NCBI GenBank assembly: GCA_024653945.1 | Contig: JANLIT010000002.1 | Location: 80,255-144,254 of the forward strand | DNA from: Candidatus Campbellbacteria bacterium | Lineage (GTDB): Bacteria > Patescibacteriota > Minisyncoccia > Phycocordibacterales > EsbW-18 | Direction of reading: 5' to 3' | Length of the DNA: 64,000 nucleotides | Part shown: one piece after another, positions 1 through 64,000 of the stretch | How positions within the stretch are numbered: the first letter of the stretch is position 1 | Layout: each line of letters starts with the position of its first letter | Position numbers and translations under genes: made by a program | Notes under the pieces: model-generated | What the model was told of the DNA's origin: nothing | Database searches by the model: none | Seen by the model: the letters and a program-made list of their open reading frames with translations, nothing else

Positions 1-247
1 AAATTACCTTAAGCGTTTGAGTGATTTGGAAAATATTGCTACATCATTTGAAGGTGTTGAGAAAGCATATGCGATTCAAGCGGGACGTGAGATTCGTATT
101 TTCATCAATCCGGAGAAAATTACCGACATTGAAGCAAAAACAATGGCACGCAGTATCGCTGACCGTATTGAAAAGGAATTAAAATTCCCTGGAGAAATTA
201 AGGTTAATGTGATTCGCGAGAATAGAGTTATAGAATACGCCCGGTAG
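1..247 (+). CDS. rny: Ribonuclease Y, C-terminal end; the gene starts upstream of the window
   Basis: The translation ...[54 protein letters not shown] matches the conserved RNase Y C-terminus (GREIRV..PE.I.D.EA...AR.I...IE.EL.YPG.IKVTVIRETRAVEYAK). Stop is at 245-247. Confidence 0.8.
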
Positions 248-270
248 TCATATAACATGTAACGTGTAAC

Positions 271-310
271 AAAAAAGGTCGGCTCCACCATGGGGCCGAC
301 CTTTGTCGCT
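271..310. terminator. Terminator hairpin between the convergent rny and phosphoesterase genes
   Basis: An A-run at 271-276 is followed by stem AGGTCGGC/GCCGACCT (276-302) with an 11-nt loop. On the minus strand the hairpin is followed by a T-run. Confidence 0.5.
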
Positions 311-330
311 TTAAAGAACCTTCGCGAGTT

Positions 331-759
331 TCACTCGGGTAGTGGTTCGATCCACGCCTCAGCAACAAGTACCAGACGACCCGTTGCCACGTCACGAACG
401 TGGTAGTTTACCCACGTATACGTTTTTCCACAACAAATGTCTTCTCGTATCTCGTTGCCTTCGATGATGCCAGTTCCCACGCGAGCACCCTTAGTGTTGC
501 AGGAAACTCGCGTACCGTTCGGAAGAACCATTTCGGGCCAGAAACATCCTGGAACGAGCTCCAAGTGAACATGGTCATCAGAAATCTCCAGAACCCGCAG
601 GGTCTGGAGGTCCAGAACCAGGTAGATGAGCCACCCCTCTTCCCGCTCACCATACCAAACCTCTTTGAATAGGTGTCCGAGCACGACACCCTGGCCACTC
701 AGTAGGCCAGAGCACACAACCCTCTTCCTCGGTGAAATGACTTCAGATGCACACACCAT
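331..759 (-). CDS. Putative metallophosphoesterase, YfcE/MJ0936-like
   Basis: The 142-aa ORF has a C-terminal region (VGTGIIEGNEIRE...TYTWVNYHVRDVATGRLVLV) resembling the YfcE-type phosphodiesterase C-terminus, and a DDHVH-like metal-ligand motif. The start codon is uncertain. Confidence 0.4.
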   Translation of the reverse strand: MVCASEVISPRKRVVCSGLLSGQGVVLGHLFKEVWYGEREEGWLIYLVLDLQTLRVLEISDDHVHLELVPGCFWPEMVLPNGTRVSCNTKGARVGTGIIEGNEIREDICCGKTYTWVNYHVRDVATGRLVLVAEAWIEPLPE

Positions 760-947
760 TGTTCACTCCCTCTCTACCTAGAAAAATGTTACGTTGAAAT
801 TGTAATCTTCGATAGTTATACATTTTTATATAGAAAATGTCAACTCACCGCCCTTTCTCTTCATATCCACACTATTCTCTAGGGGTATTGCTTAAAAAAC
901 GGCTTCGTTGCTATACTTTTGTATACGGTCGAATAAAAACCATTACC

Positions 948-961
948 AACCACTAGTGGTT
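948..961. promoter_or_regulatory. 14-bp palindrome AACCACTAGTGGTT, 10 bp upstream of the hup start
   Basis: A perfect palindrome lies in the divergent promoter region between the phosphoesterase and hup genes. It is a possible operator. Confidence 0.25.
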
Positions 962-971
962 ATCAAAAAAT

Positions 972-1250
972 ATGAATAAAGCAGCACTTGTCGAGCGCAT
1001 TGCAGAACGTCATGGTGTTACCAAGGCAGACGCAGAGCGCATCATGGACACAGTCATTGATTCAATTACATCAACGCTTAAAGGCGGAGGTGAAGTTGCA
1101 ATCGCTGGATTGGGTGCGTTCAAAGTTCGCGCCCGCGCAGCACGAACAGCACGCAACCCACGCACAGGAGCATTAGTAAATGTTCCCGCAACAAAAGTGC
1201 CAAAGTTTTCAGCAGCAAAGGCACTCAAAGAAGCAGTGAAAGGAAAATAA
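972..1250 (+). CDS. hup: DNA-binding protein HU
   Basis: The 92-aa product MNKAALVERIAE..GEVAIAGLGAFKVRARAARTARNPRTGA..V.. carries the canonical HU/IHF signature including the RNPRTGE-like arm. Confidence 0.9.
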   Translation: MNKAALVERIAERHGVTKADAERIMDTVIDSITSTLKGGGEVAIAGLGAFKVRARAARTARNPRTGALVNVPATKVPKFSAAKALKEAVKGK

Positions 1251-1274
1251 TTTTCATTTCATTGTCCCACATAC

Positions 1275-1301
1275 AAAAAATCTCCTTCGGGAGATTTTTT
1301 G
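1275..1301. terminator. Rho-independent terminator after hup
   Basis: AAAAAA, then stem ATCTCC/GGAGAT with loop TTCG, then TTTTTT. Confidence 0.7.
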
Positions 1302-1373
1302 TATACAATCATTTAATTTTCGGTCACTGAAAGCGACCGTTGCCGCCGCAAGGTGGTGTTTTTGTTTTGTGTG

Positions 1374-1444
1374 TGCGGGATGCCGGAATCGGACCGGCGA
1401 CACCAGTTTGGAAAACTGGAGTTATGCCACTTAACTAATCCCGC
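1374..1444 (-). tRNA. tRNA-Gly (anticodon TCC)
   Basis: On the reverse complement the fold is: acceptor GCGGGAT/ATCCCGC; D-arm GTTA-AGTGGCA-TAAC; anticodon stem CCAGT/ACTGG with loop TTTCCAA (anticodon UCC); T-arm GCCGG-TCCGATT-CCGGC; discriminator A. CCA is not encoded. Confidence 0.75.
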
Positions 1445-1566
1445 CTTCGCTGCGCTTCGGCGGGTAAACCCGCCAGACAATATCCGAACAATACCTACTC
1501 AATGCACAAGCAACACGTAGAAGCATGGTACCAAAAAATTGAGAAACGACAACGCCTACCTACGCA

Positions 1567-1598
1567 GACGCGCCCGCCTCGTATGAGGTGGGCGCGTC
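1567..1598. terminator. 14-bp GC-rich hairpin downstream of the minus-strand acidic ORF
   Basis: Stem GACGCGCCCGCCTC/GAGGTGGGCGCGTC with loop GTAT. No U-run follows. Confidence 0.3.
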
Positions 1599-1622
1599 AA
1601 TCAAGAGTATGTAAAACGTGCA

Positions 1623-1784
1623 CTACTCAGCCGATGAGCCGTCAGCATCTGATTCATCCTCGTCCGCACCTTCTCCATCTTCACCAACCTCAGGTGCCTC
1701 ATCCTCGGGGTCGTTCTCAAGAGGCGTTGCCGCAGGACTTTCATCACCATCTGTTGGAAGTGTAATATCGTCTAAATCTGACAT
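1623..1784 (-). CDS. Small, highly acidic hypothetical protein (53 aa)
   Basis: Translated by hand from the minus strand as MSDLDDITLPTDGDESPAATPLENDPEDEAPEVGEDGEGADEDESDADGSSAE. It falls below the ORF-track length cutoff. Overlapping plus-strand ORFs look like low-complexity artefacts. Confidence 0.35.
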   Translation of the reverse strand: MSDLDDITLPTDGDESPAATPLENDPEDEAPEVGEDGEGADEDESDADGSSAE

Positions 1785-1829
1785 ATATACAATAGGTTAA
1801 TTGGCAATGGTATCCGCATGGTGCGAATT

Positions 1830-1849
1830 CCTGCCTGCCGGCAGGCAGG
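1830..1849. repeat. Perfect 20-bp GC palindrome CCTGCCTGCCGGCAGGCAGG, copy 1 of 2 (26 bp shared with 6636-6655 in inverted orientation)
   Basis: Exact match to 6636-6655, with shared flank AATT-palindrome-CG on opposite sides. It lies 43 bp upstream of the acidic ORF start. Confidence 0.6.
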
Positions 1850-1946
1850 CGCATGAGTATAGCAATGTGTCTGTGTTTGTCAACCAAAATCACCACCATG
1901 TTGCATCAGGGTAATTTTATGCGCCCTTATTTTCTTTATTTTTTAT

Positions 1947-2003
1947 CCCGTTAGAGAATATTTCAATACAACGTCTTGTGTGTCACCCAAGTTCTCTAAC
2001 GGG
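1947..2003. repeat. MITE-like inverted-repeat element, copy a (57 bp)
   Basis: Termini CCCGTTAGAGAA ... TTCTCTAACGGG. Flanked by TTTAT and ATTTAT. Ends 11 nt 3' of the stop of the DoxX-like gene. Confidence 0.55.
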
Positions 2004-2014
2004 ATTTATTACAT

Positions 2015-2395
2015 CTATCGAAACCACTCACGTAGTGTTCGTGGCCACGACAGCATCAACAAAAGTGCGAGAGGGGCTCCCCAGTTTGCAAATCGTTCAA
2101 TGAAATCCCAGATTGATTCTCCAACAATTGGACGAAGAAGTGCGGTCCAAAATCCCCACAACACTGCCCACAACAACACAACGCGAATTGGTTTGAGAAG
2201 AACAACAAGCGCAACAAACATATCAGCAACACCAATCAACATAAGAAGCGTTATTGCAGTACCGAGGTCAGCACCAGTTAATTTTTGTATCCAACCGAGC
2301 CACTGTTCTTTTCCATCAAGGGCTAACATACCATGACCAATAAATTCTCCAGCAACCGCAATTCGCAACACCCACTGAATAAGTTTTGTATTCAT
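2015..2395 (-). CDS. DoxX-like small integral membrane protein
   Basis: The ~127-aa product has 3-4 predicted TM helices (GHGMLAL...LIGVADMFVALVVLL...LWAVLWGFW). The start is taken at MNTKLIQ, whose ATG lies in the left flank of MITE copy b. The ORF track extends to 2443. Confidence 0.45.
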   Translation of the reverse strand: MNTKLIQWVLRIAVAGEFIGHGMLALDGKEQWLGWIQKLTGADLGTAITLLMLIGVADMFVALVVLLKPIRVVLLWAVLWGFWTALLRPIVGESIWDFIERFANWGAPLALLLMLSWPRTLREWFR

Positions 2396-2512
2396 CCCGT
2401 TTAGAGGCAGGTCGCGGTCATTGAAAATTTCCGAAACCTGCAAATTATTCTAGTAAAACAACTACTCATTATCCACCATACAATCCCGGAAGCGACCGCG
2501 GCCTCTAACGGG
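2396..2512. repeat. MITE-like inverted-repeat element, copy b (117 bp), with a perfect 6-bp flanking direct repeat ATTCAT
   Basis: Termini CCCGTTTAGAGGCAGGTCGCGGTC ... GACCGCGGCCTCTAACGGG form a ~22-bp imperfect inverted repeat. ATTCAT sits at 2390-2395 and again at 2513-2518. The left copy supplies the ATG of the DoxX-like gene. Confidence 0.6.
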
Positions 2513-2565
2513 ATTCATGTACTAAAAGTATTAAAAATAAACTACCACACCCAGTGTAGCCTTTC

Positions 2566-2931
2566 TTATTTTTTCTTCCTAGACACTGTGTGAATTGCTT
2601 TTAACACCCACTCTGTAAGCACTTCCCTATCTTCAAGCACGTCTGTGGGAACTTCATAATAGTTTTTCAGCACCTGCTCCTTGCTTGGACGAAAACAATC
2701 CATACCTACGTCAATAAATTTCTGTTTACTTTCGTTATCAGTTTTTACATACAGCACGTTATCAGAAATAATCGCAAAAAATATCCCCTCAGCATACAAA
2801 CCAAAACCACCAAACATTTTTCGTGCGGTTACGTCTGGAATAGCCATAAGCTGATCCAGCACAAAGTCTTTAAATGATTCGTCCACAAGTGTCGGGGCGC
2901 CGAGAATCGGACTCGGTCTATCTGCTCCCAA
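2566..2931 (-). CDS. TfoX/Sxy N-terminal-domain protein (competence-regulator family)
   Basis: KMFGGFGLYAEGIFFAIISDNVLYVKTD matches the TfoX_N hallmark (F.G.GL....fa.i....LYlk.d). Confidence 0.65.
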   Translation of the reverse strand: MGADRPSPILGAPTLVDESFKDFVLDQLMAIPDVTARKMFGGFGLYAEGIFFAIISDNVLYVKTDNESKQKFIDVGMDCFRPSKEQVLKNYYEVPTDVLEDREVLTEWVLKAIHTVSRKKK

Positions 2932-2996
2932 AGCAGACGTACTACCGGTATACTACGCCCCGTAACAAAAACAACAATATCATGTCTATACTGATT

Positions 2997-3401
2997 TTAA
3001 TAGACCCTTTCTTGTTTTATATCATTTTTTCTTTCTTCATCGTGCAATATTCGATGACAATTTGCACAAACAACTTCACATTTATTTATTTCCGACTTAA
3101 TACGCGAGAGACCGACCGCACGACGAAATGTTCCGACTGTAAATAATTTATCTTTTCCATTTTTGTGATGGAAATCAAGAACTCTTGGATCTCCAACTCC
3201 GCACCTACTACACCCTTTTTGTTGTTTGTATTCTAGAATTAATTGATAATAACGATTAATAAGCATTTGTTTTGTAATACGGTAACAATCGCGACACTTT
3301 CTGCGCCTGTACACTTTTTTCTCAGTCGTTAGAGCAACCCCAAAGAAGGACTCTGGGAGCGATTTTCCACAATATTTACAAACTTTTTCGCACTTTTTCA
3401 T
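2997..3401 (-). CDS. HNH endonuclease
   Basis: Cys-rich N-terminus plus DFHHKNGKDK...CEVVCANCHRILH, the HNH motif (His-Asn-His with Zn-binding Cys pairs). Confidence 0.8.
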   Translation of the reverse strand: MKKCEKVCKYCGKSLPESFFGVALTTEKKVYRRRKCRDCYRITKQMLINRYYQLILEYKQQKGCSRCGVGDPRVLDFHHKNGKDKLFTVGTFRRAVGLSRIKSEINKCEVVCANCHRILHDEERKNDIKQERVY

Positions 3402-3459
3402 GTCCCAATCCTAGCGCATCAAGATAAATTTGGGATAAAGTAAAGTATCCCAAATTTTT

Positions 3460-3530
3460 CGGGCCGTCGTATAGTGGCAGTACACAAGGCTGGGGGTCTT
3501 GTAGTGAGAGTTCGATTCTCTCCGGCCCGA
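3460..3530 (+). tRNA. tRNA-Pro (anticodon GGG)
   Basis: Acceptor CGGGCCG/CGGCCCG; D-arm GTAT-AGTGGCA-GTAC; anticodon stem CAAGG/TCTTG with loop CTGGGGG; T-arm GAGAG-TTCGATT-CTCTC; discriminator A followed by CC. Confidence 0.75.
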
Positions 3531-3538
3531 CCGTAGTT

Positions 3539-3958
3539 CTAAAGGACATTCTCAATGAAGAGTGTATGAGCTGTTTTGTCCTTTAGATTAAGTCGAATTG
3601 CCACAACATCTACCTGATACCGTGTTTCACGTGAAATATGTTTCTCAACTAGGTATGTCTGAATTGCCCTAGAAAGTCGCTCGAGCTTTTCACGCGTAAC
3701 GTGTTCCTCAGGTCTGATCATCGAGGTTAAACCTTGATAACCTGTTTCACGTGAAACGACACCGTTCCCTGTTTCGCATGAAACACATTTAACTTCAACA
3801 AATCTCAAAACTTTATTCTTTTGGGCAATAATATCTATCTCTCCCCATTTCTTTAGATAGTGTCTTTCTGTAATCTTAAAACCTCGTTTCACAAGAAACA
3901 GACACGCTAATTCTTCTCCTATTTTGCCTATTTTGATGTGTTTTGGGTCATTTTTCAT
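3539..3958 (-). CDS. YraN/UPF0102-family endonuclease-like protein carrying in-frame palindromic repeat insertions
   Basis: N-terminus GKIGEELACLFLVKRGFKI...WGEIDIIAQKNKVLRFVEVK and C-terminus RYQVDVVAI match UPF0102. The central part contains the repeated peptide VSRET, encoded by GTTTCACGTGAAAC palindromes. Confidence 0.6.
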   Translation of the reverse strand: MKNDPKHIKIGKIGEELACLFLVKRGFKITERHYLKKWGEIDIIAQKNKVLRFVEVKCVSCETGNGVVSRETGYQGLTSMIRPEEHVTREKLERLSRAIQTYLVEKHISRETRYQVDVVAIRLNLKDKTAHTLFIENVL

Positions 3959-4008
3959 GGAAAATAAGATTTCATGTGTAACAAATACCTATATGTTTCA
4001 CGTGAAAC
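3624..4008. repeat. Array of five copies of the 14-bp palindrome GTTTCACGTGAAAC (two exact, three 1-2 mismatch)
   Basis: Copies at 3624-3637 (GTTTCACGTGAAAT), 3744-3757 (exact), 3771-3784 (GTTTCGCATGAAAC), 3886-3899 (GTTTCACAAGAAAC) and 3995-4008 (exact, in the promoter region upstream of the YraN-like start). Confidence 0.7.
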
Positions 4009-4061
4009 ACTTATATCGGACATTATTAGAGACAAATTCTATAATATGGCTTAACTGGGCT

Positions 4062-4118
4062 ATTTTACACTGATATTTGCCTTTATTTTACACATGTCCA
4101 ATTGCCTGTCTTTTACAC
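4062..4118. repeat. Three iteron-like direct repeats (A)TTTTACAC spaced 23-25 bp apart
   Basis: ctATTTTACACtgatatttgcc, ttATTTTACACatgtccaattgcc and tcTTTTACACatatcc. They lie in the divergent region between the YraN-like gene and the tRNA cluster. Confidence 0.4.
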
Positions 4119-4285
4119 ATATCCCCGTTGTTGTCCACAGTTTTAGCCATTTTACCCTTTTAAAATAAAGTTTTCTTAAAGACATGGTTGTTTTGTCTTT
4201 ATAAAAATTTTATCTATTATCTTTTGGTCGAGAGTTGGTTAGAATTTGCTAAATTTTTTTATCTGATTTGCTCACAAAAAGATTA

Positions 4286-4317
4286 TTGACATACAAATTA
4301 TCGTATATTGTTATAAA
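4286..4317 (+). promoter_or_regulatory. Candidate promoter for the tRNA-Gly/tRNA-Arg transcription unit
   Basis: TTGACA at 4286-4291, with TGtTATAAA-like extended -10 elements downstream. The spacing is ambiguous. Confidence 0.3.
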
Positions 4318-4388
4318 CATATGGTAAATTCAGTGAAAATAGATATACTGTTCTTTGCGGTGGACTCGTCCGCCGAACAACGTGCAAG

Positions 4389-4459
4389 GCGGGCATGGTT
4401 TAGTGGTAGAACACGTCCTTGCCAAGGACGAGACGGGAGTTCGATTCTCCCTGCCCGCA
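4389..4459 (+). tRNA. tRNA-Gly (anticodon GCC)
   Basis: Acceptor GCGGGCA/TGCCCGC; D-arm GTTT-AGTGGTA-GAAC; anticodon stem CGTCC/GGACG with loop TTGCCAA; T-arm GGGAG-TTCGATT-CTCCC; discriminator A. Confidence 0.8.
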
Positions 4460-4498
4460 CACAGAAACAGGTTATAATAAATAAAGCTTATTAATGTT

Positions 4499-4570
4499 GC
4501 TCCCGTGGTGAAATGGATATCATGACAGGCTTCGAACCTGTTGTTGGGGGTTCGAATCCCTCCGGGAGCA
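4499..4570 (+). tRNA. tRNA-Arg (anticodon TCG)
   Basis: Acceptor GCTCCCG/CGGGAGC; D-arm GTGA-AATGGATA-TCAT; anticodon stem ACAGG/CCTGT with loop CTTCGAA; T-arm GGGGG-TTCGAAT-CCCTC; discriminator A. Confidence 0.7.
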
Positions 4571-4592
4571 CAGAGTGTAATACAATGTTTTC

Positions 4593-4712
4593 GAAGGGAT
4601 TCGAAAGTCGGAGCGCGACGGCGCGACACAGTAGGTCAATGTACTCATTGAGACGGGCAATCAGTAGATTGTGCCGAAGTAGGCTTCGAAAATAATTGCG
4701 ATCGAATCCCTT
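4593..4712 (+). other. Long-range inverted repeat (GAAGGGATTCGA ... TCGAATCCCTT) enclosing ~97 nt of the cca leader
   Basis: 12-bp arms at 4593-4604 and 4702-4712. The interior has a tandem GCGCGAC GGCGCGAC. It ends 20 nt before the cca ATG. Confidence 0.3.
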
Positions 4713-4732
4713 ACAATAGTTGCAAGAACTGT

Positions 4733-6196
4733 ATGAAAGACCTACCAAAAGAAGCGCGGGGGATTGTGGCCCTACTGCAACATAACGGGTACGAGGCGTA
4801 TCTTGTTGGTGGTTGCGTGCGCGACATGTACCTTGATTGCACACCAAAGGATTGGGATGTGACCACAAATGCAAATCCCGAACAAATTCAGGCGCTTTTT
4901 CCACATACTTTTTATGAAAATGAGTACGGAACCGTTGGTGTGGTGAACGATGAAACAGAAGATGCAACACTCAAAGCAATTGAAGTCACGCCATATCGAA
5001 AGGAGAGCGGGTACAGCGACAAACGACACCCAGATAGTGTTTCTTTTGGCACATCTCTTGAAGAAGACCTTGCGCGACGAGATTTTACCATCAACGCATT
5101 CGCGTTTGATACCACAACCAACACACTTGTTGATGTATATGATGGAAAAAAAGATTTGAAGGACAAACTCATCCGCGCGGTTGGTGATGCGGAGAAACGA
5201 TTCAATGAAGATGCACTCCGCATGTTGCGCGCTGTTCGTTTTGCAACGGAATTTGGTTTTGATATTGAAAAAAAGACGTCGGATGCAATTCTCAAACACG
5301 CAGATGACCTCGCACATATATCGGCCGAGCGTATTCGTGATGAATTCACTAAAATGCTTTTGTCAGACAGCCCATTTCGTGGAGTACGGCTTCTCCACGA
5401 ACACAAATTGCTCTCGTACATTGTTCCAGAATTAGAGAAGGGAATTGATGTGGGTCAAAATCAGGCCCATTCTTACACGGTTTTTGAGCACATTGGACGA
5501 ACACTGCAAGCTGCTGCTGATAAAAAATTCTCACTTGAACTTCGTCTTGCGACACTTTTTCATGACATCGCAAAACCACATACAAAAGCGATGGACACAA
5601 AGAAAAATGATTGGTCTTTCCATGGACATGAAGTTGTGGGCTCACGTCTTGCACGCAAACGAATGCAAGAGTTACGTTTTCCAACAGAGATTGTTGAAAA
5701 AGTGACGAAACTTGTTCGATGGCACATGTTTTTCTCCGATACAGAACAAATTACACACTCCGCTGTGCGTCGTCTCATTCGAAATGTTGGTCCAGAGAAT
5801 GTTGAAGATATTTTGAATGTGCGCATCTGTGATCGAATTGGAACAGGACGACCAAAAGAACAACCATATCGTTTGCGTAAATACAAAGCCATGATTGATG
5901 AGGTGCTGCGCGACCCGGTGTCTGTTGGAATGCTTAGTATTGATGGTAAACAGCTTATGGAGCTCCTTGGAGAGCGTCCCGGACCACGTATTGGATGGAT
6001 TCTCCATGCACTCCTTGAAGATGTACTTGATGACCCAACACAAAATACAAAAGAGTATTTGGAAACTCGCGCACAAACACTTGTAAAGCTTCCCGACGCA
6101 GAACTCCGCATACTTGGTGAAAAAGGGAGAGATGCACAGGAAGAAGCTGAGGAAAAAGAAGTTAAAAAAATCCGCTCCAAACATCACGTGGAGTGA
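4733..6196 (+). CDS. cca: CCA-adding tRNA nucleotidyltransferase / poly(A) polymerase family protein with HD domain
   Basis: GGCVRDMYL...DWDVTT nucleotidyltransferase head, RDFTINA motif, and an HD domain (LFHDIAKP...HGHEVVG). Confidence 0.85.
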   Translation: MKDLPKEARGIVALLQHNGYEAYLVGGCVRDMYLDCTPKDWDVTTNANPEQIQALFPHTFYENEYGTVGVVNDETEDATLKAIEVTPYRKESGYSDKRHPDSVSFGTSLEEDLARRDFTINAFAFDTTTNTLVDVYDGKKDLKDKLIRAVGDAEKRFNEDALRMLRAVRFATEFGFDIEKKTSDAILKHADDLAHISAERIRDEFTKMLLSDSPFRGVRLLHEHKLLSYIVPELEKGIDVGQNQAHSYTVFEHIGRTLQAAADKKFSLELRLATLFHDIAKPHTKAMDTKKNDWSFHGHEVVGSRLARKRMQELRFPTEIVEKVTKLVRWHMFFSDTEQITHSAVRRLIRNVGPENVEDILNVRICDRIGTGRPKEQPYRLRKYKAMIDEVLRDPVSVGMLSIDGKQLMELLGERPGPRIGWILHALLEDVLDDPTQNTKEYLETRAQTLVKLPDAELRILGEKGRDAQEEAEEKEVKKIRSKHHVE

Positions 6197-6312
6197 GAAG
6201 AAGCTTGTTAGCTTCGTTAGCTTGTAGCTTATTAGCTTTTTAGTTTGTGGAGAAAACAAAACCTGCCCGAGCCGAAGCTGGGGCAGAAGTGCGTCGCTGT
6301 GGACAGAGAAAG

Positions 6313-6537
6313 CTATCTCTGCCAAACCCGAAGTGCCGGGAATCCGTTCACAGCGTCTAGAGTCATCAGATTACCAGGAGCCGTAACGTAAAGTTCACTC
6401 TCCCGAGTCCTCGCTTGAATCTCCGCGTGTTGGAAGAATCCCCTCAGTGAGGTGGTGGCGGTCTTGTTCATGATGAATACCTCACCAAACGGGTTCACGC
6501 GGACGAGAATGCGACCGTCGTCAAAAACCGTTTTCAT
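6313..6537 (-). CDS. Hypothetical small protein (74 aa)
   Basis: Intact ORF with a strong sigma70-type promoter upstream on the minus strand. No recognisable domain. Confidence 0.4.
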   Translation of the reverse strand: MKTVFDDGRILVRVNPFGEVFIMNKTATTSLRGFFQHAEIQARTRESELYVTAPGNLMTLDAVNGFPALRVWQR

Positions 6538-6589
6538 GACTTTCTCCTCCTGTTTTTTTGAGCACGGTTGCTCGAGAACATTCGGTAGT

Positions 6590-6617
6590 ATTATATTACA
6601 TTTTTTATTATTGTCAA
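6590..6617 (-). promoter_or_regulatory. Sigma70-type promoter (TTGACA-16-TATAAT) for the 6313-6537 gene
   Basis: The minus strand reads TTGACAataataaaaaatgtaaTATAAT. The 20-bp GC palindrome sits 19 bp upstream of the -35. Confidence 0.55.
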
Positions 6618-6635
6618 TATTCTCTAATTCGCACG

Positions 6636-6655
6636 CCTGCCTGCCGGCAGGCAGG
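6636..6655. repeat. Perfect 20-bp GC palindrome, copy 2 of 2
   Basis: Identical to 1830-1849. The flanks show the two copies are mutually inverted (aatt-palindrome-cg is shared). Confidence 0.6.
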
Positions 6656-6702
6656 AATTAGTCCTCTTCCAACTTCCATTATTTTAAATTAAATACGCAT
6701 AC

Positions 6703-6748
6703 GCATATGTGACTTATAGCCACGACCGTGGCTATAAGTCACATATGC
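6703..6748. repeat. 46-bp near-perfect palindrome with 22-bp arms (GCATATGTGACTTATAGCCACG AC CGTGGCTATAAGTCACATATGC)
   Basis: The arms are exact reverse complements around a 2-nt centre. Preceded by tandem ACGCAT ACGCAT. Sits in a ~700-bp noncoding region. Confidence 0.6.
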
Positions 6749-7133
6749 AAAAAGCCGCCCTGAAGTCACGGAACGCAATTCGGTGAAGAATAACCTTCTG
6801 TAACAGTGCAAGACGGCCTTGGCTTAGGATTGCTCGGAGAGAAATCCTTGTGTGGATATGGGGTAAGAAGAGCCTGAACGTATAGACTGGAGGTGCGTAT
6901 GTGGGGCGCACTATTCTCGTGTCTTGTCTTGCGAGACAATTTCACGCAAAACCGTTTGTTGCTTTTTTCCTCAATCCCTATCCTTGGGAAAGAACGAATG
7001 TGTCAGAAAGAGGCAAGGAGATTTGTGTGGGGTATATTTAATTGGGCCCCTTTGCTCTGACTCTGGTAGTAAGTGTAAAGGACATGCATACGAGTGTAAA
7101 GGACAAAAGTGCATAACTCTACTCTTAATGTCC

Positions 7134-7169
7134 TTTACTCAGCACTTAAGAATTTAAGTGCTGAGTAAA
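7134..7169. other. 16-bp stem hairpin (TTTACTCAGCACTTAA-GAAT-TTAAGTGCTGAGTAAA) plus upstream GTAAAGGAC repeats
   Basis: GTAAAGGAC occurs as two direct copies (7073-7106) and one inverted copy that pairs with them. Structured noncoding region 3' of xth. Confidence 0.35.
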
Positions 7170-7180
7170 TGCCGGACATC

Positions 7181-7208
7181 AAAAAACCTTTGTATACAAA
7201 GGTTTTTT
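7181..7208. terminator. Bidirectional rho-independent terminator
   Basis: AAAAAA-CCTTTGTATACAAAGG-TTTTTT, a perfect palindrome with flanking A and T runs. Confidence 0.7.
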
Positions 7209-7218
7209 GGCTTACTAC

Positions 7219-7261
7219 TTTTCCCGACGTTTCAGTCGGGACCCCGACCACAGCGTCGGGG
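7219..7261. repeat. Two-hairpin 46-bp repeat, copy A, abutting the xth stop
   Basis: CCCGACGTTTCAGTCGGG plus ACCCCGACCACAGCGTCGGGG. Copies at 22322-22367 and 24344-24392 (inverted) have a few loop changes (copy C almost identical, copy B three or four differences). Confidence 0.65.
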
Positions 7262-8035
7262 CTACTTACTACTTACTTCTAACCCAACCGGGCAGTGATC
7301 GGAGCCGTACACATCCGAAAGTATTTCTGAACGTTTAATTTTTGGAAGAAGATTTTGAGAAACAATAAAGTAGTCCAATCGCCAACCAATATTTCTATCT
7401 CGTGCGCGAGAAATGGTATCCCAATATGAGTAGGCATTTTTTGTGTCGGGATGAAAATGTCGGAATGTGTCAACAAATCCGGCGGAGAGAACTTCATCCA
7501 TCCACGCGCGTTCTTCTGGCAAAAATCCAACGTGTCCTTCATTTTCTTTCGGTCGAGCAATGTCTATTTCTTCATGCGCGACATTGACGTCACCACAAAA
7601 AATCACCTTTTTGCCATTTTTCCTTAGTTTTTTAATGTGTTCCAAAAATGCGTCATAAAAATCAAGCTTGTACTGAAGCTTTTCTGGAGAACCCCCTCCG
7701 TTTGGAAAATAGACATTCAAAAGTACAAAATCTTCAAAAGCGGCTTCAATAAGACGTCCTTGGGTGTTGAACTTTTCAGGTAACACATCAAAAGAGACAC
7801 TTTTAGGCTCTTTTTTTGAGTACACGGCTACACCACTATATCCTTTTCGTTCTTTTGATGAGTTGAAATAGGCAAAATAACCTTCTGGCTTTTGAACTTC
7901 TGGAGAAAGTTGGCCTTCTTCTACTTTCGTTTCTTGAAGGCAAAAAATATCAGGTTTTTCTTGTTCAAACCAATCCCAATACCCTTGATTAAAGAGTGAG
8001 CGAAGTCCGTTTACATTCCACGAGATAATTCTCAT
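7262..8035 (-). CDS. xth: Exodeoxyribonuclease III (AP endonuclease)
   Basis: MRIISWNVNGLRS...IFCLQETK...GDVNVAHEEIDI...SDHCPV are the ExoIII/EEP signatures. The start is taken at MRIIS; the ORF track extends upstream to 8074. The ATG lies within the left flank of MITE copy c. The last four codons plus stop are encoded by CTACTTACTACTTAC. Confidence 0.85.
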   Translation of the reverse strand: MRIISWNVNGLRSLFNQGYWDWFEQEKPDIFCLQETKVEEGQLSPEVQKPEGYFAYFNSSKERKGYSGVAVYSKKEPKSVSFDVLPEKFNTQGRLIEAAFEDFVLLNVYFPNGGGSPEKLQYKLDFYDAFLEHIKKLRKNGKKVIFCGDVNVAHEEIDIARPKENEGHVGFLPEERAWMDEVLSAGFVDTFRHFHPDTKNAYSYWDTISRARDRNIGWRLDYFIVSQNLLPKIKRSEILSDVYGSDHCPVGLEVSSK

Positions 8036-8154
8036 CCCGTTAGAGATAGGAAATGCGGGGCATTTCCGTATCATGTTTATCTTTCTTTAAAAATTCGACC
8101 ATGTTTTTAATTCTCCACACATCGCCCGTTCAAAACTGAGAGATCTCTAACGGG
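8036..8154. repeat. MITE-like inverted-repeat element, copy c (119 bp)
   Basis: Termini CCCGTTAGAGATAGG ... GAGATCTCTAACGGG. Flanks are TTCTCAT and ACTCAT (shared CTCAT). There is an internal hairpin GGAAATGCGGGGCATTTCC. It starts immediately after the xth ATG. Confidence 0.6.
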
Positions 8155-8297
8155 ACTCATACAATGATTGTATCCAGCACTAAACGTTTCTCCAAATGCA
8201 CTGGAGCATTTAGTGCTGGATGTACTTTCTGATACAATACACGTGCTTATAACATTATTATTTAAATACATTTGGAGGTCTGGCCTCCCAAAAACAT

Positions 8298-8582
8298 ATG
8301 ATGAAAGGAAAATGTGGAGTGGCAAAAATTATTTGGATTTTGATTATTGTTGGAGCAATTAACTGGGGTCTTGTAGGTCTCGGTGGATTCTTCCAGAGTA
8401 ACTGGAACATCGTCAACCTTATTTTTGGCAGTTTGGGATGGTGGGTTGAGGGTGTTGTCTACGTTCTCGTCGGAGTAGCCGGTGTTATGTCACTCTTTCA
8501 CTGTAAGTGTGCGAAATGTAGTACGTGTGAATCATGTGGTGCAAACAACATGAAAAAGGAAGTGCCAATGCAACAGATGTAA
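8298..8582 (+). CDS. DUF378-family small membrane protein with a C-terminal Cys-rich tail
   Basis: IWILIIVGAINWGLVGL...VVYVLVGVAGV is the DUF378 hallmark (two TM helices). The tail CKCAKCSTCESC is unusual for the family. Confidence 0.55.
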   Translation: MMKGKCGVAKIIWILIIVGAINWGLVGLGGFFQSNWNIVNLIFGSLGWWVEGVVYVLVGVAGVMSLFHCKCAKCSTCESCGANNMKKEVPMQQM

Positions 8583-8590
8583 TTCAGAAA

Positions 8591-8626
8591 AGACCGGACC
8601 TCCTCTTGGAGGTCCGGTCTTTTTTA
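8591..8626 (+). terminator. Rho-independent terminator after the DUF378 gene
   Basis: Stem AGACCGGACCTCC/GGAGGTCCGGTCT with loop TCTT, then TTTTTT. A second GC hairpin at 8627-8668 faces the convergent minus-strand gene. Confidence 0.7.
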
Positions 8627-8688
8627 TAACAACACCCCGCTCGAGTACGAGCGGGGTGTTGTGTTGTTATTGGAACTTTTAGGAGAAA

Positions 8689-11127
8689 CTAATTACTATA
8701 CTTAGTTAGTGGCACTGTTCCGTTTGTTGGTTGTGAATACAGTGTTTGAATTACACAACTAGTGTATGTGAGCCAAGAACTCAACATGGTGTCAGCACCT
8801 ATAACTTGTGTTCCGCTGACTTGTAATGTTGGAAGGTGGCAACCTGGAACCTCACCTCCACCCCCACCTCCGTCTCCGGGAGGAACTGGGGGTACCGGTG
8901 GTCCCACTGGCACCACATTACTATCAAAGAGATACGCGTTACGTATACCTCCGGCCATTATTTTTCCCTGCGGAGTCATAAAGAGGTGTAAAGGTTGTCC
9001 TGCCGATTCACCTATACTGGCTGTTCCATAATCTCGGCGTAGAGGTGCTTCTGCGACACCGGCAAGCGTGCCGTCGTGCCACAAGGTGAAATATCTCTCA
9101 TCAATACCCGGATAACCAGCAAACACCAGGTATGAGCCGGCAACCGCAAAAGCAGGAAATATGGCCATGTCTCGTCTGTTGATATTTGTAAGAACGCTTT
9201 CTGGTACTGTCAATTCTCCTGCAGGTTCCAATCCGTTTGCGCCACTCGTAAAAAGAAAAATTCGATTTGAGTAATTAAGATTTCTTCCCGACTGGCCAGT
9301 GTGTGAAGTCACCGCCAAGCGTTTTGGAGTAGATGTGTAATCAATTGCCACTCTTCCGGGACACAAATTATCCGGCAGTGTTAGTTCTTGTACTGATGTG
9401 ATCCCACCGTCTGATTCGGCTCTGAAAACAGTTGGCGTATACGAGACTGGGGTAGTACACCTGTCAGATGAATTTCCTACGCGTCCAAGTATGTAATCTC
9501 CAAAACCCACAAGAGGTCTCAGCGAGTGTTCCTCTCGCTCCGCAAGTATCTGGAGTGATGGTGTGGAAAGGGTTACATCTCTACCACTGTTTCCATCAAG
9601 ACCAACTTGTACGTTACCGATTACTTTGCCATTGGCGGCGGCAAAGTTACTGTTGCGAATAATAAAATTTGATGAGGGTGAGAAAAGTACACCCCCCCCA
9701 GAAACTTGATAATATCCCGCGTGTTCGGCTCCCGCTCCATACGTATTTCCCGAGACACTTCCACCGTTCGAGCGAACTGCCATAAAAAATCCTCTATCAC
9801 CATCGGCAACCATTTGAGATTCGGCATTTCCGTGGAAGAACAGCGTCTGAAACCTCGAACCACCATCCATGCAAAGATCACGTTGAGAAATAAGTGTACC
9901 ATCATCTTTAAAGAACCACGCTCCACCTTGTCGAAAAGGTGGATATGAGCTCAAGTAATTTTGATCTTTAGGACCACCACACGCACCAGAGAATGCGAAC
10001 GCACCGTTTGCATATGCTGCACTTTGGATATTCTGAGTGCCAAATCTTGGTCCTGGATACACCATTAAATTAGGTAGATCAAGCAGTGTCGCAACAAGCG
10101 GTAATCGCAAACCCGCCTCTGGCGCAGCAACAAAAGGCACTTCAAGATCACAGTGACGCGTTCCGTGAGAATTTGAAACCGTCATAGTAAAGACAGTGTC
10201 TTTTGTTATTGGTCCAGTTACAATACTGCCTGTTTGTTGAGAGTCCGCACGTGCAGGATCTGGAGCACCAACAGTTGGTGTACCTGAAGGAGTAGCTGGA
10301 GCATCATCAGCTTCTATTGAAATAGTTGTTGGTAAATATCCCACGGTGTACGCGAGCGTTACCGTTCCCCCCGTTGCTGTTTCCGGATTACTTCTCATTT
10401 GACAATTTGGTGCGTGGGGAGAGGGTGGTGCACCAGAAGTAACAGTTAAATTTGATGATATGGTGAGGCCGGCATACATGGCGTTAATCTGCGCAACACC
10501 CGCATGAAGTCCCAAAATTTCTTGTAGATTTCCACCGTGAGGAGAACCTGCGTTGTGAATAATCGTACCTTCCTGTGGAGAAGAAAATGTTGTGTAGCCA
10601 CTCACATCATTCCAACTCCCTCCATCGGCACTATATTCGGAACCAAAAATAGCGGGGTTACTACCGGCCTGCACCGTTTGAGGCGCTGGGTTCATGCGCA
10701 AAGATGGCCCGCCAGATGGAGCCGCTGGTTCATACCCAAGAAAAAACAATATTGAAGTTTCAAAAGGACATTGAATTGTTGCGGTTGGGGGATTACCTGC
10801 ATTAATCAACACAAGACGAGAGGTTCCAGCCATTGGCTCTACATCAATACGATATCCCCCAGGAGGTAATGGGGCACCACTATTTGTTGTGTTAACACTC
10901 TGAAAGGTTTGACCATTTCCTGGGAAAAAACGTGATGAGGAAATGACGGTCCCAGCGGGTCCTGTGATAGTAAAGGCGGGGTATGTGTTGAGAGGAAGTT
11001 GGCTACGTGAAAAACCGACACTAATATGATTACATGCATCCACAGCTGATGCGTTTTGAATATTAAACGACGCAAACCCAACAACGCTCAGAGCGACGAC
11101 AGCTATTCCAAGGAGATATTTTTTCAT
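8689..11127 (-). CDS. Large secreted protein (812 aa), possibly beta-helix/adhesin-like
   Basis: Signal peptide MKKYLLGIAVVALSVVGFASFNIQNASA. Gly/Ser/Asn-rich with repeated NG/SG motifs and a C-terminal PPVPPVPPGDGGGGGG linker. Function unknown. Confidence 0.6.
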   Translation of the reverse strand: MKKYLLGIAVVALSVVGFASFNIQNASAVDACNHISVGFSRSQLPLNTYPAFTITGPAGTVISSSRFFPGNGQTFQSVNTTNSGAPLPPGGYRIDVEPMAGTSRLVLINAGNPPTATIQCPFETSILFFLGYEPAAPSGGPSLRMNPAPQTVQAGSNPAIFGSEYSADGGSWNDVSGYTTFSSPQEGTIIHNAGSPHGGNLQEILGLHAGVAQINAMYAGLTISSNLTVTSGAPPSPHAPNCQMRSNPETATGGTVTLAYTVGYLPTTISIEADDAPATPSGTPTVGAPDPARADSQQTGSIVTGPITKDTVFTMTVSNSHGTRHCDLEVPFVAAPEAGLRLPLVATLLDLPNLMVYPGPRFGTQNIQSAAYANGAFAFSGACGGPKDQNYLSSYPPFRQGGAWFFKDDGTLISQRDLCMDGGSRFQTLFFHGNAESQMVADGDRGFFMAVRSNGGSVSGNTYGAGAEHAGYYQVSGGGVLFSPSSNFIIRNSNFAAANGKVIGNVQVGLDGNSGRDVTLSTPSLQILAEREEHSLRPLVGFGDYILGRVGNSSDRCTTPVSYTPTVFRAESDGGITSVQELTLPDNLCPGRVAIDYTSTPKRLAVTSHTGQSGRNLNYSNRIFLFTSGANGLEPAGELTVPESVLTNINRRDMAIFPAFAVAGSYLVFAGYPGIDERYFTLWHDGTLAGVAEAPLRRDYGTASIGESAGQPLHLFMTPQGKIMAGGIRNAYLFDSNVVPVGPPVPPVPPGDGGGGGGEVPGCHLPTLQVSGTQVIGADTMLSSWLTYTSCVIQTLYSQPTNGTVPLTKYSN

Positions 11128-11157
11128 GAGTATATATTACTAATAGTTCTTTACATT

Positions 11158-12090
11158 CTACTCTTTTTCGCGATTAGTGTGAAACTTGCTGTGGACTTCT
11201 TTGAGGTGTTTGTCCGTCACGTGTGTATAAATTTGCGTCGTGGTGATGTTAGCGTGACCAAGAAGCGCTTGTACGCTTCGTAAATCGGCACCATTCTCCA
11301 GTAGATCAGTGGCAAATGAGTGGCGAATGACGTGTGGTGTTACTTTTTTGCTAATACCAACCTTAATCGCATATCGTTTTACCAATCTTTCAACAGAGCG
11401 CGCGGTGAGACGCAAATCTTTTGCATTCTTTGACGCTTTTCCAAACTGAATGAACATCGCATCATCCATGTCGGTTCGTTTCTTCAAATAGTCGTTGACG
11501 GCATCACGCGCGGAAGGGGAGACAAACACAACACGCACCTTTTCACCTTTTCCACGAATGGAAAATTCCCCGCGTGACAAATCAATATCTCGAGGAAGTG
11601 ACACCAGCTCTGACACGCGCATGCCTGTTGAAAAAAGAAGTTCCAATAATGCCTTATCACGAAGAGCGCCGACCAAATCGCCCTCGGGCGCTTTCATAAT
11701 GCGGACCAATTCAACTGGCGTAATCAAATCAAGGTCGCGATCTCCGACTTTTGCGAGTTCAATGGCTTCTGGTTGGAGTGTTGTAATGTTTCGTTTGCGT
11801 AAAAATTTCAAGAATGCCCGTAAGGCAATCAAATAATAATTTTGTGTGTTCTTTTTGAGCGTTCCGCTGTTTTGTGCTTCATGTTTCATGGTTCGTGCCT
11901 GCTGACGATTGAGCCACAAACGAAACTCGCGCACGGATGTTTCGGTGATATCAACAGGTTTAGAAATCTTAGAAAAACCAACAAATCTTGAGAGGTACCT
12001 ATCATAGTTTTCAATCGTCTTGGTAGAGCGCCCACGTTCAATCTCAAGGTATTCAAGAAATTCGTGTTTTAATTTTTCAACAGGGTTCAT
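11158..12090 (-). CDS. Tyrosine recombinase, XerC/XerD family
   Basis: N-terminal SAM-like domain (EFLEYLEIERGRSTKTIENY), catalytic LRHSFATDLLENGADLRSVQALLGHANITTTQIYTHV, R..H..RY motifs. The ATG lies within the left flank of MITE copy d. Confidence 0.85.
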   Translation of the reverse strand: MNPVEKLKHEFLEYLEIERGRSTKTIENYDRYLSRFVGFSKISKPVDITETSVREFRLWLNRQQARTMKHEAQNSGTLKKNTQNYYLIALRAFLKFLRKRNITTLQPEAIELAKVGDRDLDLITPVELVRIMKAPEGDLVGALRDKALLELLFSTGMRVSELVSLPRDIDLSRGEFSIRGKGEKVRVVFVSPSARDAVNDYLKKRTDMDDAMFIQFGKASKNAKDLRLTARSVERLVKRYAIKVGISKKVTPHVIRHSFATDLLENGADLRSVQALLGHANITTTQIYTHVTDKHLKEVHSKFHTNREKE

Positions 12091-12208
12091 CGCACTAGAG
12101 ATAGAAAACGTGAAACGTTTTCGTGGTTATATTGGTAATGTACAAATCAATACACACATTTTTTGTTCGAGTAAGAGTGGTTTTCATAACTGAGAAATCT
12201 CTAATGTG
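12091..12208. repeat. MITE-like element, degenerate copy d (118 bp)
   Basis: CGCACTAGAGATAGAAAACGTGAAACGTTTTC ... CTGAGAAATCTCTAATGTG, homologous to copy c (8036-8154). Flanked by TTCAT (12086-12090) and ATTCAT (12209-12214). Confidence 0.5.
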
Positions 12209-12274
12209 ATTCATACTCCCTATTCTCCCGCACTTTCTAGTGTCGCACAATATTATTTTGCGCAACTTCTCTGC

Positions 12275-12303
12275 TTGACAACAAGAGCTATTCTGTGTAG
12301 AGT
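12275..12303 (+). promoter_or_regulatory. Sigma70-type promoter TTGACA-17-TAGAGT
   Basis: cTTGACAacaagagctattctgtgTAGAGT. An AAGGAGAGG SD and the ATG at 12340 follow. Confidence 0.5.
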
Positions 12304-12339
12304 GTGCGCAGAAAGATCGGCAACCAAAGGAGAGGTGGT

Positions 12340-12708
12340 ATGAGCAACGGAAGGTTTCCGAATTACCCCGGCTCAAAAAAAGAGGGGATGCTTCTGAAGT
12401 TTCCAAGCTCTTCGAGCATTGGAAAGGGGATTGTTGTGGAAATGGGAAGCGAAACCGAGAAGCCAGCGACTTCAAGGGCAGAAGTTGCCAGAAAGTTCTA
12501 CCGAATGGAGCTCTACCTTGGAGCTCTTCAGGGAAGGATCCGGCCCGAGAACATCGCCAGTAGGAAGTCGGGCCTCAAGGAGTTGAGTGACTCTCAGCTT
12601 CTCAACGTGGTTGAGAACTCGAGCGAGACGACGTGGGGGGTGCACCCGAGTTTCTACTGGGCGCTGTCGGAAATCATTCGTGAACGAGGCATTCCGCTTC
12701 TTCCGTGA
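12340..12708 (+). CDS. Hypothetical protein (122 aa)
   Basis: The ORF is preceded by SD AAGGAGAGGTGG 2 nt from the ATG and by the promoter at 12275. Confidence 0.45.
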   Translation: MSNGRFPNYPGSKKEGMLLKFPSSSSIGKGIVVEMGSETEKPATSRAEVARKFYRMELYLGALQGRIRPENIASRKSGLKELSDSQLLNVVENSSETTWGVHPSFYWALSEIIRERGIPLLP

Positions 12709-12745
12709 TGGTAACCATGTTCTTTAACAAAAGGGAGAGATGGGT

Positions 12746-12997
12746 ATGAACTGGATGAACATGTTGTACTGGGTCATCGGTATCATCGGATACATCCTGA
12801 TGGGCGGTTTGGTCGTTCGGACTGCCCGAAACAGGGGCTACGATAAACCCGAATTTTGGTGGGGAATGCCCAGATTCCTCATCATTCTACTCGTACCGAG
12901 TCCCCTCATGGGTCTTCTGTGGCCACTCTCGGTCCTGACCCACATCGTTTTGGACGGTATCGAGTTTGTTTTCAAAAGCCTCAACGGCTTCAAATAG
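12746..12997 (+). CDS. Small hypothetical membrane protein (83 aa)
   Basis: Two hydrophobic helices (LYWVIGIIGYILMGGLVV; FLIILLVPSPLMGLLWPLSVL). SD GGGAGAGA. Terminator downstream. Confidence 0.45.
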   Translation: MNWMNMLYWVIGIIGYILMGGLVVRTARNRGYDKPEFWWGMPRFLIILLVPSPLMGLLWPLSVLTHIVLDGIEFVFKSLNGFK

Positions 12998-13010
12998 CCG
13001 TGTTCTTCAA

Positions 13011-13060
13011 ACCGATTCGCACGTTGTTTTTTCAACGGCGCGAATCGGTTTTTTCTTTTT
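13011..13060 (+). terminator. Rho-independent terminator
   Basis: Stem ACCGATTCGC/GCGAATCGGT with a 19-nt loop, then TTTTTTCTTTTTC. A second GC hairpin follows at 13064-13088. Confidence 0.6.
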
Positions 13061-13295
13061 CTGCCCCGCCCTCGTATTGAGGGCGGGGTTCTAAAAAATC
13101 ATAGTCGTTTCACTCCTTGATTTTTTGAACTTGCAAAAAACCCATAATTTGATATAGTGTTTTTGGTCTGGTTTGGACAGCAACAATGCTTTCCCCGCAG
13201 CCATCTGTGCCTTTGTAAGCGGAGCATCAACCTCCGCGACCCTCTCGGGCCATAGGGTGACGCGACATAAAGCAGCGTTCTCGCCAAATCACACC

Positions 13296-13328
13296 GTGGG
13301 GGTACTCGTTCGTACCCCCACTTTTCTT
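13296..13328 (+). terminator. Rho-independent terminator ending an unannotated plus-strand transcript upstream of rpsO
   Basis: Stem GTGGGGGTAC/GTACCCCCAC with loop TCGTTC, then TTTTCTT. Confidence 0.6.
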
Positions 13329-13405
13329 AAAATCGTGGGGTAGTGGTATACTCCAAGTGTTCACAACGTTTTAATCCTAGTTTCCAGTATCAAGTCTCTA
13401 TTTAT

Positions 13406-13666
13406 ATGTTATCCAAGAAAAAGAAAATCAAAGTTATTAAGGAAAGTGCTCGACACGATGCCGACACAGGCTCTCCTGAAGTACAAATCAATTTGCTCTC
13501 AAAGCGTATTGATGAGCTTTCAAAGCACTTGAAAGACAACCGTAAGGACAAACACTCACGGCGCGGTCTTCTCGGAATGGTGGCACAACGCCGAACGCAT
13601 TTGGCATACCTCAAAAAGAAAAACCCAGCTAAACACGCCGAACTACTCAAGAAGATCAAAGAATAA
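13406..13666 (+). CDS. rpsO: 30S ribosomal protein S15
   Basis: DTGSPEVQINLLSKRIDELSKHLKDNRKDKHSRRGLLGMVAQRRTHLAYLKKKN matches the S15 consensus (TGS.EVQ...T.RI..L..HL....KD.HSRRGL..MV..RR.LL.YL). Confidence 0.85.
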   Translation: MLSKKKKIKVIKESARHDADTGSPEVQINLLSKRIDELSKHLKDNRKDKHSRRGLLGMVAQRRTHLAYLKKKNPAKHAELLKKIKE

Positions 13667-13794
13667 TTCCTTGCACGCAAGGACTGCAAAATATCAAATA
13701 CCAAATGACAAACAATCCTGTTATCATTTGGATTAAGGTCGTTGAATTTTTTTGATATTTGTTATTTGAACTTTGTAATTTATTTTAAATATTT

Positions 13795-14334
13795 ATGACC
13801 ATAATCAAACAGAAGGCACAGCGTGTTGCCGTTTTTATCGACGCGCAAAATCTCTATCATAGTGCACGACATCTCTACAGCGCTCGCGTTAATTTCGCAG
13901 CAATCGTTAAGGATGCAATAGGGGAGCGACCGCTCATTCGTGCAATCGCATACGTTATTTCTACCGAATCAGGTGAAGAAAAAACATTTTTTGAAGCTCT
14001 TACCAAAATGGGTATTGAGGTAAAAACAAAAGATTTACAAATTTTTGCAGGAGGCGCTAAGAAAGCTGACTGGGATGTTGGACTTGCTATGGACGCAGTG
14101 AAACTCGCACCAAAGTTGGATGCCGTTGTCATTGTGTCTGGAGACGGAGACTATGTTCCGCTCGTTGAGTACTTGCAGATTAGCCAAGGATGTCAGGTGG
14201 AAGCCATCGCATTCGGACGCTCAACATCTGCAAAACTCATTGAAGCCGCAGACCACTTCACCAATCTTGATGACGATCCCCGCAAGTACCTCATGGGGTA
14301 CCGCGGACGAAATGAGAGAAAAAATGTCAAATAG
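13795..14334 (+). CDS. NYN-domain protein (LabA/DUF88-like)
   Basis: VAVFIDAQNLYHSARH...AIAYV...VVIVSGDGDYVPLVEYLQ is the NYN/LabA motif set. Confidence 0.7.
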   Translation: MTIIKQKAQRVAVFIDAQNLYHSARHLYSARVNFAAIVKDAIGERPLIRAIAYVISTESGEEKTFFEALTKMGIEVKTKDLQIFAGGAKKADWDVGLAMDAVKLAPKLDAVVIVSGDGDYVPLVEYLQISQGCQVEAIAFGRSTSAKLIEAADHFTNLDDDPRKYLMGYRGRNERKNVK

Positions 14335-14340
14335 CAAATA

Positions 14341-14393
14341 GTAGAAAGTAGAAGGTAGAAGGTAGAAAGTAGTAAGTAGAAGGTGGTAAGCAA
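14341..14393. repeat. Low-complexity (AGTAGAAAG/GTAGAAG)n tract
   Basis: agtagaaagtagaaggtagaaggtagaaagtagtaagtagaaggtggtaagc. Its reverse complement belongs to the (TACTTN)n motif class seen at many gene ends in the window. Confidence 0.6.
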
Positions 14394-14394
14394 G

Positions 14395-14430
14395 AAAACC
14401 TCGCCGGCATGATGCCGGCGAGGTTTTTCT
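14395..14430. terminator. Bidirectional terminator after the NYN gene
   Basis: AAAA, then stem CCTCGCCGGC/GCCGGCGAGG with loop ATGAT, then TTTTT. Confidence 0.7.
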
Positions 14431-14522
14431 GTGTTGACTTTATTGCTTTTTAAGTGCAAAATCACGACCAGAAACAACCAGTTCGCTCTTTATCAACCGT
14501 AGTTCAAACCAAGGAGATTGTG

Positions 14523-14774
14523 ATGGAAAACGTGCTTCTCGACGTTGGGCTTTCTCTCCTCAAGATTCTGTACATGATGACCGCGTCGCTTCTGCTGACT
14601 GTGATGGTAAAAATCATCATCTGGGTCTGGCGCAAAGCAACCCCGAACAGTAGGGACCGCGGACTCGATATGTTGAAGTACCTCAGCCTTGTTGATGTTT
14701 GGTTTATTCTTTTTCTCATACTCTACCTGGCCAAAAGTATGGCCGAGATCTTGGAAGATGTTGCAAAAATGTAA
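14523..14774 (+). CDS. Small hypothetical membrane protein (83 aa)
   Basis: SD AAGGAG 7 nt upstream. Two TM helices. Its own GC-hairpin terminator follows. Confidence 0.45.
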   Translation: MENVLLDVGLSLLKILYMMTASLLLTVMVKIIIWVWRKATPNSRDRGLDMLKYLSLVDVWFILFLILYLAKSMAEILEDVAKM

Positions 14775-14799
14775 TTCTGACGTTCTGCGAGTAATCACT

Positions 14800-14840
14800 C
14801 GCCCCGCCTGTGCACCTCGTGTGCTCGGCGGGGCTTTTTT
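14800..14840 (+). terminator. GC-hairpin terminator (GCCCCGCC...GGCGGGGC family)
   Basis: cGCCCCGCCtgtgcacctcgtgtgctcGGCGGGGCtttttt. The loop is related to those of the terminators at 15387 and 15906. Confidence 0.65.
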
Positions 14841-14847
14841 GTTAAAC

Positions 14848-14875
14848 TTGACAAACATGTATTTAGGCATATAAT
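14848..14875 (+). promoter_or_regulatory. Sigma70-type promoter TTGACA-16-TATAAT
   Basis: cTTGACAaacatgtatttaggcaTATAATg, upstream of the sigma-region-4 protein gene. Confidence 0.6.
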
Positions 14876-14931
14876 GCGTGCCAGATTAGAGACACCGCAG
14901 TACGCAATGGCCTTTGGCCAAGGAGGTAAAG

Positions 14932-15369
14932 ATGGCGAGAGCACAGAAGTCCAAGCTTTCCACGATGGGTTCCCTGATGAAGGCAATCAGGGAGGCACTC
15001 AACCGACAAGTCAGCGTCGCGGCGGTGGAGATCAACTACCGCCTCACCCTCACCGCCGACGAGGTCCGTTCGACCCCCTGGCTTGCGGGTCTCGGGACAC
15101 AGCCCCTGAACCCCGAAGAGATTGCTGGACAACACGAGCTCCACAAACTCATCGAGGGCATTCTCCACCAGGAGAAGTTCCTCTCCAAGAGGGAGAAAGA
15201 GGTCCTGAGGCTCTACTTCGGGTTTGGGTGCAAGGAACACTCAACCTTCAAAGAGGTGGGGAAAGTTCTAGGGATTAGCGCCAACTGCGCCTGCCAGCAC
15301 CTCCACAAGGCCGTTAAGAAGTTGCGCCGTTCCCCCAAAGGACGGCAACTCGAGGCCTTCCTCAAGTAG
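14932..15369 (+). CDS. Sigma-70 region 3/4-only protein (145 aa) lacking region 2
   Basis: LSKREKEVLRLYFGFGCKEHSTFKEVGKVLGISANCACQHLHKAVKKLRR is a sigma70 region-4 HTH. No region 2 (-10 recognition) is present in this or any neighbouring ORF. SD AAGGAGG. Confidence 0.55.
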   Translation: MARAQKSKLSTMGSLMKAIREALNRQVSVAAVEINYRLTLTADEVRSTPWLAGLGTQPLNPEEIAGQHELHKLIEGILHQEKFLSKREKEVLRLYFGFGCKEHSTFKEVGKVLGISANCACQHLHKAVKKLRRSPKGRQLEAFLK

Positions 15370-15386
15370 CAGTTCCTTCCACCGTT

Positions 15387-15430
15387 GCCCCGCCGACGCA
15401 CCTTGTGTGCGAGGCGGGGCTTCTTTTTTT
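15387..15430 (+). terminator. GC-hairpin terminator of the same family
   Basis: GCCCCGCCgacgcaccttgtgtgcgaGGCGGGGCttcttttttt. Confidence 0.65.
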
Positions 15431-15503
15431 ATACACCGCGCACACACGAACAACCTCATTATTTTGTATACTTAGACTTAGATTTGAACATTGAGGAGGT
15501 GTC

Positions 15504-15902
15504 ATGCGACGAATATTTTTTGCGGTGCTCATTCTTGCAATTGGTATAGGTGCCGTGTTCTCTGTTGCACATTATATGAATGCGTACGATGTGTTCCACA
15601 AGAGAATCACTGTACTTGAAAATCGTGTTTATGCTCTTGAACAAAAACAGCGATCAGAAACCCAAGCACAACAGGTTGTGTTTGGGTTGATGAAGGGTAG
15701 GAATATTTTTGAGTGCGCAACATTTTCAAAAAAAGTATTTGGTGGCAATGTGTTCCTCCGCTACGACGACGGACGCGCCTCAAGAGGAACACTTGAGTAC
15801 GATGAGCACTCCCCAAAACCAAAACCCGGAGACCGGGTCGCAGTAACACGCACATCAAAAGGAACGACGCTTGTGCTCGTATCTCCCGAGTTGTGTAAGT
15901 AA
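15504..15902 (+). CDS. Hypothetical N-terminally membrane-anchored protein (132 aa)
   Basis: SD GAGGAGG. N-terminal TM helix (IFFAVLILAIGIGAVFSVA), then coiled-coil and globular parts. Confidence 0.45.
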   Translation: MRRIFFAVLILAIGIGAVFSVAHYMNAYDVFHKRITVLENRVYALEQKQRSETQAQQVVFGLMKGRNIFECATFSKKVFGGNVFLRYDDGRASRGTLEYDEHSPKPKPGDRVAVTRTSKGTTLVLVSPELCK

Positions 15903-15905
15903 TTT

Positions 15906-15950
15906 GCCCCGCCAATGCACTTCGTGCTAGGCGGGGCTTTTTTATTTTTC
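15906..15950 (+). terminator. GC-hairpin terminator of the same family
   Basis: GCCCCGCCaatgcacttcgtgctagGCGGGGCttttttatttttc. Confidence 0.65.
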
Positions 15951-15951
15951 T

Positions 15952-15970
15952 ATCGAGGTTTAACCTCGAT
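15952..15970. repeat. Hairpin ATCGAGG-TTTAA-CCTCGAT, related to 16888-16914
   Basis: Both hairpins share ATCGAGG...CCTCGATATT and flank the gene at 16066-16791. Confidence 0.4.
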
Positions 15971-15974
15971 ATTG

Positions 15975-16002
15975 TTGACTTTTTTTAAAAAGGGTGTATT
16001 GT
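15975..16002 (+). promoter_or_regulatory. Candidate promoter TTGACT-16-TATTGT
   Basis: gTTGACTttttttaaaaagggtgTATTGTcc. Confidence 0.4.
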
Positions 16003-16065
16003 CCACACCAGATGCACCGACCACACGGTGTGTGTCGGTTTGATTTCAGGAAAGGAGCTGGTGTC

Positions 16066-16791
16066 ATGTGTGAGTTCGTCTCATGGATACAGCCAATGGT
16101 CGGAGATCCTGTGTTTCTCGTAGACCGCGACCTCAAAGACAAGGTTATTCGCAAGCGCGTCGAGGGGTCCCAAGGAAAGGACTTCATTGGTCATGGAGCC
16201 ATCCGAGCCGCATTCCCTGAACTAAGGGGTGGAAATCGGGAGGAGCAACGGATTTGGGAGTCCTGGCGATTCCCAGAGAAGATTCAGCCGTACCTCAAGA
16301 ATCCCGCCACCGTTTTGGCAACTTGGGGAAAAATGCTTATCCTAGGACTCGATGCAAGTGGTCTTGAATTCATTGTTGAGAACGCACCGCCCGCGTGGTG
16401 GAAACCCATCGTTGATTTCTTCGTCGCGAAGAAGGCGAAGGATTCTAAGTGGGCGTATAGCCTGCTCGACACCGTGCACAATCTCACGAGGAGACAGCGG
16501 CAGATACTCGTCGAGAGTGTGGCAAAAAATCCGCAGTTGGCAGACAGTGCGCTTTTCAATTTTTCTGGTCTCACAAAGAAACAGATACAGATACTTGTTG
16601 AAGGTGCTGCAAAAAACCCAGAGTGGGCATACAGCGCACTCCGCGATACCCCTGATCTCTCAAGGAAGCAGAAGCAGGTGCTCATCGAGGGCGTGGTAAA
16701 GGATCCGAGATTTGCGGACGATACGCTCGCTCTCCCGGGTTTCACAAAGAAACAGAGGCAGATACTCGAGTCTGCTATTCGCACCAAGTAG
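16066..16791 (+). CDS. Hypothetical protein with four C-terminal ~30-aa tandem repeats (K/RQxQ-I/V-L-V/I-E-x-x-AKNP...)
   Basis: SD AAGGAG. Repeats: TRRQRQILVESVAKNPQLADSALFNFSGL, TKKQIQILVEGAAKNPEWAYSALRDTPDL, SRKQKQVLIEGVVKDPRFADDTLALPGF, TKKQRQILESAIRTK. Confidence 0.5.
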   Translation: MCEFVSWIQPMVGDPVFLVDRDLKDKVIRKRVEGSQGKDFIGHGAIRAAFPELRGGNREEQRIWESWRFPEKIQPYLKNPATVLATWGKMLILGLDASGLEFIVENAPPAWWKPIVDFFVAKKAKDSKWAYSLLDTVHNLTRRQRQILVESVAKNPQLADSALFNFSGLTKKQIQILVEGAAKNPEWAYSALRDTPDLSRKQKQVLIEGVVKDPRFADDTLALPGFTKKQRQILESAIRTK

Positions 16792-16823
16792 TTTTTTGCT
16801 CTTTCCTGTCTCATATCGAATTC

Positions 16824-16859
16824 ACGGCGGAATCCTTTTTAGGGATTCCGCCGTTTTTC
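16824..16859 (+). terminator. Rho-independent terminator
   Basis: Stem CGGCGGAATCC/GGATTCCGCCG with loop TTTTTAG, then TTTTT. Confidence 0.6.
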
Positions 16860-16875
16860 ATTCCAAGTTTTACAA

Positions 16876-16914
16876 GGCAACGCCTCCTAATATCGAGGCG
16901 TTGCCTCGATATTA
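16876..16914. repeat. Overlapping alternative hairpins (GGCAACGCCTC...GAGGCGTTGCC versus TAATATCGAGG...CCTCGATATTA)
   Basis: The two inverted repeats share the GAGGCGTTGCC segment, so both folds cannot form at once. Confidence 0.4.
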
Positions 16915-16996
16915 GAAATTGACTTTCTTAAGTTTCAAGCGTACAGTCTCGTCAGAAAATGTAGCATGCAGTGGCCCTTGGCCTAAGGAGGTTGTG

Positions 16997-17308
16997 ATGA
17001 GAAAAGATGTGCAAAGAAACGTGTTTTTTGTAGGAAGTGCTCTTACGGTAGTTGCTATTGTGGGTATCCTTTGTTTCACTTTCGGACGCGAAACGTCCGA
17101 ACAACATCTCGCTCGAGAAACTGCCCAGGTTCAGGCGAAAAATCAAAATGTCGCCAATGATCTCCTTGGTAGCCTTCGGTACATGAAAGACCCGCGGACA
17201 GGAATTTGTTTTGCGTTCACACCGACCTTCTATCCCAACGAGTTTGCGTTTACGACCATTCCGTGTGAGGCAATTCCGCCAGAGCTTCTCATCACCCCAA
17301 CACAGTGA
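16997..17308 (+). CDS. Hypothetical N-terminally membrane-anchored protein (103 aa)
   Basis: SD AAGGAGG preceded by the TGGCCCTTGGCC hairpin motif shared with the 14932 gene. TM helix VFFVGSALTVVAIVGILCF. Confidence 0.45.
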   Translation: MRKDVQRNVFFVGSALTVVAIVGILCFTFGRETSEQHLARETAQVQAKNQNVANDLLGSLRYMKDPRTGICFAFTPTFYPNEFAFTTIPCEAIPPELLITPTQ

Positions 17309-17341
17309 GAAGCACCTCTGCTTTCAAAAGGAGAAACGAAA

Positions 17342-17551
17342 ATGGCACGAGGTAGACTAGTTCTGAAACAGAAGGTGAAGTCGTTCTTTGAACCATTGGG
17401 CCAAGGTCCGGCCCTCGTATATCGCCACCTTGACGAGATGGTGAATGCCCTTGGTGCGACCAAAATCATCTCGATCAAAGATGACGTGTATGAGTACCCC
17501 GACAGAAGCAGGGCCATCATCCGCGTCGTTGTGTACGAAACCAACAAGTAG
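17342..17551 (+). CDS. Small hypothetical protein (69 aa)
   Basis: SD AAAGGAGAAA. Terminator at 17574-17603. Confidence 0.4.
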   Translation: MARGRLVLKQKVKSFFEPLGQGPALVYRHLDEMVNALGATKIISIKDDVYEYPDRSRAIIRVVVYETNK

Positions 17552-17573
17552 CCGTTCGCCCCGCTCCGCAGGA

Positions 17574-17603
17574 AGCCCCACGCTTCTCTGTGGGGCTTTT
17601 TCT
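17574..17603 (+). terminator. Rho-independent terminator
   Basis: Stem AGCCCCAC/GTGGGGCT with loop GCTTCTCT, then TTTTTCTTT. Confidence 0.6.
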
Positions 17604-17646
17604 TTACAGGAGTTTCGCTCCTGTGCAGGAGCGAAACTCCTGTAAA
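17603..17646. repeat. 44-bp perfect palindrome H3 (TTTACAGGAGTTTCGCTCCTG TGC AGGAGCGAAACTCCTGTAAA)
   Basis: Shares the outer arms TTTRCAGGAGT...ACTCCTGYAAA with 31956-31999. The inner arms differ, and in each copy the two strands change together so the stem stays perfect. Confidence 0.6.
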
Positions 17647-17789
17647 TTGATTTTTGTGCTATATTCTCAGTATTACAAAGGGGTAATTGCTCGCCTTTAC
17701 ATATACGGGTTTGAACATCATTCCGGGGTCTGCAACCGAGGGGAGATGAAAGTCAGATCTGCAATGTGAAGACGAGCTCAGTTTAGAGT

Positions 17790-20042
17790 ATGAAAAGCAA
17801 AACATTTGAGGTGGCCTTTGGTAACAAGACCCTCTCCGCAGAGTTTAACGACCTCGCCATGCAGGCGAACGGTTCGGTGATTGTTCGCTATGGCAACACC
17901 GCCGTTCTTGCAACTGCAGTCATGGGTTCAAAGGAACGTGAAGGACTGGATTATTTTCCTCTCACCGTTGATTACGAAGAAAAGTTTTACGCTGCGGGAC
18001 AAATTCTTGGAGGCAAGTACATGCGCCGAGAAGGGAAGCCGTCGGATGAAGCAATTCTCTCTGGTCGCGCAGTGGACCGCACAGTGCGTCCGCTCTTTGA
18101 CCAGCGTTTGCGTATTGAGGTGCAAGTTGTCACGACCATTCTTTCAATTGGAGAAGACGACCCAGATGTTATTGCCATTCTTGCAGCATCTCTCGCACTC
18201 AGCGTGTCAGATATTCCATGGGCAGGACCAGTTGGTGCAGTTCGTCTTGGGCGAACACCAGACGGCGCGTGGATAATTAACCCAAACTACGAAGAACGCA
18301 AAACAAATGTGCTTGATTTGCTTGTATGTGGTGCACAACAAAAGGTGAACATGATTGAAACGGGTGCACACCAAGTTTCTGAAGACATTATTATTGAAGG
18401 ACTCACCAAAGCAGTTGAAGAAATTACAAAACTTGAAACATTCCAAAACAATATCATCAAAGAATTAGGAAAAGAGAAAAAAGTATTCACATTTCCAACA
18501 CTCACCGATGCTACTCTCGCACTTTTTGAAAAAGAAATCACACCACAACTTACAGATGCCGTGTTCTGTGGTATTTCTGGTGGAGAAAAAGTTGGTGAAC
18601 TACACCACGCATGGCATGAGCTCCTCAAAACAAGTGCACCCGAGGAAAGTCGTGAACTAGCAGACTTATATTTTGAAGAAAAAGTTGAAGCGGTGTTTGA
18701 CGTTGGAATTCTTTCAGGTAAACGACCTGATGGACGCGACTTTGATACAGTTCGAGAAATCTACACACAAGCAGGAGGCGTTGCGCCAATGCTTCACGGT
18801 GCGGGTGTCTTCTACCGAGGTGAAACACACGTGCTTGCAGCACTCACGCTCGGTGGTCCTGAAGCGGTACAAGAAATGGAAGGGATGGAGGTCAAAGGCA
18901 AAAAAAGCTTTATGTTACACTACAATTTTCCTCCGTACTCAACAGGTGAAACGGGGCGCATGGGTGGCACTAACCGCCGCATGATTGGTCACGGAGCACT
19001 CGCAGAAAAAGCACTCTCCGCCGTTATTCCTCCAAAAGAGCAATTCCCATACACCATTCGTATTGTGTCAGAAGTGATGTCATCAAACGGTTCATCATCA
19101 ATGGGTTCCGTGTGCGGAGGAACGCTTGCACTTCTTGATGCGGGTGTGCCTATTCTTGCCCCTGTTGCAGGTATTGCGATGGGAGTAGTTATTGAAGAAA
19201 TATCAAATGACAAATCACAAATAGCAAAGTATAAGGTGCTTACGGATATTCAAGGACCGGAAGATCACTACGGTGACATGGACTTCAAAGTTGCAGGAAC
19301 GCGCGACGGTGTGACCGCAATGCAAATGGATGTGAAAGTTGCTGGAGTTCCACTTTCTGTTTTTCCAGAAGCATTTGAAAAAGCAAAAAAAGCGCGTCTC
19401 TTCATTTTGGATAAAATTGCAGAGACATTACCAACACACCGTGCAGAAATGAATGTACACGCACCACGTATTCTCGTCACAAAGATTAAAAAAGAATTTA
19501 TTGGTGCAGTGATTGGTGGCGGAGGAAAAACAATCAACCAAATCCGTGAACTAACCGGAACAGAAATTACGATTGAAGAAGATGGAACGGTCTTCATCAC
19601 AGGAAATGTTGAAGGGGCAGAGAAAACAAAGAAAATTATTGAAGGGATTGCGCGTGAGTATCTTGTTGGAGAAAAGTTCGAGGGTGTTGTCACACGCATC
19701 GCAGACTTTGGTTTGTTTGTGCGCATGGGCGATGAAAGCCCATTATCTGGAATGAAGGACACTGAAGGACTCGTGCACATTTCTGAAATTGCACCGTTTC
19801 GTCTTGCATCAATGGACGGTGTTGCAAATGTTGGAGACAAAGTACCCGTCATCATCAAAGAACTTGGTGAAGAAGGAAAAATTAAACTCTCTATCAAAGA
19901 TGCTGATCCTGAATTTGCCGTACGCAAAGGTTTGAAAGAGGGAACTTCCGCTGGAGGAGATTTCCGTTCAGGTGGAGACCACCGACACAGTTCTGGAGGA
20001 TACCGAGGTGGTTCAAGCCACCACAGCGGGCCACGGAGATAG
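17790..20042 (+). CDS. pnp: Polyribonucleotide nucleotidyltransferase (PNPase)
   Basis: 750 aa with two RNase PH domains, KH (IGAVIGGGGKTINQIRE) and S1 (GEKFEGVVTRIADFGLFV) domains, and a Gly/Ser/His-rich C-terminal tail. Confidence 0.92.
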   Translation: MKSKTFEVAFGNKTLSAEFNDLAMQANGSVIVRYGNTAVLATAVMGSKEREGLDYFPLTVDYEEKFYAAGQILGGKYMRREGKPSDEAILSGRAVDRTVRPLFDQRLRIEVQVVTTILSIGEDDPDVIAILAASLALSVSDIPWAGPVGAVRLGRTPDGAWIINPNYEERKTNVLDLLVCGAQQKVNMIETGAHQVSEDIIIEGLTKAVEEITKLETFQNNIIKELGKEKKVFTFPTLTDATLALFEKEITPQLTDAVFCGISGGEKVGELHHAWHELLKTSAPEESRELADLYFEEKVEAVFDVGILSGKRPDGRDFDTVREIYTQAGGVAPMLHGAGVFYRGETHVLAALTLGGPEAVQEMEGMEVKGKKSFMLHYNFPPYSTGETGRMGGTNRRMIGHGALAEKALSAVIPPKEQFPYTIRIVSEVMSSNGSSSMGSVCGGTLALLDAGVPILAPVAGIAMGVVIEEISNDKSQIAKYKVLTDIQGPEDHYGDMDFKVAGTRDGVTAMQMDVKVAGVPLSVFPEAFEKAKKARLFILDKIAETLPTHRAEMNVHAPRILVTKIKKEFIGAVIGGGGKTINQIRELTGTEITIEEDGTVFITGNVEGAEKTKKIIEGIAREYLVGEKFEGVVTRIADFGLFVRMGDESPLSGMKDTEGLVHISEIAPFRLASMDGVANVGDKVPVIIKELGEEGKIKLSIKDADPEFAVRKGLKEGTSAGGDFRSGGDHRHSSGGYRGGSSHHSGPRR

Positions 20043-20141
20043 GCGAGAAGAAAATATCAAATAACAAATACCCAATTTGCACAAAAAACGGCTCAGGTGG
20101 GCTGTTTTTTGTGCTTCTTGTCTGCAAGATAACAGTAATAC

Positions 20142-20230
20142 TTGACAAATATTATTATTTATGTATAATGGAGTTTGGACATACCCAACCCGAGTATTCC
20201 ACTTGAGTTGGTTCGAGAACGGGGGGAAAA
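20142..20230 (+). promoter_or_regulatory. Promoter (TTGACA-16-TATAAT) plus conserved leader hairpin of small-membrane-protein cassette 1
   Basis: TTGACAaatattattatttatgTATAAT, then TACCCAACCCGAGtattccaCTTGAGTTGG, a 9/10-bp stem. It is homologous to 29099-29192. Confidence 0.55.
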
Positions 20231-20416
20231 ATGACATCTAGTAGAATTTTTGTCGTCGGTGGGGGACTGTTCTTCGTTATAGGTTGGGTAGCGAACCTCT
20301 TGATCGACAACGACACAAACCACCCCGCCTATGGTGTCGTGTTGGCTCTCCTGATTTTGGGGGGTACCTTCATTGTCGCGGGGGTGAGTTCGAGAACTTT
20401 TTGGGGTAAACAGTAA
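20231..20416 (+). CDS. Small membrane protein (61 aa), paralog of 29193-29381
   Basis: MTSSRIFVVGGGLFFVIGWVANLLIDNDTNHPAYGVVLALLILGGTFIVAGV aligns with MHLSRISFLIGFCLSGFAALETVAIFWYGNETAHYEWAITARLTVGMALMIFGIGV. Two TM helices. Confidence 0.5.
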   Translation: MTSSRIFVVGGGLFFVIGWVANLLIDNDTNHPAYGVVLALLILGGTFIVAGVSSRTFWGKQ

Positions 20417-20452
20417 ACGCAGACAGAAACAACCCCCAGCCGCCCAAGAAAG

Positions 20453-20490
20453 TCGCCCGTGCGTCTTTCACGGGCGGCTTTTCTTTTTCT
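20453..20490 (+). terminator. Rho-independent terminator
   Basis: Stem TCGCCCGTG/CACGGGCGG, then CTTTTCTTTTTCT. A second GC hairpin (GTAGCCCCGCCTCTT-ACAA-GAGGCGGGGCTAC) follows at 20498-20527. Confidence 0.6.
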
Positions 20491-20630
20491 CAAAACGTAG
20501 CCCCGCCTCTTACAAGAGGCGGGGCTACTTACCACTTATTTTTTATAGTTGTATAAAAAAGACCAAACTGGTATTGTCTCGGCAGAGTTGTTCGTTGACA
20601 GGGTAACACTACCCAGAAAGGGACTGGTTT

Positions 20631-22220
20631 ATGAACAATGGTGTCCGCAGATTCGTTTTGTTGGTTTTGGTGGCGTCGCTTTTTCTGATGCAACCCGCCG
20701 TTGCACAAGTGCCGACGGTAACGCCAACACTGACGTTCAACAATCCACTGATTCACCCGTTCGGCCAGCACGTGCTTCACCGAGACGGATGGGACCGCTA
20801 CTTGATGTATTTTTCTATCAACAGTGCGGTACGACACGGAAAGCCTGTTGGTGAAGACTTCACACCCGGCGATTCTGGCACGTACAATACTGCGTGTCAT
20901 ACGTGGTGGGCAGATCGCATTTGGCTCACGTGGAGCTTCGGCGACGGAAAAGACCCATCGGGTTGGAATCAGAATGATGGATACGGAAATACTCCGCCCA
21001 TTTTACTTCTCAACATCGGGGGTCAAGACATCGACGGTGATGGTGTCATGGAGTATGAGGGAGTCGGTGAGCAGGCACTCATCGGCGATCCGTATGTGGT
21101 CTACTGGAACAATCAGTGGCACATGTACTATGAAGGAACCTCAAACTGTGACACGAGCGACGGCATGCTCTTCCACGCAACGGCCGACCACTGGTTCGGT
21201 CCATGGATAAAGAGGGGTCCTGTGAATGGACTTCTCGGCTCTCATGCAAATAGTGGATTGGCGTGGGCAACTGTTTTGCTTGATGAGGGTAACCTCTATC
21301 TGTACTACACGGACGGCAACGTGAGTCTGCGCGCGGCCACGGCATCTGACACCACCGGCCAGAACTTTGTATCTCAAACGATTCCGGTCATTGGACAAAT
21401 GATGTCTCGTGGACATGTGGTAAAAGTGCCTGGAGGCTACAAACTCATCTACGATCTCTTTGTTGGTCTTCCGGTTGTTACTGAAATGCGGTCATCGTTC
21501 TCGATGAATCGATTTTCTTTCCCCGTTGGAGTGAAGATACTCTCCTCAAAGCCCGACTACTTCGGATTTTCCGACACAGGTATGGGGCTACCAACATACT
21601 TGAAAGTTGGAAACGAGGAGCGGGTATATTTCACTGGCCACACGTATTCAGAATCACAGTGGCCGGGTTGGGAGGTCTCGCAAATATGCGTTGCTGTTTT
21701 GGGAACGCAAATTGAGCGACTCTCAAACGGTGGTTTTGAAACAATCACAGCAAACACCAACACTGCTCCTGATGGCTCGTGGATGCGGTACCGATACACA
21801 GGTACCAACTCCAACGTCCTCGTGGCAAACTCTGGAGTTGCCCGTAGTGGAGCTGATAGTGTCCGCCTTGGTGTCAATAACTCGTCGTCGCAGACACTTG
21901 ATCACGTGGCGATAGTAATTCCTGCAAACGCGACGAGTGCGATTCTTAGTTTCTGGTTGTCGGTTGCAACGAGCGAAACTGGCACAACTGCCACGGACAC
22001 TCTCAGTGTGAAGATTGCAAACGCAACTGGCACAGGCACGCTGGGAACGGTGCTCACGTTCAGTAATCGGAGCAATCCAAACGAGGGGTACTTTTTGAAA
22101 GCAGTTGATGTAACGAGATTCCGTGGACAAACCGTCAGGGTTCGATTTATCGGAGCAAACAACTCGACGAGACCTACAGAATTTCGAATTGACGACGTGA
22201 GTCTTACATCAGATGAATAG
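20631..22220 (+). CDS. Secreted protein with a beta-propeller glycoside-hydrolase-like core and a C-terminal beta-sandwich (CBM-like) domain
   Basis: Signal peptide RRFVLLVLVASLFLMQPAVAQ. DPYVVYWNNQWHMYYEG is GH43/GH32-like. The C-terminal LSNGGFE...RVRFIGAN...FRIDDVSL looks like a carbohydrate-binding-type module. Assignment is tentative. Confidence 0.5.
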   Translation: MNNGVRRFVLLVLVASLFLMQPAVAQVPTVTPTLTFNNPLIHPFGQHVLHRDGWDRYLMYFSINSAVRHGKPVGEDFTPGDSGTYNTACHTWWADRIWLTWSFGDGKDPSGWNQNDGYGNTPPILLLNIGGQDIDGDGVMEYEGVGEQALIGDPYVVYWNNQWHMYYEGTSNCDTSDGMLFHATADHWFGPWIKRGPVNGLLGSHANSGLAWATVLLDEGNLYLYYTDGNVSLRAATASDTTGQNFVSQTIPVIGQMMSRGHVVKVPGGYKLIYDLFVGLPVVTEMRSSFSMNRFSFPVGVKILSSKPDYFGFSDTGMGLPTYLKVGNEERVYFTGHTYSESQWPGWEVSQICVAVLGTQIERLSNGGFETITANTNTAPDGSWMRYRYTGTNSNVLVANSGVARSGADSVRLGVNNSSSQTLDHVAIVIPANATSAILSFWLSVATSETGTTATDTLSVKIANATGTGTLGTVLTFSNRSNPNEGYFLKAVDVTRFRGQTVRVRFIGANNSTRPTEFRIDDVSLTSDE

Positions 22221-22232
22221 TCACAGCACAGT

Positions 22233-22268
22233 GCCGAGCGATACCCTTTGGGTTCGCTCGGCTTTTTT
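22233..22268 (+). terminator. Rho-independent terminator
   Basis: Stem CCGAGCGATACCC/GGGTTCGCTCGG, then CTTTTTT. A GC hairpin CCCGCCTCTT-GT-AAGAGGCGGG follows at 22286-22307. Confidence 0.6.
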
Positions 22269-22321
22269 ATTTCCCAAAACGAAGTCCCGCCTCTTGTAAG
22301 AGGCGGGGCGTTTCTATTTTC

Positions 22322-22367
22322 TTTTCCCGACGTTTCGGTCGGGACCCCGACCGTAGCGTCGGGGCTA
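22322..22367. repeat. Two-hairpin 46-bp repeat, copy B
   Basis: CCCGACGTTTCGGTCGGG plus ACCCCGACCGTAGCGTCGGGG, followed by CTACTTACTAC. Confidence 0.65.
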
Positions 22368-22445
22368 CTTACTACATTCTACTTATTATTTTCTTATTCT
22401 TTTTTGAGTTTTGGATTTCACATTTTAGTTTTATACTATTCATAT

Positions 22446-23942
22446 ATGGTTGAACCATTTCAAAACGATCCGTCCTTTGGACTTCCTCCAGAAATTCCAA
22501 CAGGAACTTCCACTCCTGTTCCAGATGAAGTTGTTGTCACACCACCACCTGTTGTAAACAACACCATTCTTCCAGAACACAAACATGCAGCTACACCGAG
22601 ACAAACCCTCATTGATGTTCTTGGTCCTGAAGCCGTTTCAACATCACCAAACACGCCAACCTTCCAACCAATTCATACAGATATTCCAAAACCAGCACCA
22701 GCCCCCGCACCAGCTCAAGAGCAAACATTGCCAACCATTGAAGAGCCCCCATTTGAACGCGCCGTTCCACTAAAAACAGTTTCGTTTGGTATTCCGACAG
22801 AGCAAACACAACCTAAACCACCTGTTGAAGAAAAACCAACAGTGTCACAGCCAGTCACACCTCCCACACAAAATACACCACCACAAACTCCACCAACCAC
22901 CGCCGTAAGTGAAGCTATTCGTCGTGCATCTATCCGAACACTTGAATCGGACGCAGCAGAAACTATTCATAGTCAAAACCTTTCCGTTTCAAGTATTGCA
23001 CTCGCCCAACAACAAAAAGAATCAGAGAGAGCGGTGCGCGATATTCTCCCTGAAGAAAAGTCGGGTACCATACCATGGGTTCTTGGTGGTGTTGGTCTCG
23101 CAGTTCTTGGTGTCATCGTCGTAACTGTCGCATACCTCATGCAAACACAGGCCTCTGATGCACCAGTCACGGTGACTCCAGCAAATGCACTTATTCCTGG
23201 TGTTGAAGAAACAACACTTGATGTAACAGACATGACGCGAACAAAACTTTCTCAAACGCTGTCCGCACTTCCTTCTGCATACGCACAAAAAAGTGGTATC
23301 TCCCTCGTACGGCTCGTCACCTATGTTGAACAAACAGATACCGACGGAAAAGTGATGCGAGTTGTACAAGACATGTTGCCAGAAGATTTTTTTCAAACAC
23401 TTTCTGCGCGCAACACTGACCGCCTCGAACGCTCTCTCGGCAAGCTCACCTATTTCGGTATTGTGTCAAAGGGAGGAAAGGTATCTCCTTTTCTTGCGTT
23501 TGAAGTAGTGTCATACGAATCAGCATTTGCTGGACTTCTTGAGTGGGAGCCGGCACTTCCGGAGGACATCTCATTTATAGTTCGCGCGCCAGCGTCTCTT
23601 CCACCACCCCCCGCGCCAATACTTCCCCCCGTTTCTACAACAACACTCGGCACCGCATCAATCCCGACGTCCCAAGGAGTCGGGACTTCGACCTCTTCTC
23701 CGAAGAGCGTCGGAGCAACACTGGCGCCACAACCAACGGTCGTCAGGGTCACGTCCTCCGCCGTACCAATTTTTAAAGACTTGTCTGTAAAAAACAAAGA
23801 CACACGAGCGTATATTGGAGAGGATGGTATGGTACGTATTCTGTATTCGTTCCTCTCCCAAAAACTGCTCATTGTTGCCCAGGACGAGGAAACTCTTACT
23901 GCTATTATTGATTACATCTCTACCGCCCGTTTTTCGGGGTAG
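22446..23942 (+). CDS. Proline/threonine-rich single-pass membrane protein (498 aa)
   Basis: The start is taken at MVEPFQ; the ORF track extends upstream over the repeat region. PT-rich N-terminal half, TM helix IPWVLGGVGLAVLGVIVVTVAYL, C-terminal globular domain. Confidence 0.45.
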   Translation: MVEPFQNDPSFGLPPEIPTGTSTPVPDEVVVTPPPVVNNTILPEHKHAATPRQTLIDVLGPEAVSTSPNTPTFQPIHTDIPKPAPAPAPAQEQTLPTIEEPPFERAVPLKTVSFGIPTEQTQPKPPVEEKPTVSQPVTPPTQNTPPQTPPTTAVSEAIRRASIRTLESDAAETIHSQNLSVSSIALAQQQKESERAVRDILPEEKSGTIPWVLGGVGLAVLGVIVVTVAYLMQTQASDAPVTVTPANALIPGVEETTLDVTDMTRTKLSQTLSALPSAYAQKSGISLVRLVTYVEQTDTDGKVMRVVQDMLPEDFFQTLSARNTDRLERSLGKLTYFGIVSKGGKVSPFLAFEVVSYESAFAGLLEWEPALPEDISFIVRAPASLPPPPAPILPPVSTTTLGTASIPTSQGVGTSTSSPKSVGATLAPQPTVVRVTSSAVPIFKDLSVKNKDTRAYIGEDGMVRILYSFLSQKLLIVAQDEETLTAIIDYISTARFSG

Positions 23943-23977
23943 ATTTTACGGAAAAAACCTGCTAAGATGCCCCTCAT

Positions 23978-24340
23978 ATGACACACATAACCGATGAGCA
24001 ACTAGCTCACTTCAAACAAGTATTAACCGACGAAAAGACGCGCCTTGAAAGCGAGCTTTCAAACGTAGGTATTAAAAATCCAAACAAAGCAGGGGATTGG
24101 TCACCTGTCGTCGACGAAGCTATTGACGCTTCAACTTCAGACAAAAACGAACTTGCAGACAAATTTGAGGATTTGGAAGAAAATACTGCTATTTCAGACA
24201 CACTTGAGATGCAACTCAAAGAAGTTGCTGACGCACTCGCACGAATTGAAAACGGCACGTATGGAGTAGATGAAAATACAAATGAACCAATTCCTGTTGA
24301 CCGCCTCGAAGCAAATCCTTCAGCACGAACGAATATTTAA
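23978..24340 (+). CDS. DksA/TraR-family protein with a degenerate (Cys-less) zinc finger
   Basis: The C-terminus LARIENGTYGVDENTNEPIPVDRLEANPSARTNI parallels IENGTYG.CE.CG..I...RL.A.P.A..C of DksA/YocK, but all four Cys positions are replaced. Confidence 0.5.
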   Translation: MTHITDEQLAHFKQVLTDEKTRLESELSNVGIKNPNKAGDWSPVVDEAIDASTSDKNELADKFEDLEENTAISDTLEMQLKEVADALARIENGTYGVDENTNEPIPVDRLEANPSARTNI

Positions 24341-24343
24341 ATA

Positions 24344-24392
24344 GTAGCCCCGACGCTATGGTCGGGGTCCCGACTGAAACGTCGGGAAAAGT
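24344..24392. repeat. Two-hairpin 46-bp repeat, copy C (inverted orientation), immediately 3' of the DksA-like stop
   Basis: The reverse complement reads CCCGACGTTTCAGTCGGG plus ACCCCGACCATAGCGTCGGGG. Confidence 0.65.
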
Positions 24393-24405
24393 AGAAAGCA
24401 AAAAG

Positions 24406-24437
24406 AAAAACCGCGAGCCCTAAAGCTGGCGGTTTTT
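24406..24437. terminator. Bidirectional terminator
   Basis: AAAAA, stem CCGCGAGC/GCTGGCGG, TTTTT. Confidence 0.55.
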
Positions 24438-24448
24438 GACGAAAGAAC

Positions 24449-24835
24449 TTAGTAATCTCGTCTATGACGCTCGTCATAGCTCGCGAAGATGCTGTGCCAA
24501 TCAAAAACAACTTCCTCCAACAAAAGTAGAAGGTCATTCTTGGAAGGGTGGTTGTGAATGTAATTTTCTTCCCCACACACAGGGCAACGAACATGACACA
24601 CACCCACCCCGGAAGGAGTCCAATAATCACCTCCAGAGCAACTAAAAGGTGAAACATAATTCATCTTCTGAATGAATGCCCACTGGTGGAGGGGTCGACG
24701 ACTGTTACACCTCTGACACTTAAAGTTGAATTTGCGAGCAATGTTGAGCTTCTTGGAGCGCGCTTCCCTAAGAGCTTCGTTGAGTCGCCTCTCTTCTGCG
24801 TTGACCTCTCTAAACAACTTCGCAACGTTGGTCAT
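24449..24835 (-). CDS. Hypothetical zinc-ribbon protein
   Basis: CQRCNS...CHVRCPVCGEE Cys pairs. The start is taken at MTNVAKLF. Confidence 0.4.
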   Translation of the reverse strand: MTNVAKLFREVNAEERRLNEALREARSKKLNIARKFNFKCQRCNSRRPLHQWAFIQKMNYVSPFSCSGGDYWTPSGVGVCHVRCPVCGEENYIHNHPSKNDLLLLLEEVVFDWHSIFASYDERHRRDY

Positions 24836-24957
24836 GTGTGTCTCCTTAGCAAGCAACAAATCTATCGCGAGTGTATACGCTCACTACCACATAGTCAATT
24901 TAAAAAGAAGCCCGCCATTCTTTGAAAGAATGGCGGAGTTTTTTGGTGCTGTGTTGT

Positions 24958-25200
24958 TCAACCGTCAGAATCGTACCAAATAAGTTCATTTTGGTCTAAG
25001 GGCGGTGGAATAATCTTCGCGCCCTTGCGGTAATCTTCTAGAGTTATACCAACCATTACGCGCAACGTTCCGTCGTGTTGTACAACAATGTCAATTCTCA
25101 GAAACGAGAGGTCTCTCTGAGACAGTTGCCACGCAATCTGTTCGGCAATCTGCTCTTGGTTCATGGGACCGACGACCACATCAACCAGTCCATCTTTCAT
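24958..25200 (-). CDS. Hypothetical protein (80 aa)
   Basis: Intact ORF. No recognisable domain. Confidence 0.35.
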   Translation of the reverse strand: MKDGLVDVVVGPMNQEQIAEQIAWQLSQRDLSFLRIDIVVQHDGTLRVMVGITLEDYRKGAKIIPPPLDQNELIWYDSDG

Positions 25201-25264
25201 GATTTCTCCTTTCGAGTCTGTACGAATCTACACAAAACATACTCGCAAGATACATTACTGTCAA

Positions 25265-25373
25265 TTTTTCTTTCTACTTTTTACATACTACTGATTTTAT
25301 CCTTGGTATTTGTTTCGAATTTCGATATTCGGATTTTCATTGGTTATTGTTACTTGGCCCTTGGTTATTCCAA
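25265..25373 (+). repeat. ~110-bp upstream repeat, copy 1 (homologous to 29781-29890), containing a tandem (ATTTCG)n-like tract
   Basis: TTTTTCTTTCTACTTTTTACATACTACT...TTTCGAATTTCGATATTCGGATTTTCATTGGTTATTG..TTGG..TTATT aligns with 29781-29890. It ends ~40 bp before the comM GTG start. Confidence 0.6.
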
Positions 25374-25409
25374 GATTTTATCCTTCCTTTATCTCAAAAG
25401 GATAAAATC
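25374..25409 (+). promoter_or_regulatory. Hairpin GATTTTATCC...GGATAAAATC enclosing the only SD-like AAAGGA upstream of comM
   Basis: 10-bp arms at 25374-25383 and 25400-25409. A third GATTTTATCC lies at 25293-25302. Confidence 0.3.
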
Positions 25410-25414
25410 TTGGC

Positions 25415-26977
25415 GTGTCCTTCGCAAAAGTATACAGTGCCCAAACGTCTCTACTCGCGGCTCATATTATTTCCGTCGAGGTGGATGTTTCTAATGGTCT
25501 TCACGCGTTTTCAATTGTGGGACTTCCTGACAAGGCGGTTGAGGAATCTCGCGACCGCGTATCTGCCGCAATAAAAAATAGCAATTTTGAATCGCCCAAA
25601 AGTCGCAACCAAAAAATAGTTATCTCTCTTGCACCGGCCGATATCAAAAAAGAAGGGCCATTGTTTGATGTTGCCATTGCACTTGCATATCTGCGTTCAC
25701 AAGACGATATTCGTTTTAATCCAGAGAAAAAATTATTTCTCGGTGAACTTTCTCTTGATGGGGACGTTCGGCGCATCAGTGGTGTTCTTCCTCTTGTTAT
25801 CAAAGCACAACAAATGGGTTTCACGGAGGTGTTTGTGCCAAGCGACAACACGGCAGAGGCTGCGCTTGTTCGAGGGATTTCCGTGTTTGGTATACGCACA
25901 CTCAAAGAACTCATTGTTCATCTCAATGAAAAGAAAAATCCTGATGATGACGGTAATGATATTCCTAAAATAAAAATACCAACAACACCCGAGACAGAAT
26001 ACATTCCAACGGTTGCACAACACAGTATTGATTTCTCAGATGTGCGCGGACAAACAACGGCAAAACGCGCTCTAGAAATCGCCGCCGCAGGCGGACACAA
26101 CATCGCACTGTGGGGTCCGCCCGGTACAGGAAAAACACTCCTTGCAAAAGCACTCGTGGGTATTCTTCCACCACTCTCATTTGATGAAATGTTAGAAGTA
26201 ACAGCGATTCATTCTGTTGCAGGATTACTTAAAGAACACACCGTCACACACCCACCGTTCCGCTCACCTCACCACACGAGTTCATATGTTTCACTCGTTG
26301 GTGGGGGTGCATTTCCAAAGCCCGGAGAAATTACGCTTGCACATCGTGGTGTTCTTTTCCTAGATGAATTTCCTGAATTTGATAGGCGCGTGATTGAAAG
26401 TTTGCGACAACCACTTGAAGACCGCGTCGTGTCTGTTGCTCGCGTCCGCGGAAGTGCGCAATTTCCTGCAGATACACTCTTGGTCGCCGCACTCAACCCT
26501 TGTCCGTGCGGTAAATGGGGAAGTGGGCGCGCGTGCACCTGCTCACCCCATATTCTTCTTCACTACCAACGGAAAATATCTGGACCAGTGATGGATAGAA
26601 TTGATTTGTGGGTTGAGGTTGCACCGGTTGAACACGCGGACCTTTCTCGTGGAGGGGACGGTGAAGCAAGCGCTGTTGTGCGAGAACGTGTACTGTCTGC
26701 GCGAGCTCTACAGACAAAAAGATTTGAAAACACTACCCGTAGAAAAAACAGCGATATGAATGTGCGGGACCTAGATATATTCACGCCTCTCACAAAAGAG
26801 GTCCGCGACATTCTCAACACATCAGCAAAAAAGTTGGACCTCTCAGCACGTGCGTACCATCGAGTTATTAAAATTGCACGCACCATTGCCGATTTAGAAA
26901 ATACAGAACACATAGAACGCCATCACATTCTTGAAGCGCTCCAATATCGTCCGAAAATGTTTGGAGCTGGAATGTAA
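25415..26977 (+). CDS. comM: YifB/ComM-family Mg-chelatase-like AAA+ ATPase
   Basis: GTG start. The N-terminal ChlI-like domain aligns with YifB from residue 1. Walker A GPPGTGKT. Cys cluster CPCGKWGSGRACTC. Typical C-terminal domain. Confidence 0.85.
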   Translation: MSFAKVYSAQTSLLAAHIISVEVDVSNGLHAFSIVGLPDKAVEESRDRVSAAIKNSNFESPKSRNQKIVISLAPADIKKEGPLFDVAIALAYLRSQDDIRFNPEKKLFLGELSLDGDVRRISGVLPLVIKAQQMGFTEVFVPSDNTAEAALVRGISVFGIRTLKELIVHLNEKKNPDDDGNDIPKIKIPTTPETEYIPTVAQHSIDFSDVRGQTTAKRALEIAAAGGHNIALWGPPGTGKTLLAKALVGILPPLSFDEMLEVTAIHSVAGLLKEHTVTHPPFRSPHHTSSYVSLVGGGAFPKPGEITLAHRGVLFLDEFPEFDRRVIESLRQPLEDRVVSVARVRGSAQFPADTLLVAALNPCPCGKWGSGRACTCSPHILLHYQRKISGPVMDRIDLWVEVAPVEHADLSRGGDGEASAVVRERVLSARALQTKRFENTTRRKNSDMNVRDLDIFTPLTKEVRDILNTSAKKLDLSARAYHRVIKIARTIADLENTEHIERHHILEALQYRPKMFGAGM

Positions 26978-27018
26978 TAACAAATTTCAAATGACAAATA
27001 GCAAATGACAAACAATAT

Positions 27019-27558
27019 ATGAAAGCACTTACCTTAGAAACACTTGCGGAACGAATTTACTTCATTCGCAATAAACGAGTAATGACCGATAGTGATTTGG
27101 CAGAATTATATGAAGTAACAACAAAAGTACTCAACCAAGCAGTCCGAAGAAATATGGAGCGTTTTCCAGAAGATTTTATGTTTCAACTCACCAAAGAGGA
27201 GAACTTGATATTCCAAAGTGGAACATCAGGTTCTAGATATTTGAAGTCACAGTTTGTGACTTCAAGGTCGTGGGGTGGCCGACGCAAGCCAGTGTTCGTA
27301 TTTACTCAGGAGGGAGTTGCCATGCTTTCTGGAATACTTCGTAGCCCAAGGGCGGTGCAAGTTAATATTGTCATTATGCGCGCATTTGTGCATCTTCGGG
27401 AAATACTTTCCACACACAAAGAGCTTTTGCAACGACTTATCGAGCTAGAGAAAAAATACGACGAACGGTTTAGAATTGTGTTTGAGGCAATTCAGCAGAT
27501 GATGCGCGAACCAGACCCGCCAAGACATCCAATTGGATTTCAACCAAACACCAAATAG
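27019..27558 (+). CDS. ORF6N-domain (KilA-N-like) DNA-binding protein
   Basis: The N-terminal IYFIRNKRVMTDSDLAELYEVTTKVLNQAVRRNMERF fits the ORF6N/KilA-N family. Confidence 0.6.
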   Translation: MKALTLETLAERIYFIRNKRVMTDSDLAELYEVTTKVLNQAVRRNMERFPEDFMFQLTKEENLIFQSGTSGSRYLKSQFVTSRSWGGRRKPVFVFTQEGVAMLSGILRSPRAVQVNIVIMRAFVHLREILSTHKELLQRLIELEKKYDERFRIVFEAIQQMMREPDPPRHPIGFQPNTK

Positions 27559-27590
27559 TTTTGAATTTTGATATTTGAAATTGGTCATTA

Positions 27591-27626
27591 AGCATAAAAA
27601 CCGCCATCACTGGCGGTTTTTATGCT
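27591..27626. terminator. Bidirectional terminator with a 16-bp stem
   Basis: AGCATAAAAACCGCCA-TCAC-TGGCGGTTTTTATGCT. Confidence 0.7.
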
Positions 27627-27746
27627 TTGGGTATTTCTAGATCAAAACCCGTAGTGCGTGACCCCACTCACTACCGGCTCCACCCTAGAATTTCTTTACT
27701 GTTTTTCTCATGTGCTTTCTACTTTCTACCTACATACTATCTACTA

Positions 27747-27760
27747 CATACCAGCTACCA
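27747..27760. repeat. Intergenic copy of the 14-mer CATACCAGCTACCA within a (TACNNN)n tract
   Basis: Identical to the tandem 14-mers inserted in pcrA at 30218-30245. It lies just 3' of the M23 peptidase stop. Confidence 0.6.
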
Positions 27761-27764
27761 TTCT

Positions 27765-28793
27765 TTAGAACGGATTCGTTGCTCCACGAACCTCAAAGTG
27801 AACATGCGAGCCAGTTGAGCGTCCTGTTGAGCCAACATAACCAATCACATCACCCTGCGCCACGGTCTGACCAACTGAAACTGCATTACTACTGTTGTGG
27901 GAGTACAGCGTCTGTGTTCCGTTATCATGCTTAATAACCACGTAGTTTCCATATCCACCATTCCACCCACCACTTGAAGAAACGATGACCTCCCCCGCGG
28001 CCGCTGCCCAAATCGGCGTCCCTGCTGGAGAGCCAATGTCAATACCATTATTTCCATGCAATCCCTGAGTCTTAATACCCCTTGTTGGTCGCATATAGTA
28101 TCCCGCGTATGTGGGACCCGCATATGCACGAGACGCCCCACCAACTGAGCTTTTTGACGGTACGGCAACAATTTCACCATCAGGAATGATAATCTCACTT
28201 CCAACGGCAAGGGCGGAGTCAATCTCAATACCGTTATACTGCAAAATTTCATCCAAATCACCCTTGTACTTCTTGGCAATACTCTTTACCGTATCACCCT
28301 TCTTCACTATGTGTTGAATTCCTGTAACTGGCAAAATGACGAGTGTCTGGCCCGGTCGAATGAGTGATTTTCCTGAAAGGTCATTTGCCCAACGAATGGT
28401 ATTGATGGAAACATTAAACATGTCCGCAATCGTGGAAAGAGAGTCACCCTCGCGGACGATATATGTGGAAATTTGGTCAGATGTTGCTGATAGTCGTCGC
28501 TCATCAGCTATTGGGTTGTCGTTGTATGCAAGGGCAACACCGTAGATAATATTGGAATGTGTTGCCACAGCAAACTTTGGATTGGGATTTCCTGTGCTTT
28601 CTAAAAGGGGTATGTTGAGCGATGTAAGGTGAATTCCCGGAAATTCCTCTTGAGCACCTACTGACGGCAAGAAACCATAGATACCCAGCAAGGCCCCATA
28701 TGAAACGAAAGGAAGCACCGTGGCGAGTATACGAAAAACAAAACCACGCCAGAAGCGCTGTGACTGAAAACCGTGTTTCATCCGACTCGTCAA
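27765..28793 (-). CDS. LysM-domain M23-family peptidoglycan endopeptidase
   Basis: Two LysM repeats (DSLSTIADMFNVSINTIRWAN; DTVKSIAKKYKGDLDEILQYN) and the M23 motifs HxxxD...GSTGRSTGSHVHFE. Confidence 0.8.
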   Translation of the reverse strand: MTSRMKHGFQSQRFWRGFVFRILATVLPFVSYGALLGIYGFLPSVGAQEEFPGIHLTSLNIPLLESTGNPNPKFAVATHSNIIYGVALAYNDNPIADERRLSATSDQISTYIVREGDSLSTIADMFNVSINTIRWANDLSGKSLIRPGQTLVILPVTGIQHIVKKGDTVKSIAKKYKGDLDEILQYNGIEIDSALAVGSEIIIPDGEIVAVPSKSSVGGASRAYAGPTYAGYYMRPTRGIKTQGLHGNNGIDIGSPAGTPIWAAAAGEVIVSSSGGWNGGYGNYVVIKHDNGTQTLYSHNSSNAVSVGQTVAQGDVIGYVGSTGRSTGSHVHFEVRGATNPF

Positions 28794-29098
28794 AAAAGAA
28801 ATGGACGAGCCAAAATCACGATAGGGAGATAGTATATGGTGAGGTTAATGGTAATCCTGCTTTGTCTGGCGTTCCCACCAAGGTGGGAGGATTCTTCACT
28901 TCTGCAACCCTTACAATTCTACGGGAATGGAGATAAAGGGGCAATAAAGAAGTGGACTACTCCGTGGATAAAAATTATGTCAAAAACGGCTCTACAGAGC
29001 CGTTTTTTGGATTTTAGACACCCCGTGGACTATTGACATCACACATGTTTTCATTGTAAAAAACATTTCCAATGTAACTTTTTGGACACATGGCAGGA

Positions 29099-29192
29099 TT
29101 GACAAATACTATAATTCGTATATAATAGCGTCTGAATGTACCCAACCCGAGCATTTCGCTTGAGTTGGCTCAAAAACAAGGGGAGATGTCCC
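29099..29192 (+). promoter_or_regulatory. Promoter (TTGACA-16-TATAAT) plus conserved leader hairpin of small-membrane-protein cassette 2
   Basis: TTGACAaatactataattcgtaTATAAT, then TACCCAACCCGAGcatttcgCTTGAGTTGG, ending in SD GGGGAG. It is homologous to 20142-20230. Confidence 0.55.
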
Positions 29193-29381
29193 ATGCACCT
29201 GTCAAGAATTTCCTTCCTCATCGGTTTTTGTCTCTCCGGATTTGCGGCGCTGGAAACAGTTGCCATCTTCTGGTACGGCAACGAGACCGCCCACTACGAA
29301 TGGGCCATCACAGCCCGGCTGACTGTGGGAATGGCCCTGATGATTTTCGGCATCGGCGTGGAGGTCTTCCGTAAGAAGTAA
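29193..29381 (+). CDS. Small membrane protein (62 aa), paralog of 20231-20416
   Basis: See the paralog alignment under 20231-20416. The ORF track lists a longer 29136 start, which is unlikely given the SD and leader. Confidence 0.5.
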   Translation: MHLSRISFLIGFCLSGFAALETVAIFWYGNETAHYEWAITARLTVGMALMIFGIGVEVFRKK

Positions 29382-29437
29382 CCTCGATTCAAATTGGGCA
29401 ATCCTGCCCGAGTTGGCTCAAAAAGGAGACTGTAGGC

Positions 29438-29710
29438 ATGAGAAGTGAGACGAGTGACGACGGCGTCACGAGTATCGAGTATGTGGAAAACAGGGGTCAT
29501 GTCGTTGTCCACGGCCATACTGCCGTCGCCGTGAGCAACGACCTTGCGGGAGTTCTGATGAACATCGCCCTCTTCCAGAAGGAGATGTCCGCCCGGTGGA
29601 AGCTCATAGGCCCTATCCAGCAAGGTTCAGGGCCCCGCGGAACTTTCTATGCGACGATGGTCTTCGAAGACCTCGCCGCGGTCAACGTCGACGGTGGGGA
29701 AATCGATTAG
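29438..29710 (+). CDS. Hypothetical protein (90 aa)
   Basis: Its leader carries the 3' half of the cassette leader (CCCGAGTTGGCTCAAAAAGGAG). No recognisable domain. Confidence 0.4.
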   Translation: MRSETSDDGVTSIEYVENRGHVVVHGHTAVAVSNDLAGVLMNIALFQKEMSARWKLIGPIQQGSGPRGTFYATMVFEDLAAVNVDGGEID

Positions 29711-29780
29711 TATTCTCGTCTCTGCCACCACTATCGCCCGCCGGCCAAGCAACATGCACAAGCATGTGCTCGGTCGGCGG

Positions 29781-29890
29781 TTTTTCTTTTCTACTTTCTA
29801 CTTACTACTTTCTACTCGTTTAGGTTTCGGATTTCGATATTCGAATTTCGTATTTTCATTGATTATTGGTGCTTGGTTATTGGTCATTTC
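29781..29890 (+). repeat. ~110-bp upstream repeat, copy 2, upstream of pcrA
   Basis: TTTTTCTTTTCTACTTTCTACTTACTACT...TTTCGGATTTCGATATTCGAATTTCGTATTTTCATTGATTATTGGTGCTTGGTTATTGG aligns with 25265-25373. Confidence 0.6.
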
Positions 29891-29984
29891 TTACCGCTTA
29901 CTACTTACTACTTTCTACTCTTGTTTGTATTTTGTTATTTGCCATTTGATATTTGCTATTTGGCCACCATGCTATTATGCGTCC

Positions 29985-31946
29985 ATGCACTACCTTGAAA
30001 GCCTCAATCCTGCACAAAAACGAGCTGTTTCACATACTGACGGTGCTCTTATGATTATTGCTGGTGCCGGGACAGGAAAGACACGCGTCATAACCACCCG
30101 CATACTCCACCTTATTAATAGTGGTGTCCTTCCCGAGAAGATTCTCGCCATTACCTTCACCAATAAAGCGGCGACCGAGATGCGCGAACGGGTTGGACAT
30201 CTCCTTGGAACCGACCTACATACCAGCTACCACATACCAGCTACCACCTCTCCTTTTGTGGGAACCTTTCATTCCCTCGGTGTCAAAATCTTGCGAGAAA
30301 ATGTGACACGTCTTGGTGTGACAAAGTACTTCACCATTTTTGACCGCGATAATTCTCTTTCGGCAATCAAACGAATTGTAAAAGACCTCGGATTAGATCC
30401 CAAACAACATTCACCAAACGCATTTCTCTCCGTTATTTCAAAAAACAAAGGCGAGGCAACAACACTTTCAAAGTTTAAGGAAAAAAGTGGGCTCAACTAT
30501 TTTGAGCGACTCGTTGTTCCTGTGTGGGAGAAATACGCCGAGGTGCTTACAAAAGAAAAAGCATTTGATTTTGATGATTTACTTCTTTCTACATTGGAAC
30601 TCCTCAAAAAGAATCCAGATATTCTTGAACACTACCAGAAGCGTTGGTCACACATTCACGTTGATGAGTATCAAGACACCAACACGGTGCAGTATGAACT
30701 CACCAAACTACTCGCGAGCGGACATGGGAATATTTGTGTTGTCGGTGACCACGACCAATGCATTTACACATGGCGAAGTGCCGACATGCGCAATCTCGCG
30801 CGATTTGAAAAAGATTTCTCCCACGTAACAGTTGTGATGTTGGAAGAAAATTATCGTTCAACACAAACAATTCTCTCTGCAGCAAATAGCGCCATCGCAC
30901 AAAATGAATTTAGAAAAGAAAAGAATTTGTTTACTAACAGTGCTGATGGAGCAAAAATAGAACTCTACACTGCGGCAAATGAAAATGACGAAGCAATGTG
31001 GATTGCTGCGCGTGCTGCAGAATTAATTGCGTCTGGTACTCCCGCAAACGAAATCGCCGTGTTGTTTCGTGCAAACTTTCAGTCACGCGTACTTGAAGAA
31101 GCGTTTCTCAACACGCACGTACCATACCAAATGCTTGGTGTACGTTTTTTTGAACGAAAAGAGGTGAAGGATATTCTCTCGTACATTATTGCCGCACTTA
31201 ATCCAGACAGCACAACCGCTATTTCTCGAATTATAAATGTTCCAGCGCGCGGTATTGGAAAAACAACACTCCTTAAAATTCTTTCATACCAAGAACATGA
31301 CTTGCCAGCAAAGATGAAAGAAAAGATTGAACGATTTCGTGCGCTACTTGGACGCATTGCGGAATACACCCACACACACAAACCATCCGAGGTAGTTAAA
31401 TTTGTCATCAAAGAAAGTGGAATTGAATTAGACCTCATACATGGAGGTGATGACGACATTGAACGTCTCGCCAACATGAAAGAGCTCGCCACACTCGCGG
31501 TGCGATATGACACTCTTCCACCAGAAGAGGGCGTCTCAACATTTTTGGAAAACGCATCACTGGCAAGTGATCAAGACGCACTCCGCAATGACGAATCATC
31601 GGTGAAACTTATGACCATTCACGCTGCAAAAGGGCTTGAATTTGCTCATGTTTTTATTTCTGGTCTTGAAGAGGGGCTCTTTCCCGATGAACGAAGTGAG
31701 ACGCGCGAAACACCCGAGGAACGCGAGGAGGAACGCCGACTTTTTTATGTTGCACTCACACGTGCACGACACCAAGCACATCTTTCGTACGCATTTATCC
31801 GCACCATTTTCGGAACACCAACCATCAACACACCGTCACGATTTATAACTGAAATGGATAGTGAGCTTGTGGAAGATGTTACCCCTACAAATGAGTGGAA
31901 ACCCCAAGGAGGTTTTGGAAAAGGCCTTTTGGATATAGATTTTTAA
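29985..31946 (+). CDS. pcrA: UvrD/PcrA-family ATP-dependent DNA helicase carrying an in-frame low-complexity insertion
   Basis: Walker A AGAGTGKT, motifs TFTNKAA, VDEYQDTN, and the C-terminal helicase domain. The start is taken at MHYLESLNPAQKRAV; the upstream in-frame extension in the ORF track is low-complexity. An insert DLHTSYHIPATTSP is encoded by tandem CATACCAGCTACCA. Confidence 0.85.
   Translation: MHYLESLNPAQKRAVSHTDGALMIIAGAGTGKTRVITTRILHLINSGVLPEKILAITFTNKAATEMRERVGHLLGTDLHTSYHIPATTSPFVGTFHSLGVKILRENVTRLGVTKYFTIFDRDNSLSAIKRIVKDLGLDPKQHSPNAFLSVISKNKGEATTLSKFKEKSGLNYFERLVVPVWEKYAEVLTKEKAFDFDDLLLSTLELLKKNPDILEHYQKRWSHIHVDEYQDTNTVQYELTKLLASGHGNICVVGDHDQCIYTWRSADMRNLARFEKDFSHVTVVMLEENYRSTQTILSAANSAIAQNEFRKEKNLFTNSADGAKIELYTAANENDEAMWIAARAAELIASGTPANEIAVLFRANFQSRVLEEAFLNTHVPYQMLGVRFFERKEVKDILSYIIAALNPDSTTAISRIINVPARGIGKTTLLKILSYQEHDLPAKMKEKIERFRALLGRIAEYTHTHKPSEVVKFVIKESGIELDLIHGGDDDIERLANMKELATLAVRYDTLPPEEGVSTFLENASLASDQDALRNDESSVKLMTIHAAKGLEFAHVFISGLEEGLFPDERSETRETPEEREEERRLFYVALTRARHQAHLSYAFIRTIFGTPTINTPSRFITEMDSELVEDVTPTNEWKPQGGFGKGLLDIDF
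30213..30252 (+). repeat. In-frame tandem 14-mer (CATACCAGCTACCA x2) inside pcrA
   Basis: Positions 30218-30231 and 30232-30245 are identical, and identical to intergenic 27747-27760. Confidence 0.65.
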
Positions 31947-31955
31947 GGTATATTC

Positions 31956-31999
31956 TTTGCAGGAGTCTTGCTTCTGTACAGAAGCAAGACTCCTGCAAA
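31956..31999. repeat. 44-bp perfect palindrome H4 between the pcrA stop and the rsmA start
   Basis: TTTGCAGGAGTCTTGCTTCTG TAC AGAAGCAAGACTCCTGCAAA. Same family as 17603-17646. Confidence 0.6.
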
Positions 32000-32007
32000 A
32001 TAAAAAC

Positions 32008-32808
32008 ATGGCACACCGTGCAAAAAAAGAACTTGGACAAAATTTTTTGAAATCTAAACTTGCGATTAGCAAAATCGTTGAAGTGGCTTCCTTATCCGCA
32101 ACAGACACCGTTCTTGAAATTGGACCAGGCAAGGGAGCACTTACACGAGCACTCCTTGATACTGGATGCACTGTTATTGCAATTGAAAAAGATGGTGAAC
32201 TTATTGTATTGTTGCAAAAAACTTTTGCAGAAGAGATTGCATCAAAAAAACTAACACTGATTCAAGGCGACATTCGCACTGTTGATTTTTCTCATTACCT
32301 GCTACAAGCTACGAGCTACAAGCTCATTGCCAACATTCCCTACTACATCACGGGAGAAATTTTAGAATTATTTCTTGAACACGGACCACAACCAGAACGC
32401 ATTGTGGTACTTGTACAAAAAGAAGTTGCACAACGAATTGTAGCACGTGATAAAAAAGAAAGTATTCTCTCACTGTCGGTGAAAGCGTATGGCACACCGA
32501 AGATTGTGATGAATGTGTCAAAGAAATATTTTTCTCCTGCACCAAAAGTTGATTCGGCCGTGTTGTGCATTTCAGATATTTCAAAAAAGAAATTTGCAGG
32601 TGGTGATGAAAAGAAATTTTTTACACTCGTCAAAGCTGGCTTCGCACACAAACGAAAACAACTCGTCCCGAATCTTGCGAGCCTGGTACCAAAAGAAACG
32701 CTTTCGCGTTTCTTGACGGAGCACGGACACTCCGCGAGGGAGCGTGCGGAGGAATTGTCGGTTGATGATTGGCTTGCGTTATCTCAAACTACAAATCCGA
32801 CCCTGTAA
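32008..32808 (+). CDS. rsmA: 16S rRNA (adenine1518-N6/adenine1519-N6)-dimethyltransferase
   Basis: GQNFL, SAM-binding VLEIGPGKGALT, and NIPY motifs. The start is taken at MAHRAKKELGQNFL. Confidence 0.85.
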   Translation: MAHRAKKELGQNFLKSKLAISKIVEVASLSATDTVLEIGPGKGALTRALLDTGCTVIAIEKDGELIVLLQKTFAEEIASKKLTLIQGDIRTVDFSHYLLQATSYKLIANIPYYITGEILELFLEHGPQPERIVVLVQKEVAQRIVARDKKESILSLSVKAYGTPKIVMNVSKKYFSPAPKVDSAVLCISDISKKKFAGGDEKKFFTLVKAGFAHKRKQLVPNLASLVPKETLSRFLTEHGHSARERAEELSVDDWLALSQTTNPTL

Positions 32809-33922
32809 TAAATGATATAACCCCCATGGTTGGAATAAGAAGTGGCTCACCTTCGTATGTGATATAACAGGTTTGGGTTCCTGGTACATACAATCCTATT
32901 GTCTTCGACGCAAAGGGCATATTCCAGTTCGCATATCCTTGAGCATATGTGTACCCGACCCATGCAGGTGTGAGCATGCCCGGGGGAGCAATGACGATTG
33001 CCCATGTGTCGCTGTAATAACAGAAGAAACGATAATAAATAGTTCCACCAAAAGGAAGTAGGCTGACGGCAAGTGCTTCTTTTGGTTTTAAAATAGTAAC
33101 AACCGACGTTAAGAAGCGAAAAAGGAGGTTCCCTGTTTTTTGTGCTTGAGGAATCGCCCAAGTAATGTCGTCCGAGGACTGTATTAATTCAATAATATCT
33201 TTTTTTGAGTCTTTACGAATTTGGTTCTTAACAGCATCTTTTGTTTTTGAATCCATGTCATTCAAATATCCTCCCTCATCCAAAAAGGCAATGAGTATTT
33301 CAACATTGTTTTCATTTTGATTTTGTACGAGATCCATCACCGCCCTTGTCGTCGGCGGACTCGCAATGGTTTCTGGGACAATCTCCGTATCCTTTCTTGC
33401 CATCAACATCTCTGTATCAGAAATAACCACCAAATTCATGCGCGACACAATACTGGTAAATAGTTCTTTTGTTTTTGCATCTGGGCCCACTTCAGCAGGT
33501 ATAGTACTGCCAGTGCCCATATCTTCAATGACAATAGTAGGTGTATCACTTATAAACGCACGCGTACTTGGACCAAAAAAACCGGTTCCTGACACTAATC
33601 CAGCTGGTATAAGTATTTCTTCGCGATACAGCTCCTGATACCTCCGTACCGCATCAGCGGTCAGCACACCATAATACGACGTTTCATACCCCGGAGACCC
33701 GTCGCCTGCTTCCGCAACATGCGTTACTGTGTTTTGATTCAAAAGTATTTGTAACTGCCACACATCACCACCAGAGTCGCCGAGACGCAGGTTGCGGGAA
33801 AACGTTTCCGCAGAAGCACGGGCGGACAGCAACAAAAAAAATACACCGATAAAAAAACTGGCGCCCAATACCAGACGTGCGCTGGAGGGCGTGCCCCAAA
33901 AAGCCTTTTTGTGCGTGGACAT
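32789..33922 (-). CDS. Secreted protein with an N-terminal peptidoglycan-binding (PG_binding_1-like) domain
   Basis: Signal anchor. GDSGGDVWQLQILLN...GYFGPSTR is the PG-binding repeat. The C-terminal domain is unknown. Confidence 0.5.
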   Translation of the reverse strand: MSTHKKAFWGTPSSARLVLGASFFIGVFFLLLSARASAETFSRNLRLGDSGGDVWQLQILLNQNTVTHVAEAGDGSPGYETSYYGVLTADAVRRYQELYREEILIPAGLVSGTGFFGPSTRAFISDTPTIVIEDMGTGSTIPAEVGPDAKTKELFTSIVSRMNLVVISDTEMLMARKDTEIVPETIASPPTTRAVMDLVQNQNENNVEILIAFLDEGGYLNDMDSKTKDAVKNQIRKDSKKDIIELIQSSDDITWAIPQAQKTGNLLFRFLTSVVTILKPKEALAVSLLPFGGTIYYRFFCYYSDTWAIVIAPPGMLTPAWVGYTYAQGYANWNMPFASKTIGLYVPGTQTCYITYEGEPLLIPTMGVISFITGSDL

Positions 33923-33980
33923 ATATATAGTATAGCGTAGAATAAAGGATGATAATACGTGGGGTATACACTTTTATTCT

Positions 33981-34970
33981 ATGCAACCTGATTCTTTTTT
34001 ACACAAACCAAGCAAACGTATTTTTGCCCTCGGAATAATTGCTATCGCGGTGATTGCTTCTGTTGTTCTTTTTAAAATAAAACCATCAACCACCCAACAG
34101 GGCGTGCTCAAAAATGAGGTGGTAAGCGGTACCATTGTTACCGAAATAGATTCTGATGCAGACGGACTCAAAGATTGGGAGGAGGCACTTTGGGGTACCG
34201 ACCCAAAAATGACGGACTCGAATGGAGATGGAATTGGTGACCTTGCAGAAGTGCGAAATAAAAAAATCGAAATACAGACGACACGAGAACAAATTCTTAA
34301 TTCTGCAACGAGCAGTATGTTTTCTTATTTTGAACAGGGTACAAACATCACCAAAACCGATGCTCTTTCTCGAGCACTCTTTGAACAAGTTATTGCATTT
34401 AAAACTGCGGGAATTCCTCTCACGAAAGAAGATGCAATACACATCGCTTCAACGCTCGGAAGTGTGATTGAACAGGCACCAGACACAAACCAGAAACAAT
34501 TTCAATTAAGCAACCTCAGTATTATTGAAACACCAACCACTGCACAGTTACATACCTATGGAAACACTGTTGCAGGAGCGCTTAAGGTTACTGTGTCCGA
34601 ACAAAATAACGAATTTTTTGTATTTGAAGAGTTTGCAAAAACAGGAAACGTTGCCTCTTTTGTAAAACTGAGCCCCGTTATTCAGCACTACAAAGATGTT
34701 GTTGCCAAGCTACGCGGTATTGCCACCCCACGAGACATTTCCGCAAGCTACCTTGATTTTATTAATACAACACAAATAACAGCAACTATACTTGGACAAC
34801 TTCAGACCGCCTCCGTCGACTCCGTGGCTATTATTCCCGTGTTACAAACATACCAAACAAACTACGACGCCCGAGTTGCCGCACTTCGTGCCATTAAAAC
34901 GTATCTTGTTGCGCAAAATATCACCTATACCGACTTTGAAGACGGGTTTTTACTTGTTACTATGGACTAG
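33981..34970 (+). CDS. Hypothetical N-terminally anchored protein, first gene of the T4SS-like cluster
   Basis: N-terminal TM helix IFALGIIAIAVIASVVLF. No recognisable domain. Confidence 0.4.
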   Translation: MQPDSFLHKPSKRIFALGIIAIAVIASVVLFKIKPSTTQQGVLKNEVVSGTIVTEIDSDADGLKDWEEALWGTDPKMTDSNGDGIGDLAEVRNKKIEIQTTREQILNSATSSMFSYFEQGTNITKTDALSRALFEQVIAFKTAGIPLTKEDAIHIASTLGSVIEQAPDTNQKQFQLSNLSIIETPTTAQLHTYGNTVAGALKVTVSEQNNEFFVFEEFAKTGNVASFVKLSPVIQHYKDVVAKLRGIATPRDISASYLDFINTTQITATILGQLQTASVDSVAIIPVLQTYQTNYDARVAALRAIKTYLVAQNITYTDFEDGFLLVTMD

Positions 34971-34978
34971 TTCTGTAC

Positions 34979-37900
34979 ATGTTCTCTCATTTTTATACAA
35001 AAATAGTCGTTACTCTCCTCGTTGTGCTTTTTGTCATAACACCCGTTGGTTTATCTCTTTCTACGGGCATGCAAGTACAACGTGTCCAAGCAGGATCACT
35101 GCCTCTTGGCGAGCTTGGTAAGGGCTTTGTTTCCACGGTTGCAGCGTGTGCTATAACTGCATTTATAATGAAATATGTATCTGGTGTTGTTGCAATTTTG
35201 CCATCTGCGACAGTGCCCGCAGGAACGGCGGAAACTCCTGTGAAAAAAATGCTTGACTGTATTCTCTATGGTGTTGTAAACGTAATTATTGAGGACATGA
35301 TAAAGAGCATCACGAGGTGGGCACAGAGTGGGTTTGAAGGAAACCCCGTGTTTGTTACTCAATTGGACTCCTACATGCGCGATGTTGTTGATAAACAGAT
35401 AGGGTTATATCTTGAAAGCAAAATTCCACTGCTTTGTTCTCCGTTTAAACTTGATGTCCAGCTCGCCCTCATGCAGTCATACCAAACAAGTTCCGGGAGA
35501 TATCAAGGGAGCTGTTCGCTCACAGAGGCGGTTGGGAACGTTGAGGGATTTCTTGGTGGAAACTTTTATGACGGTGGCTGGAATGGGTGGGTAGATTTGG
35601 TAAGCAACCCATACAGCAATCCCTACGGCTCATACCTTGAAGCGGACAGAGAGATGAAAATAAAAATCTTAGCAACTACAGATAAACAAACAAAAGATAT
35701 AGCCCAAGGGGCGGGGTACTTGTCTAAGCAGGTGCAACAGTGTTATGCGATGGTTGACGGGACAAGGGTTGATATGACAGCAGAGGATTATGAAAACGCC
35801 AATACTCCCGCTGGTGCAGATGATGTTGGTTGTGATGAACCACGGACAGTCACCCCTGGTTCATATATTCAAGAGCAGGTTGCAAAGACAACTGGACTTT
35901 CTATGGAGCGACTGTCTTTTGCAGATGAACTTAATGAAATGATAACGGCCATTGTTGCCTTCTTGGTACGCGATGTTCTTCTCGGAGAAAAAGGTCTTGC
36001 GGGATACGACCCGAACGATTTCCTCGACGACACATATCCAGACCTTCCAAGTCTTGATGAGATTGAAATACCTGGGGTTGATACGGGTGGTGATTTTCAA
36101 ATGTGTTTGCCAGAAAATTTGTGGGAAATATACCCACTTTCCGATGGAGTACCTGGTCAAGCGATAAGAATTCCATCAAGCCAATACCCTGCAACTGGCT
36201 TGCCATTTACCTCAACGCCTTCAAACCCAAGCTTAGAGATTCCTATCAACATGGGCGTAAAACAAAACTACTCACGTGTACAAATTTCGTTTACTGTAAC
36301 CGTTGGTGACCAATATCAATGTGTTCCGGTCGATCCACCCACACCCGAATGTCCGGTATCTCTTGGTGACCAATACAATGTTTTTTGGCTTCACAGAGAT
36401 ACGGGTTGGGGGCAAAACGATGTGGTTGAACTTGTTTCAAGACAACACGGAGGACAACTGGCCTTTAAGACAAGTGTTAATCTAGTCAATGGAAGTCCTT
36501 GTGCGGCAACACTAAACAATGGTTCTCGTTTTTCTTTTGTTGCTGGTCAGACATATCGCGTTGAAGTAGATTACAACCCGGGCCTAAGGGGTTTTGAGTC
36601 CGGCGCTTTTGGCCAAATGTCGTTAAAAATTAATGGCTCTGCTGTTGCAAGCCTAAACACCGGCACTAACGGCCAGGGTATTAATGTGTTGCAGAGTAAT
36701 CCTCCTTTTGGAAAACATAAGGGCAAGGGTGGTTTTAAAATAGTGCTCGGTGGTGCAGAAAATGCTGAGGGTAATGAGGGTGCCCCCTATGGTTGGACAT
36801 GGAGAGATCTGAATGTTGTATTTACACCCGGTCCGGCAACCACCGCGGATAGTGGTGATGATGATGGCAGCGGTTGTGTTCCTTGGGGAACAACAACGTG
36901 TGAAGGCCCTGTTCCAACAGCAACACTCACCGCAACAAGCCCAGTGAACTCTGGAACTCCCACAACTATTTCGTGGAGTTCAACGGACGCAACATCGTGT
37001 GACGTAACGCAGGGCTCAAATGCAGGATTTTCTACTGGTAGCGCACTATCAGGAAGCGATACCTCGTTTAATCTCACCGCAACTACAACGTTTGCAATTC
37101 GCTGTAGAGGAACGGGTGGGGCAGCAAACAAAAGTGCAACTGTTACTATCGGTGGTGCACCAACAGCAACCCTCACCGCTTCTCCAAACCCCGTAAACCC
37201 ACAAAGCCCAACAATACTGACGTGGAGTTCCACTGGTGCAACAGCGTGTTCAGTAACAGCGGGCTCAGATTCAGGATTTGAAATCGTCGGCAGTGCACCT
37301 TCGGGAAGTGATGACTCAGACGACCTTATAGCTTCGGCAACAACATTTGCAATTCTCTGTACAGGAACAGGCGGAACGGCCACCGCAAGTGTTGTTGTTA
37401 ATGCTGACGCAACACCGACGCCACTACGACTCTTTATTGACGATCGCGACACCCCCGGACAGATGGAACTCTATAAAGAAGCGAGTTCTGGAATCACGAA
37501 ACTCTCTGGACCACTTGTGGCCGACGGAAACGTACTCTTCTTTAAGGTCTCGCAGAATGGCCGGTACGTGGCGTACAGTGCCAGTGCTCGTAATTACCTA
37601 GACTATGAACTGTACACCGTGCCAATCACGGGTGGTGCTGTTACGCGCATTAGCCACACCTTGCCGTTTGACTATGATGTGAAGAATTTTGATTTCTCGC
37701 CAGACGGTCAGCGTGTCGTCTACCAAGCAGGCCGAACATCTATTGGGTTGTGGGAGCTGTTCTCCACACCAAGCGCGAGCGCTGGAGCACTGCGTATCAG
37801 CCAACAAATGGACGCTGGCGAGAATGTGCAGGTACAGCCAGGACAGGAAGAGTTTAAAATAAGTTGTGATAGTGAAACGGTCTACTTCCTCGCCGACACA

Positions 37901-38008
37901 ACGGCAACAGAAGTATATGAGGCATACTCGGTGCCCATCGGTGGTGGCACGATTACACTAATTCCAGGAGGTCAGTTGCCGGTGTTTCCATGTGTGGTTC
38001 CTTTTTAG
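34979..38008 (+). CDS. Large (1009 aa) membrane-anchored surface protein with two ~85-aa Ig-like repeats
   Basis: N-terminal TM. Repeats PTATLTATSPVNSGTPTTISWSSTDATSCDVTQGS...AIRCRGTGGAANKSATV and APTATLTASPNPVNPQSPTILTWSSTGATACSVTAGS...AILCTGTGGTATASVVV. Confidence 0.5.
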   Translation: MFSHFYTKIVVTLLVVLFVITPVGLSLSTGMQVQRVQAGSLPLGELGKGFVSTVAACAITAFIMKYVSGVVAILPSATVPAGTAETPVKKMLDCILYGVVNVIIEDMIKSITRWAQSGFEGNPVFVTQLDSYMRDVVDKQIGLYLESKIPLLCSPFKLDVQLALMQSYQTSSGRYQGSCSLTEAVGNVEGFLGGNFYDGGWNGWVDLVSNPYSNPYGSYLEADREMKIKILATTDKQTKDIAQGAGYLSKQVQQCYAMVDGTRVDMTAEDYENANTPAGADDVGCDEPRTVTPGSYIQEQVAKTTGLSMERLSFADELNEMITAIVAFLVRDVLLGEKGLAGYDPNDFLDDTYPDLPSLDEIEIPGVDTGGDFQMCLPENLWEIYPLSDGVPGQAIRIPSSQYPATGLPFTSTPSNPSLEIPINMGVKQNYSRVQISFTVTVGDQYQCVPVDPPTPECPVSLGDQYNVFWLHRDTGWGQNDVVELVSRQHGGQLAFKTSVNLVNGSPCAATLNNGSRFSFVAGQTYRVEVDYNPGLRGFESGAFGQMSLKINGSAVASLNTGTNGQGINVLQSNPPFGKHKGKGGFKIVLGGAENAEGNEGAPYGWTWRDLNVVFTPGPATTADSGDDDGSGCVPWGTTTCEGPVPTATLTATSPVNSGTPTTISWSSTDATSCDVTQGSNAGFSTGSALSGSDTSFNLTATTTFAIRCRGTGGAANKSATVTIGGAPTATLTASPNPVNPQSPTILTWSSTGATACSVTAGSDSGFEIVGSAPSGSDDSDDLIASATTFAILCTGTGGTATASVVVNADATPTPLRLFIDDRDTPGQMELYKEASSGITKLSGPLVADGNVLFFKVSQNGRYVAYSASARNYLDYELYTVPITGGAVTRISHTLPFDYDVKNFDFSPDGQRVVYQAGRTSIGLWELFSTPSASAGALRISQQMDAGENVQVQPGQEEFKISCDSETVYFLADTTATEVYEAYSVPIGGGTITLIPGGQLPVFPCVVPF

Positions 38009-38050
38009 GTGGAGTTTTAAGATTGGGGTGGTACGGTTGAGGTACATAAA

Positions 38051-40435
38051 ATGAAGCAAATCAAAAAGTGTGTAACTCTAAAAAATATGTTCACGTGGGG
38101 TAAAAAAAATCCAAGTCCAGAACTTTGCCAAGCGACATTATCTCGCGGGGCAAAAAGCGCGCAAAAAAAGTGCTGGATTAAGTTTGTGTTGCCACTTCTG
38201 TTTGTGGTTGCTGTTCTTACCACATTCTCCGTACCAACCCAGGCACACGCATACGAATGTGACCCGCCACGAGAAGGTTACGTGGACATGCACATGGGTT
38301 CTGGGTGTGTACTTCTTCCAGACAATCCTAACCTTGAGGGGACGGGCGCAGAGGACAAAGAAAGTGGTGGCTTTTGGGATATCATAACAAAGCCAAGAAT
38401 CCTTGTTGCGTGGATACTTTATATTGTTCTTGAAATACTTGGAATACTTCTTGCGGTAAGTGGTGCTCTTTTAGATTTCAGTATTCAGTTCTCCATAGTA
38501 AACATGAGTCAGTTTATTTCCGGAACAAACGGAATAAATGAGGGTTGGACAATTATCCGAGACCTCATGAATATTGTCTTTGTGTTTGCACTTCTCTTTG
38601 TGGGAATTAATACCATACTTGGTTCATGGTCTAGTTCATCTTTCAACACAAAACTCATTCCCAAAATTCTCTTGGCCGCCCTGTTTATCAACTTCAGCAT
38701 GATGATTACCAAGGTTGTTATAGACACATCAAACATTCTCACTCTTGAACTTTATGTTGCTACGAAAAAAATCTCTGAACCCGTAGCAGGTGTTACACCT
38801 CCTGAGGGTATTAACATGAATACTACGGGACTTGCGGGGGGGATAATGAACAGCCTGCACATGACCTCTTTTCTAAATGGAAAACTCACAAAAGAGGGGA
38901 GGGCTGTCGCAATACCCGACTCGGCAGATAGAAGTTTGTTGACCAATGTGACCATGGGAATCATTGTTGTGCTCGTTGCCATGTTTATTTTTCTCATCAT
39001 GGCATTTATGTTCTTGGCGCGAATGGTTATTTTTATTATTTTGATAGTTACCTCACCAATAGCATTTATGGGGGGGCTTATTCCTCAGCTCAAATCTCAA
39101 GCGGATAAGTGGTGGGAAGCGTTGTGGGGTCAAGCATTTTTTGCTCCAATCTTTTTTGCAATGCTCTTAGTGGTATTCAAAATACTTAATGACCCCCATT
39201 TTCAAGATTTTGCAGCCCGTCCCCTTGATCCTAATGGTACTGGTATTGAGGGTCTTGATTTATCAAACTTTGTTGCTGGCAGCGCTGAAGTTATTGTTAA
39301 ATATATCATCGTCATCTACCTCCTTGTTACTGCACTCATTGTTGCTAAAAAAGTTTCAAGTGATGCAGGAAAGGGTGCTGCTGGTTTGGGTTCAAAACTG
39401 GCGGGTGGCGCAATATTTGGAGGCGGAGCACTTCTCGCCCGACAAACACTTGGACGCGCCGGAGAAGGGTTGGCAAAATCTGGGAGGGTTGGAAGGTTGG
39501 CAGAGTCAACAAACCCATTCATAAAACGTGTTGGCCAATCACTCTCTGCGGCAGGAAACTGGACACAAAAGGCAAGTTTTGATACACGGGGTCTCAAAGC
39601 TGCCGCTAGCCTTGATGCTGGAAAAGCTGCTGGTGAAGGTGGTCTGATTGGTAGACGCGAAGCACGAAGTAAGGGGAAGGAGGAGCGTCTTACTATGTAC
39701 GCAAAGAACAGAGCAATAGCAGGACAAGAGGTGGCAGTACGAGAAGCCGAGGCAGATGTTTCGAAGAAAACGAAAGAGGGCGCAAGTGACGATGACATAA
39801 AGAAGGCAAATGACAATCTTGCTATACAGAAAAGCGCGCTTGTTGAAATGAGGGGTGGCCCATCAAAAGAGCGCAGAGAACTTGCTGAAGCAAGTGCAAA
39901 GCTTACTCTTGCAGAAGAAACAGAGCTTAACACTACAATGAAAATAATTGCACTGCGAAAAGAATATATTGAAGACCTTGAAAACCGAAGAGACATTGCA
40001 AAAGAGGGTTCAGATGAGAAGAGGAAGCTTGAAGAGGAAGTAACAGACGCCAAGAAAAACCTTGAGGAATACAAGAACGGTATAAAAGGTGCGGATGGCA
40101 CGGTGACTGGGGCTAAATCAAAAAACATATTGGATGTGATTGGACTAATGGAGACACGGGGCAAAATTGAAAAAGCCCAAAAAACCACCACCGCAACGGC
40201 CCTACGAAAATTGGGTGAGGAGTATGCTACTTCAGTAGTTGTAGCAACACATGATGCGGGAGTAAGAGTAATACGAAAAGGACTAGAGGACTCAGAAAAA
40301 GGTAGTCTCGCCAAAGAAATCGCAAAGTTGAAGGCGGAAAAAAAGGACGCGAAAGAACCTGAAGTGAAGACACCGGCACCGGCGGCGCCGGGGGGACCAG
40401 TGCCACAGCTAGGAAACCCACACAGCCCAGAATAG
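38051..40435 (+). CDS. VirB6/TrbL-like polytopic membrane protein with a long charged coiled-coil C-terminus (794 aa)
   Basis: 6-7 predicted TM helices in the first 450 aa. The K/E-rich C-terminal half. Its position beside the VirB4 and PrgI-like genes supports the call. Confidence 0.4.
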   Translation: MKQIKKCVTLKNMFTWGKKNPSPELCQATLSRGAKSAQKKCWIKFVLPLLFVVAVLTTFSVPTQAHAYECDPPREGYVDMHMGSGCVLLPDNPNLEGTGAEDKESGGFWDIITKPRILVAWILYIVLEILGILLAVSGALLDFSIQFSIVNMSQFISGTNGINEGWTIIRDLMNIVFVFALLFVGINTILGSWSSSSFNTKLIPKILLAALFINFSMMITKVVIDTSNILTLELYVATKKISEPVAGVTPPEGINMNTTGLAGGIMNSLHMTSFLNGKLTKEGRAVAIPDSADRSLLTNVTMGIIVVLVAMFIFLIMAFMFLARMVIFIILIVTSPIAFMGGLIPQLKSQADKWWEALWGQAFFAPIFFAMLLVVFKILNDPHFQDFAARPLDPNGTGIEGLDLSNFVAGSAEVIVKYIIVIYLLVTALIVAKKVSSDAGKGAAGLGSKLAGGAIFGGGALLARQTLGRAGEGLAKSGRVGRLAESTNPFIKRVGQSLSAAGNWTQKASFDTRGLKAAASLDAGKAAGEGGLIGRREARSKGKEERLTMYAKNRAIAGQEVAVREAEADVSKKTKEGASDDDIKKANDNLAIQKSALVEMRGGPSKERRELAEASAKLTLAEETELNTTMKIIALRKEYIEDLENRRDIAKEGSDEKRKLEEEVTDAKKNLEEYKNGIKGADGTVTGAKSKNILDVIGLMETRGKIEKAQKTTTATALRKLGEEYATSVVVATHDAGVRVIRKGLEDSEKGSLAKEIAKLKAEKKDAKEPEVKTPAPAAPGGPVPQLGNPHSPE

Positions 40436-40445
40436 AGGGAGATCT

Positions 40446-41108
40446 GTGGTGGTTAATATAGTACATTGTATGAACGAAGAATCTCAAAAAATCATCAAAG
40501 AAAAATTTGCCCAGCTTCCTCCTGCTTTACAAAAAGCATTTACGGAGATTGATCTTTTGGGTCGTGTGCGAAATATCATAACCAAAAATAATCTGCGAGT
40601 GGACGACGGGGGGTTGTTTGAGGATGAGGTTATGTTTATATTACTTGGTTTAGAGCATCCAAATAACTTTATTGCGAACCTTACCACCCGACTGCATGTT
40701 CCCCTTATCACTATTGAAAAACTTGTTATTGATGTAGAGAAGGAAGTTTTTCTTCCTGTGAGAGAGTCCTTGATGAAGATGTTTCCAACTGGGGAACACG
40801 GAGCAACCCCCGAAAAACTACCTGTCGCACCAGCAACGTCTCAACAACACTCCCCAACCGTTATCTACCCGCAAAAACCCGCCGTACAAGCACCAGTATC
40901 ACAAGCGGTACCTCCTGCAAATCTTCCAATCACACCACAACCACAGACAGCCCCTGGACTAACCCGCACACTTCCAAAAGATATTGTACAAACAAAACTT
41001 GAACAAAGTTTCCGCATGCCTCCAACAACGACAACCATTAAAGAAAGTACGCCACCAACACCTGTGACACAAAAGGTGGTAGATCCGTACCGCGAACCAA
41101 CTGAGTGA
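40446..41108 (+). CDS. Hypothetical protein with a Pro/Thr/Gln-rich C-terminus (alternative start at 40470)
   Basis: The ORF track starts at GTG 40446. The first ATG (MNEESQK) is at 40470. Confidence 0.4.
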   Translation: MVVNIVHCMNEESQKIIKEKFAQLPPALQKAFTEIDLLGRVRNIITKNNLRVDDGGLFEDEVMFILLGLEHPNNFIANLTTRLHVPLITIEKLVIDVEKEVFLPVRESLMKMFPTGEHGATPEKLPVAPATSQQHSPTVIYPQKPAVQAPVSQAVPPANLPITPQPQTAPGLTRTLPKDIVQTKLEQSFRMPPTTTTIKESTPPTPVTQKVVDPYREPTE

Positions 41109-41196
41109 CATGTAGCATGTAGCACGAAGCATGTAACATGTAGCTTGAAACAAGAAGTTTTAGAAAAAATTTAGGACAGGGAGTTATTGTATACTG

Positions 41197-41559
41197 GTGA
41201 ACAAAAACTCACCGGAAACATTTCATCAAAAACTTCAAACATTGATGTACTCTTTTGTGCACAGTGTCTATGATGCAACTAAAACATTCCCCGGAGACGA
41301 GATTTTTGGTGTAACAAGTCAACTGCGTCGAGCAACACTATCTGTTGCCCTAAATTATACAGAGGGATACGCTCGTCATGGTAAAAGGGAGCTTGCTCAT
41401 TTTCTTAAGATTTCTTATGGCTCACTCAAAGAATCCATGTATCTTGTGCAGTTTGCTAAAGACAGAGAGTGGATATCTCTAGAAACACATCAAAAACTGT
41501 ACCAAATGGGGGATGAGATTGGTAAAATGTTGTGGTCAAGTTTTTCACATATGACATAA
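41197..41559 (+). CDS. Four-helix-bundle protein (23S rRNA intervening-sequence protein family)
   Basis: FHQKLQTLMYSFVHSVYDATKTFPGDEIFGVTSQLRRATLSVALNYTEGYAR...LKISYGSLKESMYLVQFAKD matches the TIGR02436-type family. Confidence 0.6.
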   Translation: MNKNSPETFHQKLQTLMYSFVHSVYDATKTFPGDEIFGVTSQLRRATLSVALNYTEGYARHGKRELAHFLKISYGSLKESMYLVQFAKDREWISLETHQKLYQMGDEIGKMLWSSFSHMT

Positions 41560-41605
41560 GATATATAACGTGTATCATGTAGCATATAATGCACAACAAA
41601 AATAT

Positions 41606-41633
41606 GTTACATGTTTCGTGTTACATGTTTCGT
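41606..41633 (+). repeat. Tandem 14-bp direct repeat GTTACATGTTTCGT x2, immediately upstream of the PrgI-like gene
   Basis: 41606-41619 and 41620-41633 are identical. Related CATGTAGC/CATGTAAC motifs cluster at 41109-41150 and 41576-41590, flanking the four-helix-bundle gene. Confidence 0.55.
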
Positions 41634-41641
41634 GTCCTACC

Positions 41642-42064
41642 ATGAAATTTGAAGTCCCTCAATTCATTGACATAGAAGACAAGGTGTTCGGACCACTCAC
41701 CTTTAAACAGTTCATCTATCTTGCGGGTAGTGCTGGTCTTTCGGTGGTTATTTGGGTTTTTCTACCACTTCTTCTTGCCATTCCACTTATTGGTGTTGTT
41801 GTCGGACTTGGTGTTGCGCTTGCATTCTATAAAGTGAACAACGAACCATTTATTGCTCTCATTGAGTCAGCGCTTCGATACTCTCTCGGGCATAAACTGT
41901 ATATTTGGAAAAAAATGCCGAAAAAAGTTACCAAAGAAAAAGAAGATGGCACACAGGAGTCCGGTATGCTTGTTCCCCGCATCGCAGATAGTAAGTTGCG
42001 CGACCTTGCGTGGAGTTTGGATGTACACGATTCACTCAATGGGGGCGGGGAATCACCACTGTAA
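41642..42064 (+). CDS. PrgI-like (VirB3-analog) small membrane protein
   Basis: MKFEVPQFIDIEDKVFGPLTFKQFIYLAGSAGLSVVIWVFLPLLLAIPLIGVVVGL shows the Gram-positive-type PrgI pattern: N-terminal amphipathic segment, GPLT, two TM helices. Confidence 0.4.
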   Translation: MKFEVPQFIDIEDKVFGPLTFKQFIYLAGSAGLSVVIWVFLPLLLAIPLIGVVVGLGVALAFYKVNNEPFIALIESALRYSLGHKLYIWKKMPKKVTKEKEDGTQESGMLVPRIADSKLRDLAWSLDVHDSLNGGGESPL

Positions 42065-42105
42065 GTGTTGGTGAGACGCACTTTCTCGGCTACAATATAT
42101 ACATT

Positions 42106-42777
42106 ATGGCCCAACCAAAAGCCGAATCGACACAGGCATTCGTGCCCATCAAAGAAATTCGTAGTGGTGTTGTTGTACTCAAAGATGGGTCTCTTCGTGC
42201 TGTCCTTCTTGCATCATCTCTCAACTTTGCTCTCAAATCTGAAGATGAGCAATCTGCCATCATCATGCAATTTCAAAACATGTTGAACTCTATTGAGTTT
42301 CCCATTCAGATACTCGTGCAATCCCGCAGACTTGATATTCGCCCATACATTGCCTTGCTAGAAAACCAACTAAAGGAACAAACAATTGACCTCATTAAGG
42401 TGCAAACACGTGAGTACATTGAATTTGTGAAAGGATTCACCGAGAATGTGAGCATCATGACAAAATATTTTTATATTGTGGTGCCCTACACTGGCGCAAT
42501 TGTGAGTGCCTCAAAGGGCGGTGTTCTCGGTGGACTCAAGGGGCTCTTTGGAAAAAAGAATCGTACCAATTCCGAACAAAAACTTACCGCTTTTGAAGAG
42601 AGTCGCAGTCAGCTCGAACAACGCGTTACCGCTGTAACACAAAACCTTGCGCGTACGGGCATTCGCTCAACACAACTAAGAACTGAAGAGCTTGTTGAGT
42701 TGTACTACAAAATGTTTAATCCTGGCGACTCAGAAAAACCTATTGTTCTGCAAGGACTTCAGGGGGTTCAAAAATAA
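42106..42777 (+). CDS. virB4: VirB4/TraC-family ATPase, N-terminal domain, encoded as a separate ORF (split gene or pseudogene)
   Basis: AFVPIKEIRSGVVVLKDGSLRAVLLASSLNFALKSEDEQSAIIMQFQNMLNSIEFPIQILVQSRRLDI is the canonical VirB4 N-terminus. TAA at 42775-42777 lies 3 nt before the ATG of the ATPase ORF. Confidence 0.55.
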   Translation: MAQPKAESTQAFVPIKEIRSGVVVLKDGSLRAVLLASSLNFALKSEDEQSAIIMQFQNMLNSIEFPIQILVQSRRLDIRPYIALLENQLKEQTIDLIKVQTREYIEFVKGFTENVSIMTKYFYIVVPYTGAIVSASKGGVLGGLKGLFGKKNRTNSEQKLTAFEESRSQLEQRVTAVTQNLARTGIRSTQLRTEELVELYYKMFNPGDSEKPIVLQGLQGVQK

Positions 42778-42780
42778 TAT

Positions 42781-44709
42781 ATGGGAATTCTTGATTTTAT
42801 AAAAGGAAAACCAAAAAAGGCGGCACAAATTACCCCCGTGCTTCCAAAGGATATTTACGAGGCTGGTGTGCTTGAACTCCAAGACGTTATTGCACCATCT
42901 GCTCTCAAAATAACACCCCGCGCACTCAACCTTGGGGACAAGGTGGTGCGAACGTTCTTTGCTATTTCATACCCACGCTTTCTTCCAGACAATTGGCTTT
43001 CACCAGTTATCAACATGGACAAGGTGTTTGATCTCTCTATCTCTATTATTCCTGTTGATACCGCACAAGTGCTCAAAGAATTCAGAAAGCGTGTTGCAGA
43101 AGTACAAAGCCAAATTCACATGCGCGAAGATAAGGGAATGGTGCGTGACCCAATGCTTGATAGTGCCTATGAAAATCTTGAATCACTTCGTGACCAACTA
43201 CAACAAGCAACTGAGAAACTATTTGATGTTGGACTGTATATCTCCATCTATTCAGAAAATGAGAGTGACCTTGATAAAACAGAATCAGAAATTCGCTCAC
43301 TTCTTGAATCACGTCTTATTTATCTCAAACCCGCGCTCTTCCAACAAGAGCAGGGATTCAAGAGCGTGCTTCCTGTGGGAACCGACGAACTTGGTATCCA
43401 CAGCAAACTCAACACAGCACCTCTCTCAAGCTTTTTTCCATTTGTGTCATTTGATCTTTCATCAAATCAGGGAATTCTCTATGGTGTGAACCGCCACAAC
43501 TCTGGACTCATTCTGTTTGACCGATTCTCTATGCCAAACTACAACTCAGTTATGTTTGCAACATCAGGGGCAGGAAAAAGTTACGCAACGAAGTTGGAAA
43601 TTCTTCGTACGCTCATGTTTGACACCGAAGTTATTGTAATTGACCCAGAGCGTGAGTATGAATTTATGGTTGATGCTATGGGTGGACGCTATTTTGATAT
43701 TTCACTTACATCTCAACACCACATCAATCCCTTTGACCTACCTCCAGTGCGCGAAGATGAAACCCCAGCAAACGTATTGCGTTCAAACATTATTACACTT
43801 GTGGGACTCTTCCGTATTATGTTTGGTGGGCTCACGCCAGAAGAGGATGCCATTATTGACCGAGCTATTACTGAAGTGTATGCACTCAAAGATATTACTG
43901 GAGAACACGATTTTGCGGGTGTTGAGCCACCCCTTTTGTCTGATTTTGAACTCGTGCTTGCGGGTATGAACGGTGGAGAATCGCTCGTACAACGACTTTC
44001 AAAGTACACCAAAGGAACGTGGTCTGGCTTCATCAACCAACCAACTAACGTGGATATCAATAAAAAATTTATTGTGTTCTCTGTACGTGACATGGAAGAG
44101 GAGCTCAAGCCGGTTGCTATGTATTTGATTACACACTATATCTGGAGTGCAGTACGCCGTACACTCAAAAAGCGCCTCCTTGTGGTGGACGAGGCATGGC
44201 TCATGATGAAGGATGAAAATACCGCATCGTTGTTGTTTGGGTTGGCAAAACGTGGACGAAAGTACTTCCTCGGCATTGCCACCATCACGCAGGATGTTGG
44301 GGACTTCCTACGTTCCCCATACGGACTTCCAATTATCACCAACTCTTCAATTCAGTTGCTCTTAAAACAGTCTCCGTCGTCTATTGATCTCGTGCAACAA
44401 ACATTTAACCTCACCGACGAGGAAAAGTTCTTGCTTCTTGAATCTGAGCGCGGGGAGGGCATTTTCTTTGCTGGACTCAAGCACGTGGCAATAAAAAGTA
44501 TTGCATCGTATACCGAAGACCAAATTATTACCTCGGACCCGTCACAACTTCTTGCACTCAAAAAATCACGAGAAGAATTACAGGCAACAAAAGAGAGTGA
44601 CGTGGTAAAAACAAGTGATGTTGAACCTCTTGCAGAAAAAGTATCACAATCTGAACAACACAAAAACGAGCTTCTCACCCAGGCTGTGGATATGAAAAAC
44701 GTAGAATAA
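42781..44709 (+). CDS. virB4: VirB4/TraC/CagE-family type IV secretion ATPase (C-terminal two thirds)
   Basis: Walker A ATSGAGKS, Walker B LLVVDEAW, and conserved FDxxGxxY and ATQ motifs. Confidence 0.8.
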   Translation: MGILDFIKGKPKKAAQITPVLPKDIYEAGVLELQDVIAPSALKITPRALNLGDKVVRTFFAISYPRFLPDNWLSPVINMDKVFDLSISIIPVDTAQVLKEFRKRVAEVQSQIHMREDKGMVRDPMLDSAYENLESLRDQLQQATEKLFDVGLYISIYSENESDLDKTESEIRSLLESRLIYLKPALFQQEQGFKSVLPVGTDELGIHSKLNTAPLSSFFPFVSFDLSSNQGILYGVNRHNSGLILFDRFSMPNYNSVMFATSGAGKSYATKLEILRTLMFDTEVIVIDPEREYEFMVDAMGGRYFDISLTSQHHINPFDLPPVREDETPANVLRSNIITLVGLFRIMFGGLTPEEDAIIDRAITEVYALKDITGEHDFAGVEPPLLSDFELVLAGMNGGESLVQRLSKYTKGTWSGFINQPTNVDINKKFIVFSVRDMEEELKPVAMYLITHYIWSAVRRTLKKRLLVVDEAWLMMKDENTASLLFGLAKRGRKYFLGIATITQDVGDFLRSPYGLPIITNSSIQLLLKQSPSSIDLVQQTFNLTDEEKFLLLESERGEGIFFAGLKHVAIKSIASYTEDQIITSDPSQLLALKKSREELQATKESDVVKTSDVEPLAEKVSQSEQHKNELLTQAVDMKNVE

Positions 44710-44716
44710 CCCGGCT

Positions 44717-45520
44717 ATGTCAGAAAATGATTCTCAAGAAAATAAAAAACCGAAACGAATTGATTCTACAACACGCTACTTGTTGATTGGAACCGCAATT
44801 ATTTTTGATCTTATCAGCATTATCCCTGTTGTTGGACAGTTCTTGGCCATTGGAGGGGCGGGTATCACTTTTTATATTTGGTTCAAGACACTCGGCGTAT
44901 CATTCATAAGCCCAAAACGAATTGTAACCACCGCCGTTGAGTATATTGGCGAAGCAATTCCTGTTGTAAGTGCTCTTCCCCTTATAACAACTGGAACAAT
45001 TATTATGATTGTGTTAACTGACATTGAGGACAAAACGGGAATCGGTTTGGCAAGTTTGGCAGCTGGAAAAATGTCAAAAGGGAAAGTGTCCACAACAGCA
45101 CAACGAACAGAAAGAAAGGCTGCACGTAGAGCGGCCGATCCCGAACGAGCAACTCGGGCACGAGAACGCCTAGCCAAAATGAAAGAAAAAAAGGTTGGTA
45201 TAGCGACAAAAACGAATCCTCAGGGAATGATGAGGGATTTAAAGCCAACCGAAAAGTACAATTATGGAGATGGTGGGGCAAAGGTGACATTTAAAAACCC
45301 TTGGCAGAAATTAAAGTTTAGAGTAGGAAAACCACAAATAAAGGCGACTGGTGGAGAGGAGTGGGAGCAAAACCCTGCAAGTGAACGCCTACGACTCATT
45401 CGAGGTGGTGGCCAGGGAATAAGTGCACCTAGTCAGCCACTATCAAAGTACAACGAGCCTCTCACCGACCATTCTCCTCCAACTGGTCCTGTGGAAAACA
45501 AAGAAAAAGGAACCGCTTAA
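44717..45520 (+). CDS. Hypothetical membrane protein (267 aa) in the T4SS-like cluster
   Basis: Three hydrophobic helices in the N-terminal 110 aa. Charged C-terminus. Confidence 0.4.
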   Translation: MSENDSQENKKPKRIDSTTRYLLIGTAIIFDLISIIPVVGQFLAIGGAGITFYIWFKTLGVSFISPKRIVTTAVEYIGEAIPVVSALPLITTGTIIMIVLTDIEDKTGIGLASLAAGKMSKGKVSTTAQRTERKAARRAADPERATRARERLAKMKEKKVGIATKTNPQGMMRDLKPTEKYNYGDGGAKVTFKNPWQKLKFRVGKPQIKATGGEEWEQNPASERLRLIRGGGQGISAPSQPLSKYNEPLTDHSPPTGPVENKEKGTA

Positions 45521-45547
45521 AATATAAAAGAGTGCTAGTATAAAGGT

Positions 45548-46261
45548 ATGACAACGCTTCAAAAAACAGCCATCCTTGTCTTTCTTTTTCTTTTTGGTGC
45601 TGTTGCCAACGCCCAAATAAACGTTACTACAGAAATTATCCGACCAACAGTTGAAATGATATGGGAAGCGCATTCTTATATTCCACCTTTTTATAAAGGA
45701 AAAGCACTCTATCCGATTGGTGGGGAAGTAACCGTCTTAGCGCTTCCTCCTGCTTCGTTGGGAAATCCAAACGCTCTCACCTACACATGGAAACGAGATG
45801 GGCAAGTGCAGGGGTCTCTTTCTGGTGTTGGAAAAAGTTCTTTTAGTTTCTCTGGTTCACAATTTGGAGACATACCACTCGTTGTTGTTGAGGTTTCTAG
45901 CGGAAACGCGAGAGCTGTTGGGGCGCTTCAAATTCAACAAATAAATCCAGTCATTAGGTTCTATGAAAATAAACCACTGGAAGGTGTTGCTCTTGAACAC
46001 GCACTTCCTCAAACTCTCACAACGACAAAAAAGGACATAGCACTTGAGGTATACCCGTATTTTTTCTCAGCAAATACTAACAACGACAGCTCGCTTGCAT
46101 ACTCGTGGTCAGCAAATGGAAAAAAAATTCTTGATGCAAAAGGTCCAAGTATTGTTGTACAAAGTGATGAACCTCGTTCCATCATCATGTTACTTTCCAT
46201 GAATCATGTTGCTCAAATTCTTCAACGAGCAAGTACTAGTATTCTCGTTACCTTTGAATAG
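45548..46261 (+). CDS. Secreted hypothetical protein (237 aa)
   Basis: Signal peptide LQKTAILVFLFLFGAVANA. SD AAAGG. Confidence 0.4.
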   Translation: MTTLQKTAILVFLFLFGAVANAQINVTTEIIRPTVEMIWEAHSYIPPFYKGKALYPIGGEVTVLALPPASLGNPNALTYTWKRDGQVQGSLSGVGKSSFSFSGSQFGDIPLVVVEVSSGNARAVGALQIQQINPVIRFYENKPLEGVALEHALPQTLTTTKKDIALEVYPYFFSANTNNDSSLAYSWSANGKKILDAKGPSIVVQSDEPRSIIMLLSMNHVAQILQRASTSILVTFE

Positions 46262-46262
46262 T

Positions 46263-47168
46263 ATGCGTATACTCACTAGAAAAAATGTTGTCTTTGTTTT
46301 AACTCTTGTCGTTTTCCTTGTACCCATCTTTTTTATTCATGCCGCAACAGAACCATACACACTTCTTGTCAATGATATTCCGGGTCTTGGAGAGACGGTA
46401 ACACCTGGTGCGGGAGGTGGGGTGGGTGCATATCTCAATACCATTTTTAGAATAGGTCTGGGTATTGCCGTAACACTTGCCATTCTTATGTTTGTCTACA
46501 ACGGAGTCATCTACATGACATCCGACATTGTTGGAAACAAAGAGGGTGCAAAAAAAGCATTCTTGAGTATTTTAGGAGGGCTCGTGCTTGTATTTAGCTC
46601 TGTGCTTATTCTTGAGGTCATCAATCCCCAACTTGTTAACTTTGGAATCTTTGAAACACTAGGAGCAATTGAACCCGCACCAGGTGGCGGGGGTGGGGGC
46701 GGAACGCCTCCTCCCCCTGGAGGGGATGGAACAACCGACCCCGCCATGGAAACCAGTGCTCGTGCATATTTAGATGCTAACCATATCACCGTAAATCAAG
46801 CCGCCTGTACTCCTGGACAAGGGGCTCCAAGTTGTATAAACGTTGGTGACATGTCGACACCTGTTGCACATCAACTTGTCGCTTTGGCTGAAGCCTGTGG
46901 ATGCAACATAAACATCACAGGTGGAACAGAGCGGGGTCACACAACACACGGACCAGACAAACCTATGTATGATTTTAGTAAAAAAATAATAAACGGCCAG
47001 ACACCGCCTATTACCACCTACCTTGAGGGCCTGCAAAAAGTGAAGGTGGTCGGTGGCGGACAAGTATATACTGATGGAACGAGTGAGTTCTGGGATGAGC
47101 CCGCAAATCCGGGTAGCAATTGGGGTTCACACTGGCATGCGTGTATTGGAACAACGTGTCGTTTTTAA
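46263..47168 (+). CDS. Pilin-like (TrbC/VirB2-like double-TM) N-terminus fused to a Cys/His-rich C-terminal domain
   Basis: Signal anchor plus a second hydrophobic segment (FRIGLGIAVTLAILMFVYNG...SILGGLVLVFSSVLILEVI). G/P-rich linker. C-terminus with CTPGQGAPSC, ACGC, HTTHG, HWHAC resembles a zinc-hydrolase fold. Confidence 0.35.
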   Translation: MRILTRKNVVFVLTLVVFLVPIFFIHAATEPYTLLVNDIPGLGETVTPGAGGGVGAYLNTIFRIGLGIAVTLAILMFVYNGVIYMTSDIVGNKEGAKKAFLSILGGLVLVFSSVLILEVINPQLVNFGIFETLGAIEPAPGGGGGGGTPPPPGGDGTTDPAMETSARAYLDANHITVNQAACTPGQGAPSCINVGDMSTPVAHQLVALAEACGCNINITGGTERGHTTHGPDKPMYDFSKKIINGQTPPITTYLEGLQKVKVVGGGQVYTDGTSEFWDEPANPGSNWGSHWHACIGTTCRF

Positions 47169-47180
47169 TAAATATAGTGT

Positions 47181-48425
47181 ATGAAAAAAATTGTTATTTT
47201 TATAATCGTATTTGTTGTCGCTCTTTTTTTGGCAGGGAGTGTGTGGTGGTTTTTTACGAAAAATGATTTAGCAACGACGGGAGACGGTACACAACAGGGA
47301 ACTCAAACATTTAACCCGTTTGGACTTTTTGGAGACATCACACCAATACGTCCCAGCGCAACGAGCACAGACGGACAAACACCCGACACTGGTGTACAAC
47401 AAAAAAAGTTTCTTACCGCTATTTCTGAAAAAGTAGTTGCTGGTTCCACATTTGCCATCATTACACATGGCACCTCTACCGATATGTTGGTGCGTTATGT
47501 TGAACGAGAAACAGGACACATTTTTGACTACTCACTTTCAACGGGGCTTACGACTCGTATTTCAAACACTACCGTTCCTCGCGTTCGTGAGGCATTGTGG
47601 GGAAACAACGCTTCAACCGTTGCGTTACGCTATCTTACTGAGGACGGTTCTATAGAAACATTTTTAGGAACCATTGCAACATCAAGCGCAAATTTGGACA
47701 ACGGATCACTTCTATCTGGATCATTCCTGCCAAAAGACATTGTATCTCTTTCTATTCACCCAACACTTCCAAAAACTTTTTATCTTACAAAAACAAATGC
47801 TGGTGGTGTTGGGTATGTTTTGAGTGAAAAAATTACAAAAAGTGTGTTTTTACACCCTTTTTCACAATGGCAAACCTCGTGGAGTGGAGCATCGTCCGTT
47901 CTTTTAACAACGGCACCGTCCTCTCAATCTAACGGAAACGCTTTCTTGCTTAACACAACAACGAAGACCTTTGACCGCATCGCCAGCAGCACGACCGCAT
48001 TAACAGCACACCCTTCTCCAGACGGATTGCGTGTTCTTTTTGGATCCGTAGGACAAGCCGGTATGCGACTCTTTATATATGATGTTATGAAAAAACAAAG
48101 AACCGCACTTTCTTTCAGCACGCTTCCAGAAAAATGTGCGTGGGTAGGGGCGGGAACCCTGTATTGCGCCATTCCTGATATTCAAATTCAAACAGGGCTT
48201 CCTGATGTGTGGTATCAAGGTGTTGTGTCGTTTTCTGACGAGCTTTGGAAAATTGATACACAAACAGGAAATGCAACATTCATTTTCGACCCACACGACA
48301 CAATTTCCGGTGGTGCCGACATGATTGATATAGGGGTGAGTGCTGGTGGAGGGTTTCTTTCATTCACAAATAAAAAAGACGGCCGGCTGTGGCTCGTTGA
48401 TTTTTCCGCCCAACCCGTAGAATAA
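47181..48425 (+). CDS. Hypothetical N-terminally anchored protein (414 aa), possibly beta-propeller-like
   Basis: N-terminal TM helix. Ser/Thr-rich. Last gene of the cluster before the bidirectional terminator. Confidence 0.4.
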   Translation: MKKIVIFIIVFVVALFLAGSVWWFFTKNDLATTGDGTQQGTQTFNPFGLFGDITPIRPSATSTDGQTPDTGVQQKKFLTAISEKVVAGSTFAIITHGTSTDMLVRYVERETGHIFDYSLSTGLTTRISNTTVPRVREALWGNNASTVALRYLTEDGSIETFLGTIATSSANLDNGSLLSGSFLPKDIVSLSIHPTLPKTFYLTKTNAGGVGYVLSEKITKSVFLHPFSQWQTSWSGASSVLLTTAPSSQSNGNAFLLNTTTKTFDRIASSTTALTAHPSPDGLRVLFGSVGQAGMRLFIYDVMKKQRTALSFSTLPEKCAWVGAGTLYCAIPDIQIQTGLPDVWYQGVVSFSDELWKIDTQTGNATFIFDPHDTISGGADMIDIGVSAGGGFLSFTNKKDGRLWLVDFSAQPVE

Positions 48426-48441
48426 CTTTGTTTAGTATTTT

Positions 48442-48479
48442 AAAAAGATGGACTTCTAAATTAGAAGTCCATCTTTTTG
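48442..48479. terminator. Bidirectional terminator between the T4SS-like cluster and yidC
   Basis: AAAAAGATGGACTTCTA...TAGAAGTCCATCTTTTT. Confidence 0.7.
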
Positions 48480-48483
48480 CTTG

Positions 48484-49218
48484 CTACTTACTACTTACTA
48501 CTTTTTCCGTATCCAATTTCTTTCGTATCATTCCTTCTTGTGCAATTGAAAAAAGGTTGCTTGTTGTCCAGTACAGAGCGACACTTGCTGGGAGTGCGTA
48601 TGAAATAAACACAATGATGACAGGGAAGACATATTTCATTTGGAGTGACATACTTTTTGCAAAATCTGCACCAAACCCCTTTTTACTTCCAACCTCTGGC
48701 GCCTTCATAAAGTACGCTTGAAAAAATTGAGAAACACCAGCAAGAACGGCTAGGGGTATGCTTTTTTGAGCAACATCAAGAAATCCAAGAAACATTGTTG
48801 AAATAGAACCTGGGTTTGATACAAATGAGTACAGAAAATCGGGGTGAATTTCAGGTAATCCTGTACGCACAAACATGTAATACAGCCCAAAAATAATGGG
48901 AATTTGGACAAGGAGAAAGAAGATACTTGCAAAAGGATTTACCTTATATGCCTTATACAGCTTCATCGTTTCCTGTGCTTGTCTGGCTGAATCATTTTTA
49001 AACTTTGTACGCACCTCATCCATCGCGGGCTGAATATTTTGCATTGCCATCTGTGTTCGAAGCGCTTTTTGTGCAAGAGGAAAGAGAATAAATCGTACGA
49101 TAACCGTAAAGACAACAACAATCACACCCAGGTCCGCCCACGGAAGTGCGTGCATGAGAATTACAACACCGTTGTAGAGAGGTTGTGTAACGAGTGTAAA
49201 GAAAAAACCTTGAGACAT
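48484..49218 (-). CDS. yidC: Membrane protein insertase YidC/Oxa1 family (short form)
   Basis: Five TM helices with the conserved Oxa1/YidC core (PLAQKALRTQMAMQNIQP...VNPFAS). The C-terminal ...VVSSK* is encoded by CTACTTACTACTTAC. Confidence 0.85.
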   Translation of the reverse strand: MSQGFFFTLVTQPLYNGVVILMHALPWADLGVIVVVFTVIVRFILFPLAQKALRTQMAMQNIQPAMDEVRTKFKNDSARQAQETMKLYKAYKVNPFASIFFLLVQIPIIFGLYYMFVRTGLPEIHPDFLYSFVSNPGSISTMFLGFLDVAQKSIPLAVLAGVSQFFQAYFMKAPEVGSKKGFGADFAKSMSLQMKYVFPVIIVFISYALPASVALYWTTSNLFSIAQEGMIRKKLDTEKVVSSK

Positions 49219-49236
49219 GAGCGTATTGTACTCTTT

Positions 49237-49566
49237 TTAGGAGGAGCGTCTAGTGAGTGTGTCGCCAAGCTCTTTTTGTATTTCGGCAGGAGTCGCCACA
49301 AACGGTTTTGAAAGAATAATGATGTAGTGTCCTGCAAAAGTATTTTGTTCTTTTGAGAGATTTTCTATCGCGGAATATATTTTTCTTCGTAATGCATTTC
49401 TACCTACTGCTGTACGAATATGTTTTTTAGGAACAACAACTGCCCATTGTGTTTTTGTGGGAGAGGGGAGGTGTCGTATAGCAAAGTGTGGTGTACGAAT
49501 AAGTGCGCCAGCTGAAAATGCTGTATCAAACTGTTGTGTGGAGAGTCGTTTGTTTTTAGAAAGCAT
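49237..49566 (-). CDS. rnpA: Ribonuclease P protein component
   Basis: KNKRLSTQQFDTAFSAG..IRTPHF...RNALRRKIYSAIENL is the RnpA RNR motif. Located immediately downstream of rpmH. Confidence 0.8.
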   Translation of the reverse strand: MLSKNKRLSTQQFDTAFSAGALIRTPHFAIRHLPSPTKTQWAVVVPKKHIRTAVGRNALRRKIYSAIENLSKEQNTFAGHYIIILSKPFVATPAEIQKELGDTLTRRSS

Positions 49567-49578
49567 GAAGCCGGGGGC

Positions 49579-49713
49579 TTATGCAGAAATCTTTTTTCGT
49601 CCCTTGGCACGACGTCGTTTAATCATTCGTCGTCCTGTTGATGTTCTCATACGAACACGAAACCCGTGTGTCATTGCTCGCTTTCTTTTCTTTGGTTGAT
49701 ATTTTCGTTTCAT
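49579..49713 (-). CDS. rpmH: 50S ribosomal protein L34
   Basis: Hand-translated as [44 protein letters not shown]. Not in the ORF track because it is under 60 aa. Confidence 0.85.
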
Positions 49714-49974
49714 ACGATTTCACAAAATCGCGTCGCGCAAGTGTTGATTTTACGAAATCATGTCACGTACCGTCAATTGAGACGTGACACAGAGCGCGAC
49801 GGGTGCTGGGTGATTAGTTTGGTAGTTAGTAAAAATTGTTGACTTTTGTACTATGTGTTTTGTGTTACCTATTTTATGCTTCCGTTGTCCCCATATTATT
49901 AACATAGTTTTCATATTTTTTCAAGCTCACGGCTTGGAGAAGGAGTATATAATAACCAGGCATCAAATCTCCAA

Positions 49975-51339
49975 ATGAACATCACACCAACAGACACAAA
50001 AACATTATGGAAAGAAGTTCTTGGAATGATAGAGCTAACGGTGTCTAAGGCGGTATTTCGGACATGGTTTAAAGACACCCACATCGTCAAGGTAGAGGAC
50101 GGGGTGGTATTTGTGGGTGTTCCAAACCTCTTTGCAAAGGATTGGGTGTCTGAAAAACACCACAAAATGATATTGAAGAGCCTCCGTGACATATCAGACA
50201 CCATTCGGTCTGTTGAATACATCATTTCTACAAAAGCACCAAGTGAGACCAAGATACAATCATATACTCAGGTTTCCCCCGGAAACTCGCCCGACGAACT
50301 TCCTCTACGAGACCTCTACATCAATAAATTAGACAACCTTAACCCGCGATACACCTTTGACACGTTTGTGGTTGGGTCATTCAACGAGCTCGCCTATGCG
50401 GCCGCACAGGCGATTTTAGAGCGCCCCGGAACACGATATAACCCATTTTTTGTGTACGGGCAGACCGGTCACGGGAAAACACACCTTATTCAAGCAGTGG
50501 GAAACGAGATGCGAAAAAAATATCCGGACAAAAAAGTGTACTACGTAACATCTGAACGATTTGCACAAGATCTTGTCAATTCAATTCAACTTAATACAAC
50601 AAGTAATTTTAAAGAAAAATATAGAAAGTTTGATGTGTTAATTATGGATGATGTCCAATTTCTTTCAAATAAAGAAAAAATGCAGGAGGAGCTCTTCCAT
50701 TTATTTAATGAAATTTATGATAAAAATGGTCAAATTATCTTTTCCTCGGATAGACACCCTAACTATATACAAAGCCTTGCTGAACGTCTTAAATCACGCT
50801 TTAACGCTGGTATGACGGTGGATATACCGGCGCCTGATTCTGAGTCACGAATGGCGATTGTAAAAACGAAAGCGGCTGAAAATAATATTGTGTTGTCTGA
50901 TGAGATTGTAACCTACCTATCACACTCCATGGATGGAAACATTCGGGAGATTGAGGGGGCGCTTAACTCAATTATGTGCCAAATTTTACTCAAAAAGAGA
51001 GATTTAAGCCTTCAAGAAATTAAAGAGGTGGTTAAAAACAATATAAAACCGAAAAAAATGGTTGCTGTGAAGGATGTGGTAAAGATTGTTGCTGGTTTTT
51101 ACAATCTTGATGAAGAAAGTATTTATAAAAAGAGTCGTAAAAAAGAAGTGGTAAAACCACGGCAGGTAATTATGTATATTCTTCGTGAAGATTTTGCACT
51201 ACCATATCCAACCATTGGTCAAAAACTTGGTGGGAGAGACCACACAACGGTTATTCATTCGTATGAAAAAATTAAAAGGGAATTAGAAACAGATCATCAG
51301 TTGGGCCAAGAATTAACTCAGGTTCGTGCGATGTTATAG
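49975..51339 (+). CDS. dnaA: Chromosomal replication initiator protein DnaA
   Basis: Walker A GQTGHGKTHL, box VII, and the C-terminal DNA-binding HTH (GQKLGGRDHTTVIHSYEKI). Confidence 0.92.
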   Translation: MNITPTDTKTLWKEVLGMIELTVSKAVFRTWFKDTHIVKVEDGVVFVGVPNLFAKDWVSEKHHKMILKSLRDISDTIRSVEYIISTKAPSETKIQSYTQVSPGNSPDELPLRDLYINKLDNLNPRYTFDTFVVGSFNELAYAAAQAILERPGTRYNPFFVYGQTGHGKTHLIQAVGNEMRKKYPDKKVYYVTSERFAQDLVNSIQLNTTSNFKEKYRKFDVLIMDDVQFLSNKEKMQEELFHLFNEIYDKNGQIIFSSDRHPNYIQSLAERLKSRFNAGMTVDIPAPDSESRMAIVKTKAAENNIVLSDEIVTYLSHSMDGNIREIEGALNSIMCQILLKKRDLSLQEIKEVVKNNIKPKKMVAVKDVVKIVAGFYNLDEESIYKKSRKKEVVKPRQVIMYILREDFALPYPTIGQKLGGRDHTTVIHSYEKIKRELETDHQLGQELTQVRAML

Positions 51340-51574
51340 GTGTGGATATGTTTTGTATAAGTGTGTGTAGTACTTCTGTATAAATAGAGTAAGAAATGTG
51401 TTTAAAAAACGTATAAAAACCTAAAAATCTGAACATCGCTTTTTTAATCATTTTTTATCTTCCCTCTATACAATTCAATTCACAAGGCACTTTCTAAAAA
51501 ACCAATACAACACACGGCCTTAAAAACTTATACACATATTCACCCTCTTAATAGTAATAATAAGTTTTATATAT
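51340..51574. other. Candidate oriC (AT-rich dnaA-dnaN intergenic region with DnaA-box-like 9-mers)
   Basis: TGTGGATAT at 51341-51349 is 8/9 of TGTGGATAA. TTATACACA at 51528-51536 fits TTATNCACA. The region is AT-rich and lies between dnaA and dnaN. Confidence 0.35.
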
Positions 51575-52675
51575 ATGAAAATACTCCTACAAAAAGAACA
51601 TCTGTATAACGCTCTGGTGGCAACAGAAAGAGTCACTGGAAAAAATCTTTCTCTCCCAGTTCTTCGGTGTGTTCTTTTGATTGCAGAAAAAAAAGAGCTT
51701 GTTGTGAGGGCAACAAACTTAGATATTGGAGTTGAAGTACGAGTTCCCGCAGATGTTTCAGAAGAGGGAACGGTTGCTGTTCCTGCAGACACTCTTTTTA
51801 CACTTCTTTCCACACTTTCTTATGAAGGTCCACTAACTCTTTCTCTTGTAGACGGATCAATTGTGCTTTCAACGCCAAAAAGTACAACCCGTGTTGCCAC
51901 ACTTTCTCATGAAGATTTTCCACGATTACCAAAAATATCAGACAATCATCTTTTTACTATTCAGGCAAAAGATTTTGTTACAGGACTAAAAAGCGTGTGG
52001 TGGAGTGCCTCGGTTTCAAGTATTAAACCAGAACTTTCAAGTATTTATTTATACCAAAACGGCGAACACCTTGTGTGTGTTGCAACAGACTCGTTTCGTC
52101 TTGCTGAGAAAAAAATAAAAATTTCAAAAACAGAAAAACTTGACTCACTTCTTATTCCACTTAAAAACGTCGTTGAAATTATACGGCATCTTGAAAATTT
52201 TTCCGGCGACATTTCTGTGTATGGAGACGTACACCAGATTGGCTTTACGCTTGGAAACACGTACATCACCTCCCGTGTTGTTGACGGAGTATTTCCAGAC
52301 TACAAACAAATTATTCCGAAAACATTTGAAACAGAGATGACACTTTTAAAACAAGATCTTGCAGATGCACTTAAACATGTTCGAATTTTTTCAGGACAAT
52401 TTAATAAACTATTGGTTAGTATTAACCATACAAAAAAACAATGTGTCGTTCAAACAACAAACCCTGAATCGGGTGAAAGTAGCGTCTCTCTTGATGCGGC
52501 AATTACAGGTCCGGATATTACTATGAGCTTTAATTATGCGTACATACTTGATGCTCTCCAAACGGTTGCAACAGATTCAGTAACCCTACAATTTGCTGGG
52601 GTTGGAAAACCAACACAAATTCGCAGTGTGGGAGATCAATCATTTTTGTACATTGTGATGCCAATGAACCGATAA
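51575..52675 (+). CDS. dnaN: DNA polymerase III beta sliding clamp
   Basis: 366 aa with a three-domain clamp architecture. Positioned immediately after dnaA. Confidence 0.88.
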   Translation: MKILLQKEHLYNALVATERVTGKNLSLPVLRCVLLIAEKKELVVRATNLDIGVEVRVPADVSEEGTVAVPADTLFTLLSTLSYEGPLTLSLVDGSIVLSTPKSTTRVATLSHEDFPRLPKISDNHLFTIQAKDFVTGLKSVWWSASVSSIKPELSSIYLYQNGEHLVCVATDSFRLAEKKIKISKTEKLDSLLIPLKNVVEIIRHLENFSGDISVYGDVHQIGFTLGNTYITSRVVDGVFPDYKQIIPKTFETEMTLLKQDLADALKHVRIFSGQFNKLLVSINHTKKQCVVQTTNPESGESSVSLDAAITGPDITMSFNYAYILDALQTVATDSVTLQFAGVGKPTQIRSVGDQSFLYIVMPMNR

Positions 52676-52677
52676 GT

Positions 52678-52935
52678 ATGAGAGGAATACTTGATTTTTT
52701 GTCACGATACAAAGAAATTACACCACCAGACATCGTGGTGCGAAGAAAACTTATTGATGTTATTGAAGAAAAAACAAAAATACGATTAGAAGGAAAGGAT
52801 GTTCGTATTATTGGGCCTGTTGCGTATTGTGGTGTTGAAAGCGGTTTAAAAAACATGCTCTTTTTAAAAAAAGAAGATATTTTACAACGTCTTGAAGAAA
52901 CCCTCGGGAAAAAAATAGTAAAAGATATTCAATAG
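52678..52935 (+). CDS. DUF721-like small protein
   Basis: 85 aa immediately after dnaN, the usual position of DUF721. GKDVRIIGPVAYCGVESGLKNMLFLKKEDILQRLEE fits the DUF721 pattern. Confidence 0.45.
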   Translation: MRGILDFLSRYKEITPPDIVVRRKLIDVIEEKTKIRLEGKDVRIIGPVAYCGVESGLKNMLFLKKEDILQRLEETLGKKIVKDIQ

Positions 52936-52945
52936 GTGTATTTAT

Positions 52946-53031
52946 CCCGTTAGAGAATACCCCGTAGCAAACCACGGGGCTTATGTTGTACGAGCGCGGG
53001 GTCTAGTCCCCCGTGTAAGTTCTCTAGCGGG
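52946..53031. repeat. MITE-like inverted-repeat element, copy e (86 bp)
   Basis: CCCGTTAGAGAATACCCCGTAGC ... TTCTCTAGCGGG, with an internal CCCCGTAGCAAACCACGGGG hairpin. Flanked by ATTTAT and ACTTAT. It ends 3 nt before the stop of the minus-strand PBP gene. Confidence 0.55.
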
Positions 53032-53033
53032 AC

Positions 53034-55520
53034 TTATTTAAGTGAAAATGATTTTGTGACACCAACCTTACTGCCATCTGTTTTGTGGAAGATAAAATAG
53101 AGTGCGTTTTCTTCCTCGAGTGTTAAATCTGAATCAATAGGAAACGAGAGGGAGTACGAACCGCGAACAACATCAGGAACCACGGTATTATTTATTAACA
53201 CCTCGGTCTGGTTATTATTATAGCCAGCAGGGAGTGTGAGTCTAAGAGAAATAGTGTCGTCTTTTTGATAGGATGACTTAAGTCCAGTTATACCAATATC
53301 TCCTGAGGTAGCCCCGGTGTCCGAGTTTGATGTAGAAAGTGGTGTGTTGGTAATAATTTTTACACCAGATGAATATCCGTTTTGTGCTGCCCACGCGCGT
53401 ACGGGGTACTCCCAGTATGCGTATTGAGGGTCATTTGAGGGATTGCTTGGAGCAGGGCCGGTTGGGTCGTCGGTATTTATCCAATGAAGAACATCATGCA
53501 CATTTTGGGTCACCTCAATTTTACGAAATGCATCAGGGGTATTGTTTTTTGCGGGACTGCCTGTTCGTGAATCTATTTCTTGAGTATCTCCTCCTTGCCA
53601 AATACCCAAGAGAACGGGTTTGTTTGAGGTTGATTTTTCTGGACTTGAAAAATGTGAGTCGGGATATTTTTGTAAAGCTACGTCCATAAAACGGTGCCAC
53701 AGTGGGGCAATAACAAATCCAGCAACCTTTTTGTCAATAGGTGTGTTGTCGTTGTTTCCTCCCCACGCACCAACGGCAATGTTCGGTGTATATCCGATAA
53801 TCCACACATCACGGTAGTCATTTGTGGTTCCCGTTTTTACCGCAACATCAGTACTTGGAAAATATAACGCAGACGCTGCTCCAAACGACGGTGTGCGTGC
53901 GATATTGTCAGACAAGATGCTTGATATTTGTCGTGCAATATTTTGCTCCAATACACGAGAGGGGTGTTCAGAAAATTGTTCAAGCACAGTCCCATCAGAA
54001 CGTTCAACTTTGAGAATAGATTTTGTTTCGTTGCGTATGCCCCCATTACCAAACACACCGTATGCACTTGTAAGGTCCAGTAAGGTTACTTCTCCACCAC
54101 CAAGCACCAACGTGAGACCGTATCGTGACGCGTCTGCAAGTGTTGAAATGCCCATATCTCGGGCGGTCTTAATAGATGCAGTAATTCCAGCAAGATAGAG
54201 TGCTTTCACCGCAGGAATGTTAATTGACTGTGCAAGTGCGCTGCGAATACTTATTGGTCCACGAAACTTGGAATCGTAGTTTTCAGGATAGTAACAAGGT
54301 GTTGCACTTTTTGTACTTGTTACGGGGCACGCAGTTGAAAATTGTGTTGGAAGATCAAAGAGAACTGTTTCAGGTGTGATTCCTTTTTTAAAAGCGGTTG
54401 CATAGACAAATGGTTTGAACGCAGACCCAGGTTGTCGTTTTGCCGTCGCGATGTTTACATTTCCATCTATTGCGGTATCAAAATAATCACGTGAACCAAC
54501 CATGACAAGAATCTGACCAGTTTTTGGGTCAACGGCAACGAGACCAGCATTTTCTGCTTTAAATTTTGCTTCGTTTTCTAGCGCCCCCTCCCGTACAATT
54601 TCCTCTGCCTGTTCCTGTAATTCATAATCAAGTGTTGTAATGACACGCAGCCCATCTTCTTCAAGTGCGTTTTGTCCATACTTTTGCTCAAGGTATTGAA
54701 GAATATAAAAAACAAAATGAGGCGCAAGGAGTCCTTTTTCTGGACGAGGTTTAAACTCCACCTTTTCTATTTTTGCAGTGTCATACTCTTCTTGTGTAAT
54801 AAATTTGTCTTCAAGCATTCGGCTTAACACAAGATTTTTTCTATCCTCAAGCTTGTCTACGTTGTCACCATACGGAGAATAAAACGTTGGGGCTTGAGGA
54901 AGTGCGGCGAGATATGCAGATTCAGACAAAGTAATTTCTGAGGCATCTTTATGAAAAAAAGTACGACTGGCTTCTTCAACACCATACACACTTCCTCCAT
55001 ATGGTGTTTCATTGAGATACAATGCAAGAATTTCTTCCTTGGAAAGATTTTGTTCCAACTTAAGGGCGAGAACCCACTCTTTTAGTTTTCGTGAAATAGT
55101 TTTTTCTTGTGTAAGGAGAGAGTTTTTTACAACTTGTTGAGTAATAGTAGAACCGCCCTGGCTGTACTGAAGGGAAAGAATATTAACAAGAACTGCTCGA
55201 AAAAGGGAACTCCACTTAATGCCGTGGTGCTGATAAAACTCAGCATCTTCAATAGCAACGGTTGCGTTTTTGACGTTTCGAGAAATTTGGTCAAATGGAA
55301 TAACGGTGCGTTGAATATTTTCATGGAGGTCATACAGAAGGACCTCGCCGGTGCGGTCATATATTTTTGTTGACTGCTGGACCTTTCGCTCTTCAAACAC
55401 ATCAAAATCAGGCAATCGCAATGAGGCGGCCCAAAACAAGACAACCCCAGCACCCAAGGCGCCGAGACCAAGAAGCAAGAGTGCTGCTGTGTAGTACGGG
55501 TGGTGTTTCTTACGAGTCAT
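53034..55520 (-). CDS. Class A penicillin-binding protein (glycosyltransferase GT51 + transpeptidase) with a C-terminal extension
   Basis: N-terminal TM. GT51 motifs (EDAEFYQHHG, GGSTITQQ). Transpeptidase SGSAFKPF, SLN and KTG motifs. Extra ~200-aa C-terminal domain. Confidence 0.88.
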   Translation of the reverse strand: MTRKKHHPYYTAALLLLGLGALGAGVVLFWAASLRLPDFDVFEERKVQQSTKIYDRTGEVLLYDLHENIQRTVIPFDQISRNVKNATVAIEDAEFYQHHGIKWSSLFRAVLVNILSLQYSQGGSTITQQVVKNSLLTQEKTISRKLKEWVLALKLEQNLSKEEILALYLNETPYGGSVYGVEEASRTFFHKDASEITLSESAYLAALPQAPTFYSPYGDNVDKLEDRKNLVLSRMLEDKFITQEEYDTAKIEKVEFKPRPEKGLLAPHFVFYILQYLEQKYGQNALEEDGLRVITTLDYELQEQAEEIVREGALENEAKFKAENAGLVAVDPKTGQILVMVGSRDYFDTAIDGNVNIATAKRQPGSAFKPFVYATAFKKGITPETVLFDLPTQFSTACPVTSTKSATPCYYPENYDSKFRGPISIRSALAQSINIPAVKALYLAGITASIKTARDMGISTLADASRYGLTLVLGGGEVTLLDLTSAYGVFGNGGIRNETKSILKVERSDGTVLEQFSEHPSRVLEQNIARQISSILSDNIARTPSFGAASALYFPSTDVAVKTGTTNDYRDVWIIGYTPNIAVGAWGGNNDNTPIDKKVAGFVIAPLWHRFMDVALQKYPDSHFSSPEKSTSNKPVLLGIWQGGDTQEIDSRTGSPAKNNTPDAFRKIEVTQNVHDVLHWINTDDPTGPAPSNPSNDPQYAYWEYPVRAWAAQNGYSSGVKIITNTPLSTSNSDTGATSGDIGITGLKSSYQKDDTISLRLTLPAGYNNNQTEVLINNTVVPDVVRGSYSLSFPIDSDLTLEEENALYFIFHKTDGSKVGVTKSFSLK

Positions 55521-55608
55521 AACAAGTATGTGATGATTATATCACGCAGTATTTACGGTAGATATCAAATGGAGCGATGTGGCGCACCATGATACACTAC
55601 GATGGTAT

Positions 55609-56841
55609 ATGACGGCAAAAAAGCAAAAAGATACGGTCATAGTTGATTCTGCGCGCATACAGGAGGTTTTGACGCGCGGTGTCGCCGAAACCATTTCATT
55701 TGAGAATTTGAAGAAAAAACTACTGTCTGGAAAACGTTTGCGGGTAAAGCTCGGCATTGACCCAACAAGCCCCAACATACATCTGGGGCGTGCGGTAACC
55801 CTTTTGAAGCTAAGAGATTTTCAGGAGCTTGGACATATTCCGGTTTTGATTATTGGAGATGCAACGGGTGTTATAGGCGATACGTCGGACAAAGATTCCG
55901 GACGGCCTATGTTGTCATCAAAAGAGGTGAAGAACAATGAAAAAACATACCTCAAACAAATTGAAAAAATAGTTGACCTTTCTCGCGCCGAAGTACACCA
56001 CAATTCAAAATGGCTGAACAAACTCTCATTTGCAGAAATTGGCGAACAAGCAGACCAGTTTTCAATCTCTGATTTTATTGCGCGGGATATCATTAAGCGC
56101 CGACTTGTTGCTGGAAAGCGCGTTTCGCTACGAGAAACACTGTACCCACTTATGCAGGGTTATGACAGTGTGGCAATTAAGGCTGACATTGAGATTGGTG
56201 GCACCGACCAACGCTTTAATGTGCTTTCTGGGCGTGTGTTGCAACAACACTATAAACAGGAGTCACAAGATGTCGTCATTATGGAGATGCTTTTGGGAAT
56301 TGATGGAAGAAAGATGAGTTCAAGTTGGGGAAATATTATTGCACTTACCGATACGCCCAATGTGATGTATGCCAACATCATGCGTGTGCACGATAGTTTG
56401 GTAATGAAATATTTTGAAATCTGTACACGTGTTTCAGGAGAAGAAGTGGCACGTTTGCAAAAAGAATTCGCTACTCGTCCACGAGAATTAAAGATGCGAT
56501 TAGCGCGAGAGATTGTGACACTTTATCACTCACCAGGCGCCGCACAAAAAGCAGAAGAGGAATTTGTAAAAGTGTTTAGCAACAAAGAACTTCCAAGCTC
56601 AATGCCGGAGACGCTTATCGGTAACGCGTCTTCATTAGAAGACGTGCTTATGAAAGAGGGGATGGTGCCTTCAAAATCAGAAATCCGTCGACTTATTGAA
56701 GGTGGTGGTTTGCGTGATGCAGAAACAGGAGAAAAAATTCACGAAGTGAAGGCCCCTATTTCAAAGTCAATCATTCTCAAGATTGGAAAGAAAAAGTTTC
56801 TCAAAATCACCCTTAAACATGTTCCCAAAAAGAAGGAATAA
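55609..56841 (+). CDS. tyrS: Tyrosine--tRNA ligase
   Basis: PNIHLGR (HIGH-like), LGHIPVLIIGDATGVIGDTSDK, KMSSS (KMSKS-like), and a C-terminal S4-like domain. Confidence 0.75.
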   Translation: MTAKKQKDTVIVDSARIQEVLTRGVAETISFENLKKKLLSGKRLRVKLGIDPTSPNIHLGRAVTLLKLRDFQELGHIPVLIIGDATGVIGDTSDKDSGRPMLSSKEVKNNEKTYLKQIEKIVDLSRAEVHHNSKWLNKLSFAEIGEQADQFSISDFIARDIIKRRLVAGKRVSLRETLYPLMQGYDSVAIKADIEIGGTDQRFNVLSGRVLQQHYKQESQDVVIMEMLLGIDGRKMSSSWGNIIALTDTPNVMYANIMRVHDSLVMKYFEICTRVSGEEVARLQKEFATRPRELKMRLAREIVTLYHSPGAAQKAEEEFVKVFSNKELPSSMPETLIGNASSLEDVLMKEGMVPSKSEIRRLIEGGGLRDAETGEKIHEVKAPISKSIILKIGKKKFLKITLKHVPKKKE

Positions 56842-56842
56842 C

Positions 56843-56870
56843 AAAAAACCGCCCTCTTGGCGGTTTTTTG
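56843..56870. terminator. Bidirectional terminator
   Basis: AAAAAACCGCC-CTCTT-GGCGGTTTTTT. Confidence 0.7.
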
Positions 56871-56879
56871 TTTGAGAAC

Positions 56880-57092
56880 TTATAGTTCTTCATCAAGTTC
56901 GTCCGAAAGCAATCCAATATCATCATCTTCTTCCTCATCCTCATCGAGTGGTGCAACTGGTTTTGGCACAATAGAATCTTCCTCCTCATCTGGTTCTACA
57001 GGAACAGGAACATCTACGGCGTCATCCCACGGAGACAGTGCATCATCGTCCTCTGCGATGAGTGGTGCAAGAGATGCGTCTGCGTCAAACAT
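56880..57092 (-). CDS. Small, highly acidic hypothetical protein (70 aa)
   Basis: MFDADASLAPLIAEDDDALSPWDDAV...DEDEEEDDDIGLLSDELDEEL. Has a terminator on its 3' side. The Ser-rich plus-strand ORF 56857-57156 is the alternative and is rejected. Confidence 0.35.
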   Translation of the reverse strand: MFDADASLAPLIAEDDDALSPWDDAVDVPVPVEPDEEEDSIVPKPVAPLDEDEEEDDDIGLLSDELDEEL

Positions 57093-57336
57093 AGGCTCAC
57101 TATTAGGTAGTAAAAACGCTGTGCGCGTTTGTATTAGCTCCTCGGCTCGGAAATAAAAGAATGTTTCCTTTTATTTCACTCGCCCCTCGTCGCTAATAAT
57201 CTCTCACAAAAACAGTGCCAGTGCGAGAGTGGGTATGTTGTACCAAATCATGCGCAGGAGTTCAAGACCCCCCAGACCCTCAGGTGAATAATGTGTGGAC
57301 AACTGAATAGAAAGGAAAAGAGGGTATACTTTCACC

Positions 57337-57810
57337 ATGAAGGTACTTGGTATAGATCCTGGATATGGCCGCCTCGGTATTTCCGTACTTGAGGGCGACA
57401 GACAAAAACAACGCATTCTTTTTTCTGAATGTTTTGTAACTGATTCTAAAGAAGATTTTTCAAAACGACTATTGAAATCAATACGGCGTGTTGAAGCTAT
57501 TTGTACAGAATATGCTCCTGACGCAGTTGCACTCGAGACGCTTTTTTTTAGTAACAATCAAAAAACTGCAATGAATGTTGCGGAAGTTCGTGGGGCGCTT
57601 GTGTATCTTGCAGAAGATAAAGAAATACCGCTTGCTCAATATTCACCACAAGAAATAAAAATGGCAGTGTCTGGATATGGAAAAAGTTCAAAAGCAGATA
57701 TTGCAACAATGCTTACAAAACTTCTCGTCATCCCAAAGAAAAAAATGTTGGATGATGAATACGATGCAATTGGTGTTGCTCTCACACACCTTGTTAGTGC
57801 AAAACACTGA
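57337..57810 (+). CDS. ruvC: Crossover junction endodeoxyribonuclease RuvC
   Basis: MKVLGIDPGYGRLGISVLE...ALETLFF...DEYDAIGVALTH are the RuvC catalytic motifs. Confidence 0.85.
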   Translation: MKVLGIDPGYGRLGISVLEGDRQKQRILFSECFVTDSKEDFSKRLLKSIRRVEAICTEYAPDAVALETLFFSNNQKTAMNVAEVRGALVYLAEDKEIPLAQYSPQEIKMAVSGYGKSSKADIATMLTKLLVIPKKKMLDDEYDAIGVALTHLVSAKH

Positions 57811-57812
57811 CA

Positions 57813-58337
57813 CTACTCGGCGTTTGTATACACCTCCTGCACATCATCATTATCTTCAAGTTCTTCAATGAGGCCGGCGAGTTTCATTCCGTCTTCTTCA
57901 GAAAGGGGAATGGTTGTTGATGGCGCCCACCCTTCGGAGGTTTTGGTGAATGCCCAACTTGCCGATCCGGGGGCTGCAAGCGCGAGCCCATTTTCAGAAA
58001 GAAGGTGTTTCATTTCTTGAGATGTTCTGTTTTTGCTATCGGTGAGTCCTTCAATAATAAGCGCACAGCCCCCCGGTCCGTATGCCTCATAGGTTACTTT
58101 TTCATCAGCAACGGTGTTTTGGGCACTTTGTATTGATCGGTCGATATTATCTTTGGGCATATTTGCTACACGCGCTTTTTCAATAGCCGCCTTGAGGGTT
58201 GGTGCGTTGAGGTCACCCTTCGTAACCCGGGCCTCCGTTTTGATGAGTTTCACCAGTTTGGTAAAGAGTTTTCCGCGTTGTGCATCAACGGCACCCTTCT
58301 TTTGCTTTATTTGGCTCCACTTATTGTGTCCGGACAT
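57813..58337 (-). CDS. YebC/PmpR-family DNA-binding regulatory protein (short form)
   Basis: MSGHNKWSQIKQKKGAVDAQRGKLFTKL is the YebC N-terminal signature. Confidence 0.8.
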   Translation of the reverse strand: MSGHNKWSQIKQKKGAVDAQRGKLFTKLVKLIKTEARVTKGDLNAPTLKAAIEKARVANMPKDNIDRSIQSAQNTVADEKVTYEAYGPGGCALIIEGLTDSKNRTSQEMKHLLSENGLALAAPGSASWAFTKTSEGWAPSTTIPLSEEDGMKLAGLIEELEDNDDVQEVYTNAE

Positions 58338-58552
58338 GGTTGATTTTTTAAGAGCTGAGCGATTAAAAAATCTCCACCCCACCCTCTTAATTTATCTAGT
58401 ATATCAAAGAACGGAAGAAATTTTTAGAGGGCGGGGTTCTCAAAAAATATAGTTGCTCGCGAGACTCGCGCCTTATTTTTTGGAAAAACAAAGGACGCAC
58501 CGAGGTGCGTCCGAAACCGTGCCGACATGTAAGCCATTAGAATTTCCAGCAC

Positions 58553-58906
58553 CTACACAGGCGGGCGGGGGGTGAGGTGTGGAGACTTCAGCGCGCGAAG
58601 CTCCATTTGGGAGCCGTGCACAAACCATAACACCAGACCCCCAACAAGACCGAGGATGAACACAAGCCAGTTTGCACGTGAGAGGTCGGTGGTTAGGGGG
58701 TGAAACCTTGTCGCCGGAAAGAGTGGTGAAAAAAGTATCACCAATGCGAATGCCCAGTTTTGCAACAAAAATCCTCCAGACAGGCGCTCAAGAACACATA
58801 GCGCTCCGACCATAACAAGAGGAAACCAAACCGCTTTCAAAAACTCCCACAGAAGGAATGCAAACCACAACACAATCAGGGTTGCCACTTCGCCGAGCGT
58901 TTCCAT
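58553..58906 (-). CDS. Hypothetical polytopic membrane protein
   Basis: Four hydrophobic helices. The start is taken at METLGEV; the ORF track extends to 58987. Confidence 0.35.
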   Translation of the reverse strand: METLGEVATLIVLWFAFLLWEFLKAVWFPLVMVGALCVLERLSGGFLLQNWAFALVILFSPLFPATRFHPLTTDLSRANWLVFILGLVGGLVLWFVHGSQMELRALKSPHLTPRPPV

Positions 58907-59056
58907 AAGTACCCTCCTTTGGAAAACAACACCGAGAACGTCTCTGTCTCTGAAGGTACCACCAGCGCTGTGTAATGCAATAGCCAAAGAAAAAGCCCCG
59001 CCTTAGCACAAAGTGCTTCGGCTGGGCGAAAGAACATCTTTTTTGCCAAGGCTCTC

Positions 59057-59656
59057 TTAGATATTGTATTCATCAACCAAAAAATGAGAGCCACCCGATA
59101 TCACCCCAGGCCCCTCAGTTGGTGGAGGTGGGGTCTTCTCTTCCTTGGGCCAGTACAACTTGATGGAGTACTTACCCTCGGCGGTCTTGAGAACTTCGTA
59201 GCCAGCTTCTTCGAGCGCCTTGCAGAGATTGAAAAAAATCTCCTGGTACCCCTTGAATGACGTGGTTGCGCTCTCGCTTCTTTCGCGAAGACTGAGGCTT
59301 GGCTCGCGGGCTTGAGACACCTCCGTTTGAAGATCACTGGCAATCTTCGATCCAAGACGAAGATTTACAGCAAGCTTGGTGAGTTTCTCATCAACTTCAT
59401 TTTGTCCGATGAACGAGCTTCGGATGATGAGCTCGTTCCGAAGCTCTTTGAGTTTCTTCAGGATGAGGAAGGTAAGAAGAACAATTCCCATACATCCAAG
59501 AGAAAAGAGGACAATGATATTGGAATCGGTTGGAACACCATCTCGAAACGCCAACATTCCGATGGATGTGAGTACAAACAGAGTACAAGCACCCCACAAT
59601 CTTTTTGTGACAGAGACATCCGACAAATCATATTTCAAATCTCGTTTCACATCCAC
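59057..59656 (-). CDS. Hypothetical membrane protein with two TM helices (199 aa)
   Basis: TM helices LWGACTLFVLTSIGMLAF and IIVLFSLGCMGIVLLTFLIL, followed by a coiled-coil-like C-terminus. Confidence 0.4.
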   Translation of the reverse strand: MDVKRDLKYDLSDVSVTKRLWGACTLFVLTSIGMLAFRDGVPTDSNIIVLFSLGCMGIVLLTFLILKKLKELRNELIIRSSFIGQNEVDEKLTKLAVNLRLGSKIASDLQTEVSQAREPSLSLRERSESATTSFKGYQEIFFNLCKALEEAGYEVLKTAEGKYSIKLYWPKEEKTPPPPTEGPGVISGGSHFLVDEYNI

Positions 59657-59790
59657 CTCCTCCCGCTTTTTGCGGGTGACGTTCCCGCCACAATGGGCCC
59701 ATGAGATCTGCTCGTGAGCAGAGACGATCCGCGCCTCTCAAGGAACATTCGAAACAACAATACGCTTTTGGAGCGTGGTGTCAATCGTAT

Positions 59791-59828
59791 AGAAAAAGCC
59801 CCGCCGCGCACTTGCGTGCAGGCGGGGC
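59791..59828 (-). terminator. GC-hairpin terminator for the 59835-60125 gene
   Basis: GCCCCGCCGCGCAC-TTGC-GTGCAGGCGGGGC. The minus strand has a U-run after it (plus-strand A-run at 59793-59797). Confidence 0.55.
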
Positions 59829-59834
59829 GGGGCA

Positions 59835-60125
59835 TTAGCCACCAGTCGTTCCTCCCAATGAGGGGGAATTCGGAAGCTTCGTCCCGGGCCAGAATTCCTT
59901 CTCGAATCGCTCGGCATCCTCCTGAACTCTGCGGATGATCTGTGCAATCACGGCCCGCAATTTCTCCGGCGAGTCGAACTGGGCCAAGGTGCTCAGCCGT
60001 TCGGAGATGAGAATGGCGGGCATCATCACCTGGGGCGGGGTTCCCACCTCGTACAACCTTCTGAGGATGTAGTCGGCGTGGTACTTGATGAGCTCTTCGT
60101 CACCCTGCAGTCGAGTTTCGGGCAT
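59835..60125 (-). CDS. Hypothetical protein (96 aa)
   Basis: Intact ORF with a downstream terminator. Confidence 0.4.
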   Translation of the reverse strand: MPETRLQGDEELIKYHADYILRRLYEVGTPPQVMMPAILISERLSTLAQFDSPEKLRAVIAQIIRRVQEDAERFEKEFWPGTKLPNSPSLGGTTGG

Positions 60126-60193
60126 TTCAGCCTCCTTGTTGTTGGTGAACAGGTTCGGAAAGTATTATATTTTAAAATATACTTTTGTCAAGT

Positions 60194-61255
60194 CTACAGG
60201 AGTGACTCTTGATCAGCTGGTTTTGCACCAATATGTGCACGTCCTTTACCTGTAATGATACGTCCGCGAGGGGAGCGTTCAATAAAACCAAGTTGCATGA
60301 GATATGGTTCGTACACTTCTTCAATAGTTGCGGAGTCTTCTGACAGAGAAGCTGCAAGTGTTGAGAGTCCGACGGGTCCGCCGTTGAACGTGTCAACAAT
60401 AAGTGAAAGTAATTTTTGGTCTGTCGGCGTGAGTCCGCACTCATCAATACCAAGAAGTGTGAGGGCGTCGAGCACAACCTCGTGTGTAACATCTTTTTTG
60501 TGTACTTGTGCAAAATCGCGCACGCGTTTGAGCAAATAGTTTGCTGTGCGTGGTGTTGAGCGGCTTCGTTTTGCAATTTCTTTCAATGCGGAAGCATCGG
60601 CCTCTACGCCAAGCAGTTTCGCTGAGCGTTTGAGAATAGAAAAAATTTCTTCGTCAGTATAAAACTCCAATCGAAACATTCCTCCAGAAAAACGTGAACG
60701 AAGTGGAGCAGAAAGAAGTGCAATGCGCGTTGTTGCGGCAATCAAGGTGAATGGTGGAAGATCCAATTGCACCGTGCGTGCTGACGGACCCTTGCCGATG
60801 ATGATATCGAGACGCCCCGACTCCATGGCGGGGTAGAGAACTTCTTCAATTGCAGGATTAAGACGATGGATTTCATCAATAAACAAAATATCGTTTGGTG
60901 AAAGATTGGTGAGCACCGACGCGAGGTCACCAACGCGTTCAATTGCTGGGCCCGAAGTAATTTTAATTGCGTTGTTCAGTTCGTGAGCAATGAGGTGTGC
61001 AAGTGTTGTCTTTCCAAGACCCGCCGGTCCATAAAAAAGGATATGTTCTGGTGCATGCCCGCGCTCTTTTGCGGCAGACAATAAAATATGAAGGTTGTCT
61101 TTTGTTTGAGATTGTCCGATGTACTCGTTCCAGTGAGTTGGGCGAAGAGAAGCATCCAAATACACATCGCGGATTTCTTTTGGGGTCTCCTCGGCGGGTT
61201 TTTTGGAGGGACTTGAGCCCGTTAGAGTTTTTTCTTTATCGGAAAAAGATGTCAT
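60194..61255 (-). CDS. ruvB: Holliday junction branch-migration ATPase RuvB
   Basis: [12 protein letters not shown], Walker [12 protein letters not shown], Walker [11 protein letters not shown], sensor motifs. The alternative start at 61333 would add 26 aa. Confidence 0.88.
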
Positions 61256-61316
61256 AGGAGTATGTGCCCATTTTACAGGGTATTTTGATGTGGTCCAAGA
61301 TAAAACTTTAACGGGC

Positions 61317-61345
61317 TTGACATTCTCAATCAAGTATGCTAGGAT
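61317..61345 (+). promoter_or_regulatory. Sigma70-type promoter TTGACA-17-TAGGAT driving an unannotated plus-strand transcript
   Basis: cTTGACAttctcaatcaagtatgcTAGGATact. Confidence 0.45.
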
Positions 61346-61351
61346 ACTGTT

Positions 61352-61658
61352 GTTCTTTTCAGAAGCGGTTTCAGTAAGGGGTGGCGCACGGAAAGTCCTC
61401 TCAAGAGGAACGAATATTTTCTCGTGCTTACTTAACAGACAGGCGAGAAACCTCTAAGCAAACGTCATGGTCACATGCACAAAGTCGGTGAGGACCCGTT
61501 GGTTGTCTCGATCTCGCATCGAGGTAGCGAACAGTATCCTGAACAGATAATGTGGTTTTGCTTAGAGATTTCTCTTCTGTTAACCTACCCTTTATACTAC
61601 TCGTTATTAAGAAATAAGGAAAGCCACACCATATACTGCGGTGTGGCTTTCTTGTTTT
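61352..61658 (+). ncRNA. Candidate ~300-nt structured ncRNA of unknown identity
   Basis: Bounded by the promoter at 61317 and the terminator at 61621-61658 (AAGCCACACC...GGTGTGGCTT plus a U-run). It contains GGAAAGUCC (61389-61397) and ACAGAUAAUGUGGUUUUGCUUA near the 3' end, faint RNase P RNA-like motifs. It has no long ORF. Confidence 0.35.
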
Positions 61659-61749
61659 GTAAAGTTTTTGTTTTCTAACCACCAACCCCTTACTTCTAAC
61701 TTCCAATATCTATTATTTTGGAGCGGGTCTTTTGTGTTTTGTCTACTTT

Positions 61750-63465
61750 TTAGATTTCAGGTGTTGGTGGTGCAGCTTTTTCTTCGGTTGTTAAATCCAC
61801 CACACGCTCAATTTCCTCAAGTGTTGTTTTGCCTTCAAGGACTTTCATAACACCATCTTGAGCCAGTGTGAGAAGACCTTGAAGGTCCGCAGCTTTTCTA
61901 ATTTCACGTTCAGATGGTGAGGATTCAATAATGTCTTCAATTGCGGCGTTCACGATAATTCCTTCATACAAACCCATACGACCCTTATATCCAAGGCCGT
62001 TGCATGCCTCACAGCCACCCTCTCCTGCATGCCACACACGTTCTCGTTGTAGGCTTGCTATTTTACTTGTATCAACAACGGTTCCGAGAACGGCATCAAT
62101 TTTTTCTTTTTCAACACCCTCGAGAGGTACTTCTTTTTTACATTTTTCACAGAGTATTCGCACAAGTCGTTGTGCAAGTGCAAGTGTAAGAGCAGAACCT
62201 AAAATACGAGGATTGATTCCAATGTCGATAAGTCGTGTGAACGCTCCAGCAGCAGAGTTGGTGTGGAGTGTTGAGAACACAAGGTGACCGGTGAGTGCGG
62301 CGTGAATGGCAATTTCCGCAGTTTCATTGTCTCGAATTTCACCCACCATGATGATGTCAGGGTCTTGTCGAAGGGCCGCACGTAGTCCGCTTTGAAATGT
62401 GTAATCGTGCCCACTATCAACCTGCGTTTGGACGACACCCTTCAAGTGATACTCGATTGGGTCTTCAATGGTGATAATTTTGATATCGGGCGTGTGTACT
62501 TTTTTGAGGAATGCGTACAGTGTCGTTGTTTTTCCTGAACCCGTTGGACCAGTAGTGAGAATAAGTCCATTTGGTTTGGCAATTGCAGCGGTTATAATTG
62601 CAAACAAATCATCGCGCATACCAAGCCTTTCAATAGACACAGAGATTGAGTCAGGGTTTAAAATACGCATTACGATAGACTCACCATATTGACCAGGAAG
62701 AATTGATGTACGAATTTCAATACTGATATCTTTAAAATTGATACTAAAACGACCGTCCTGTGCCTCGTTTTGTACGTTGAGCTTGAGGGTTGAGAGAAGT
62801 TTAAAACGTGAAAGTACAAGGTGATATGTTTCCGAATCAATCGTTGCCACATCGGCGAGCACACCGTCCACTCGCATACGAACACGAACATCTTTTTCCT
62901 CGGGTTCTATGTGGATGTCGGATGCTTTTGTTGCAAGGGCACTCGAAAGAAGTACTTCAATAATTCGTGAAATACGGTGTGTCTTTTGCATGGCGAGTGC
63001 TTCCACAAAGAGTTTTTTGATGTCTTCAAGATGTCGTACTTGTGCAACAAGCGCGGTCATGTCTTCAGATCCAATATCGAGCATTCCCTTTTTGCTTCCC
63101 GCTGTGTATGAAAGATCTTTATATCTGTCCCACACAAATGCAAGGCTGTGTGTTGAGGTAAGAGAGAGTGTCGGAGTGAACCCACGACTCTCAAGCTCGG
63201 CAAGAACTGTTTTTGTTGCTGGATTTTCTGGTGCGTGTACCGCCACACTGAGCGCTTTTCCTGTGAGTCCAAACGCAGCAATCATCCCTTCGCGCGCCGA
63301 TTTTTCTGGAATGATAATAAGCGCGTCTGGATTAATTGGAGAAGAGGTGAGGTCAATGTACGGTATAGAATATTTATTTGAAAGCATGTGCATCAAATCC
63401 TCCTCCTCTTGTTCGCGGAGTTGCTCGAACTTTTTATTTTGTTTGTCTTCGTCAAAGGTAATCAT
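61750..63465 (-). CDS. pilB: Type IV pilus assembly ATPase PilB / GspE family
   Basis: N-terminal GSPII_E_N domain, Walker A TGPTGSGKTTTL, Asp box, His box, and the tetracysteine CEKC...CEAC motif. Confidence 0.85.
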   Translation of the reverse strand: MITFDEDKQNKKFEQLREQEEEDLMHMLSNKYSIPYIDLTSSPINPDALIIIPEKSAREGMIAAFGLTGKALSVAVHAPENPATKTVLAELESRGFTPTLSLTSTHSLAFVWDRYKDLSYTAGSKKGMLDIGSEDMTALVAQVRHLEDIKKLFVEALAMQKTHRISRIIEVLLSSALATKASDIHIEPEEKDVRVRMRVDGVLADVATIDSETYHLVLSRFKLLSTLKLNVQNEAQDGRFSINFKDISIEIRTSILPGQYGESIVMRILNPDSISVSIERLGMRDDLFAIITAAIAKPNGLILTTGPTGSGKTTTLYAFLKKVHTPDIKIITIEDPIEYHLKGVVQTQVDSGHDYTFQSGLRAALRQDPDIIMVGEIRDNETAEIAIHAALTGHLVFSTLHTNSAAGAFTRLIDIGINPRILGSALTLALAQRLVRILCEKCKKEVPLEGVEKEKIDAVLGTVVDTSKIASLQRERVWHAGEGGCEACNGLGYKGRMGLYEGIIVNAAIEDIIESSPSEREIRKAADLQGLLTLAQDGVMKVLEGKTTLEEIERVVDLTTEEKAAPPTPEI

Positions 63466-63665
63466 TACCTATAGTTTACCCCGTGAGATACACACTGACT
63501 ATACCTTGTGTGGCTTATGACTCGTACACACTCTTTAAAACGCTTTCAACAACATGCAAATAAAATATCTCACGGGGCGTACCTGGGTATCATGTCGTAG
63601 AAAGTACACCATATTCCCACCCTTCATCAATGAGTGAGTATTTTTGGGGGTGGTACAATAGGGTC

Positions 63666-64000
63666 ATGAAAAGGGTGGAATGCCAGTCGCTGGATGAGGT
63701 GGGCAAGCTCGCACGAGCTTTTTTGGGTACCCTTGTGTCTAGGGAAGATGGGGCAACACTTGTCATCTTAAAAGGGGATCTTGGTGCGGGTAAAACCGCA
63801 TTTGTAAAAGAAACGGCGCGATTGCTCGGCATTACGGAACACGTAACAAGTCCGACGTTTGTTATTGAAAAACGCTACACACTTCCTTCCGGCTTACTAC
63901 CTACTACTTCCTACTTTCGCTCCCTCGTCCACATCGATGCATACAGGATGGAAAGTGCACATGAGCTCGAGGTGCTTGGGTGGCAAGAACTTTTGAAAGA
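63666..64000 (+). CDS. tsaE: tRNA threonylcarbamoyladenosine biosynthesis protein TsaE (5' part; continues beyond the window) with an in-frame low-complexity insertion
   Basis: P-loop GDLGAGKT, then TSPTFVIEKRY. An insert GLLPTTSYFRS is encoded by GGCTTACTACCTACTACTTCCTACTTTCGC (63891-63920) before the conserved HIDAYRM. Confidence 0.65.
   Translation, partial: MKRVECQSLDEVGKLARAFLGTLVSREDGATLVILKGDLGAGKTAFVKETARLLGITEHVTSPTFVIEKRYTLPSGLLPTTSYFRSLVHIDAYRMESAHELEVLGWQELLK

Follow-up and report, generated by a model that had tools for sequence, protein, structure and literature searches.

The Correia elements of Neisseria (CREE/NEMIS) are preferentially located immediately upstream of genes with which they are co-transcribed, their repeat hairpin is a substrate of RNase III, and they can alter expression (PMC10969869). 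The ERIC/IRU sequences of the enterobacteria carry an RNase E site by which they affect mRNA in an orientation-dependent manner, and the Rickettsia palindromic elements (RPEs), mobile palindromes of reduced genomes, can be translated within host proteins (PMC10969869). A 2024 census of MITEs (miniature transposable elements with inverted repeats) makes no mention of the Patescibacteria (PMC11602168). We found no description in the literature of MITE-like elements of the type presented below from the phyla in which it occurs, and a search of the searchable literature with its terminal strings returned unrelated primer matches only.

A hairpin repeat that recurs in a 64-kb stretch of Candidatus Campbellbacteria DNA (the whole of which is hereafter termed the window) functions as the Correia and ERIC elements do, and one of its copies as an RPE does, but it lies outside those families, from which it differs in its ends, its target duplication and its host range. 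As in the Correia elements, which are non-coding and ~100-150 bp long, there are terminal inverted repeats, a short duplication and no known transposase. However, Correia elements have 26-bp repeats, duplicate the dinucleotide TA and occur in one genus as near-identical copies, whereas the present element combines a 13-bp stem and a 4-bp TNNA duplication with diverse interiors, is spread over many phyla and rebuilds start codons. The likeness to ERIC/IRU sequences, imperfect palindromes of ~127 bp, extends to their location in transcribed intergenic regions and their MITE-like behaviour; yet ERIC has a full-length consensus and a narrow range of hosts, while here only 9-10 nt per end are conserved as sequence and the rest is conserved as pairing. 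As with the RPEs, one copy appears to be translated as part of a protein, RuvB, but RPEs are typically in-frame and internal, whereas the copies described here lie mostly at the exact edges of open reading frames, and the co-opted one provides a new start and N-terminus. We regard it as likely that the repeat represents a new family of MITEs, that is, of miniature, non-coding inverted-repeat transposable elements, which is moved in trans and is also constrained as a folded strand. For a MITE family, it has three unusual properties: the rebuilding of start codons, conservation at the level of structure, and termini common to several phyla.

The window carries seven copies with cores of 57-119 nt, or about one per 9 kb (Table 1), amid genes that include dnaA, dnaN, ruvB, ruvC, those for PNPase, a class A penicillin-binding protein and five tRNAs, and a type IV secretion-like cluster. 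This gene content is bacterial, and the exonuclease III encoded here is 100% identical to a protein of a Candidatus Campbellbacteria MAG (metagenome-assembled genome), located on a 238.5-kb contig. A first-pass annotation of this DNA had listed five clear copies and a possible remnant at 61221. All five were found where it had placed them; the sixth is indeed the element, though a complete copy of 98 nt and not a remnant (61218-61315), and a further copy at 63480-63576 raises the count to seven. Start codons are occupied by three copies (b, c and d), and a fourth (f) is inserted one codon in, while g interrupts a -10-like box, e is located on a stop codon and a lies 11 nt beyond one. The description of copies a and b as bracketing a DoxX-like gene could not be upheld on either count, the Pfam DoxX match being sub-threshold (E = 0.025, 15.7 bits vs a cut-off of 23.6) and the bracketing incidental. 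A composite unit of copy a, gene and copy b was also considered and rejected: its outer flanks differ (TTTA vs TTCA), and the gene encodes an ordinary small membrane protein.

Table 1. Copies of the hairpin repeat in the window, with their flanking duplications and neighbouring genes
Copy	Position	Strand	Core, form and structure	Left flank	Right flank	Context
a	1946..2004	.	57-nt core 1947-2003 plus terminal T..A pair; short form; termini perfect; RNA fold -24 kcal/mol, z -5.3	TTTA 1942-1945	TTTA 2005-2008	11 nt past stop of 126-aa membrane-protein gene
b	2395..2513	-	core 2396-2512; long form, type B; inner helix formed by pairing of the two element ends, CGCGGTC/GACCGCG; z -4.8	TTCA 2391-2394	TTCA 2514-2517	abuts ATG 2393-2395 (-) of 126-aa gene
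c	8035..8155	-	core 8036-8154; long form, type A; hairpin P2 8049-8067	CTCA 8031-8034	CTCA 8156-8159	abuts ATG 8033-8035 (-), exodeoxyribonuclease III
d	12090..12209	-	core 12091-12208; long form, type A; hairpin P2 12104-12122	TTCA 12086-12089	TTCA 12210-12213	abuts ATG of XerC/D-type recombinase gene 11158-12090 (-)
e	52945..53032	.	86-nt core 52946-53031; three-way junction with two G+C-rich internal hairpins; z -5.4	TTTA 52941-52944	CTTA 53033-53036	right duplication overlaps TAA stop 53034-53036 (-) of class A penicillin-binding protein gene; downstream of dnaN
f	61217..61316	-	98-nt core 61218-61315; terminal pair G..C	TTGA 61213-61216	TTGA 61317-61320	insertion at TCAA directly past original ruvB ATG
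g	63479..63577	.	97-nt core 63480-63576; compensated core variant CCCGTGAGA..TCTCACGGG	TTTA (plus strand; gene strand TACG..TAAA)	CGTA (plus strand)	within -10-like box (TAAACT + 7 nt + ATG) of PilB-type ATPase gene 61750-63465 (-)

A collection of species-representative genomes was scanned for CCCGTTAGAG followed after 39-99 nt by CTCTAACGGG, and at least 120 stretches were recovered. Identical termini, an identity that the exact-match search itself imposes across phyla, are present in at least 120 species, which belong to the Saccharibacteria, many Parcubacteria, Omnitrophota, Planctomycetota, Nitrospirota, Elusimicrobia, WOR-3 and others; among the matches listed, Desulfobacterota-type metagenome-assembled genomes (MAGs) are further hosts, as are the Patescibacteria overall. 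The taxonomy of MAGs may err on short contigs, and the solid assignments are those of a 1.7-Mb Nitrospirota contig and of several Omnitrophota and Planctomycetota contigs. Genomes rich in copies include JAZDNT010000003.1, CAZBLD01, PCTT01 and MHJF01. About 30 chance matches are expected by our own estimate in the full 596-Gb scan. The statistics given below refer to 133 copies with usable flanks, drawn from the 120 loci listed and the window, and by their flank signature at least 126 of the 133 are genuine. Copies within one genome have almost nothing in common in the interior that their termini enclose, unlike the products of a recent burst from one master.

Matches to the 10-mer terminus, with one mismatch allowed, number 10 in the window against 1.96 expected, a count that none of 100 shuffles reached, and the expectation for the paired-terminus pattern is 0.00. 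The shared terminal inverted repeats, a defining feature of MITEs, form a stem of 13 bp composed of an outer covarying pair, the core CCCGTTAGAG / CTCTAACGGG and two inner covarying pairs; 9-10 nt are conserved, and the terminal core CCCGTTAGA(G) is invariant. The outermost pair is complementary in 126 of the 133 copies (T..A in 60, C..G in 66) and can be assigned to the element, since its bases complement each other but match the far flank in only about half. Watson-Crick pairing amounts to 95% at position -1, 88% at position 11 and 90% at position 12, and drops to 33% at position 13; because pairing stops abruptly after position 12, the stem measures exactly 13 bp. Four pair types occur at position 12, at least 13 copies carry a compensated change of position 10 from G:C to A:T, and position 6 is compensated on both sides in window copy g. 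Even the degenerate termini of copy d (CGCACTAGAG..CTCTAATGTG) still pair at 9 of 10 positions, and the left terminus of copy b contains a 1-nt insertion (CCCGTTTAGAG). In line with the small size and missing coding capacity of MITEs, copies measure 29-123 nt, rarely ~200 nt, and have no conserved ORF; the set was chosen for exact termini at 59-119 nt, so that terminus conservation and the upper length are partly imposed and lengths pile up at the ceiling. Minimal copies of 29-30 nt consist of a single hairpin. Folding the elements as RNA, a check that had been proposed at the outset, returned strong hairpins for all seven window copies, each better than shuffled controls (z -2.8 to -5.4), with the termini always closing the structure.

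The flanks of the 133 copies (the matches listed plus the window) reveal a duplication of 4 bp with the consensus T-N-N-A and a minor class C-N-N-G. It is perfect in 82 copies, compared with 9.1 expected from shuffling and a shuffle maximum of 19, and the four flank positions -5 to -2 are identical to +2 to +5 in 110, 97, 94 and 105 copies, respectively. The central dinucleotide is variable, yet it is matched on the two sides in 89 copies where 17 are expected. Within the window, five of the seven duplications (a, b, c, d and f) are perfect and those of e and g are imperfect. The element therefore has the fixed-length target-site duplication of a MITE, and tabulation of the flanks bears out the direct repeats of the first-pass annotation as a genuine target-site duplication while correcting their length from 5-6 bp to 4 bp. 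The repeat of copy b seems to extend over 6 bp (ATTCAT) because one extra terminal base pair of the element stands beside the 4-bp duplication. More generally, the element ends in Y...R and its target is flanked by R...Y, so that the hexamer RTNNAY is formed anew on either side at each insertion, and this regeneration would account for tandem arrays whose copies are spaced exactly 6 nt apart. Insertion would involve a 4-nt staggered cut at T-N-N-A, as the duplication suggests, through which the target is duplicated, with the putative enzyme acting in trans.

Mobility is further supported by comparison with relatives. Exact-match queries with window proteins identified none, and homologues of exonuclease III and RuvB were used to find them. 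In the nearest of those recovered (ExoIII 85% and RuvB 92% identical; both contigs from one sample; syntenic), 18.9 kb contain no copy of the element. Orthologous sites with conserved flanks are empty in relatives, the nearest one among them, for four of the seven copies (c, d, f and g), and at these four the case in which every relative is filled is excluded. The site of copy c is empty in three relatives (L121, L123 and L126). The exoIII start reads ...GATATAGTTATCAC|ATGCGT in the closest relative and ...GATACAATCATTGT ATGAG-T[c]A-TGAGAATT in the window, with [c] standing for the copy, and the predicted empty junction is CAATCATTGTATGAGAATTATC; one further relative has a different element of 101 nt at this spot. 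The start of the recombinase gene, where copy d is inserted, is uninterrupted in L121, L123 and L125, and the -10-like box that in the window is split by copy g (TACG[g]TAAACT) is intact as TACACT in the closest relative, L129. At sites c, d and f, the empty allele holds the target once and the filled allele twice, the presence/absence pattern with a single target in the empty site that is expected of a MITE. Copies are thus gained, and it seems that they can also be lost cleanly.

Start codons are frequent targets. In 54 of the 133 copies (41%), the element directly abuts the start codon (ATG, GTG or TTG) of an ORF measuring 60 aa or more, and this codon is evidently rebuilt at insertion, its A or G being the last base of the element and its TG part of the duplication. 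The upstream duplicate is still a start codon in 42 of the 54, and elements ending in C..G have GTG downstream and keep ATG upstream. When the element is removed in silico, the frame closes within 20 upstream codons in 46 of 54 cases; because only 4 of the 54 offer another in-frame start 15 or more codons upstream, the abutted codons can be considered true gene starts. The geometry of the edges suffices to explain such positions: as the element ends in R and the duplication starts with T, insertion in A|TGAN leaves an intact ATG or GTG at the 3' edge of the element, and insertion in TAAA leaves a stop codon whole, so that copies survive exactly on gene boundaries in compact genomes. At the other boundary, 13 copies have the stop codon of the incoming gene within the duplication, and in 10 cases an ORF ends at a TAG within the repeat. 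This start-codon-rebuilding geometry illustrates how a transposon can come to occupy the sole 'free' positions of a genome almost without intergenic space, and the genes whose 5' ends it alters include such essential ones as exoIII, the xerC/D-type recombinase gene and ruvB.

At ruvB, an ATG inside copy f (61256-61254, minus strand) now opens the reading frame, and the copy supplies the start codon and 13 N-terminal residues of the predicted RuvB protein. The original start predicted from the window, ATG|TCAA|GTCCC (MSSPSKK) with the element inserted at TCAA, agrees with the nearest RuvB homologue, whose empty site encodes MSSPSKKP by ATGTCAAGCCCCTCC. Three other homologues possess window-like N-termini (MTHSPDTEKSLAG, MAPLSDNDKTLTG and one further 13-residue sequence), and the 'TLTG' of the filled N-termini is the translated 3' repeat. 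The DNA of L127 and L128, which represent the MTHSPDTEKSLAG and MAPLSDNDKTLTG lineages, contains a colinear 98-nt homologue of copy f whose 5' repeat has decayed and whose coding 3' repeat has been kept. In a neighbour-joining tree of RuvB, filled and empty lineages interleave, the filled window pairing with the empty P0121, the filled P0122 with the empty P0123, and the filled P0124 with the empty P0127 and P0129; in this single-protein tree, such interleaving may reflect either an ancient insertion that was later lost seamlessly at least three times, or recurrent insertion of related copies at a hot spot. At the level of sequence, copy f is an old copy co-opted as ruvB coding sequence, a fate that other old copies might share.

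Internally, the long copies (112-119 nt) share a conserved 3' module. With the gene at the right, AC is followed by a 7-bp hairpin (loop of 3-4 nt), a T, both covarying pairs, the 3' repeat and finally ATG, the hairpin sitting 3 nt from the 3' repeat. The 168 stem pairs of 24 distinct hairpins comprise 166 Watson-Crick and 2 T.G pairs, with 0 A.C, and each stem position is represented by 2-4 pair types. Window copy b belongs to a second architecture, where this helix is built by the two ends of the element (CGCGGTC with GACCGCG); some subfamilies have an additional covarying hairpin and the motif AAAAGTCGAT in common, and short copies of 60-63 nt form three-way junctions. Long copies at start codons point their hairpin end toward the gene in 30 cases and away from it in 3 (p = 1.4e-6). 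The exact stem length, this covariation and the strand bias would be needless for a transposase that acts on double strands, and they suggest that the element is constrained as a folded single strand (RNA or ssDNA), most likely the transcript, in which the 13-bp stem, the covarying 7-bp hairpin and the 10:1 orientation bias would be maintained. The repeat had first been characterized as a mobile element rather than a regulatory site; the affirmative half of that statement stands, but the negative half is perhaps too strong, since the bias in orientation and the covariation of the stems indicate an added constraint on the transcript.

How the filled genes are expressed bears on this interpretation. 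Genes of this genome mostly lack a Shine-Dalgarno sequence, and many have a TAnnnT hexamer 6-7 nt before the ATG, as in leaderless expression. Copy c still has the native promoter copy TACAAT + 6 nt + ATG upstream (~8160-8175), and because this precedes the upstream duplicate start, the element should form the first 125 nt of the mRNA. Of two other possible routes, the 3' repeat cannot function as a -10 box at the 6-7-nt spacing of this genome, as judged by inspection, and coupling of an upstream mini-ORF to the UAA of the 3' repeat was discarded as a general mechanism, being found in three copies only. By analogy with the Correia elements, the proposal most open to test for translation of the filled genes is that the stem is processed. 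Ribosomes are known to bypass stretches of mRNA in phage T4 gene 60 and at the mitochondrial 'byp' elements. We consider it unlikely that the element is tolerated on the start codons of a lineage with leaderless-type starts because it is neutralized post-transcriptionally, either by a cut at the base of the rod made up of the 13-bp stem and the 7-bp hairpin, which would leave an mRNA beginning at the rebuilt AUG, or by bypass of this rod by the initiating ribosome between the identical duplicate starts. If true, the element would be a mobile, self-masking insertion, a DNA transposon that acts as an intron of the 5' end, and a folded RNA that is processed or bypassed would constitute a new way of keeping leaderless genes expressed.

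These features raise the question of whether mobility might be secondary and the repeat primarily a mobile 5' leader or RNA-processing module, a reading that overlaps with that of a MITE and that we hold to be possible but not probable. On such a model, the 13-bp stem stacked on the 7-bp hairpin would present about two helical turns to be cut by an RNase III-like activity or bypassed, and a usable start would be kept although the leaderless-type promoter is displaced by ~125 nt. The 30:3 orientation bias, the fixed and covarying stem lengths and the retention of pairing in copy d despite its diverged termini all fit, as does the observation that insertions at start codons, which should be costly to leaderless-type genes, are tolerated by essential exoIII, xerC/D and ruvB; there is also the precedent of Correia elements, whose repeats RNase III cleaves (PMC10969869). 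However, three long copies are reversed at start codons and many copies are located at the 3' ends of genes, and the old ruvB copies have lost the stem while the gene is kept. Nor does any copy match Rfam at the gathering score, or at E <= 5 over positions 1900-12300, and the element has no positional -10-like signal: sigma-70-like matches are no more frequent than in shuffled controls, and TAnnnT hexamers have no positional peak inside it. Covariation, orientation bias, seamlessly empty ruvB sites in lineages interleaved with filled ones and minimal 29-30-nt single-hairpin copies would likewise be explained by a single-strand hairpin element inserted beside a recognized tetranucleotide on the lagging-strand template by an HUH/Y1 enzyme. 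Indeed, REP/BIME sequences with their RAYT enzymes and IS200/IS605-derived elements resemble the present one in their small covarying hairpins, high copy number at gene ends, strand bias and seamless excision. Those systems, however, duplicate no target and have a GTAG-type or guide-defined flank, whereas the flanking tetranucleotide is here variable and duplicated; the two ends pair with each other and form no distinct subterminal hairpins, the NNAC 5' of the internal hairpin is by inspection unrelated to the flanking tetranucleotide, contrary to guide-type recognition, no GTAG-type motif is conserved, and neither the neighbourhood of any copy nor the window yielded a Y1 or RAYT gene. An HUH/Y1 origin is accordingly improbable in our judgement.

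Still less credible is a site for site-specific recombination, integron attC-like or Xer/dif-like, that would mark gene cassettes. The 57-119-nt sizes and imperfect palindromes are reminiscent of attC, the GTTAGAG/CTCTAAC cores resemble GTTRRRY / RYYYAAC, and copy d is directly followed downstream by a tyrosine recombinase gene. The motif order is nonetheless inverted relative to attC, with GTTAGAG preceding CTCTAAC on either strand; copies occur one by one among housekeeping genes and form no cassette arrays; the recombinase gene occupies the same place in relatives whose copy d site is empty; and a variable 4-bp duplication is not left by tyrosine recombinases. Motif order, dispersal and the empty sites beside the same recombinase gene together rule out an integron attC or Xer site. 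The reading as a non-autonomous mobile hairpin or MITE, with which the first-pass annotation had begun, is by contrast supported by the flank census, the empty sites and the folding, and movement would presumably occur in trans by DDE-type cut-and-paste or copy-paste chemistry, with a role at the RNA level in addition.

In keeping with the earlier observation that the window harbors no transposase, none of its ORFs of at least 150 aa has a transposase domain. A related autonomous insertion sequence or transposase with these ends was likewise absent from ~0.9 Mb around ~130 copies (129 loci), from the window and from viral contigs. Pairs of termini 250-6000 bp apart with matching duplications are few and enclose MoxR/DUF58, solute-binding and pilin genes but no transposase. 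An all-against-all BLAST comparison of 780 neighbouring ORFs for a linked protein family gave housekeeping clusters only (type II/IV secretion ATPase, EF-Tu, ABC, glycosyltransferase and RF-2). Carriage by phages was also considered and dropped, as no viral contigs with the element were found. Several accepted MITE families, Correia for one, are likewise without an autonomous partner.

Members of the IS1380 family have Cc/g ends and 4-5 bp repeats (ISfinder family table). IS1380 transposases serve as the prokaryotic outgroup of piggyBac (PMC10140906), which excises seamlessly (PMC7351741). The present element resembles this group in its CC(C) ends, in a 4-bp duplication whose outer bases are T...A (TTAA in piggyBac) and in its apparently seamless loss, but it differs in that the central two target bases are free and that an extra covarying pair intervenes between CCC and the duplication. 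Kinship with piggyBac/IS1380, which would rest on end sequence and duplication length and for which no transposase with these ends was found, is offered as a lead only.

The genomes of bacteria in the candidate phyla radiation are tiny and tightly packed, and mobile elements are believed to be few in them. Ends common to distant phyla of the same groundwater and sediment habitats make the repeat a marker of gene flow between these phyla. At a more practical level, the element is a cause of systematic gene-calling errors, as exemplified by exoIII, for which the gene call is 13 codons too long and places the start inside copy c.

The exonuclease III gene that carries element c at its 5' end is annotated too long in the public record (P0001). 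As judged from the extent of the Pfam domain and from comparison with relatives, the true start codon lies at position 8035, 13 codons 3' of the annotated ATG, and elements of this MITE-like family are expected to give rise to systematic miscalls of this type. Gene starts throughout the window have their own peculiarity: a Shine-Dalgarno sequence is missing at most genes, and many instead display a TAnnnT hexamer 6-7 nt 5' of the ATG (e.g. TACAAT-ACGCTC-ATG, TATACT-TTCACC-ATG). Together, these two features suggest that leaderless mRNAs are widespread in this Campbellbacteria genome.

Relatives possess their own copies of the element, at the same hot spots as in the window or at others. In the relative represented by L125, the element at the exonuclease III start codon differs from that of the window, and its upstream flank is unmatched (CGTG vs TGAA), which may reflect replacement or decay. 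Loci recovered by scanning the genome collection for the element termini also include minimal hairpins composed solely of the two element repeats and a 3-7-nt loop. Some of these are solitary and others are nested in the 3' end of longer copies, so that the partner with which the 3' repeat can pair may be close by or distant. The sole archaeal match among those listed, on a contig binned as a Methanosarcinales archaeon (L092, 5266-5343), is probably a chance match or the product of mis-binning, since its flanks (AGCAA / CAAGG) have neither the terminal pair nor a duplication.

Coordinates of features in the window and in loci of other genomes
Feature	Location	Strand	Remarks
Exonuclease III, as annotated (P0001)	7262-8074	minus	270 aa; first ATG inside element c
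Gene start inspected	48484-49218	minus	
Gene start inspected	57337	plus	
Gene start inspected	32789-33922	minus	
Gene start inspected	61750-63465	minus	PilB-type ATPase gene
24-nt inverted repeat	61439-61462 / 61557-61580	minus (arms)	GAGAAATCTCTAAGCAAA ... TTTGCTTAGAGGTTTCTC
Perfect palindrome, 21-22-nt	31956-31999		ends TTTRCAGGAG...CTCCTGYAAA
Perfect palindrome, 21-22-nt	17603-17646		ends TTTRCAGGAG...CTCCTGYAAA
Perfect palindrome, 21-22-nt	6703-6748		
Large ORF without Pfam domain	8689-11127	minus	
Large ORFs without Pfam domain	33981-41108		
Type IV secretion-like cluster	41570-47168		PrgI, TraG/VirB4-type ATPase, T4SS pilins
101-nt element	L125 1757-1857		on exonuclease III start codon
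Type B copy	L123 2824-2941		flanks CTCA/CTCA
Minimal 29-nt hairpin	L029 3406-3434		
Minimal 29-nt hairpin	L004 3941-3969		
Minimal 29-nt hairpin	L072 4408-4436		
Minimal 29-nt hairpin	L065 1252-1280		

Other potential hairpins are also present. The intergenic spacer between ruvB and the PilB-type ATPase gene (61334-61749) houses a 24-nt inverted repeat whose arms are 88% complementary and 94 nt apart; two relatives (L127 and L129) share a conserved portion of the spacer (GAGGACTTT..GTGCGCCACC). An Rfam search of the region returned no match at E <= 1, and the repeat could be an undescribed small RNA. Three perfect palindromes elsewhere in the window, two of which share their ends, may constitute a second hairpin family unrelated to the MITE-like element, or a set of terminators.

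Finally, Pfam domains are lacking from several large ORFs in the window (812, 1009, 794 and 329 aa). One relative (L121) has a conserved 807-aa counterpart of the 812-aa ORF, which is missing from another (L123), and the other three ORFs flank the type IV secretion-like cluster.

Follow-up and report, generated by a model that had tools for sequence, protein, structure and literature searches.

A cluster of probable chromosomal parS sites in and upstream of yraN in a Candidatus Campbellbacteria genome

The window analysed here is a stretch of 64,000 nucleotides from a Candidatus Campbellbacteria bacterium (contig JANLIT010000002.1). Its gene content, with T4SS-like genes, PilB, PBP1 and many proteins without a Pfam match, fits a small Patescibacteria genome. 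Towards its beginning, yraN and cca point away from each other across a common spacer, and copies of a short palindrome are found in yraN and in the DNA upstream of it (Table 1). An ORF for an HNH protein is also located here; situated among tRNA genes, it seems to be a free-standing HNH gene of sporadic occurrence. Much further along, at 48.5-52.7 kb, the genes yidC, rnpA and rpmH on the minus strand adjoin dnaA and dnaN, which is the classic arrangement of an origin. The spacer between dnaA and dnaN, with DnaA boxes at 51341 and 51528, is likely oriC, and the palindromes are about 46 kb away from it.

Table 1. Features of the window, numbered from its first letter; mismatches are counted against the 16-bp consensus and z values come from codon resampling.
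Feature	Position	Strand	Remarks
HNH protein ORF	2997-3401		Adjacent to yraN
yraN (UPF0102, PD-(D/E)xK-type predicted nuclease, 139 aa)	3539..3958	-	PF02021 E=6e-18; hosts four sites
Site C, parS match with 1 mismatch	3623..3638	.	ISRET, YraN residues 108-112, loop; z=-7
Site B, parS match with 1/16 mismatch, 14-bp core perfect	3743..3758	.	VSRET, YraN residues 68-72, predicted disordered linker; z=-13, 73 orthologs
Site A, parS-like, 2 mismatches	3770..3785	.	VSCET, YraN residues 59-63, directly after the catalytic E-V-K motif; z=-14
Site D, degenerate, parS-like, 3 mismatches	3885..3900	.	FLVKR, YraN residues 21-25, F-H-V-K frame; z=-14
Weak sixth parS-like sequence TGTTACACATGAAATC	3968-3983	.	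4 mismatches; yraN 5' leader, between the perfect site and the start codon
Perfect match to 16-bp parS, TGTTTCACGTGAAACA	3994..4009	.	Intergenic; end 36 bp upstream of the yraN ATG; 0 mismatches
Tandem DnaA-box-like 9-mers TTTTACACA, TTTTACACA, TTGTCCACA	4086..4139	+	cca/yraN spacer; AT-rich DNA thereafter to about 4330
cca (CCA-adding tRNA nucleotidyltransferase)	4733..6196	+	PolyA_pol and related domains; divergent partner of yraN
yidC	48484-49218	-	
dnaA, AT-rich spacer with DnaA boxes, dnaN	49975..52675	+	DnaA, DnaN, YidC domains; reference for origin proximity
dnaA	49975-51339	+	
dnaA-dnaN spacer	51340-51574		Likely oriC
dnaN	51575-52675	+	

The palindrome had been described in a first-pass annotation as a 14-mer, GTTTCACGTGAAAC, with two exact copies and three copies at 1-2 mismatches within 3624-4008. 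These coordinates were reproduced, with copies starting at 3624, 3744, 3771, 3886 and 3995 that have 1, 0, 2, 2 and 0 mismatches, respectively. Also confirmed is that four of them are in the coding sequence of the YraN-like protein and one is upstream, the latter ending slightly closer to the ATG than the roughly 40 bp first given. The density was said to be far above chance, and this is indeed the case. Dinucleotide-preserving shuffles of the 64 kb (n=100, with copies counted at 0-2 mismatches) contained on average 0.71 copies and at most 3, and none of the 100 reached the five observed. Elsewhere in the 64-kb window there is no further copy at 2 mismatches or fewer.

When extended by one base on each side, the 14-mer becomes TGTTTCACGTGAAACA, the consensus chromosomal parS. 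The weak sixth sequence of the leader is common to the window and its relative L001, and in L004 a much better second site is found at the equivalent place.

As for the protein encoded by yraN, it scores 65.4 bits against PF02021, above the cut-off of 23.6, and its nearest protein is a 100% identical 'YraN family protein [Candidatus Campbellbacteria bacterium]'. The conserved E...D...E-x-K core is intact, with E15, D42, E55 and K57 invariant across 25 homologs. The 80 positions of the Pfam profile span 108 residues of this YraN. In the AlphaFold model (pLDDT 80.8), low confidence is limited to residues 1-3 and 63-80, and the latter stretch, with a pLDDT below 50, is predicted to be a disordered linker.

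The in-gene copies were reported to encode a repeated VSRET peptide in a variable linker, and both statements hold in part. Three copies are in the V-S-x-E-T frame (VSCET, VSRET and ISRET), whereas the fourth, at 3886, reads FLVKR. Only the VSRET of residues 68-72 falls fully in the predicted disordered linker, whereas the other three sites are outside it, two of them where secondary-structure elements of the model end (strand 50-60 and helix 5-24) and one in loop 106-112. Inside an ORF, parS can be read only as V-S-R-E-T or as F-H-V-K-H/Q, because the third frame contains TGA, and copies located in yraN therefore impose VS(R/C)ET-type peptides on loops of its protein. Furthermore, a distance of 27 bp separates sites A and B, which have GTTTCA...GAAACAGG in common (17 of 27 bases). 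This spacing and these shared bases suggest that the extra linker of Patescibacteria YraN probably grew through the duplication of a 27-bp unit carrying parS.

We compared the locus with yraN loci from 80 other Patescibacteria species, which together with the window makes 81 loci. The divergent pairing of cca and yraN is present in 71 of them, and parS-like sites with up to 2 mismatches to the 16-mer are found in 72 of the 81 yraN regions. In the 80 other species, these sites reach 2.24 per kb in yraN with 150 bp on either side, against 0.061 per kb in flanks of 10 kb on either side, a density 37 times higher. Aligned on the yraN start, the profile peaks from -250 to +250, with 0.6-0.8 sites per locus per 250 bp, and has its maximum in the divergent cca/yraN spacer. 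On the upstream side, where they fall in cca, sites fade by about -2.5 kb, and none occurs beyond +1 kb in about 70 loci.

Even between species with a protein identity of about 45%, the copies are at orthologous positions, with site C kept mainly in the nearest relatives (L001-L004, offsets 287-311). A total of 50 sites with 0-2 mismatches lie within 250 bp upstream of yraN across the 81 loci. In the spacer alignment of five species, the 14-bp core of the upstream copy is the sole invariant block, with 14 consecutive columns. The cca gene of many relatives also has parS-like sites, 37 of them in frame 2, which is the VS.ET frame, while no such site is present in the window's own cca. A de novo search for enriched k-mers gave a similar picture. 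Ranked by loci, the five most widespread 10-mers near the yraN start are all fragments of parS and all greatly exceed their expected counts, and CACGTGAAAC occurs in 44 loci with 98 counts, against 1.7 expected. In terms of dyad symmetry, a perfect left half-site with a matching right half is found inside the cluster only.

These properties agree with a well-known element. The consensus parS has been given as TGTTTCAC-GTGAAACA (10.1101/724823), and its 14-bp core is exactly the 14-mer of the first-pass annotation, which is also the core used in the ParB-parS crystal structure. A review of ParB lists TGTTNCACGTGAAACA as the conserved chromosomal parS, present in several copies that are mostly within the origin domain (PMC7022226). 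In the literature, the parS string appears in studies of ParB/parS, Noc or origins. We therefore consider it very probable that the palindromes of the window form a chromosomal parS cluster. Such sites are centromere-like, and ParB (Spo0J), a CTPase that acts as a clamp, is loaded onto DNA there. All five copies match the 16-bp palindrome, with quality decreasing from the perfect upstream site to site D. Like chromosomal parS, they form one multi-copy cluster of five or six copies, and parS-like sites are rare outside it, both in the 64 kb and in the flanks of the relatives. Of the five copies, sites A and D (2 and 3 mismatches) may have little or no affinity for ParB, and for site D in particular binding is uncertain. 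On the parS reading, the motif is explained by a textbook system, and the element is of an ordinary kind rather than a new regulatory or mobile element. In the literature, we found nothing relevant on VSRET or on the parS or ParB of Patescibacteria or Parcubacteria, and no paper linking parS to Patescibacteria or to yraN.

Judged by the size of related genomes, the cluster would be inside the origin domain as PMC7022226 defines it, if this genome has about 0.6-0.8 Mb like its relatives (contigs of 617-811 kb). In three relatives (L007, L009 and L035), dnaA is 8-9 kb from yraN. The dnaA neighbourhoods of 22 close relatives, taken from metagenomes, contain no parS-like site.

To look for the reader protein, we applied tblastn, phmmer and an HMM built on authentic ParBs to 3,948 ORFs from about 1.5 Mb of DNA. 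Neither ParB nor ParA turned up in the 64-kb window, at the yraN loci of the 80 other species or around dnaA in the 22 close relatives. The queries were B. subtilis Spo0J and Soj and Thermus ParB, which were validated against the HMM (E=1e-104, 7e-79). A permissive Pfam scan of the unannotated ORFs of the window gave no ParB or ParA either. The lone ParB match, from L104, was discarded, since it is of phage type, with ParB-N fused to a methyltransferase, and has SSB and HNH genes next to it. A database search with an idealised consensus ParB retrieved Clostridia-type proteins only and is uninformative on Patescibacteria. This absence is weak negative evidence, because 1.5 Mb taken from genomes of 0.6-1 Mb predicts one or two hits.

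In the sampled DNA, par genes are thus not beside parS or dnaA, with none within 10 kb. Chromosomal par operons are usually origin-proximal (PMC7022226), and the absence of par genes near the dnaA of the relatives is mildly unexpected. In CPR at large, the canonical ParB family (PF02195, K03497, median 290 aa) is classed as 'equally_distributed', and its value in the CPR column is 1717 (in Supplementary Data 1 of Méheust et al. 2019). In that column GyrB has 1985, EF-Ts 1983, GatB 2002 and PheRS-alpha 1645. With a value inside the 1645-2002 of these universal genes, ParB is itself near-universal in CPR, and we infer that this particular genome encodes one as well.

Based on established ParABS biology, the following steps can be proposed. 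ParB dimers would recognise the 16-bp palindrome through their helix-turn-helix domains, with nucleation likely at the perfect site and at the near-perfect copies at 3743 and 3623. They would then close as CTP-bound clamps and slide onto the flanking DNA, and a single partition complex would be built about 46 kb from the dnaA-dnaN origin. Through this complex, the region of the origin would be marked for segregation and probably also for the loading of SMC. ParB may also damp the expression of yraN, a speculation prompted by the perfect site being in its leader/promoter region.

The cca/yraN spacer contains a second kind of site. In most loci, 130-480 bp upstream of yraN, there is a conserved same-orientation array of DnaA-box-like 9-mers with the core TT[AG]TCCACA. 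The 500 bp preceding yraN contain 1.58 DnaA boxes on average, where the background is 0.21 per 400 bp, while the dnaA-dnaN spacers of the relatives average 2.45 per 400 bp, with up to 9 boxes. On average over the loci, GC skew is below zero upstream of the spacer and above zero downstream of it, without symmetry between the two sides. We considered the cca/yraN spacer as the real oriC, which the box enrichment and the skew polarity would fit, but the skew is asymmetric and the dnaA-dnaN spacers are richer in boxes. The array of the window is read here as a putative secondary DnaA-box cluster beside the centromere. A broader proposal, which we regard as rather unlikely, is that the Paceibacteria-type cca/yraN spacer would be a composite module of chromosome maintenance (parS cluster, DnaA-box array and AT-rich DNA) physically uncoupled from dnaA and par. 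In its strongest version this spacer, instead of the one between dnaA and dnaN, would be a functional replication origin, or it would be a second one. It could otherwise be a hub of cross-regulation between ParB/ParA and DnaA. In addition, genomes of this clade that lack ParB might keep the sites for another reader.

The first-pass annotation also suggested binding sites for a dimeric regulator. A dimeric DNA-binding protein is indeed probable, but a local operator is unsupported, with four of the five copies in coding sequence and no regulator gene nearby. In such a scheme, another dimeric regulator would control the divergent cca and yraN promoters, and the likeness to parS would be coincidental or convergent. 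The best-conserved copy is in many species 25-120 bp upstream of the yraN start, a place where a repressor could sit, and no ParB gene was found in the sampled DNA. However, most copies are in coding sequence, as far as 320 bp inside yraN and 2.5 kb inside cca, which is unlike an operator, and the conserved neighbours include no regulator gene. In addition, the sequence is identical over its full length to the 16-bp site of ParB, whose canonical form is near-universal in CPR. We consider operators of another regulator improbable.

Another suggestion was that the palindromes are target sites of a nearby nuclease, either the HNH protein or YraN itself. They would then be recognised or cleaved, for example, as part of a homing or self-regulating system. 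The HNH gene and yraN are adjacent in the window, HNH relatives occur in this neighbourhood at five other loci, and YraN has its PD-(D/E)xK-type core intact. In the case of the HNH protein as cleaving enzyme, the comparison does not support the suggestion, since its ORF is in 6 of the 81 yraN regions, against 72 with sites. It is absent from the other 75 and varies in position when present. YraN, for its part, is tied to the motif by location alone, and no observation calls for it as the nuclease. The same motif is the ParB site in bacteria at large, described without reference to yraN (PMC7022226), and a cleavage target is not expected to stay intact for so long under purifying selection at the DNA level. 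A nuclease target is thus very improbable.

If the peptide were what is selected, VSRET-type sequences would be a functional motif of YraN and the palindrome a by-product of coding. VS.ET does recur at the same alignment positions in many homologs, and across Patescibacteria three such positions carry VS(R/C/W)ET, V(S/T)(H/R)ET and (I/V)S.ET. Moreover, these genomes most often encode V, E and T by GTT, GAA and ACA. We resampled codons in 73 orthologs, keeping the amino acids of each gene fixed and drawing codons from background usage. All four in-gene sites are nearer to parS than their peptides require, with z from -7 to -14 (Table 1). At site A, 27 genes are within 2 mismatches of parS, against 0.7 expected, and at site D 13 orthologs are, against 0.2 expected, with peptides that include KFLVKH and RFLVKH.

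The codon tallies point in the same direction. The Val of site A is GTT in 66 of 73 genes, compared with a background of 34%, while a control invariant Val is GTA in 41 cases and GTT in 25. Arg at this site is written as CGT (25), CGA (2) or CGG (2), and never as AGA, the commonest Arg codon. The middle residue varies among the chemically unrelated R, C, H and W through CGT, TGT/TGC, CAT and TGG, the main codons being single-base neighbours of CGT, so that the amino acid changes while the codon stays nearly constant. As for orthologs with VSRET but without the motif, an outcome that would have favoured the peptide, none was found, and all 11 exact VSRET peptides are spelled within 1 mismatch of the 14-mer. 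Finally, the motif is kept in upstream non-coding DNA and in the unrelated gene cca, there too in the VS.ET frame, and site B is in a loop predicted to be disordered. Because codon choice, resampling and these other contexts all favour parS, we conclude from the sequence comparison that selection acts on the DNA and that VSRET is its by-product. Purifying selection on the DNA itself is seen in the invariant spacer block, in the resampling and in the codon tallies. Selection for the peptide is largely refuted, and we give it hardly any credence.

Small mobile palindromic elements (REP- or MITE-like) in coding sequence, or RNA hairpins in the transcript, are close to negligible as explanations. 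The palindromic, multi-copy motif and the linker it encodes, insertion-like relative to the Pfam model, would suit them, but flank identity is at chance level (7-16 of 40) with nothing in common beyond the 16-mer, positions are orthologous across species with no copies elsewhere in the 64 kb, and the RNA folds reach only -4.2 to -6.3 kcal/mol, one of them no different from shuffles. The coding-region-invading element once proposed thus finds no support in shared flanks, and the sites keep orthologous positions in many species. REP/MITE-like membership was rejected, with neither a longer shared unit nor dispersed copies found. No terminator-like sites were found at the locus.

Read as parS, the cluster can be used to locate the centromere near the origin in genomes of Campbellbacteria and Paceibacteria, for which we know of no experimental chromosome biology. 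It would also be a natural example of a DNA-binding site that overrides codon choice and fixes amino acids in a protein loop, and it calls for caution in reading 'conserved peptide motifs' of CPR proteins as functional. The conserved DnaA-box array next to parS, at a distance from dnaA, offers a lead on replication and segregation in reduced genomes. What stands out is the fixed cca/yraN address across a large uncultured lineage, the peptides written into YraN and the conserved DnaA-box neighbour.

In terms of known systems, the neighbouring array resembles the DnaA-box clusters outside oriC, such as the DBCs of B. subtilis and datA and DARS of E. coli, in being intergenic and away from dnaA, and is a candidate for this class by its sequence. 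To our knowledge, DBCs, datA and DARS have not been described as lying directly next to a parS cluster. The Noc-binding sites (NBS, TATTTCCCGGGAAATA) of Firmicutes are likewise palindromes of 16 bp whose reader is a ParB-family HTH protein, and they share the outer arms TTTC...GAAA with the sites of the window. NBS are scattered over the chromosome and avoid the terminus, whereas the sites described here form one cluster. The NBS consensus has a CC-GG centre and A at position 2, while the window sites have an AC-GT centre, G at position 2 and C at position 15. Identity with NBS was rejected, as the window sites have 4 differences from the NBS consensus and the parS base at each (10.1101/724823).

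Lastly, the closest counterpart is the chromosomal parS of ParABS, known from the 10 Spo0J sites of B. subtilis (consensus TGTTNCACGTGAAACA) and from the clusters of Pseudomonas, Caulobacter, Corynebacterium and Streptomyces, which have the same 16-bp palindrome. Like these, the window copies are of graded quality, form one origin-proximal cluster, are rare elsewhere and are tolerated inside genes. Unlike them, this type of cluster is tied to cca/yraN across a class of Patescibacteria, instead of to the par operon or dnaA. Its sites are also packed into 385 bp, mostly within a single gene of 139 codons, where they specify the peptides of protein loops.

The parS cluster, a group of ParB-site-like palindromes lying mostly inside yraN, directly adjoins an array of DnaA-box-like 9-mers in the spacer between yraN and the divergent cca gene. 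These boxes are in tandem, share a single orientation and are conserved in the window and in the yraN loci of 80 other Patescibacteria species. In most loci the core motif of the array, TT[AG]TCCACA, precedes yraN by 130-480 bp, and L013 gives an example of the array (TTATACACA-tATCCACA-aag-TTATCCACAgttt). Box density in the spacer is about 6x background, yet below that of the dnaA-dnaN spacers of relatives. The array could serve DnaA as a secondary binding locus, or perhaps have an origin role.

Features of the window around the parS cluster and towards dnaA
Feature	Position	Strand	Remarks
tRNA-Pro(tgg)	2891-2962		Flanks HNH-like ORF
HNH-like ORF	2997-3401	minus	134 aa, free-standing; Cys-rich and H-H...N...H motifs
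tRNA-Pro(ggg)	3460-3532		Flanks HNH-like ORF
DnaA-box-like tandem array	4062-4148		Boxes at 4086, 4111 and 4131; AT-rich DNA then to ~4330
T4SS-signature gene block	33981-48425	plus	Between parS cluster and dnaA
PrgI-like	41570-2064	plus	T4SS-type signature
TraG/VirB4-like P-loop ATPase	42781-44709	plus	T4SS-type signature
T4SS pilin-like	46206-47168	plus	T4SS-type signature

Within yraN, the parS-like sites A and B are held by two adjoining 27-bp (9-codon) units at 3732-3785, which encode VSCETGNGV and VSRETGYQG and have 17/27 bases in common. The pair has the appearance of an ancient tandem duplication, by which the YraN linker became longer. The cca gene of many of the other species also contains parS-like sites, at positions of approximately -600 to -2500 relative to the start of yraN. 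There, 37 sites read in the VS.ET frame, giving peptides such as NVSDET, DVSRET and NVSHET. Scanning the cca of the window returned zero sites at ≤3 mismatches.

The motifs of the HNH-like ORF are typical for HNH endonucleases, and its Pfam search gave no match at E≤0.001. Relatives are present in only five other yraN loci (L003, L043, L044, L051 and L069), at varying positions. This sporadic occurrence suggests a sporadically mobile gene of this tRNA-rich region.

A weak DnaA-C-terminal match also retrieved a groundwater metagenome contig (L104, 13500-20366), which is phage-like. It encodes an SSB, an HNH protein, a repeat-rich protein (GIEAGSGIKAG...) and a 415-aa fusion of a ParB-N domain with a DNA-methyltransferase. 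This contig is unrelated to the parS finding.

Finally, several large ORFs of the T4SS-signature block, including 34979-38008 and 38051-40435, have no Pfam match. The window's wider spacing of parS cluster and dnaA may come from an insertion or rearrangement. In three relatives (L007, L009 and L035), yraN and dnaA are only 8-9 kb apart, with dnaA on the opposite side of yraN when compared to the window, whose arrangement is therefore unlike theirs.

Follow-up and report, generated by a model that had tools for sequence, protein, structure and literature searches.

Heptamer tracts and a 40-nt double-hairpin element at the 3' end of xth in a Candidatus Campbellbacteria genome

Two unrelated genes of a Candidatus Campbellbacteria genome, xth and yidC, end in the same four residues and stop codon, VSSK-TAG, read in both cases from the 15-mer CTACTTACTACTTAC, and a GC-rich double hairpin directly follows the first of them. 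An earlier note on this DNA had recorded the shared ending, correctly, and had proposed that a repeat module invades gene 3' ends and recodes C-termini. Does one such module account for both the tails and the hairpins? Our analysis of the window (the whole 64-kb stretch of DNA) and of related genomes leads us to a different reading, to which we give a probability of about 0.8: two independent repeat phenomena overlap at xth, namely heptamer tracts of this lineage and a mobile 40-nt hairpin pair inserting 3' of TAG. The two gene ends comprise the following features:

7181..7208, minus strand: intrinsic terminator of xth, AAAAAACCTTTGTATACAAAGGTTTTTT, kept in the sister genome
7222..7261, minus strand: copy A of the 40-nt element, immediately 3' of the xth stop codon (minus strand CCCCGAC-GCTGTG-GTCGGGG-T-CCCGAC-TGAAAC-GTCGGG-A)
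7262..7279, minus strand: (GTAAGTA)n heptamer tract encoding V-S-S-K-stop of xth
7262..8035, minus strand: xth (exodeoxyribonuclease III, PF03372), in an ORF open to 8074, with its likely start, Met14, at 8035
48442..48478, unstranded: terminator hairpin 3' of yidC, common to the convergent gene 47181..48425
48480..48503, minus strand: (GTAGTAA)3.4 heptamer tract encoding V-V-S-S-K-stop of yidC
48484..49218, minus strand: yidC (PF02096)

Translation of xth probably starts at Met14 (8035), giving 257 aa, which matches orthologue length. The protein ends in ...GLEVSSK-TAG with the stop codon at 7262–7264, and the hairpin core ends at 7261, the last base before the stop, as reported before; beyond the element the tract continues as AAAGTAGTAAGCC (7209–7221). 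A sister genome (L046) provides the empty site. There the gene ends in ...ATT GGT GGT TAG TAG^AAAGTGG... followed by the terminator, with no element, whereas the window reads ...GTA AGT AGT AAG TAG, then the 40 nt, then AAAGTAG... and the same terminator. IGG-TAG-TAG of the sister and VSSK-TAG of the window align codon for codon, the sister having a heptamer-like tract and TAG at the matching position. The five changes in 15 nt that separate the two endings could reflect tract replacement instead of point substitution. In a more distant relative (L048), Xth ends in VELVL-TAA and there is no tract. Judged from these alignments, the element entered after the TAG was already in place, and the hairpin would have left the Xth protein unchanged. 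Beginning 0 nt past the stop codon, so stable a hairpin could influence termination or the stability of the mRNA 3' end, as has been reported for REPs of E. coli.

At yidC, which ends in ...EKVVSSK-TAG, the tract is present and the hairpin element absent; the two features are therefore separable. The 15-mer occurs exactly twice in the window (7262 and 48484; 0 expected), and an 11-mer, allowing at most one mismatch, occurs 17 times against 0.42 expected. As 7 is coprime to 3 and the unit contains a stop, (GTAGTAA)n runs into stops in all three frames, and all 7 entry phases yield a suffix of VVSSK-stop-stop; this accounts for the VSSK-TAG of both genes. The common tail is thus a by-product of repeat arithmetic rather than convergent recoding, and it comes from the heptamer tracts, not from the hairpins. 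Whenever such a stop-bearing tract overran a gene end, the new tail would be a suffix of VVSSK followed by two stops. The tail is confined to this lineage, a point that the earlier note had proposed to check: VSSK was absent from all 119 other Xth homologues among the matches listed and from all 59 other YidC homologues inspected, and the yidC orthologue in CP064977 carries another tract, (AACATNT)n, and another tail, THNG.

Heptamer tracts are not peculiar to these two genes. The window holds 18 period-7 tandem tracts against 0.2 per shuffle (~90-fold), which places them among 7-nt tandem arrays, and 12 period-14 tracts against 0.4, while other periods were at or modestly above background (up to 4 tracts vs 0.2–0.8 per shuffle); tandem tracts were also called by TRF. 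Most lie between a stop codon and an intrinsic terminator, in intergenic 3' regions (after cca, xth, S15, NYN, pnp, dksA-like, comM, the ORF6N gene, the M23 peptidase gene, 40446..41108 and yidC), and a few fall in variable coding loops. Their units include GTAGTAA, GTAGAAA, CAAATGA, CATGTAG, TTTCGAA and ATTGGTT. Four further examples are:

14321..14390, plus strand: CAAATAG, then a GTAGAAA/GTAGAAG tract, between the NYN-domain gene and its terminator, overlapping the gene's last 3 codons
19194..19231, plus strand: (AAATNAC)n tract within pnp, a 6-7-residue insertion in a variable loop
22365..22403, plus strand: T-rich, degenerate tract of the CTACTTA type, next to copy B of the element
29779..29965, plus strand: five different heptamer tracts (TTTCTAC, TTTCGAA, ATTGGTT, CTTACTA, TTTGNTA) upstream of uvrD

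At equivalent sites in sister genomes the tracts are missing or shorter; the Campbellbacteria lineage has recently accumulated them. Where they overlap coding sequence, proteins differ: the NYN-domain gene (13795..14334) ends in ...ERKNVK-stop against ...ERKRPPQEQK-stop in the sister, and the pnp loop reads ISNDKSQIAK against NAKR. Short tandem-repeat expansion can thus change C-termini and loops inside one lineage. The idea that a repeat recodes gene 3' ends accordingly survives in altered form: tract DNA overlapping gene ends encodes the xth and yidC tails and changed that of the NYN gene, whereas the hairpin is not responsible at xth. That the tracts act as all-frame stop pads is a weak hypothesis; the sense strand of most 3'-UTR tracts has TAG, TGA or TAA, AAATATC units have none, and the blocks that precede uvrD and comM run antisense.

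The second phenomenon is the hairpin pair, with two more copies in the window:

22325..22364, minus strand: copy B of the 40-nt element, 3' of two terminator hairpins of gene 20631..22220
24348..24387, plus strand: copy C of the 40-nt element, 7 nt past the TAA of the DksA-like gene 23978..24340 (TAA ATAGTAG^), ahead of its terminator

What had been described as a three-copy 46-bp repeat did prove to be three near-identical double hairpins, with an inserted unit of 40 nt, not 46: CCCCGAC-N6-GTCGGGG-T-CCCGAC-N6-GTCGGG-A. Each window copy contains two CCCGAC-N6-GTCGGG hairpins, with stems of 6-7 bp and loops of 6 nt, a short GC-rich palindrome repeated in the genome. Loop 1 is GYTTYR and loop 2 its reverse complement, YRAARC, and the units lie 1 nt apart in inverted orientation; the element is an inverted dimer of a 19-20-nt hairpin unit and a discrete palindromic insertion element. 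The 39-nt cores (7223–7261, plus; 22326–22364, plus; 24348–24386, minus) differ from one another by 0–3 mismatches, and shuffles yielded an expectation of 0 for core copies and hairpins alike. Predicted folding energies of the window copies range from -27 to -31.5 kcal/mol (z = -3.8 to -6). A single long 20-bp hairpin was considered instead of two and rejected, the loops being less complementary than random pairings (2.88 vs 3.46 ± 0.11), and only 13 of 126 copies of the element found overall are perfect palindromes. An Rfam gathering search of the whole window returned five tRNAs and nothing else, and the E-value mode applied to 6150–7300 gave only sub-threshold chance hairpin matches. A CRISPR remnant, attC site, dif site or DNA-uptake sequence was rejected on sequence features alone: arrays are absent, core motifs differ and there are far too few copies.

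The three window copies all occupy ...AGTAG^AAAG... sites within tracts and beside gene ends, because the GTAG-rich heptamers and the stop codons supply such sites. The low-complexity (TACTTN)n reported beside every copy does correspond to CTACTT-type flanks at all three, with a period of 7 (CTACTTA) rather than 6. Copy B lies ~85 nt upstream of a membrane-protein gene start (ATG about 22448), and a related contig (L057) has an element copy in the same gene neighbourhood.

We then considered the element beyond this genome. A pattern with 26 specified bases, for which far below 1 match is expected in 596 Gb, hit 45 loci in 30 assemblies among 185,579 species genomes, all of them Patescibacteria or unclassified MAGs. 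Metagenomes added 80 element loci, for a total of 126 unique copies, and viral contigs contained none. The element is common to at least eight named candidate lineages of Patescibacteria (Candidatus Saccharibacteria, Kaiser-, Nomura-, Moran-, Wolfe-, Adler- and Jorgensenbacteria, and Paceibacterota/Parcubacteria); its distribution over CPR classes is patchy, its sequence nearly identical. By the strict pattern, assemblies carry 1-7 copies, against 3 in the window, and flanks outside this genome are mostly non-heptamer and include tRNA genes. Several copies recur in more than one genome at orthologous positions: they precede rpmG in three cases, follow rplT, dnaJ and efp, and lie close to glyA and thrS. 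This recurrence could reflect vertical retention or host function, not repeated transposition.

Two kinds of comparison define the inserted unit. A second empty site, at the dksA-like gene, reads TAA-ACAGTAG-GCAGTAG-ATAGAAG-terminator in the sister (L052/L053), without the element. At 12 or more loci a duplicated 5' tRNA fragment bears the element, and an intact tRNA found 64-345 nt downstream shows how the fragment would read without it, ...TAG^CTCA...; in these tRNA-paralogue comparisons the insert is exactly 40 nt every time, and the 40-nt unit carries no CTACTT. Target duplication is absent at both sister-genome empty sites and at the tRNA-defined sites (at least 12), at odds with a MITE defined by terminal inverted repeats plus a duplication. 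The flank consensus is nAR^, with A at -2 in 83% of copies and G/A at -1 in 90%; GTAG is present at the flank in 3/3 window copies and in symmetric copies, and family-wide in only 17/97 asymmetric copies. These comparisons show that the element is an insertion of exact length that leaves its target unduplicated and goes in immediately 3' of TAG, with TAA or NAG used less often. Its target is defined most precisely in tRNA genes, where it enters the D-arm between nt 10 and 11 (...TAG^CTCA...); away from tRNA sites the target consensus is weak.

Gene ends and coding sequences are both affected. Long-ORF stops lie within 40 nt in 80 instances among the 126 copies (45 head-side and 35 tail-side, some copies between convergent genes being counted twice), and a stop codon abuts the element in nine (6 TAG, 3 TAA). 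In-frame copies occur in EF-G (twice; the EF-G of L027 lacks the insert), RecR, SSB, YbeY, trigger factor, a DUF2914 protein and the tail of ribosomal protein L3, where the element provides the last 14 codons of the gene in another CPR genome. Inserted in either orientation, it encodes the 13-residue peptide PDxxVGxPTxxSG; in these other CPR genomes, unlike at xth, the hairpin element is itself predicted to be translated. Further copies interrupt tRNA fragments and tRNA genes.

What might move the element is suggested by its neighbours. Eleven copies have a tRNA 30 nt away or closer, where 2.8 would be expected (permutation maximum 10 in 2000 permutations), and GIY-YIG is the commonest Pfam family by element neighbours among the best 25 of 87 families (PF01541, best E = 3e-16). 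A GIY-YIG ORF lies within 100 nt of 5/17 copies against 1.7 expected (P about 0.015), an association drawn from few loci, of which some are short and all were chosen for carrying the element. All five show the same order, tRNA nt 1-10, element, GIY-YIG ORF and intact tRNA, so that the element forms the upstream border of tRNA-associated GIY-YIG cassettes; other GIY-YIG cassettes have variant hairpin pairs or a different palindrome. The cassette proteins are ~88 aa long and consist of the catalytic domain without a DNA-binding domain, under the TIGR01453 cut-off. Pfam searches of the window identified neither a GIY-YIG gene nor a transposase gene, and among window-specific and between-tRNA ORFs they revealed nothing mobile (matches were TfoX_N, UPF0102, HU, S15, ORF6N and YebC).

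In its hairpins, its unduplicated target and the short sequence on the 5' side of the insertion point, the element resembles the products of HUH/Y1 chemistry (REP-RAYT, IS200/IS605), but no such enzyme was found among the ORFs searched around the copies. The mover that we favour would be the ~88-aa GIY-YIG nuclease acting in trans, because it is the only recurrent protein neighbour and the element borders its tRNA cassettes. Tentatively, and at clearly less than even odds, an undescribed CPR mobile element may exist in two forms, the hairpin pair being the non-autonomous one and the autonomous one a ~0.35 kb cassette of hairpin pair and minimal ~88-aa nuclease that would target tRNA genes, act on the hairpins and spread copies in trans. 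Such a cassette would enter a tRNA gene between nt 10 and 11 and, bringing a copy of nt 1-10 along, rebuild it. Extruded hairpins would be the substrate of the nuclease, which would behave as a structure-specific GIY-YIG enzyme, and hairpin-only copies would spread to TAG^ sites, among them those of stop codons and heptamer tracts and some within loops of essential proteins. If true, miniature bacterial transposable elements would gain a new mechanistic class, one specific to Patescibacteria.

An ordinary REP/REPIN family moved by a RAYT (Y1/HUH) transposase encoded elsewhere in the genomes is the rival that fares best, and we regard it as unlikely. The GC-rich inverted hairpin dimer, the GTAG by the stem in 3/3 window copies and in symmetric copies, the use of the tag's TAG as a stop codon, the lack of target duplication and the presence of intragenic copies all agree with it. 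GTAG, however, marks only 17/97 asymmetric copies against >90% in GTAG-REP families, and copy number appears low. No credible match to E. coli RayT (NC_000913.3) was found by phmmer, a search of limited sensitivity, among 8,179 ORF segments in the 1.12 Mb around the 126 copies; a lone match (E = 0.016) was a spurious low-complexity ORF. Likewise, Pfam detected no Y1_Tnp or other transposase among the best 25 of 87 families in 86 neighbouring ORFs. The D-arm targeting and the GIY-YIG adjacency are also non-REP features.

Less probable still is that the double hairpin is a host-selected motif (an mRNA 3' stabiliser, termination modulator or protein-binding site) that is vertically inherited and not actively mobile. 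A role as RNA elements is known for REPs (PMC3733652). The 80 stop-proximal instances, some of them counted twice among the 126 copies, the recurrence at orthologous positions, the stable stems and the presence of the stem in ordinary terminators, e.g. L054, fit such a role. It does not accommodate the clean presence/absence differences among sister genomes, the interruption of tRNA fragments and tRNA genes, the in-frame copies in either orientation within essential proteins, or a patchy spread over CPR classes with near-identical sequence. Exaptation of some copies is compatible with mobility.

The single module proposed in the earlier note, in which hairpin repeat and CTACTTACTAC transpose together to gene 3' ends and carry the code for VSSK-stop, is very improbable. 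The CTACTT-type flanks of all three hairpin copies and the lineage-specific tails of xth and yidC speak for it, but yidC has tract and tail with no hairpin, the sister xth site has tract and TAG with codons matching one-to-one and the element absent, the inserted unit is exactly 40 nt without CTACTT, and flanks elsewhere are mostly non-heptamer, tRNA genes included. The empty-site comparisons thus contradict hairpin and CTACTTAC moving as one. Chance from base composition, which the earlier note had named as the alternative for the shared 15-mer, has next to no probability: apart from the low-complexity look of the flanks nothing favours it, and against it stand shuffles that expect 0 for the 15-mer (2 found), the 39-mer and the hairpins, a ~90-fold enrichment of period 7, and 45 matches, all in one phylum or unclassified MAGs, to a 26-base pattern expected far below once in 596 Gb.

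Two overlapping phenomena, a lineage-specific tract and a mobile hairpin pair, therefore remain our reading of the xth end. CPR/Patescibacteria have tiny, streamlined genomes that are thought to be poor in mobile elements. In these uncultivated organisms the element would serve to mark recent genome dynamics and would account for annotation errors (extended ORFs, split tRNAs, odd protein inserts), and it would be a tractable way into an unfamiliar transposition mechanism, possibly GIY-YIG-based. Our literature search returned no paper with the element's junction sequences, and none linking Patescibacteria to REP/RAYT or to GIY-YIG/tRNA cassettes.

Among known systems, the closest parallels are the GTAG-REPs and REPIN-RAYT systems (Di Nocera et al. 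2013, PMC3733652; Bertels & Rainey 2011, PMC3116915). The element shares with them a short GC-rich stem-loop, two inverted units (an HH/TT dimer), a position mostly just past ORFs where the flanking TAG can be the upstream gene's stop, occasional intra-ORF copies and no target-site duplication. GTAG-REPs are defined by an unpaired GTAG or close variant at one end in >90% of members (PMC3733652), whereas this family has no conserved GTAG tag (17/97). Its dimer units are only 1 nt apart, its copy number appears low (1-7 per assembly by the strict pattern and 3 per 64 kb here, where REP families reach tens to hundreds per genome), no RAYT, in REP systems a single-copy gene that the repeats typically flank, was found beside it (by phmmer of limited sensitivity over 1.12 Mb and by Pfam in 86 neighbours), it occurs in Patescibacteria, a phylum outside REP surveys, and it shows a base-precise preference for tRNA nt 10 and 11 together with GIY-YIG adjacency. 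Transposition of the IS200/IS605 type (HUH/Y1) likewise leaves no duplication, places the insert 3' of a short specific sequence, in that family a fixed tetra- or pentanucleotide, and recognises hairpins; the element differs in that no TnpA was found near its copies, it consists of two hairpins only, and the target nAR^ is loose outside tRNA genes.

Palindromic repeats translated in frame were reportedly described by Ogata et al. in 2000 as Rickettsia palindromic elements (RPEs). These are ~100-150 bp long and confined to Rickettsia. RPEs are also mentioned alongside REPs (PMC3733652). In both cases a palindromic repeat is tolerated in frame in conserved, even essential, genes of a reduced genome and adds a short peptide to loops, linkers or tails; the present element is set apart by length and lineage (40 nt vs ~100-150 bp, Patescibacteria and not Rickettsia) and always adds the same 13-residue PDxxVGxPTxxSG.

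For the cassettes, a parallel is offered by free-standing GIY-YIG homing endonucleases in tRNA gene clusters, such as phage T4 SegB (PMC2988022, PMC13096335). The likeness would lie in a GIY-YIG gene inserted into or next to tRNA genes, the adjoining tRNA sequence being present twice or restored. In homing, the endonuclease cuts alleles that lack the cassette, and repair copies it into them. Compared with those endonucleases, the CPR proteins are ~88 aa long, have no DNA-binding domain, fall below the TIGR01453 cut-off and are known from genes alone, and their cassettes are bordered by a GC-rich palindrome.

The heptamer tracts have their own counterparts in the STRR heptamer repeats of cyanobacteria, reportedly described by Mazel et al. 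in 1990. STRR units include CCCCAGT, TTGGTCA and CAACAGT. TAACTGA direct repeats are known from Beggiatoaceae, Cyanobacteria and Bacteroidetes (MacGregor 2015, PMC4679880). All are 7-nt tandem units, many per genome and mostly intergenic near gene boundaries, and TAACTGA, too, has stop triplets. The window units are different and far more varied, only ATTGGTT/ATTGGTC resembling TTGGTCA; they lie mainly from stop to terminator, not just upstream of start codons, and belong to a CPR lineage whose tracts are largely missing at equivalent sister-genome sites. With them, a third and very distant group joins cyanobacteria and Beggiatoa in having heptamer repeats.

Between 7209 and 7283 the window reads ...GGCTTACTACTTT-T-CCCGAC-GTTTCA-GTCGGG-A-CCCCGAC-CACAGC-GTCGGGG-CTACTTACTACTTACTTCTAA..., and the 39-nt core of this stretch recurs at 22326 (plus strand, 3 mismatches) and 24348 (minus strand, 1 mismatch), with no recurrence expected by chance. 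Each core comprises two CCCGAC-N6-GTCGGG hairpins, predicted to fold as RNA at -27 to -31.5 kcal/mol (z = -3.8 to -6.0), and all three copies are inserted in the same context, ...AGTAG^AAAG.... Repeated hairpins near gene ends, as described in the earlier note, are thus real and far beyond chance. The same note suggested that this repeat invades gene 3' ends and supplies the shared C-termini of xth (exodeoxyribonuclease III) and yidC.

Copies of the hairpin element in the window, and the two genes with a shared C-terminus
7222-7261, element copy A
22325-22364, element copy B
24348-24387, element copy C
7262-8074, minus strand, xth, C-terminus GLEVSSK-TAG
48484-49218, minus strand, yidC, C-terminus EKVVSSK-TAG

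The common VSSK-TAG was confirmed: one 15-mer, CTACTTACTACTTAC, encodes both tails and occurs exactly twice (0 expected). Both proteins are 100% identical to NCBI MAG proteins of a Candidatus Campbellbacteria bacterium (CPR/Patescibacteria). Comparison with orthologues showed the tail to be lineage-specific, since none of 119 other Xth homologues among the matches listed ends in VSSK (GSDHCP is followed there by 5-7 variable residues to the C-terminus) and YidC tails vary among the closest relatives (THNG, EVEKK, ALQLAQKN). Both genes share the ending because both abut the same type of period-7 tandem repeat (heptamer tract). All seven phases of (GTAGTAA)n yield VVSSK, VSSK, SSK, SK or K before two stops, or an immediate stop, and an ORF running into such a tract must therefore finish with a suffix of VVSSK. 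At the yidC site of the complete Campbellbacteria genome CP064977 the tract is a different one, (AACATNT)n, and the tail is accordingly THNG. With two stop triplets in a heptamer unit, the identity of the two tails follows arithmetically and of necessity, and is not remarkable. Repeat DNA does rewrite gene ends in this lineage, but the repeat responsible is the heptamer tract, not the hairpin.

A sister genome with an 85% identical xth (L046) served as empty-site reference. Its gene ends ...GGG ATA GAG ATT GGT GGT TAG TAG, followed by AAAGTGGCAAGG... and the terminator, while the window reads, on the minus strand, ...GGG TTA GAA GTA AGT AGT AAG TAG, then CCCCGACGCTGTGGTCGGGGTCCCGACTGAAACGTCGGGA, then AAAGTAGTAAGCC... 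and the same terminator. The xth-site element is a 40-nt insert without target duplication, and VSSK-TAG is homologous codon by codon to IGG-TAG-TAG of L046, whose first stop appears to have become AAG in the window, so that translation now ends at the second TAG. Because L046 has both tract and terminal TAG without the element, these are older than the element, and the proposal that the hairpin repeat recoded the xth C-terminus does not hold. The insertion left the Xth protein unchanged; any effect on xth expression is putative. In a more distant relative (L048), the Xth tail is VELVL-TAA, with no tract. A second empty site, after the dksA-like gene, likewise shows a discrete insert: the sister reads TAA-ACAGTAG-GCAGTAG-ATAGAAG-terminator, without the element, and the window TAA-ATAGTAG-(40 nt)-AAAGTAG-AAAGCAA-terminator. 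Judged from these alignments, the hairpin pair is a discrete insertion separate from the heptamer tracts.

The low-complexity sequence flanking the element copies is a genome-wide heptamer phenomenon. In the window, TRF listed 19 rows of period 7, where a Markov shuffle yields about 0.9, and 9 of period 14, where it yields about 0.3; an independent self-match scan found 18 and 12 tracts (0.2 and 0.4 expected); other periods from 4 to 15 gave at most 4 tracts, against 0.2-0.8 per shuffle. The units are diverse (GTAGTAA, GTAGAAA, CAAATGA, CATGTAG, TAGCTTG, TTTCGAA, ATTGGTT, ACATACC). At about a dozen genes a tract directly follows the stop codon and precedes the terminator (cca, xth, S15, NYN, pnp, dksA-like, comM, the ORF6N gene, the M23 peptidase gene, 40446-41108 and yidC), and at most corresponding sites in sister genomes the terminator follows the stop codon directly, without a tract, so the tracts are recent in this lineage. 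The NYN gene tail has been rewritten by its tract (ERKNVK-stop versus ERKRPPQEQK-stop in the sister). Tracts also lie in variable loops of coding sequence; that of PNPase is 6-7 residues longer than in two relatives (ISNDKSQIAK versus NAKR), while those of UvrD and KsgA keep the length seen in relatives with an entirely different sequence. We can infer the origin and function of the tracts at most.

Heptamer or 14-mer tracts in coding variable loops
19194-19231, pnp
30218-30250, uvrD
32294-32330, ksgA

Upstream of the NYN gene, complementary tracts (AAATAYC)n (13685-13716) and (TTTGWTA)n (13748-13783) face each other and might base-pair into one long, imperfect hairpin. Between the dksA-like terminator and comM, the window holds about 0.9 kb (24440-25300) missing from sister genomes, where the gap is only 77-124 nt; on its minus strand this block has ORFs of 136 and 80 aa, neither with a Pfam match above cut-off, and TTTCGAA and ATTGGTT tracts come after them.

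We judge the element itself the more interesting result. Its identity, boundaries, distribution, flank preference, in-frame copies and tRNA architecture are documented here, and they describe a Patescibacteria-wide palindromic element of 40 nt that inserts precisely, next to TAG, and leaves no duplication. The pattern CCCGAC-N6-GTCGGG-N-CCCCGAC-N6-GTCGGGG (26 fixed bases) was searched in 185,579 species genomes and matched 45 loci from 30 assemblies, all of them Patescibacteria (Saccharibacteria, Kaiser-, Nomura-, Moran-, Wolfe-, Adler- and Jorgensenbacteria, Paceibacterota, Minisyncoccia) or unclassified MAGs. It also matched 95 metagenome stretches, of which 80 supplied sequences, and no viral contig. 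Across the 126 unique copies collected, loop 1 is GYTTYR and loop 2 its reverse complement, which makes the element an inverted dimer of one hairpin unit (29/126 copies are symmetric). A single long hairpin is disfavoured relative to two, as the loops are no more complementary than random pairings. On one flank a T or C completes the stem; the other is host nAR^ (A at -2 in 83%, G/A at -1 in 90%), with GTAG in only 17 of 97 asymmetric copies. A long-ORF stop lies within 40 nt in 80 instances, 45 on the head side and 35 on the tail side, with double counting of some copies that separate convergent genes; the stop abuts the stem directly, as at xth, in 9 copies (6 TAG, 3 TAA).

That the hairpin repeat enters coding sequence, wrong for xth, is true of the family. 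In-frame copies always translate to PDxxVGxPTxxSG and were found in RecR (between the HhH and Toprim domains), SSB (tail linker), trigger factor (linker), YbeY and a DUF2914 membrane protein; in ribosomal protein L3 the element forms the last 14 codons. EF-G of two genomes carries it just before KYRFN-IDTPGH, at the same site in opposite orientation (L002 5044-5082 and L096 1436-1474; VGTPT versus VGVPT), which means that either a single hotspot was hit independently or the palindrome was inverted where it stood; a third EF-G is without the element.

The element prefers the tRNA D-arm. At 12 or more loci the element stands between tRNA nt 1-10 (...TAG) and CTCA(A/G)T..., and the same tRNA recurs intact, beginning 64-345 nt downstream; the intact tRNA reads uninterrupted ...TAG^CTCA... 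(between nt 10 and 11), giving a 40-nt insert without duplication. A tRNA lies within 30 nt of 11 copies, a significant excess (2.8 expected; maximum of 2000 permutations, 10). At L007, L056, L094 and L128 an ORF of about 88 aa encoding a GIY-YIG protein starts 12-28 nt past the element in this interval, and at L007 the TAG of the restored tRNA doubles as its stop codon. The cassette order is tRNA nt 1-10, palindrome, GIY-YIG ORF, intact tRNA; a degenerate cassette at L114 has an element copy on each side.

Small GIY-YIG cassettes, by comparison locus
L007, 2850-3300
L056, 850-1260
L094, 1050-1460
L128, 900-1389
L114, 700-1330
L085, 7100-7300
L042, 3900-4010

GIY-YIG (PF01541) is the commonest family among 86 neighbouring ORFs, 5 of the 17 copies that are co-resident with such an ORF have it within 100 nt (1.7 expected, P about 0.015), and about 11-12 of 18 GIY-YIG ORFs in the examined CPR loci adjoin tRNA genes. 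Cassettes at L104, L140 and L010 have variant hairpin pairs. The cassettes look like tRNA-targeting homing cassettes, of which we found no description for Patescibacteria, and GIY-YIG is a candidate partner of the element and its putative mobilising enzyme. With the group I intron endonuclease model, the CPR GIY-YIG proteins scored below cut-off only. The window contained no GIY-YIG gene. At L034 a 20-nt palindrome, CCTGCCTGCCGGCAGGCAGG, replaces the hairpin pair and splits a duplicated 5' tRNA fragment immediately before the GIY-YIG ORF, the same architecture as in the tRNA cassettes of the 40-nt element. This second CPR-wide element, a perfect palindrome, occurs twice in the window (1829-1848, 6637-6656) and at L012 1731, L132 7556, L034 7130 and L097 712.

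Several further repeats and noncoding features were noted.

Other features
6757-7135 (minus strand), L046 10830-11215 and L048 10790-11180, conserved noncoding block of about 380 nt
1945-2005, 8034-8156 and 52944-53033, inverted pairs ATCCCGTTAGAGA...TCTCTAACGGGA(T/C), arms 33-95 nt apart; solo copy at 2499-2518
20142-20227 and 29099-29184, 86-nt repeat, 78% identity
20500-20546 and 22283-22309, palindromic terminator-like hairpin GCCCCGCCTCTTACAAGAGGCGGGGC

The noncoding block, between the xth terminator and cca in three Campbellbacteria genomes, opens with repeats of a GTCCTTTA(C/T)A box, one of which is palindromic, and closes on the terminator GGGCGGCTTTTTGC; Rfam gave no match, E-value mode included, and the block is a candidate ncRNA or regulatory region. 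The inverted pairs form a third repeat family, one arm of which abuts the likely xth start codon on the minus strand (TCTCTAACGGG-ATG at 8035). Each 86-nt copy stands upstream of a small ORF and combines a promoter of consensus sequence (TTGACA-17-TATAAT) with a conserved hairpin in the leader (ACCCAACCCGAG...CTTGAGTTGG). The repeat may represent a small-gene cassette present as paralogues, or else a cis-regulatory leader. Since CTACTTACCAC directly follows the GCCCCGCCTCTTACAAGAGGCGGGGC copy at 20500, a GTAG/CTAC-type tract also adjoins a different GC-rich hairpin.

In the literature we found neither the element junction sequences nor any link between Patescibacteria and REP/RAYT or GIY-YIG/tRNA cassettes. 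Membership among MITEs fails for want of target duplication. In anatomy and genomic behaviour the element matches GTAG-tagged REPs, which are inverted dimers located just after ORFs, with a tag that can supply the TAG stop and with intragenic copies (Di Nocera et al., PMC3733652). However, REP-RAYT membership fails on two testable defining features, as the family does not conserve the GTAG tag and no RAYT turned up among ORFs around the copies (1.12 Mb, phmmer with E. coli RayT) or the neighbour families listed; low copy number is a further difference. Its in-frame tolerance recalls Rickettsia palindromic elements. The heptamer tracts differ from cyanobacterial STRR and from the TAACTGA repeats of Beggiatoaceae (PMC4679880) in units, position and lineage, but resemble both.
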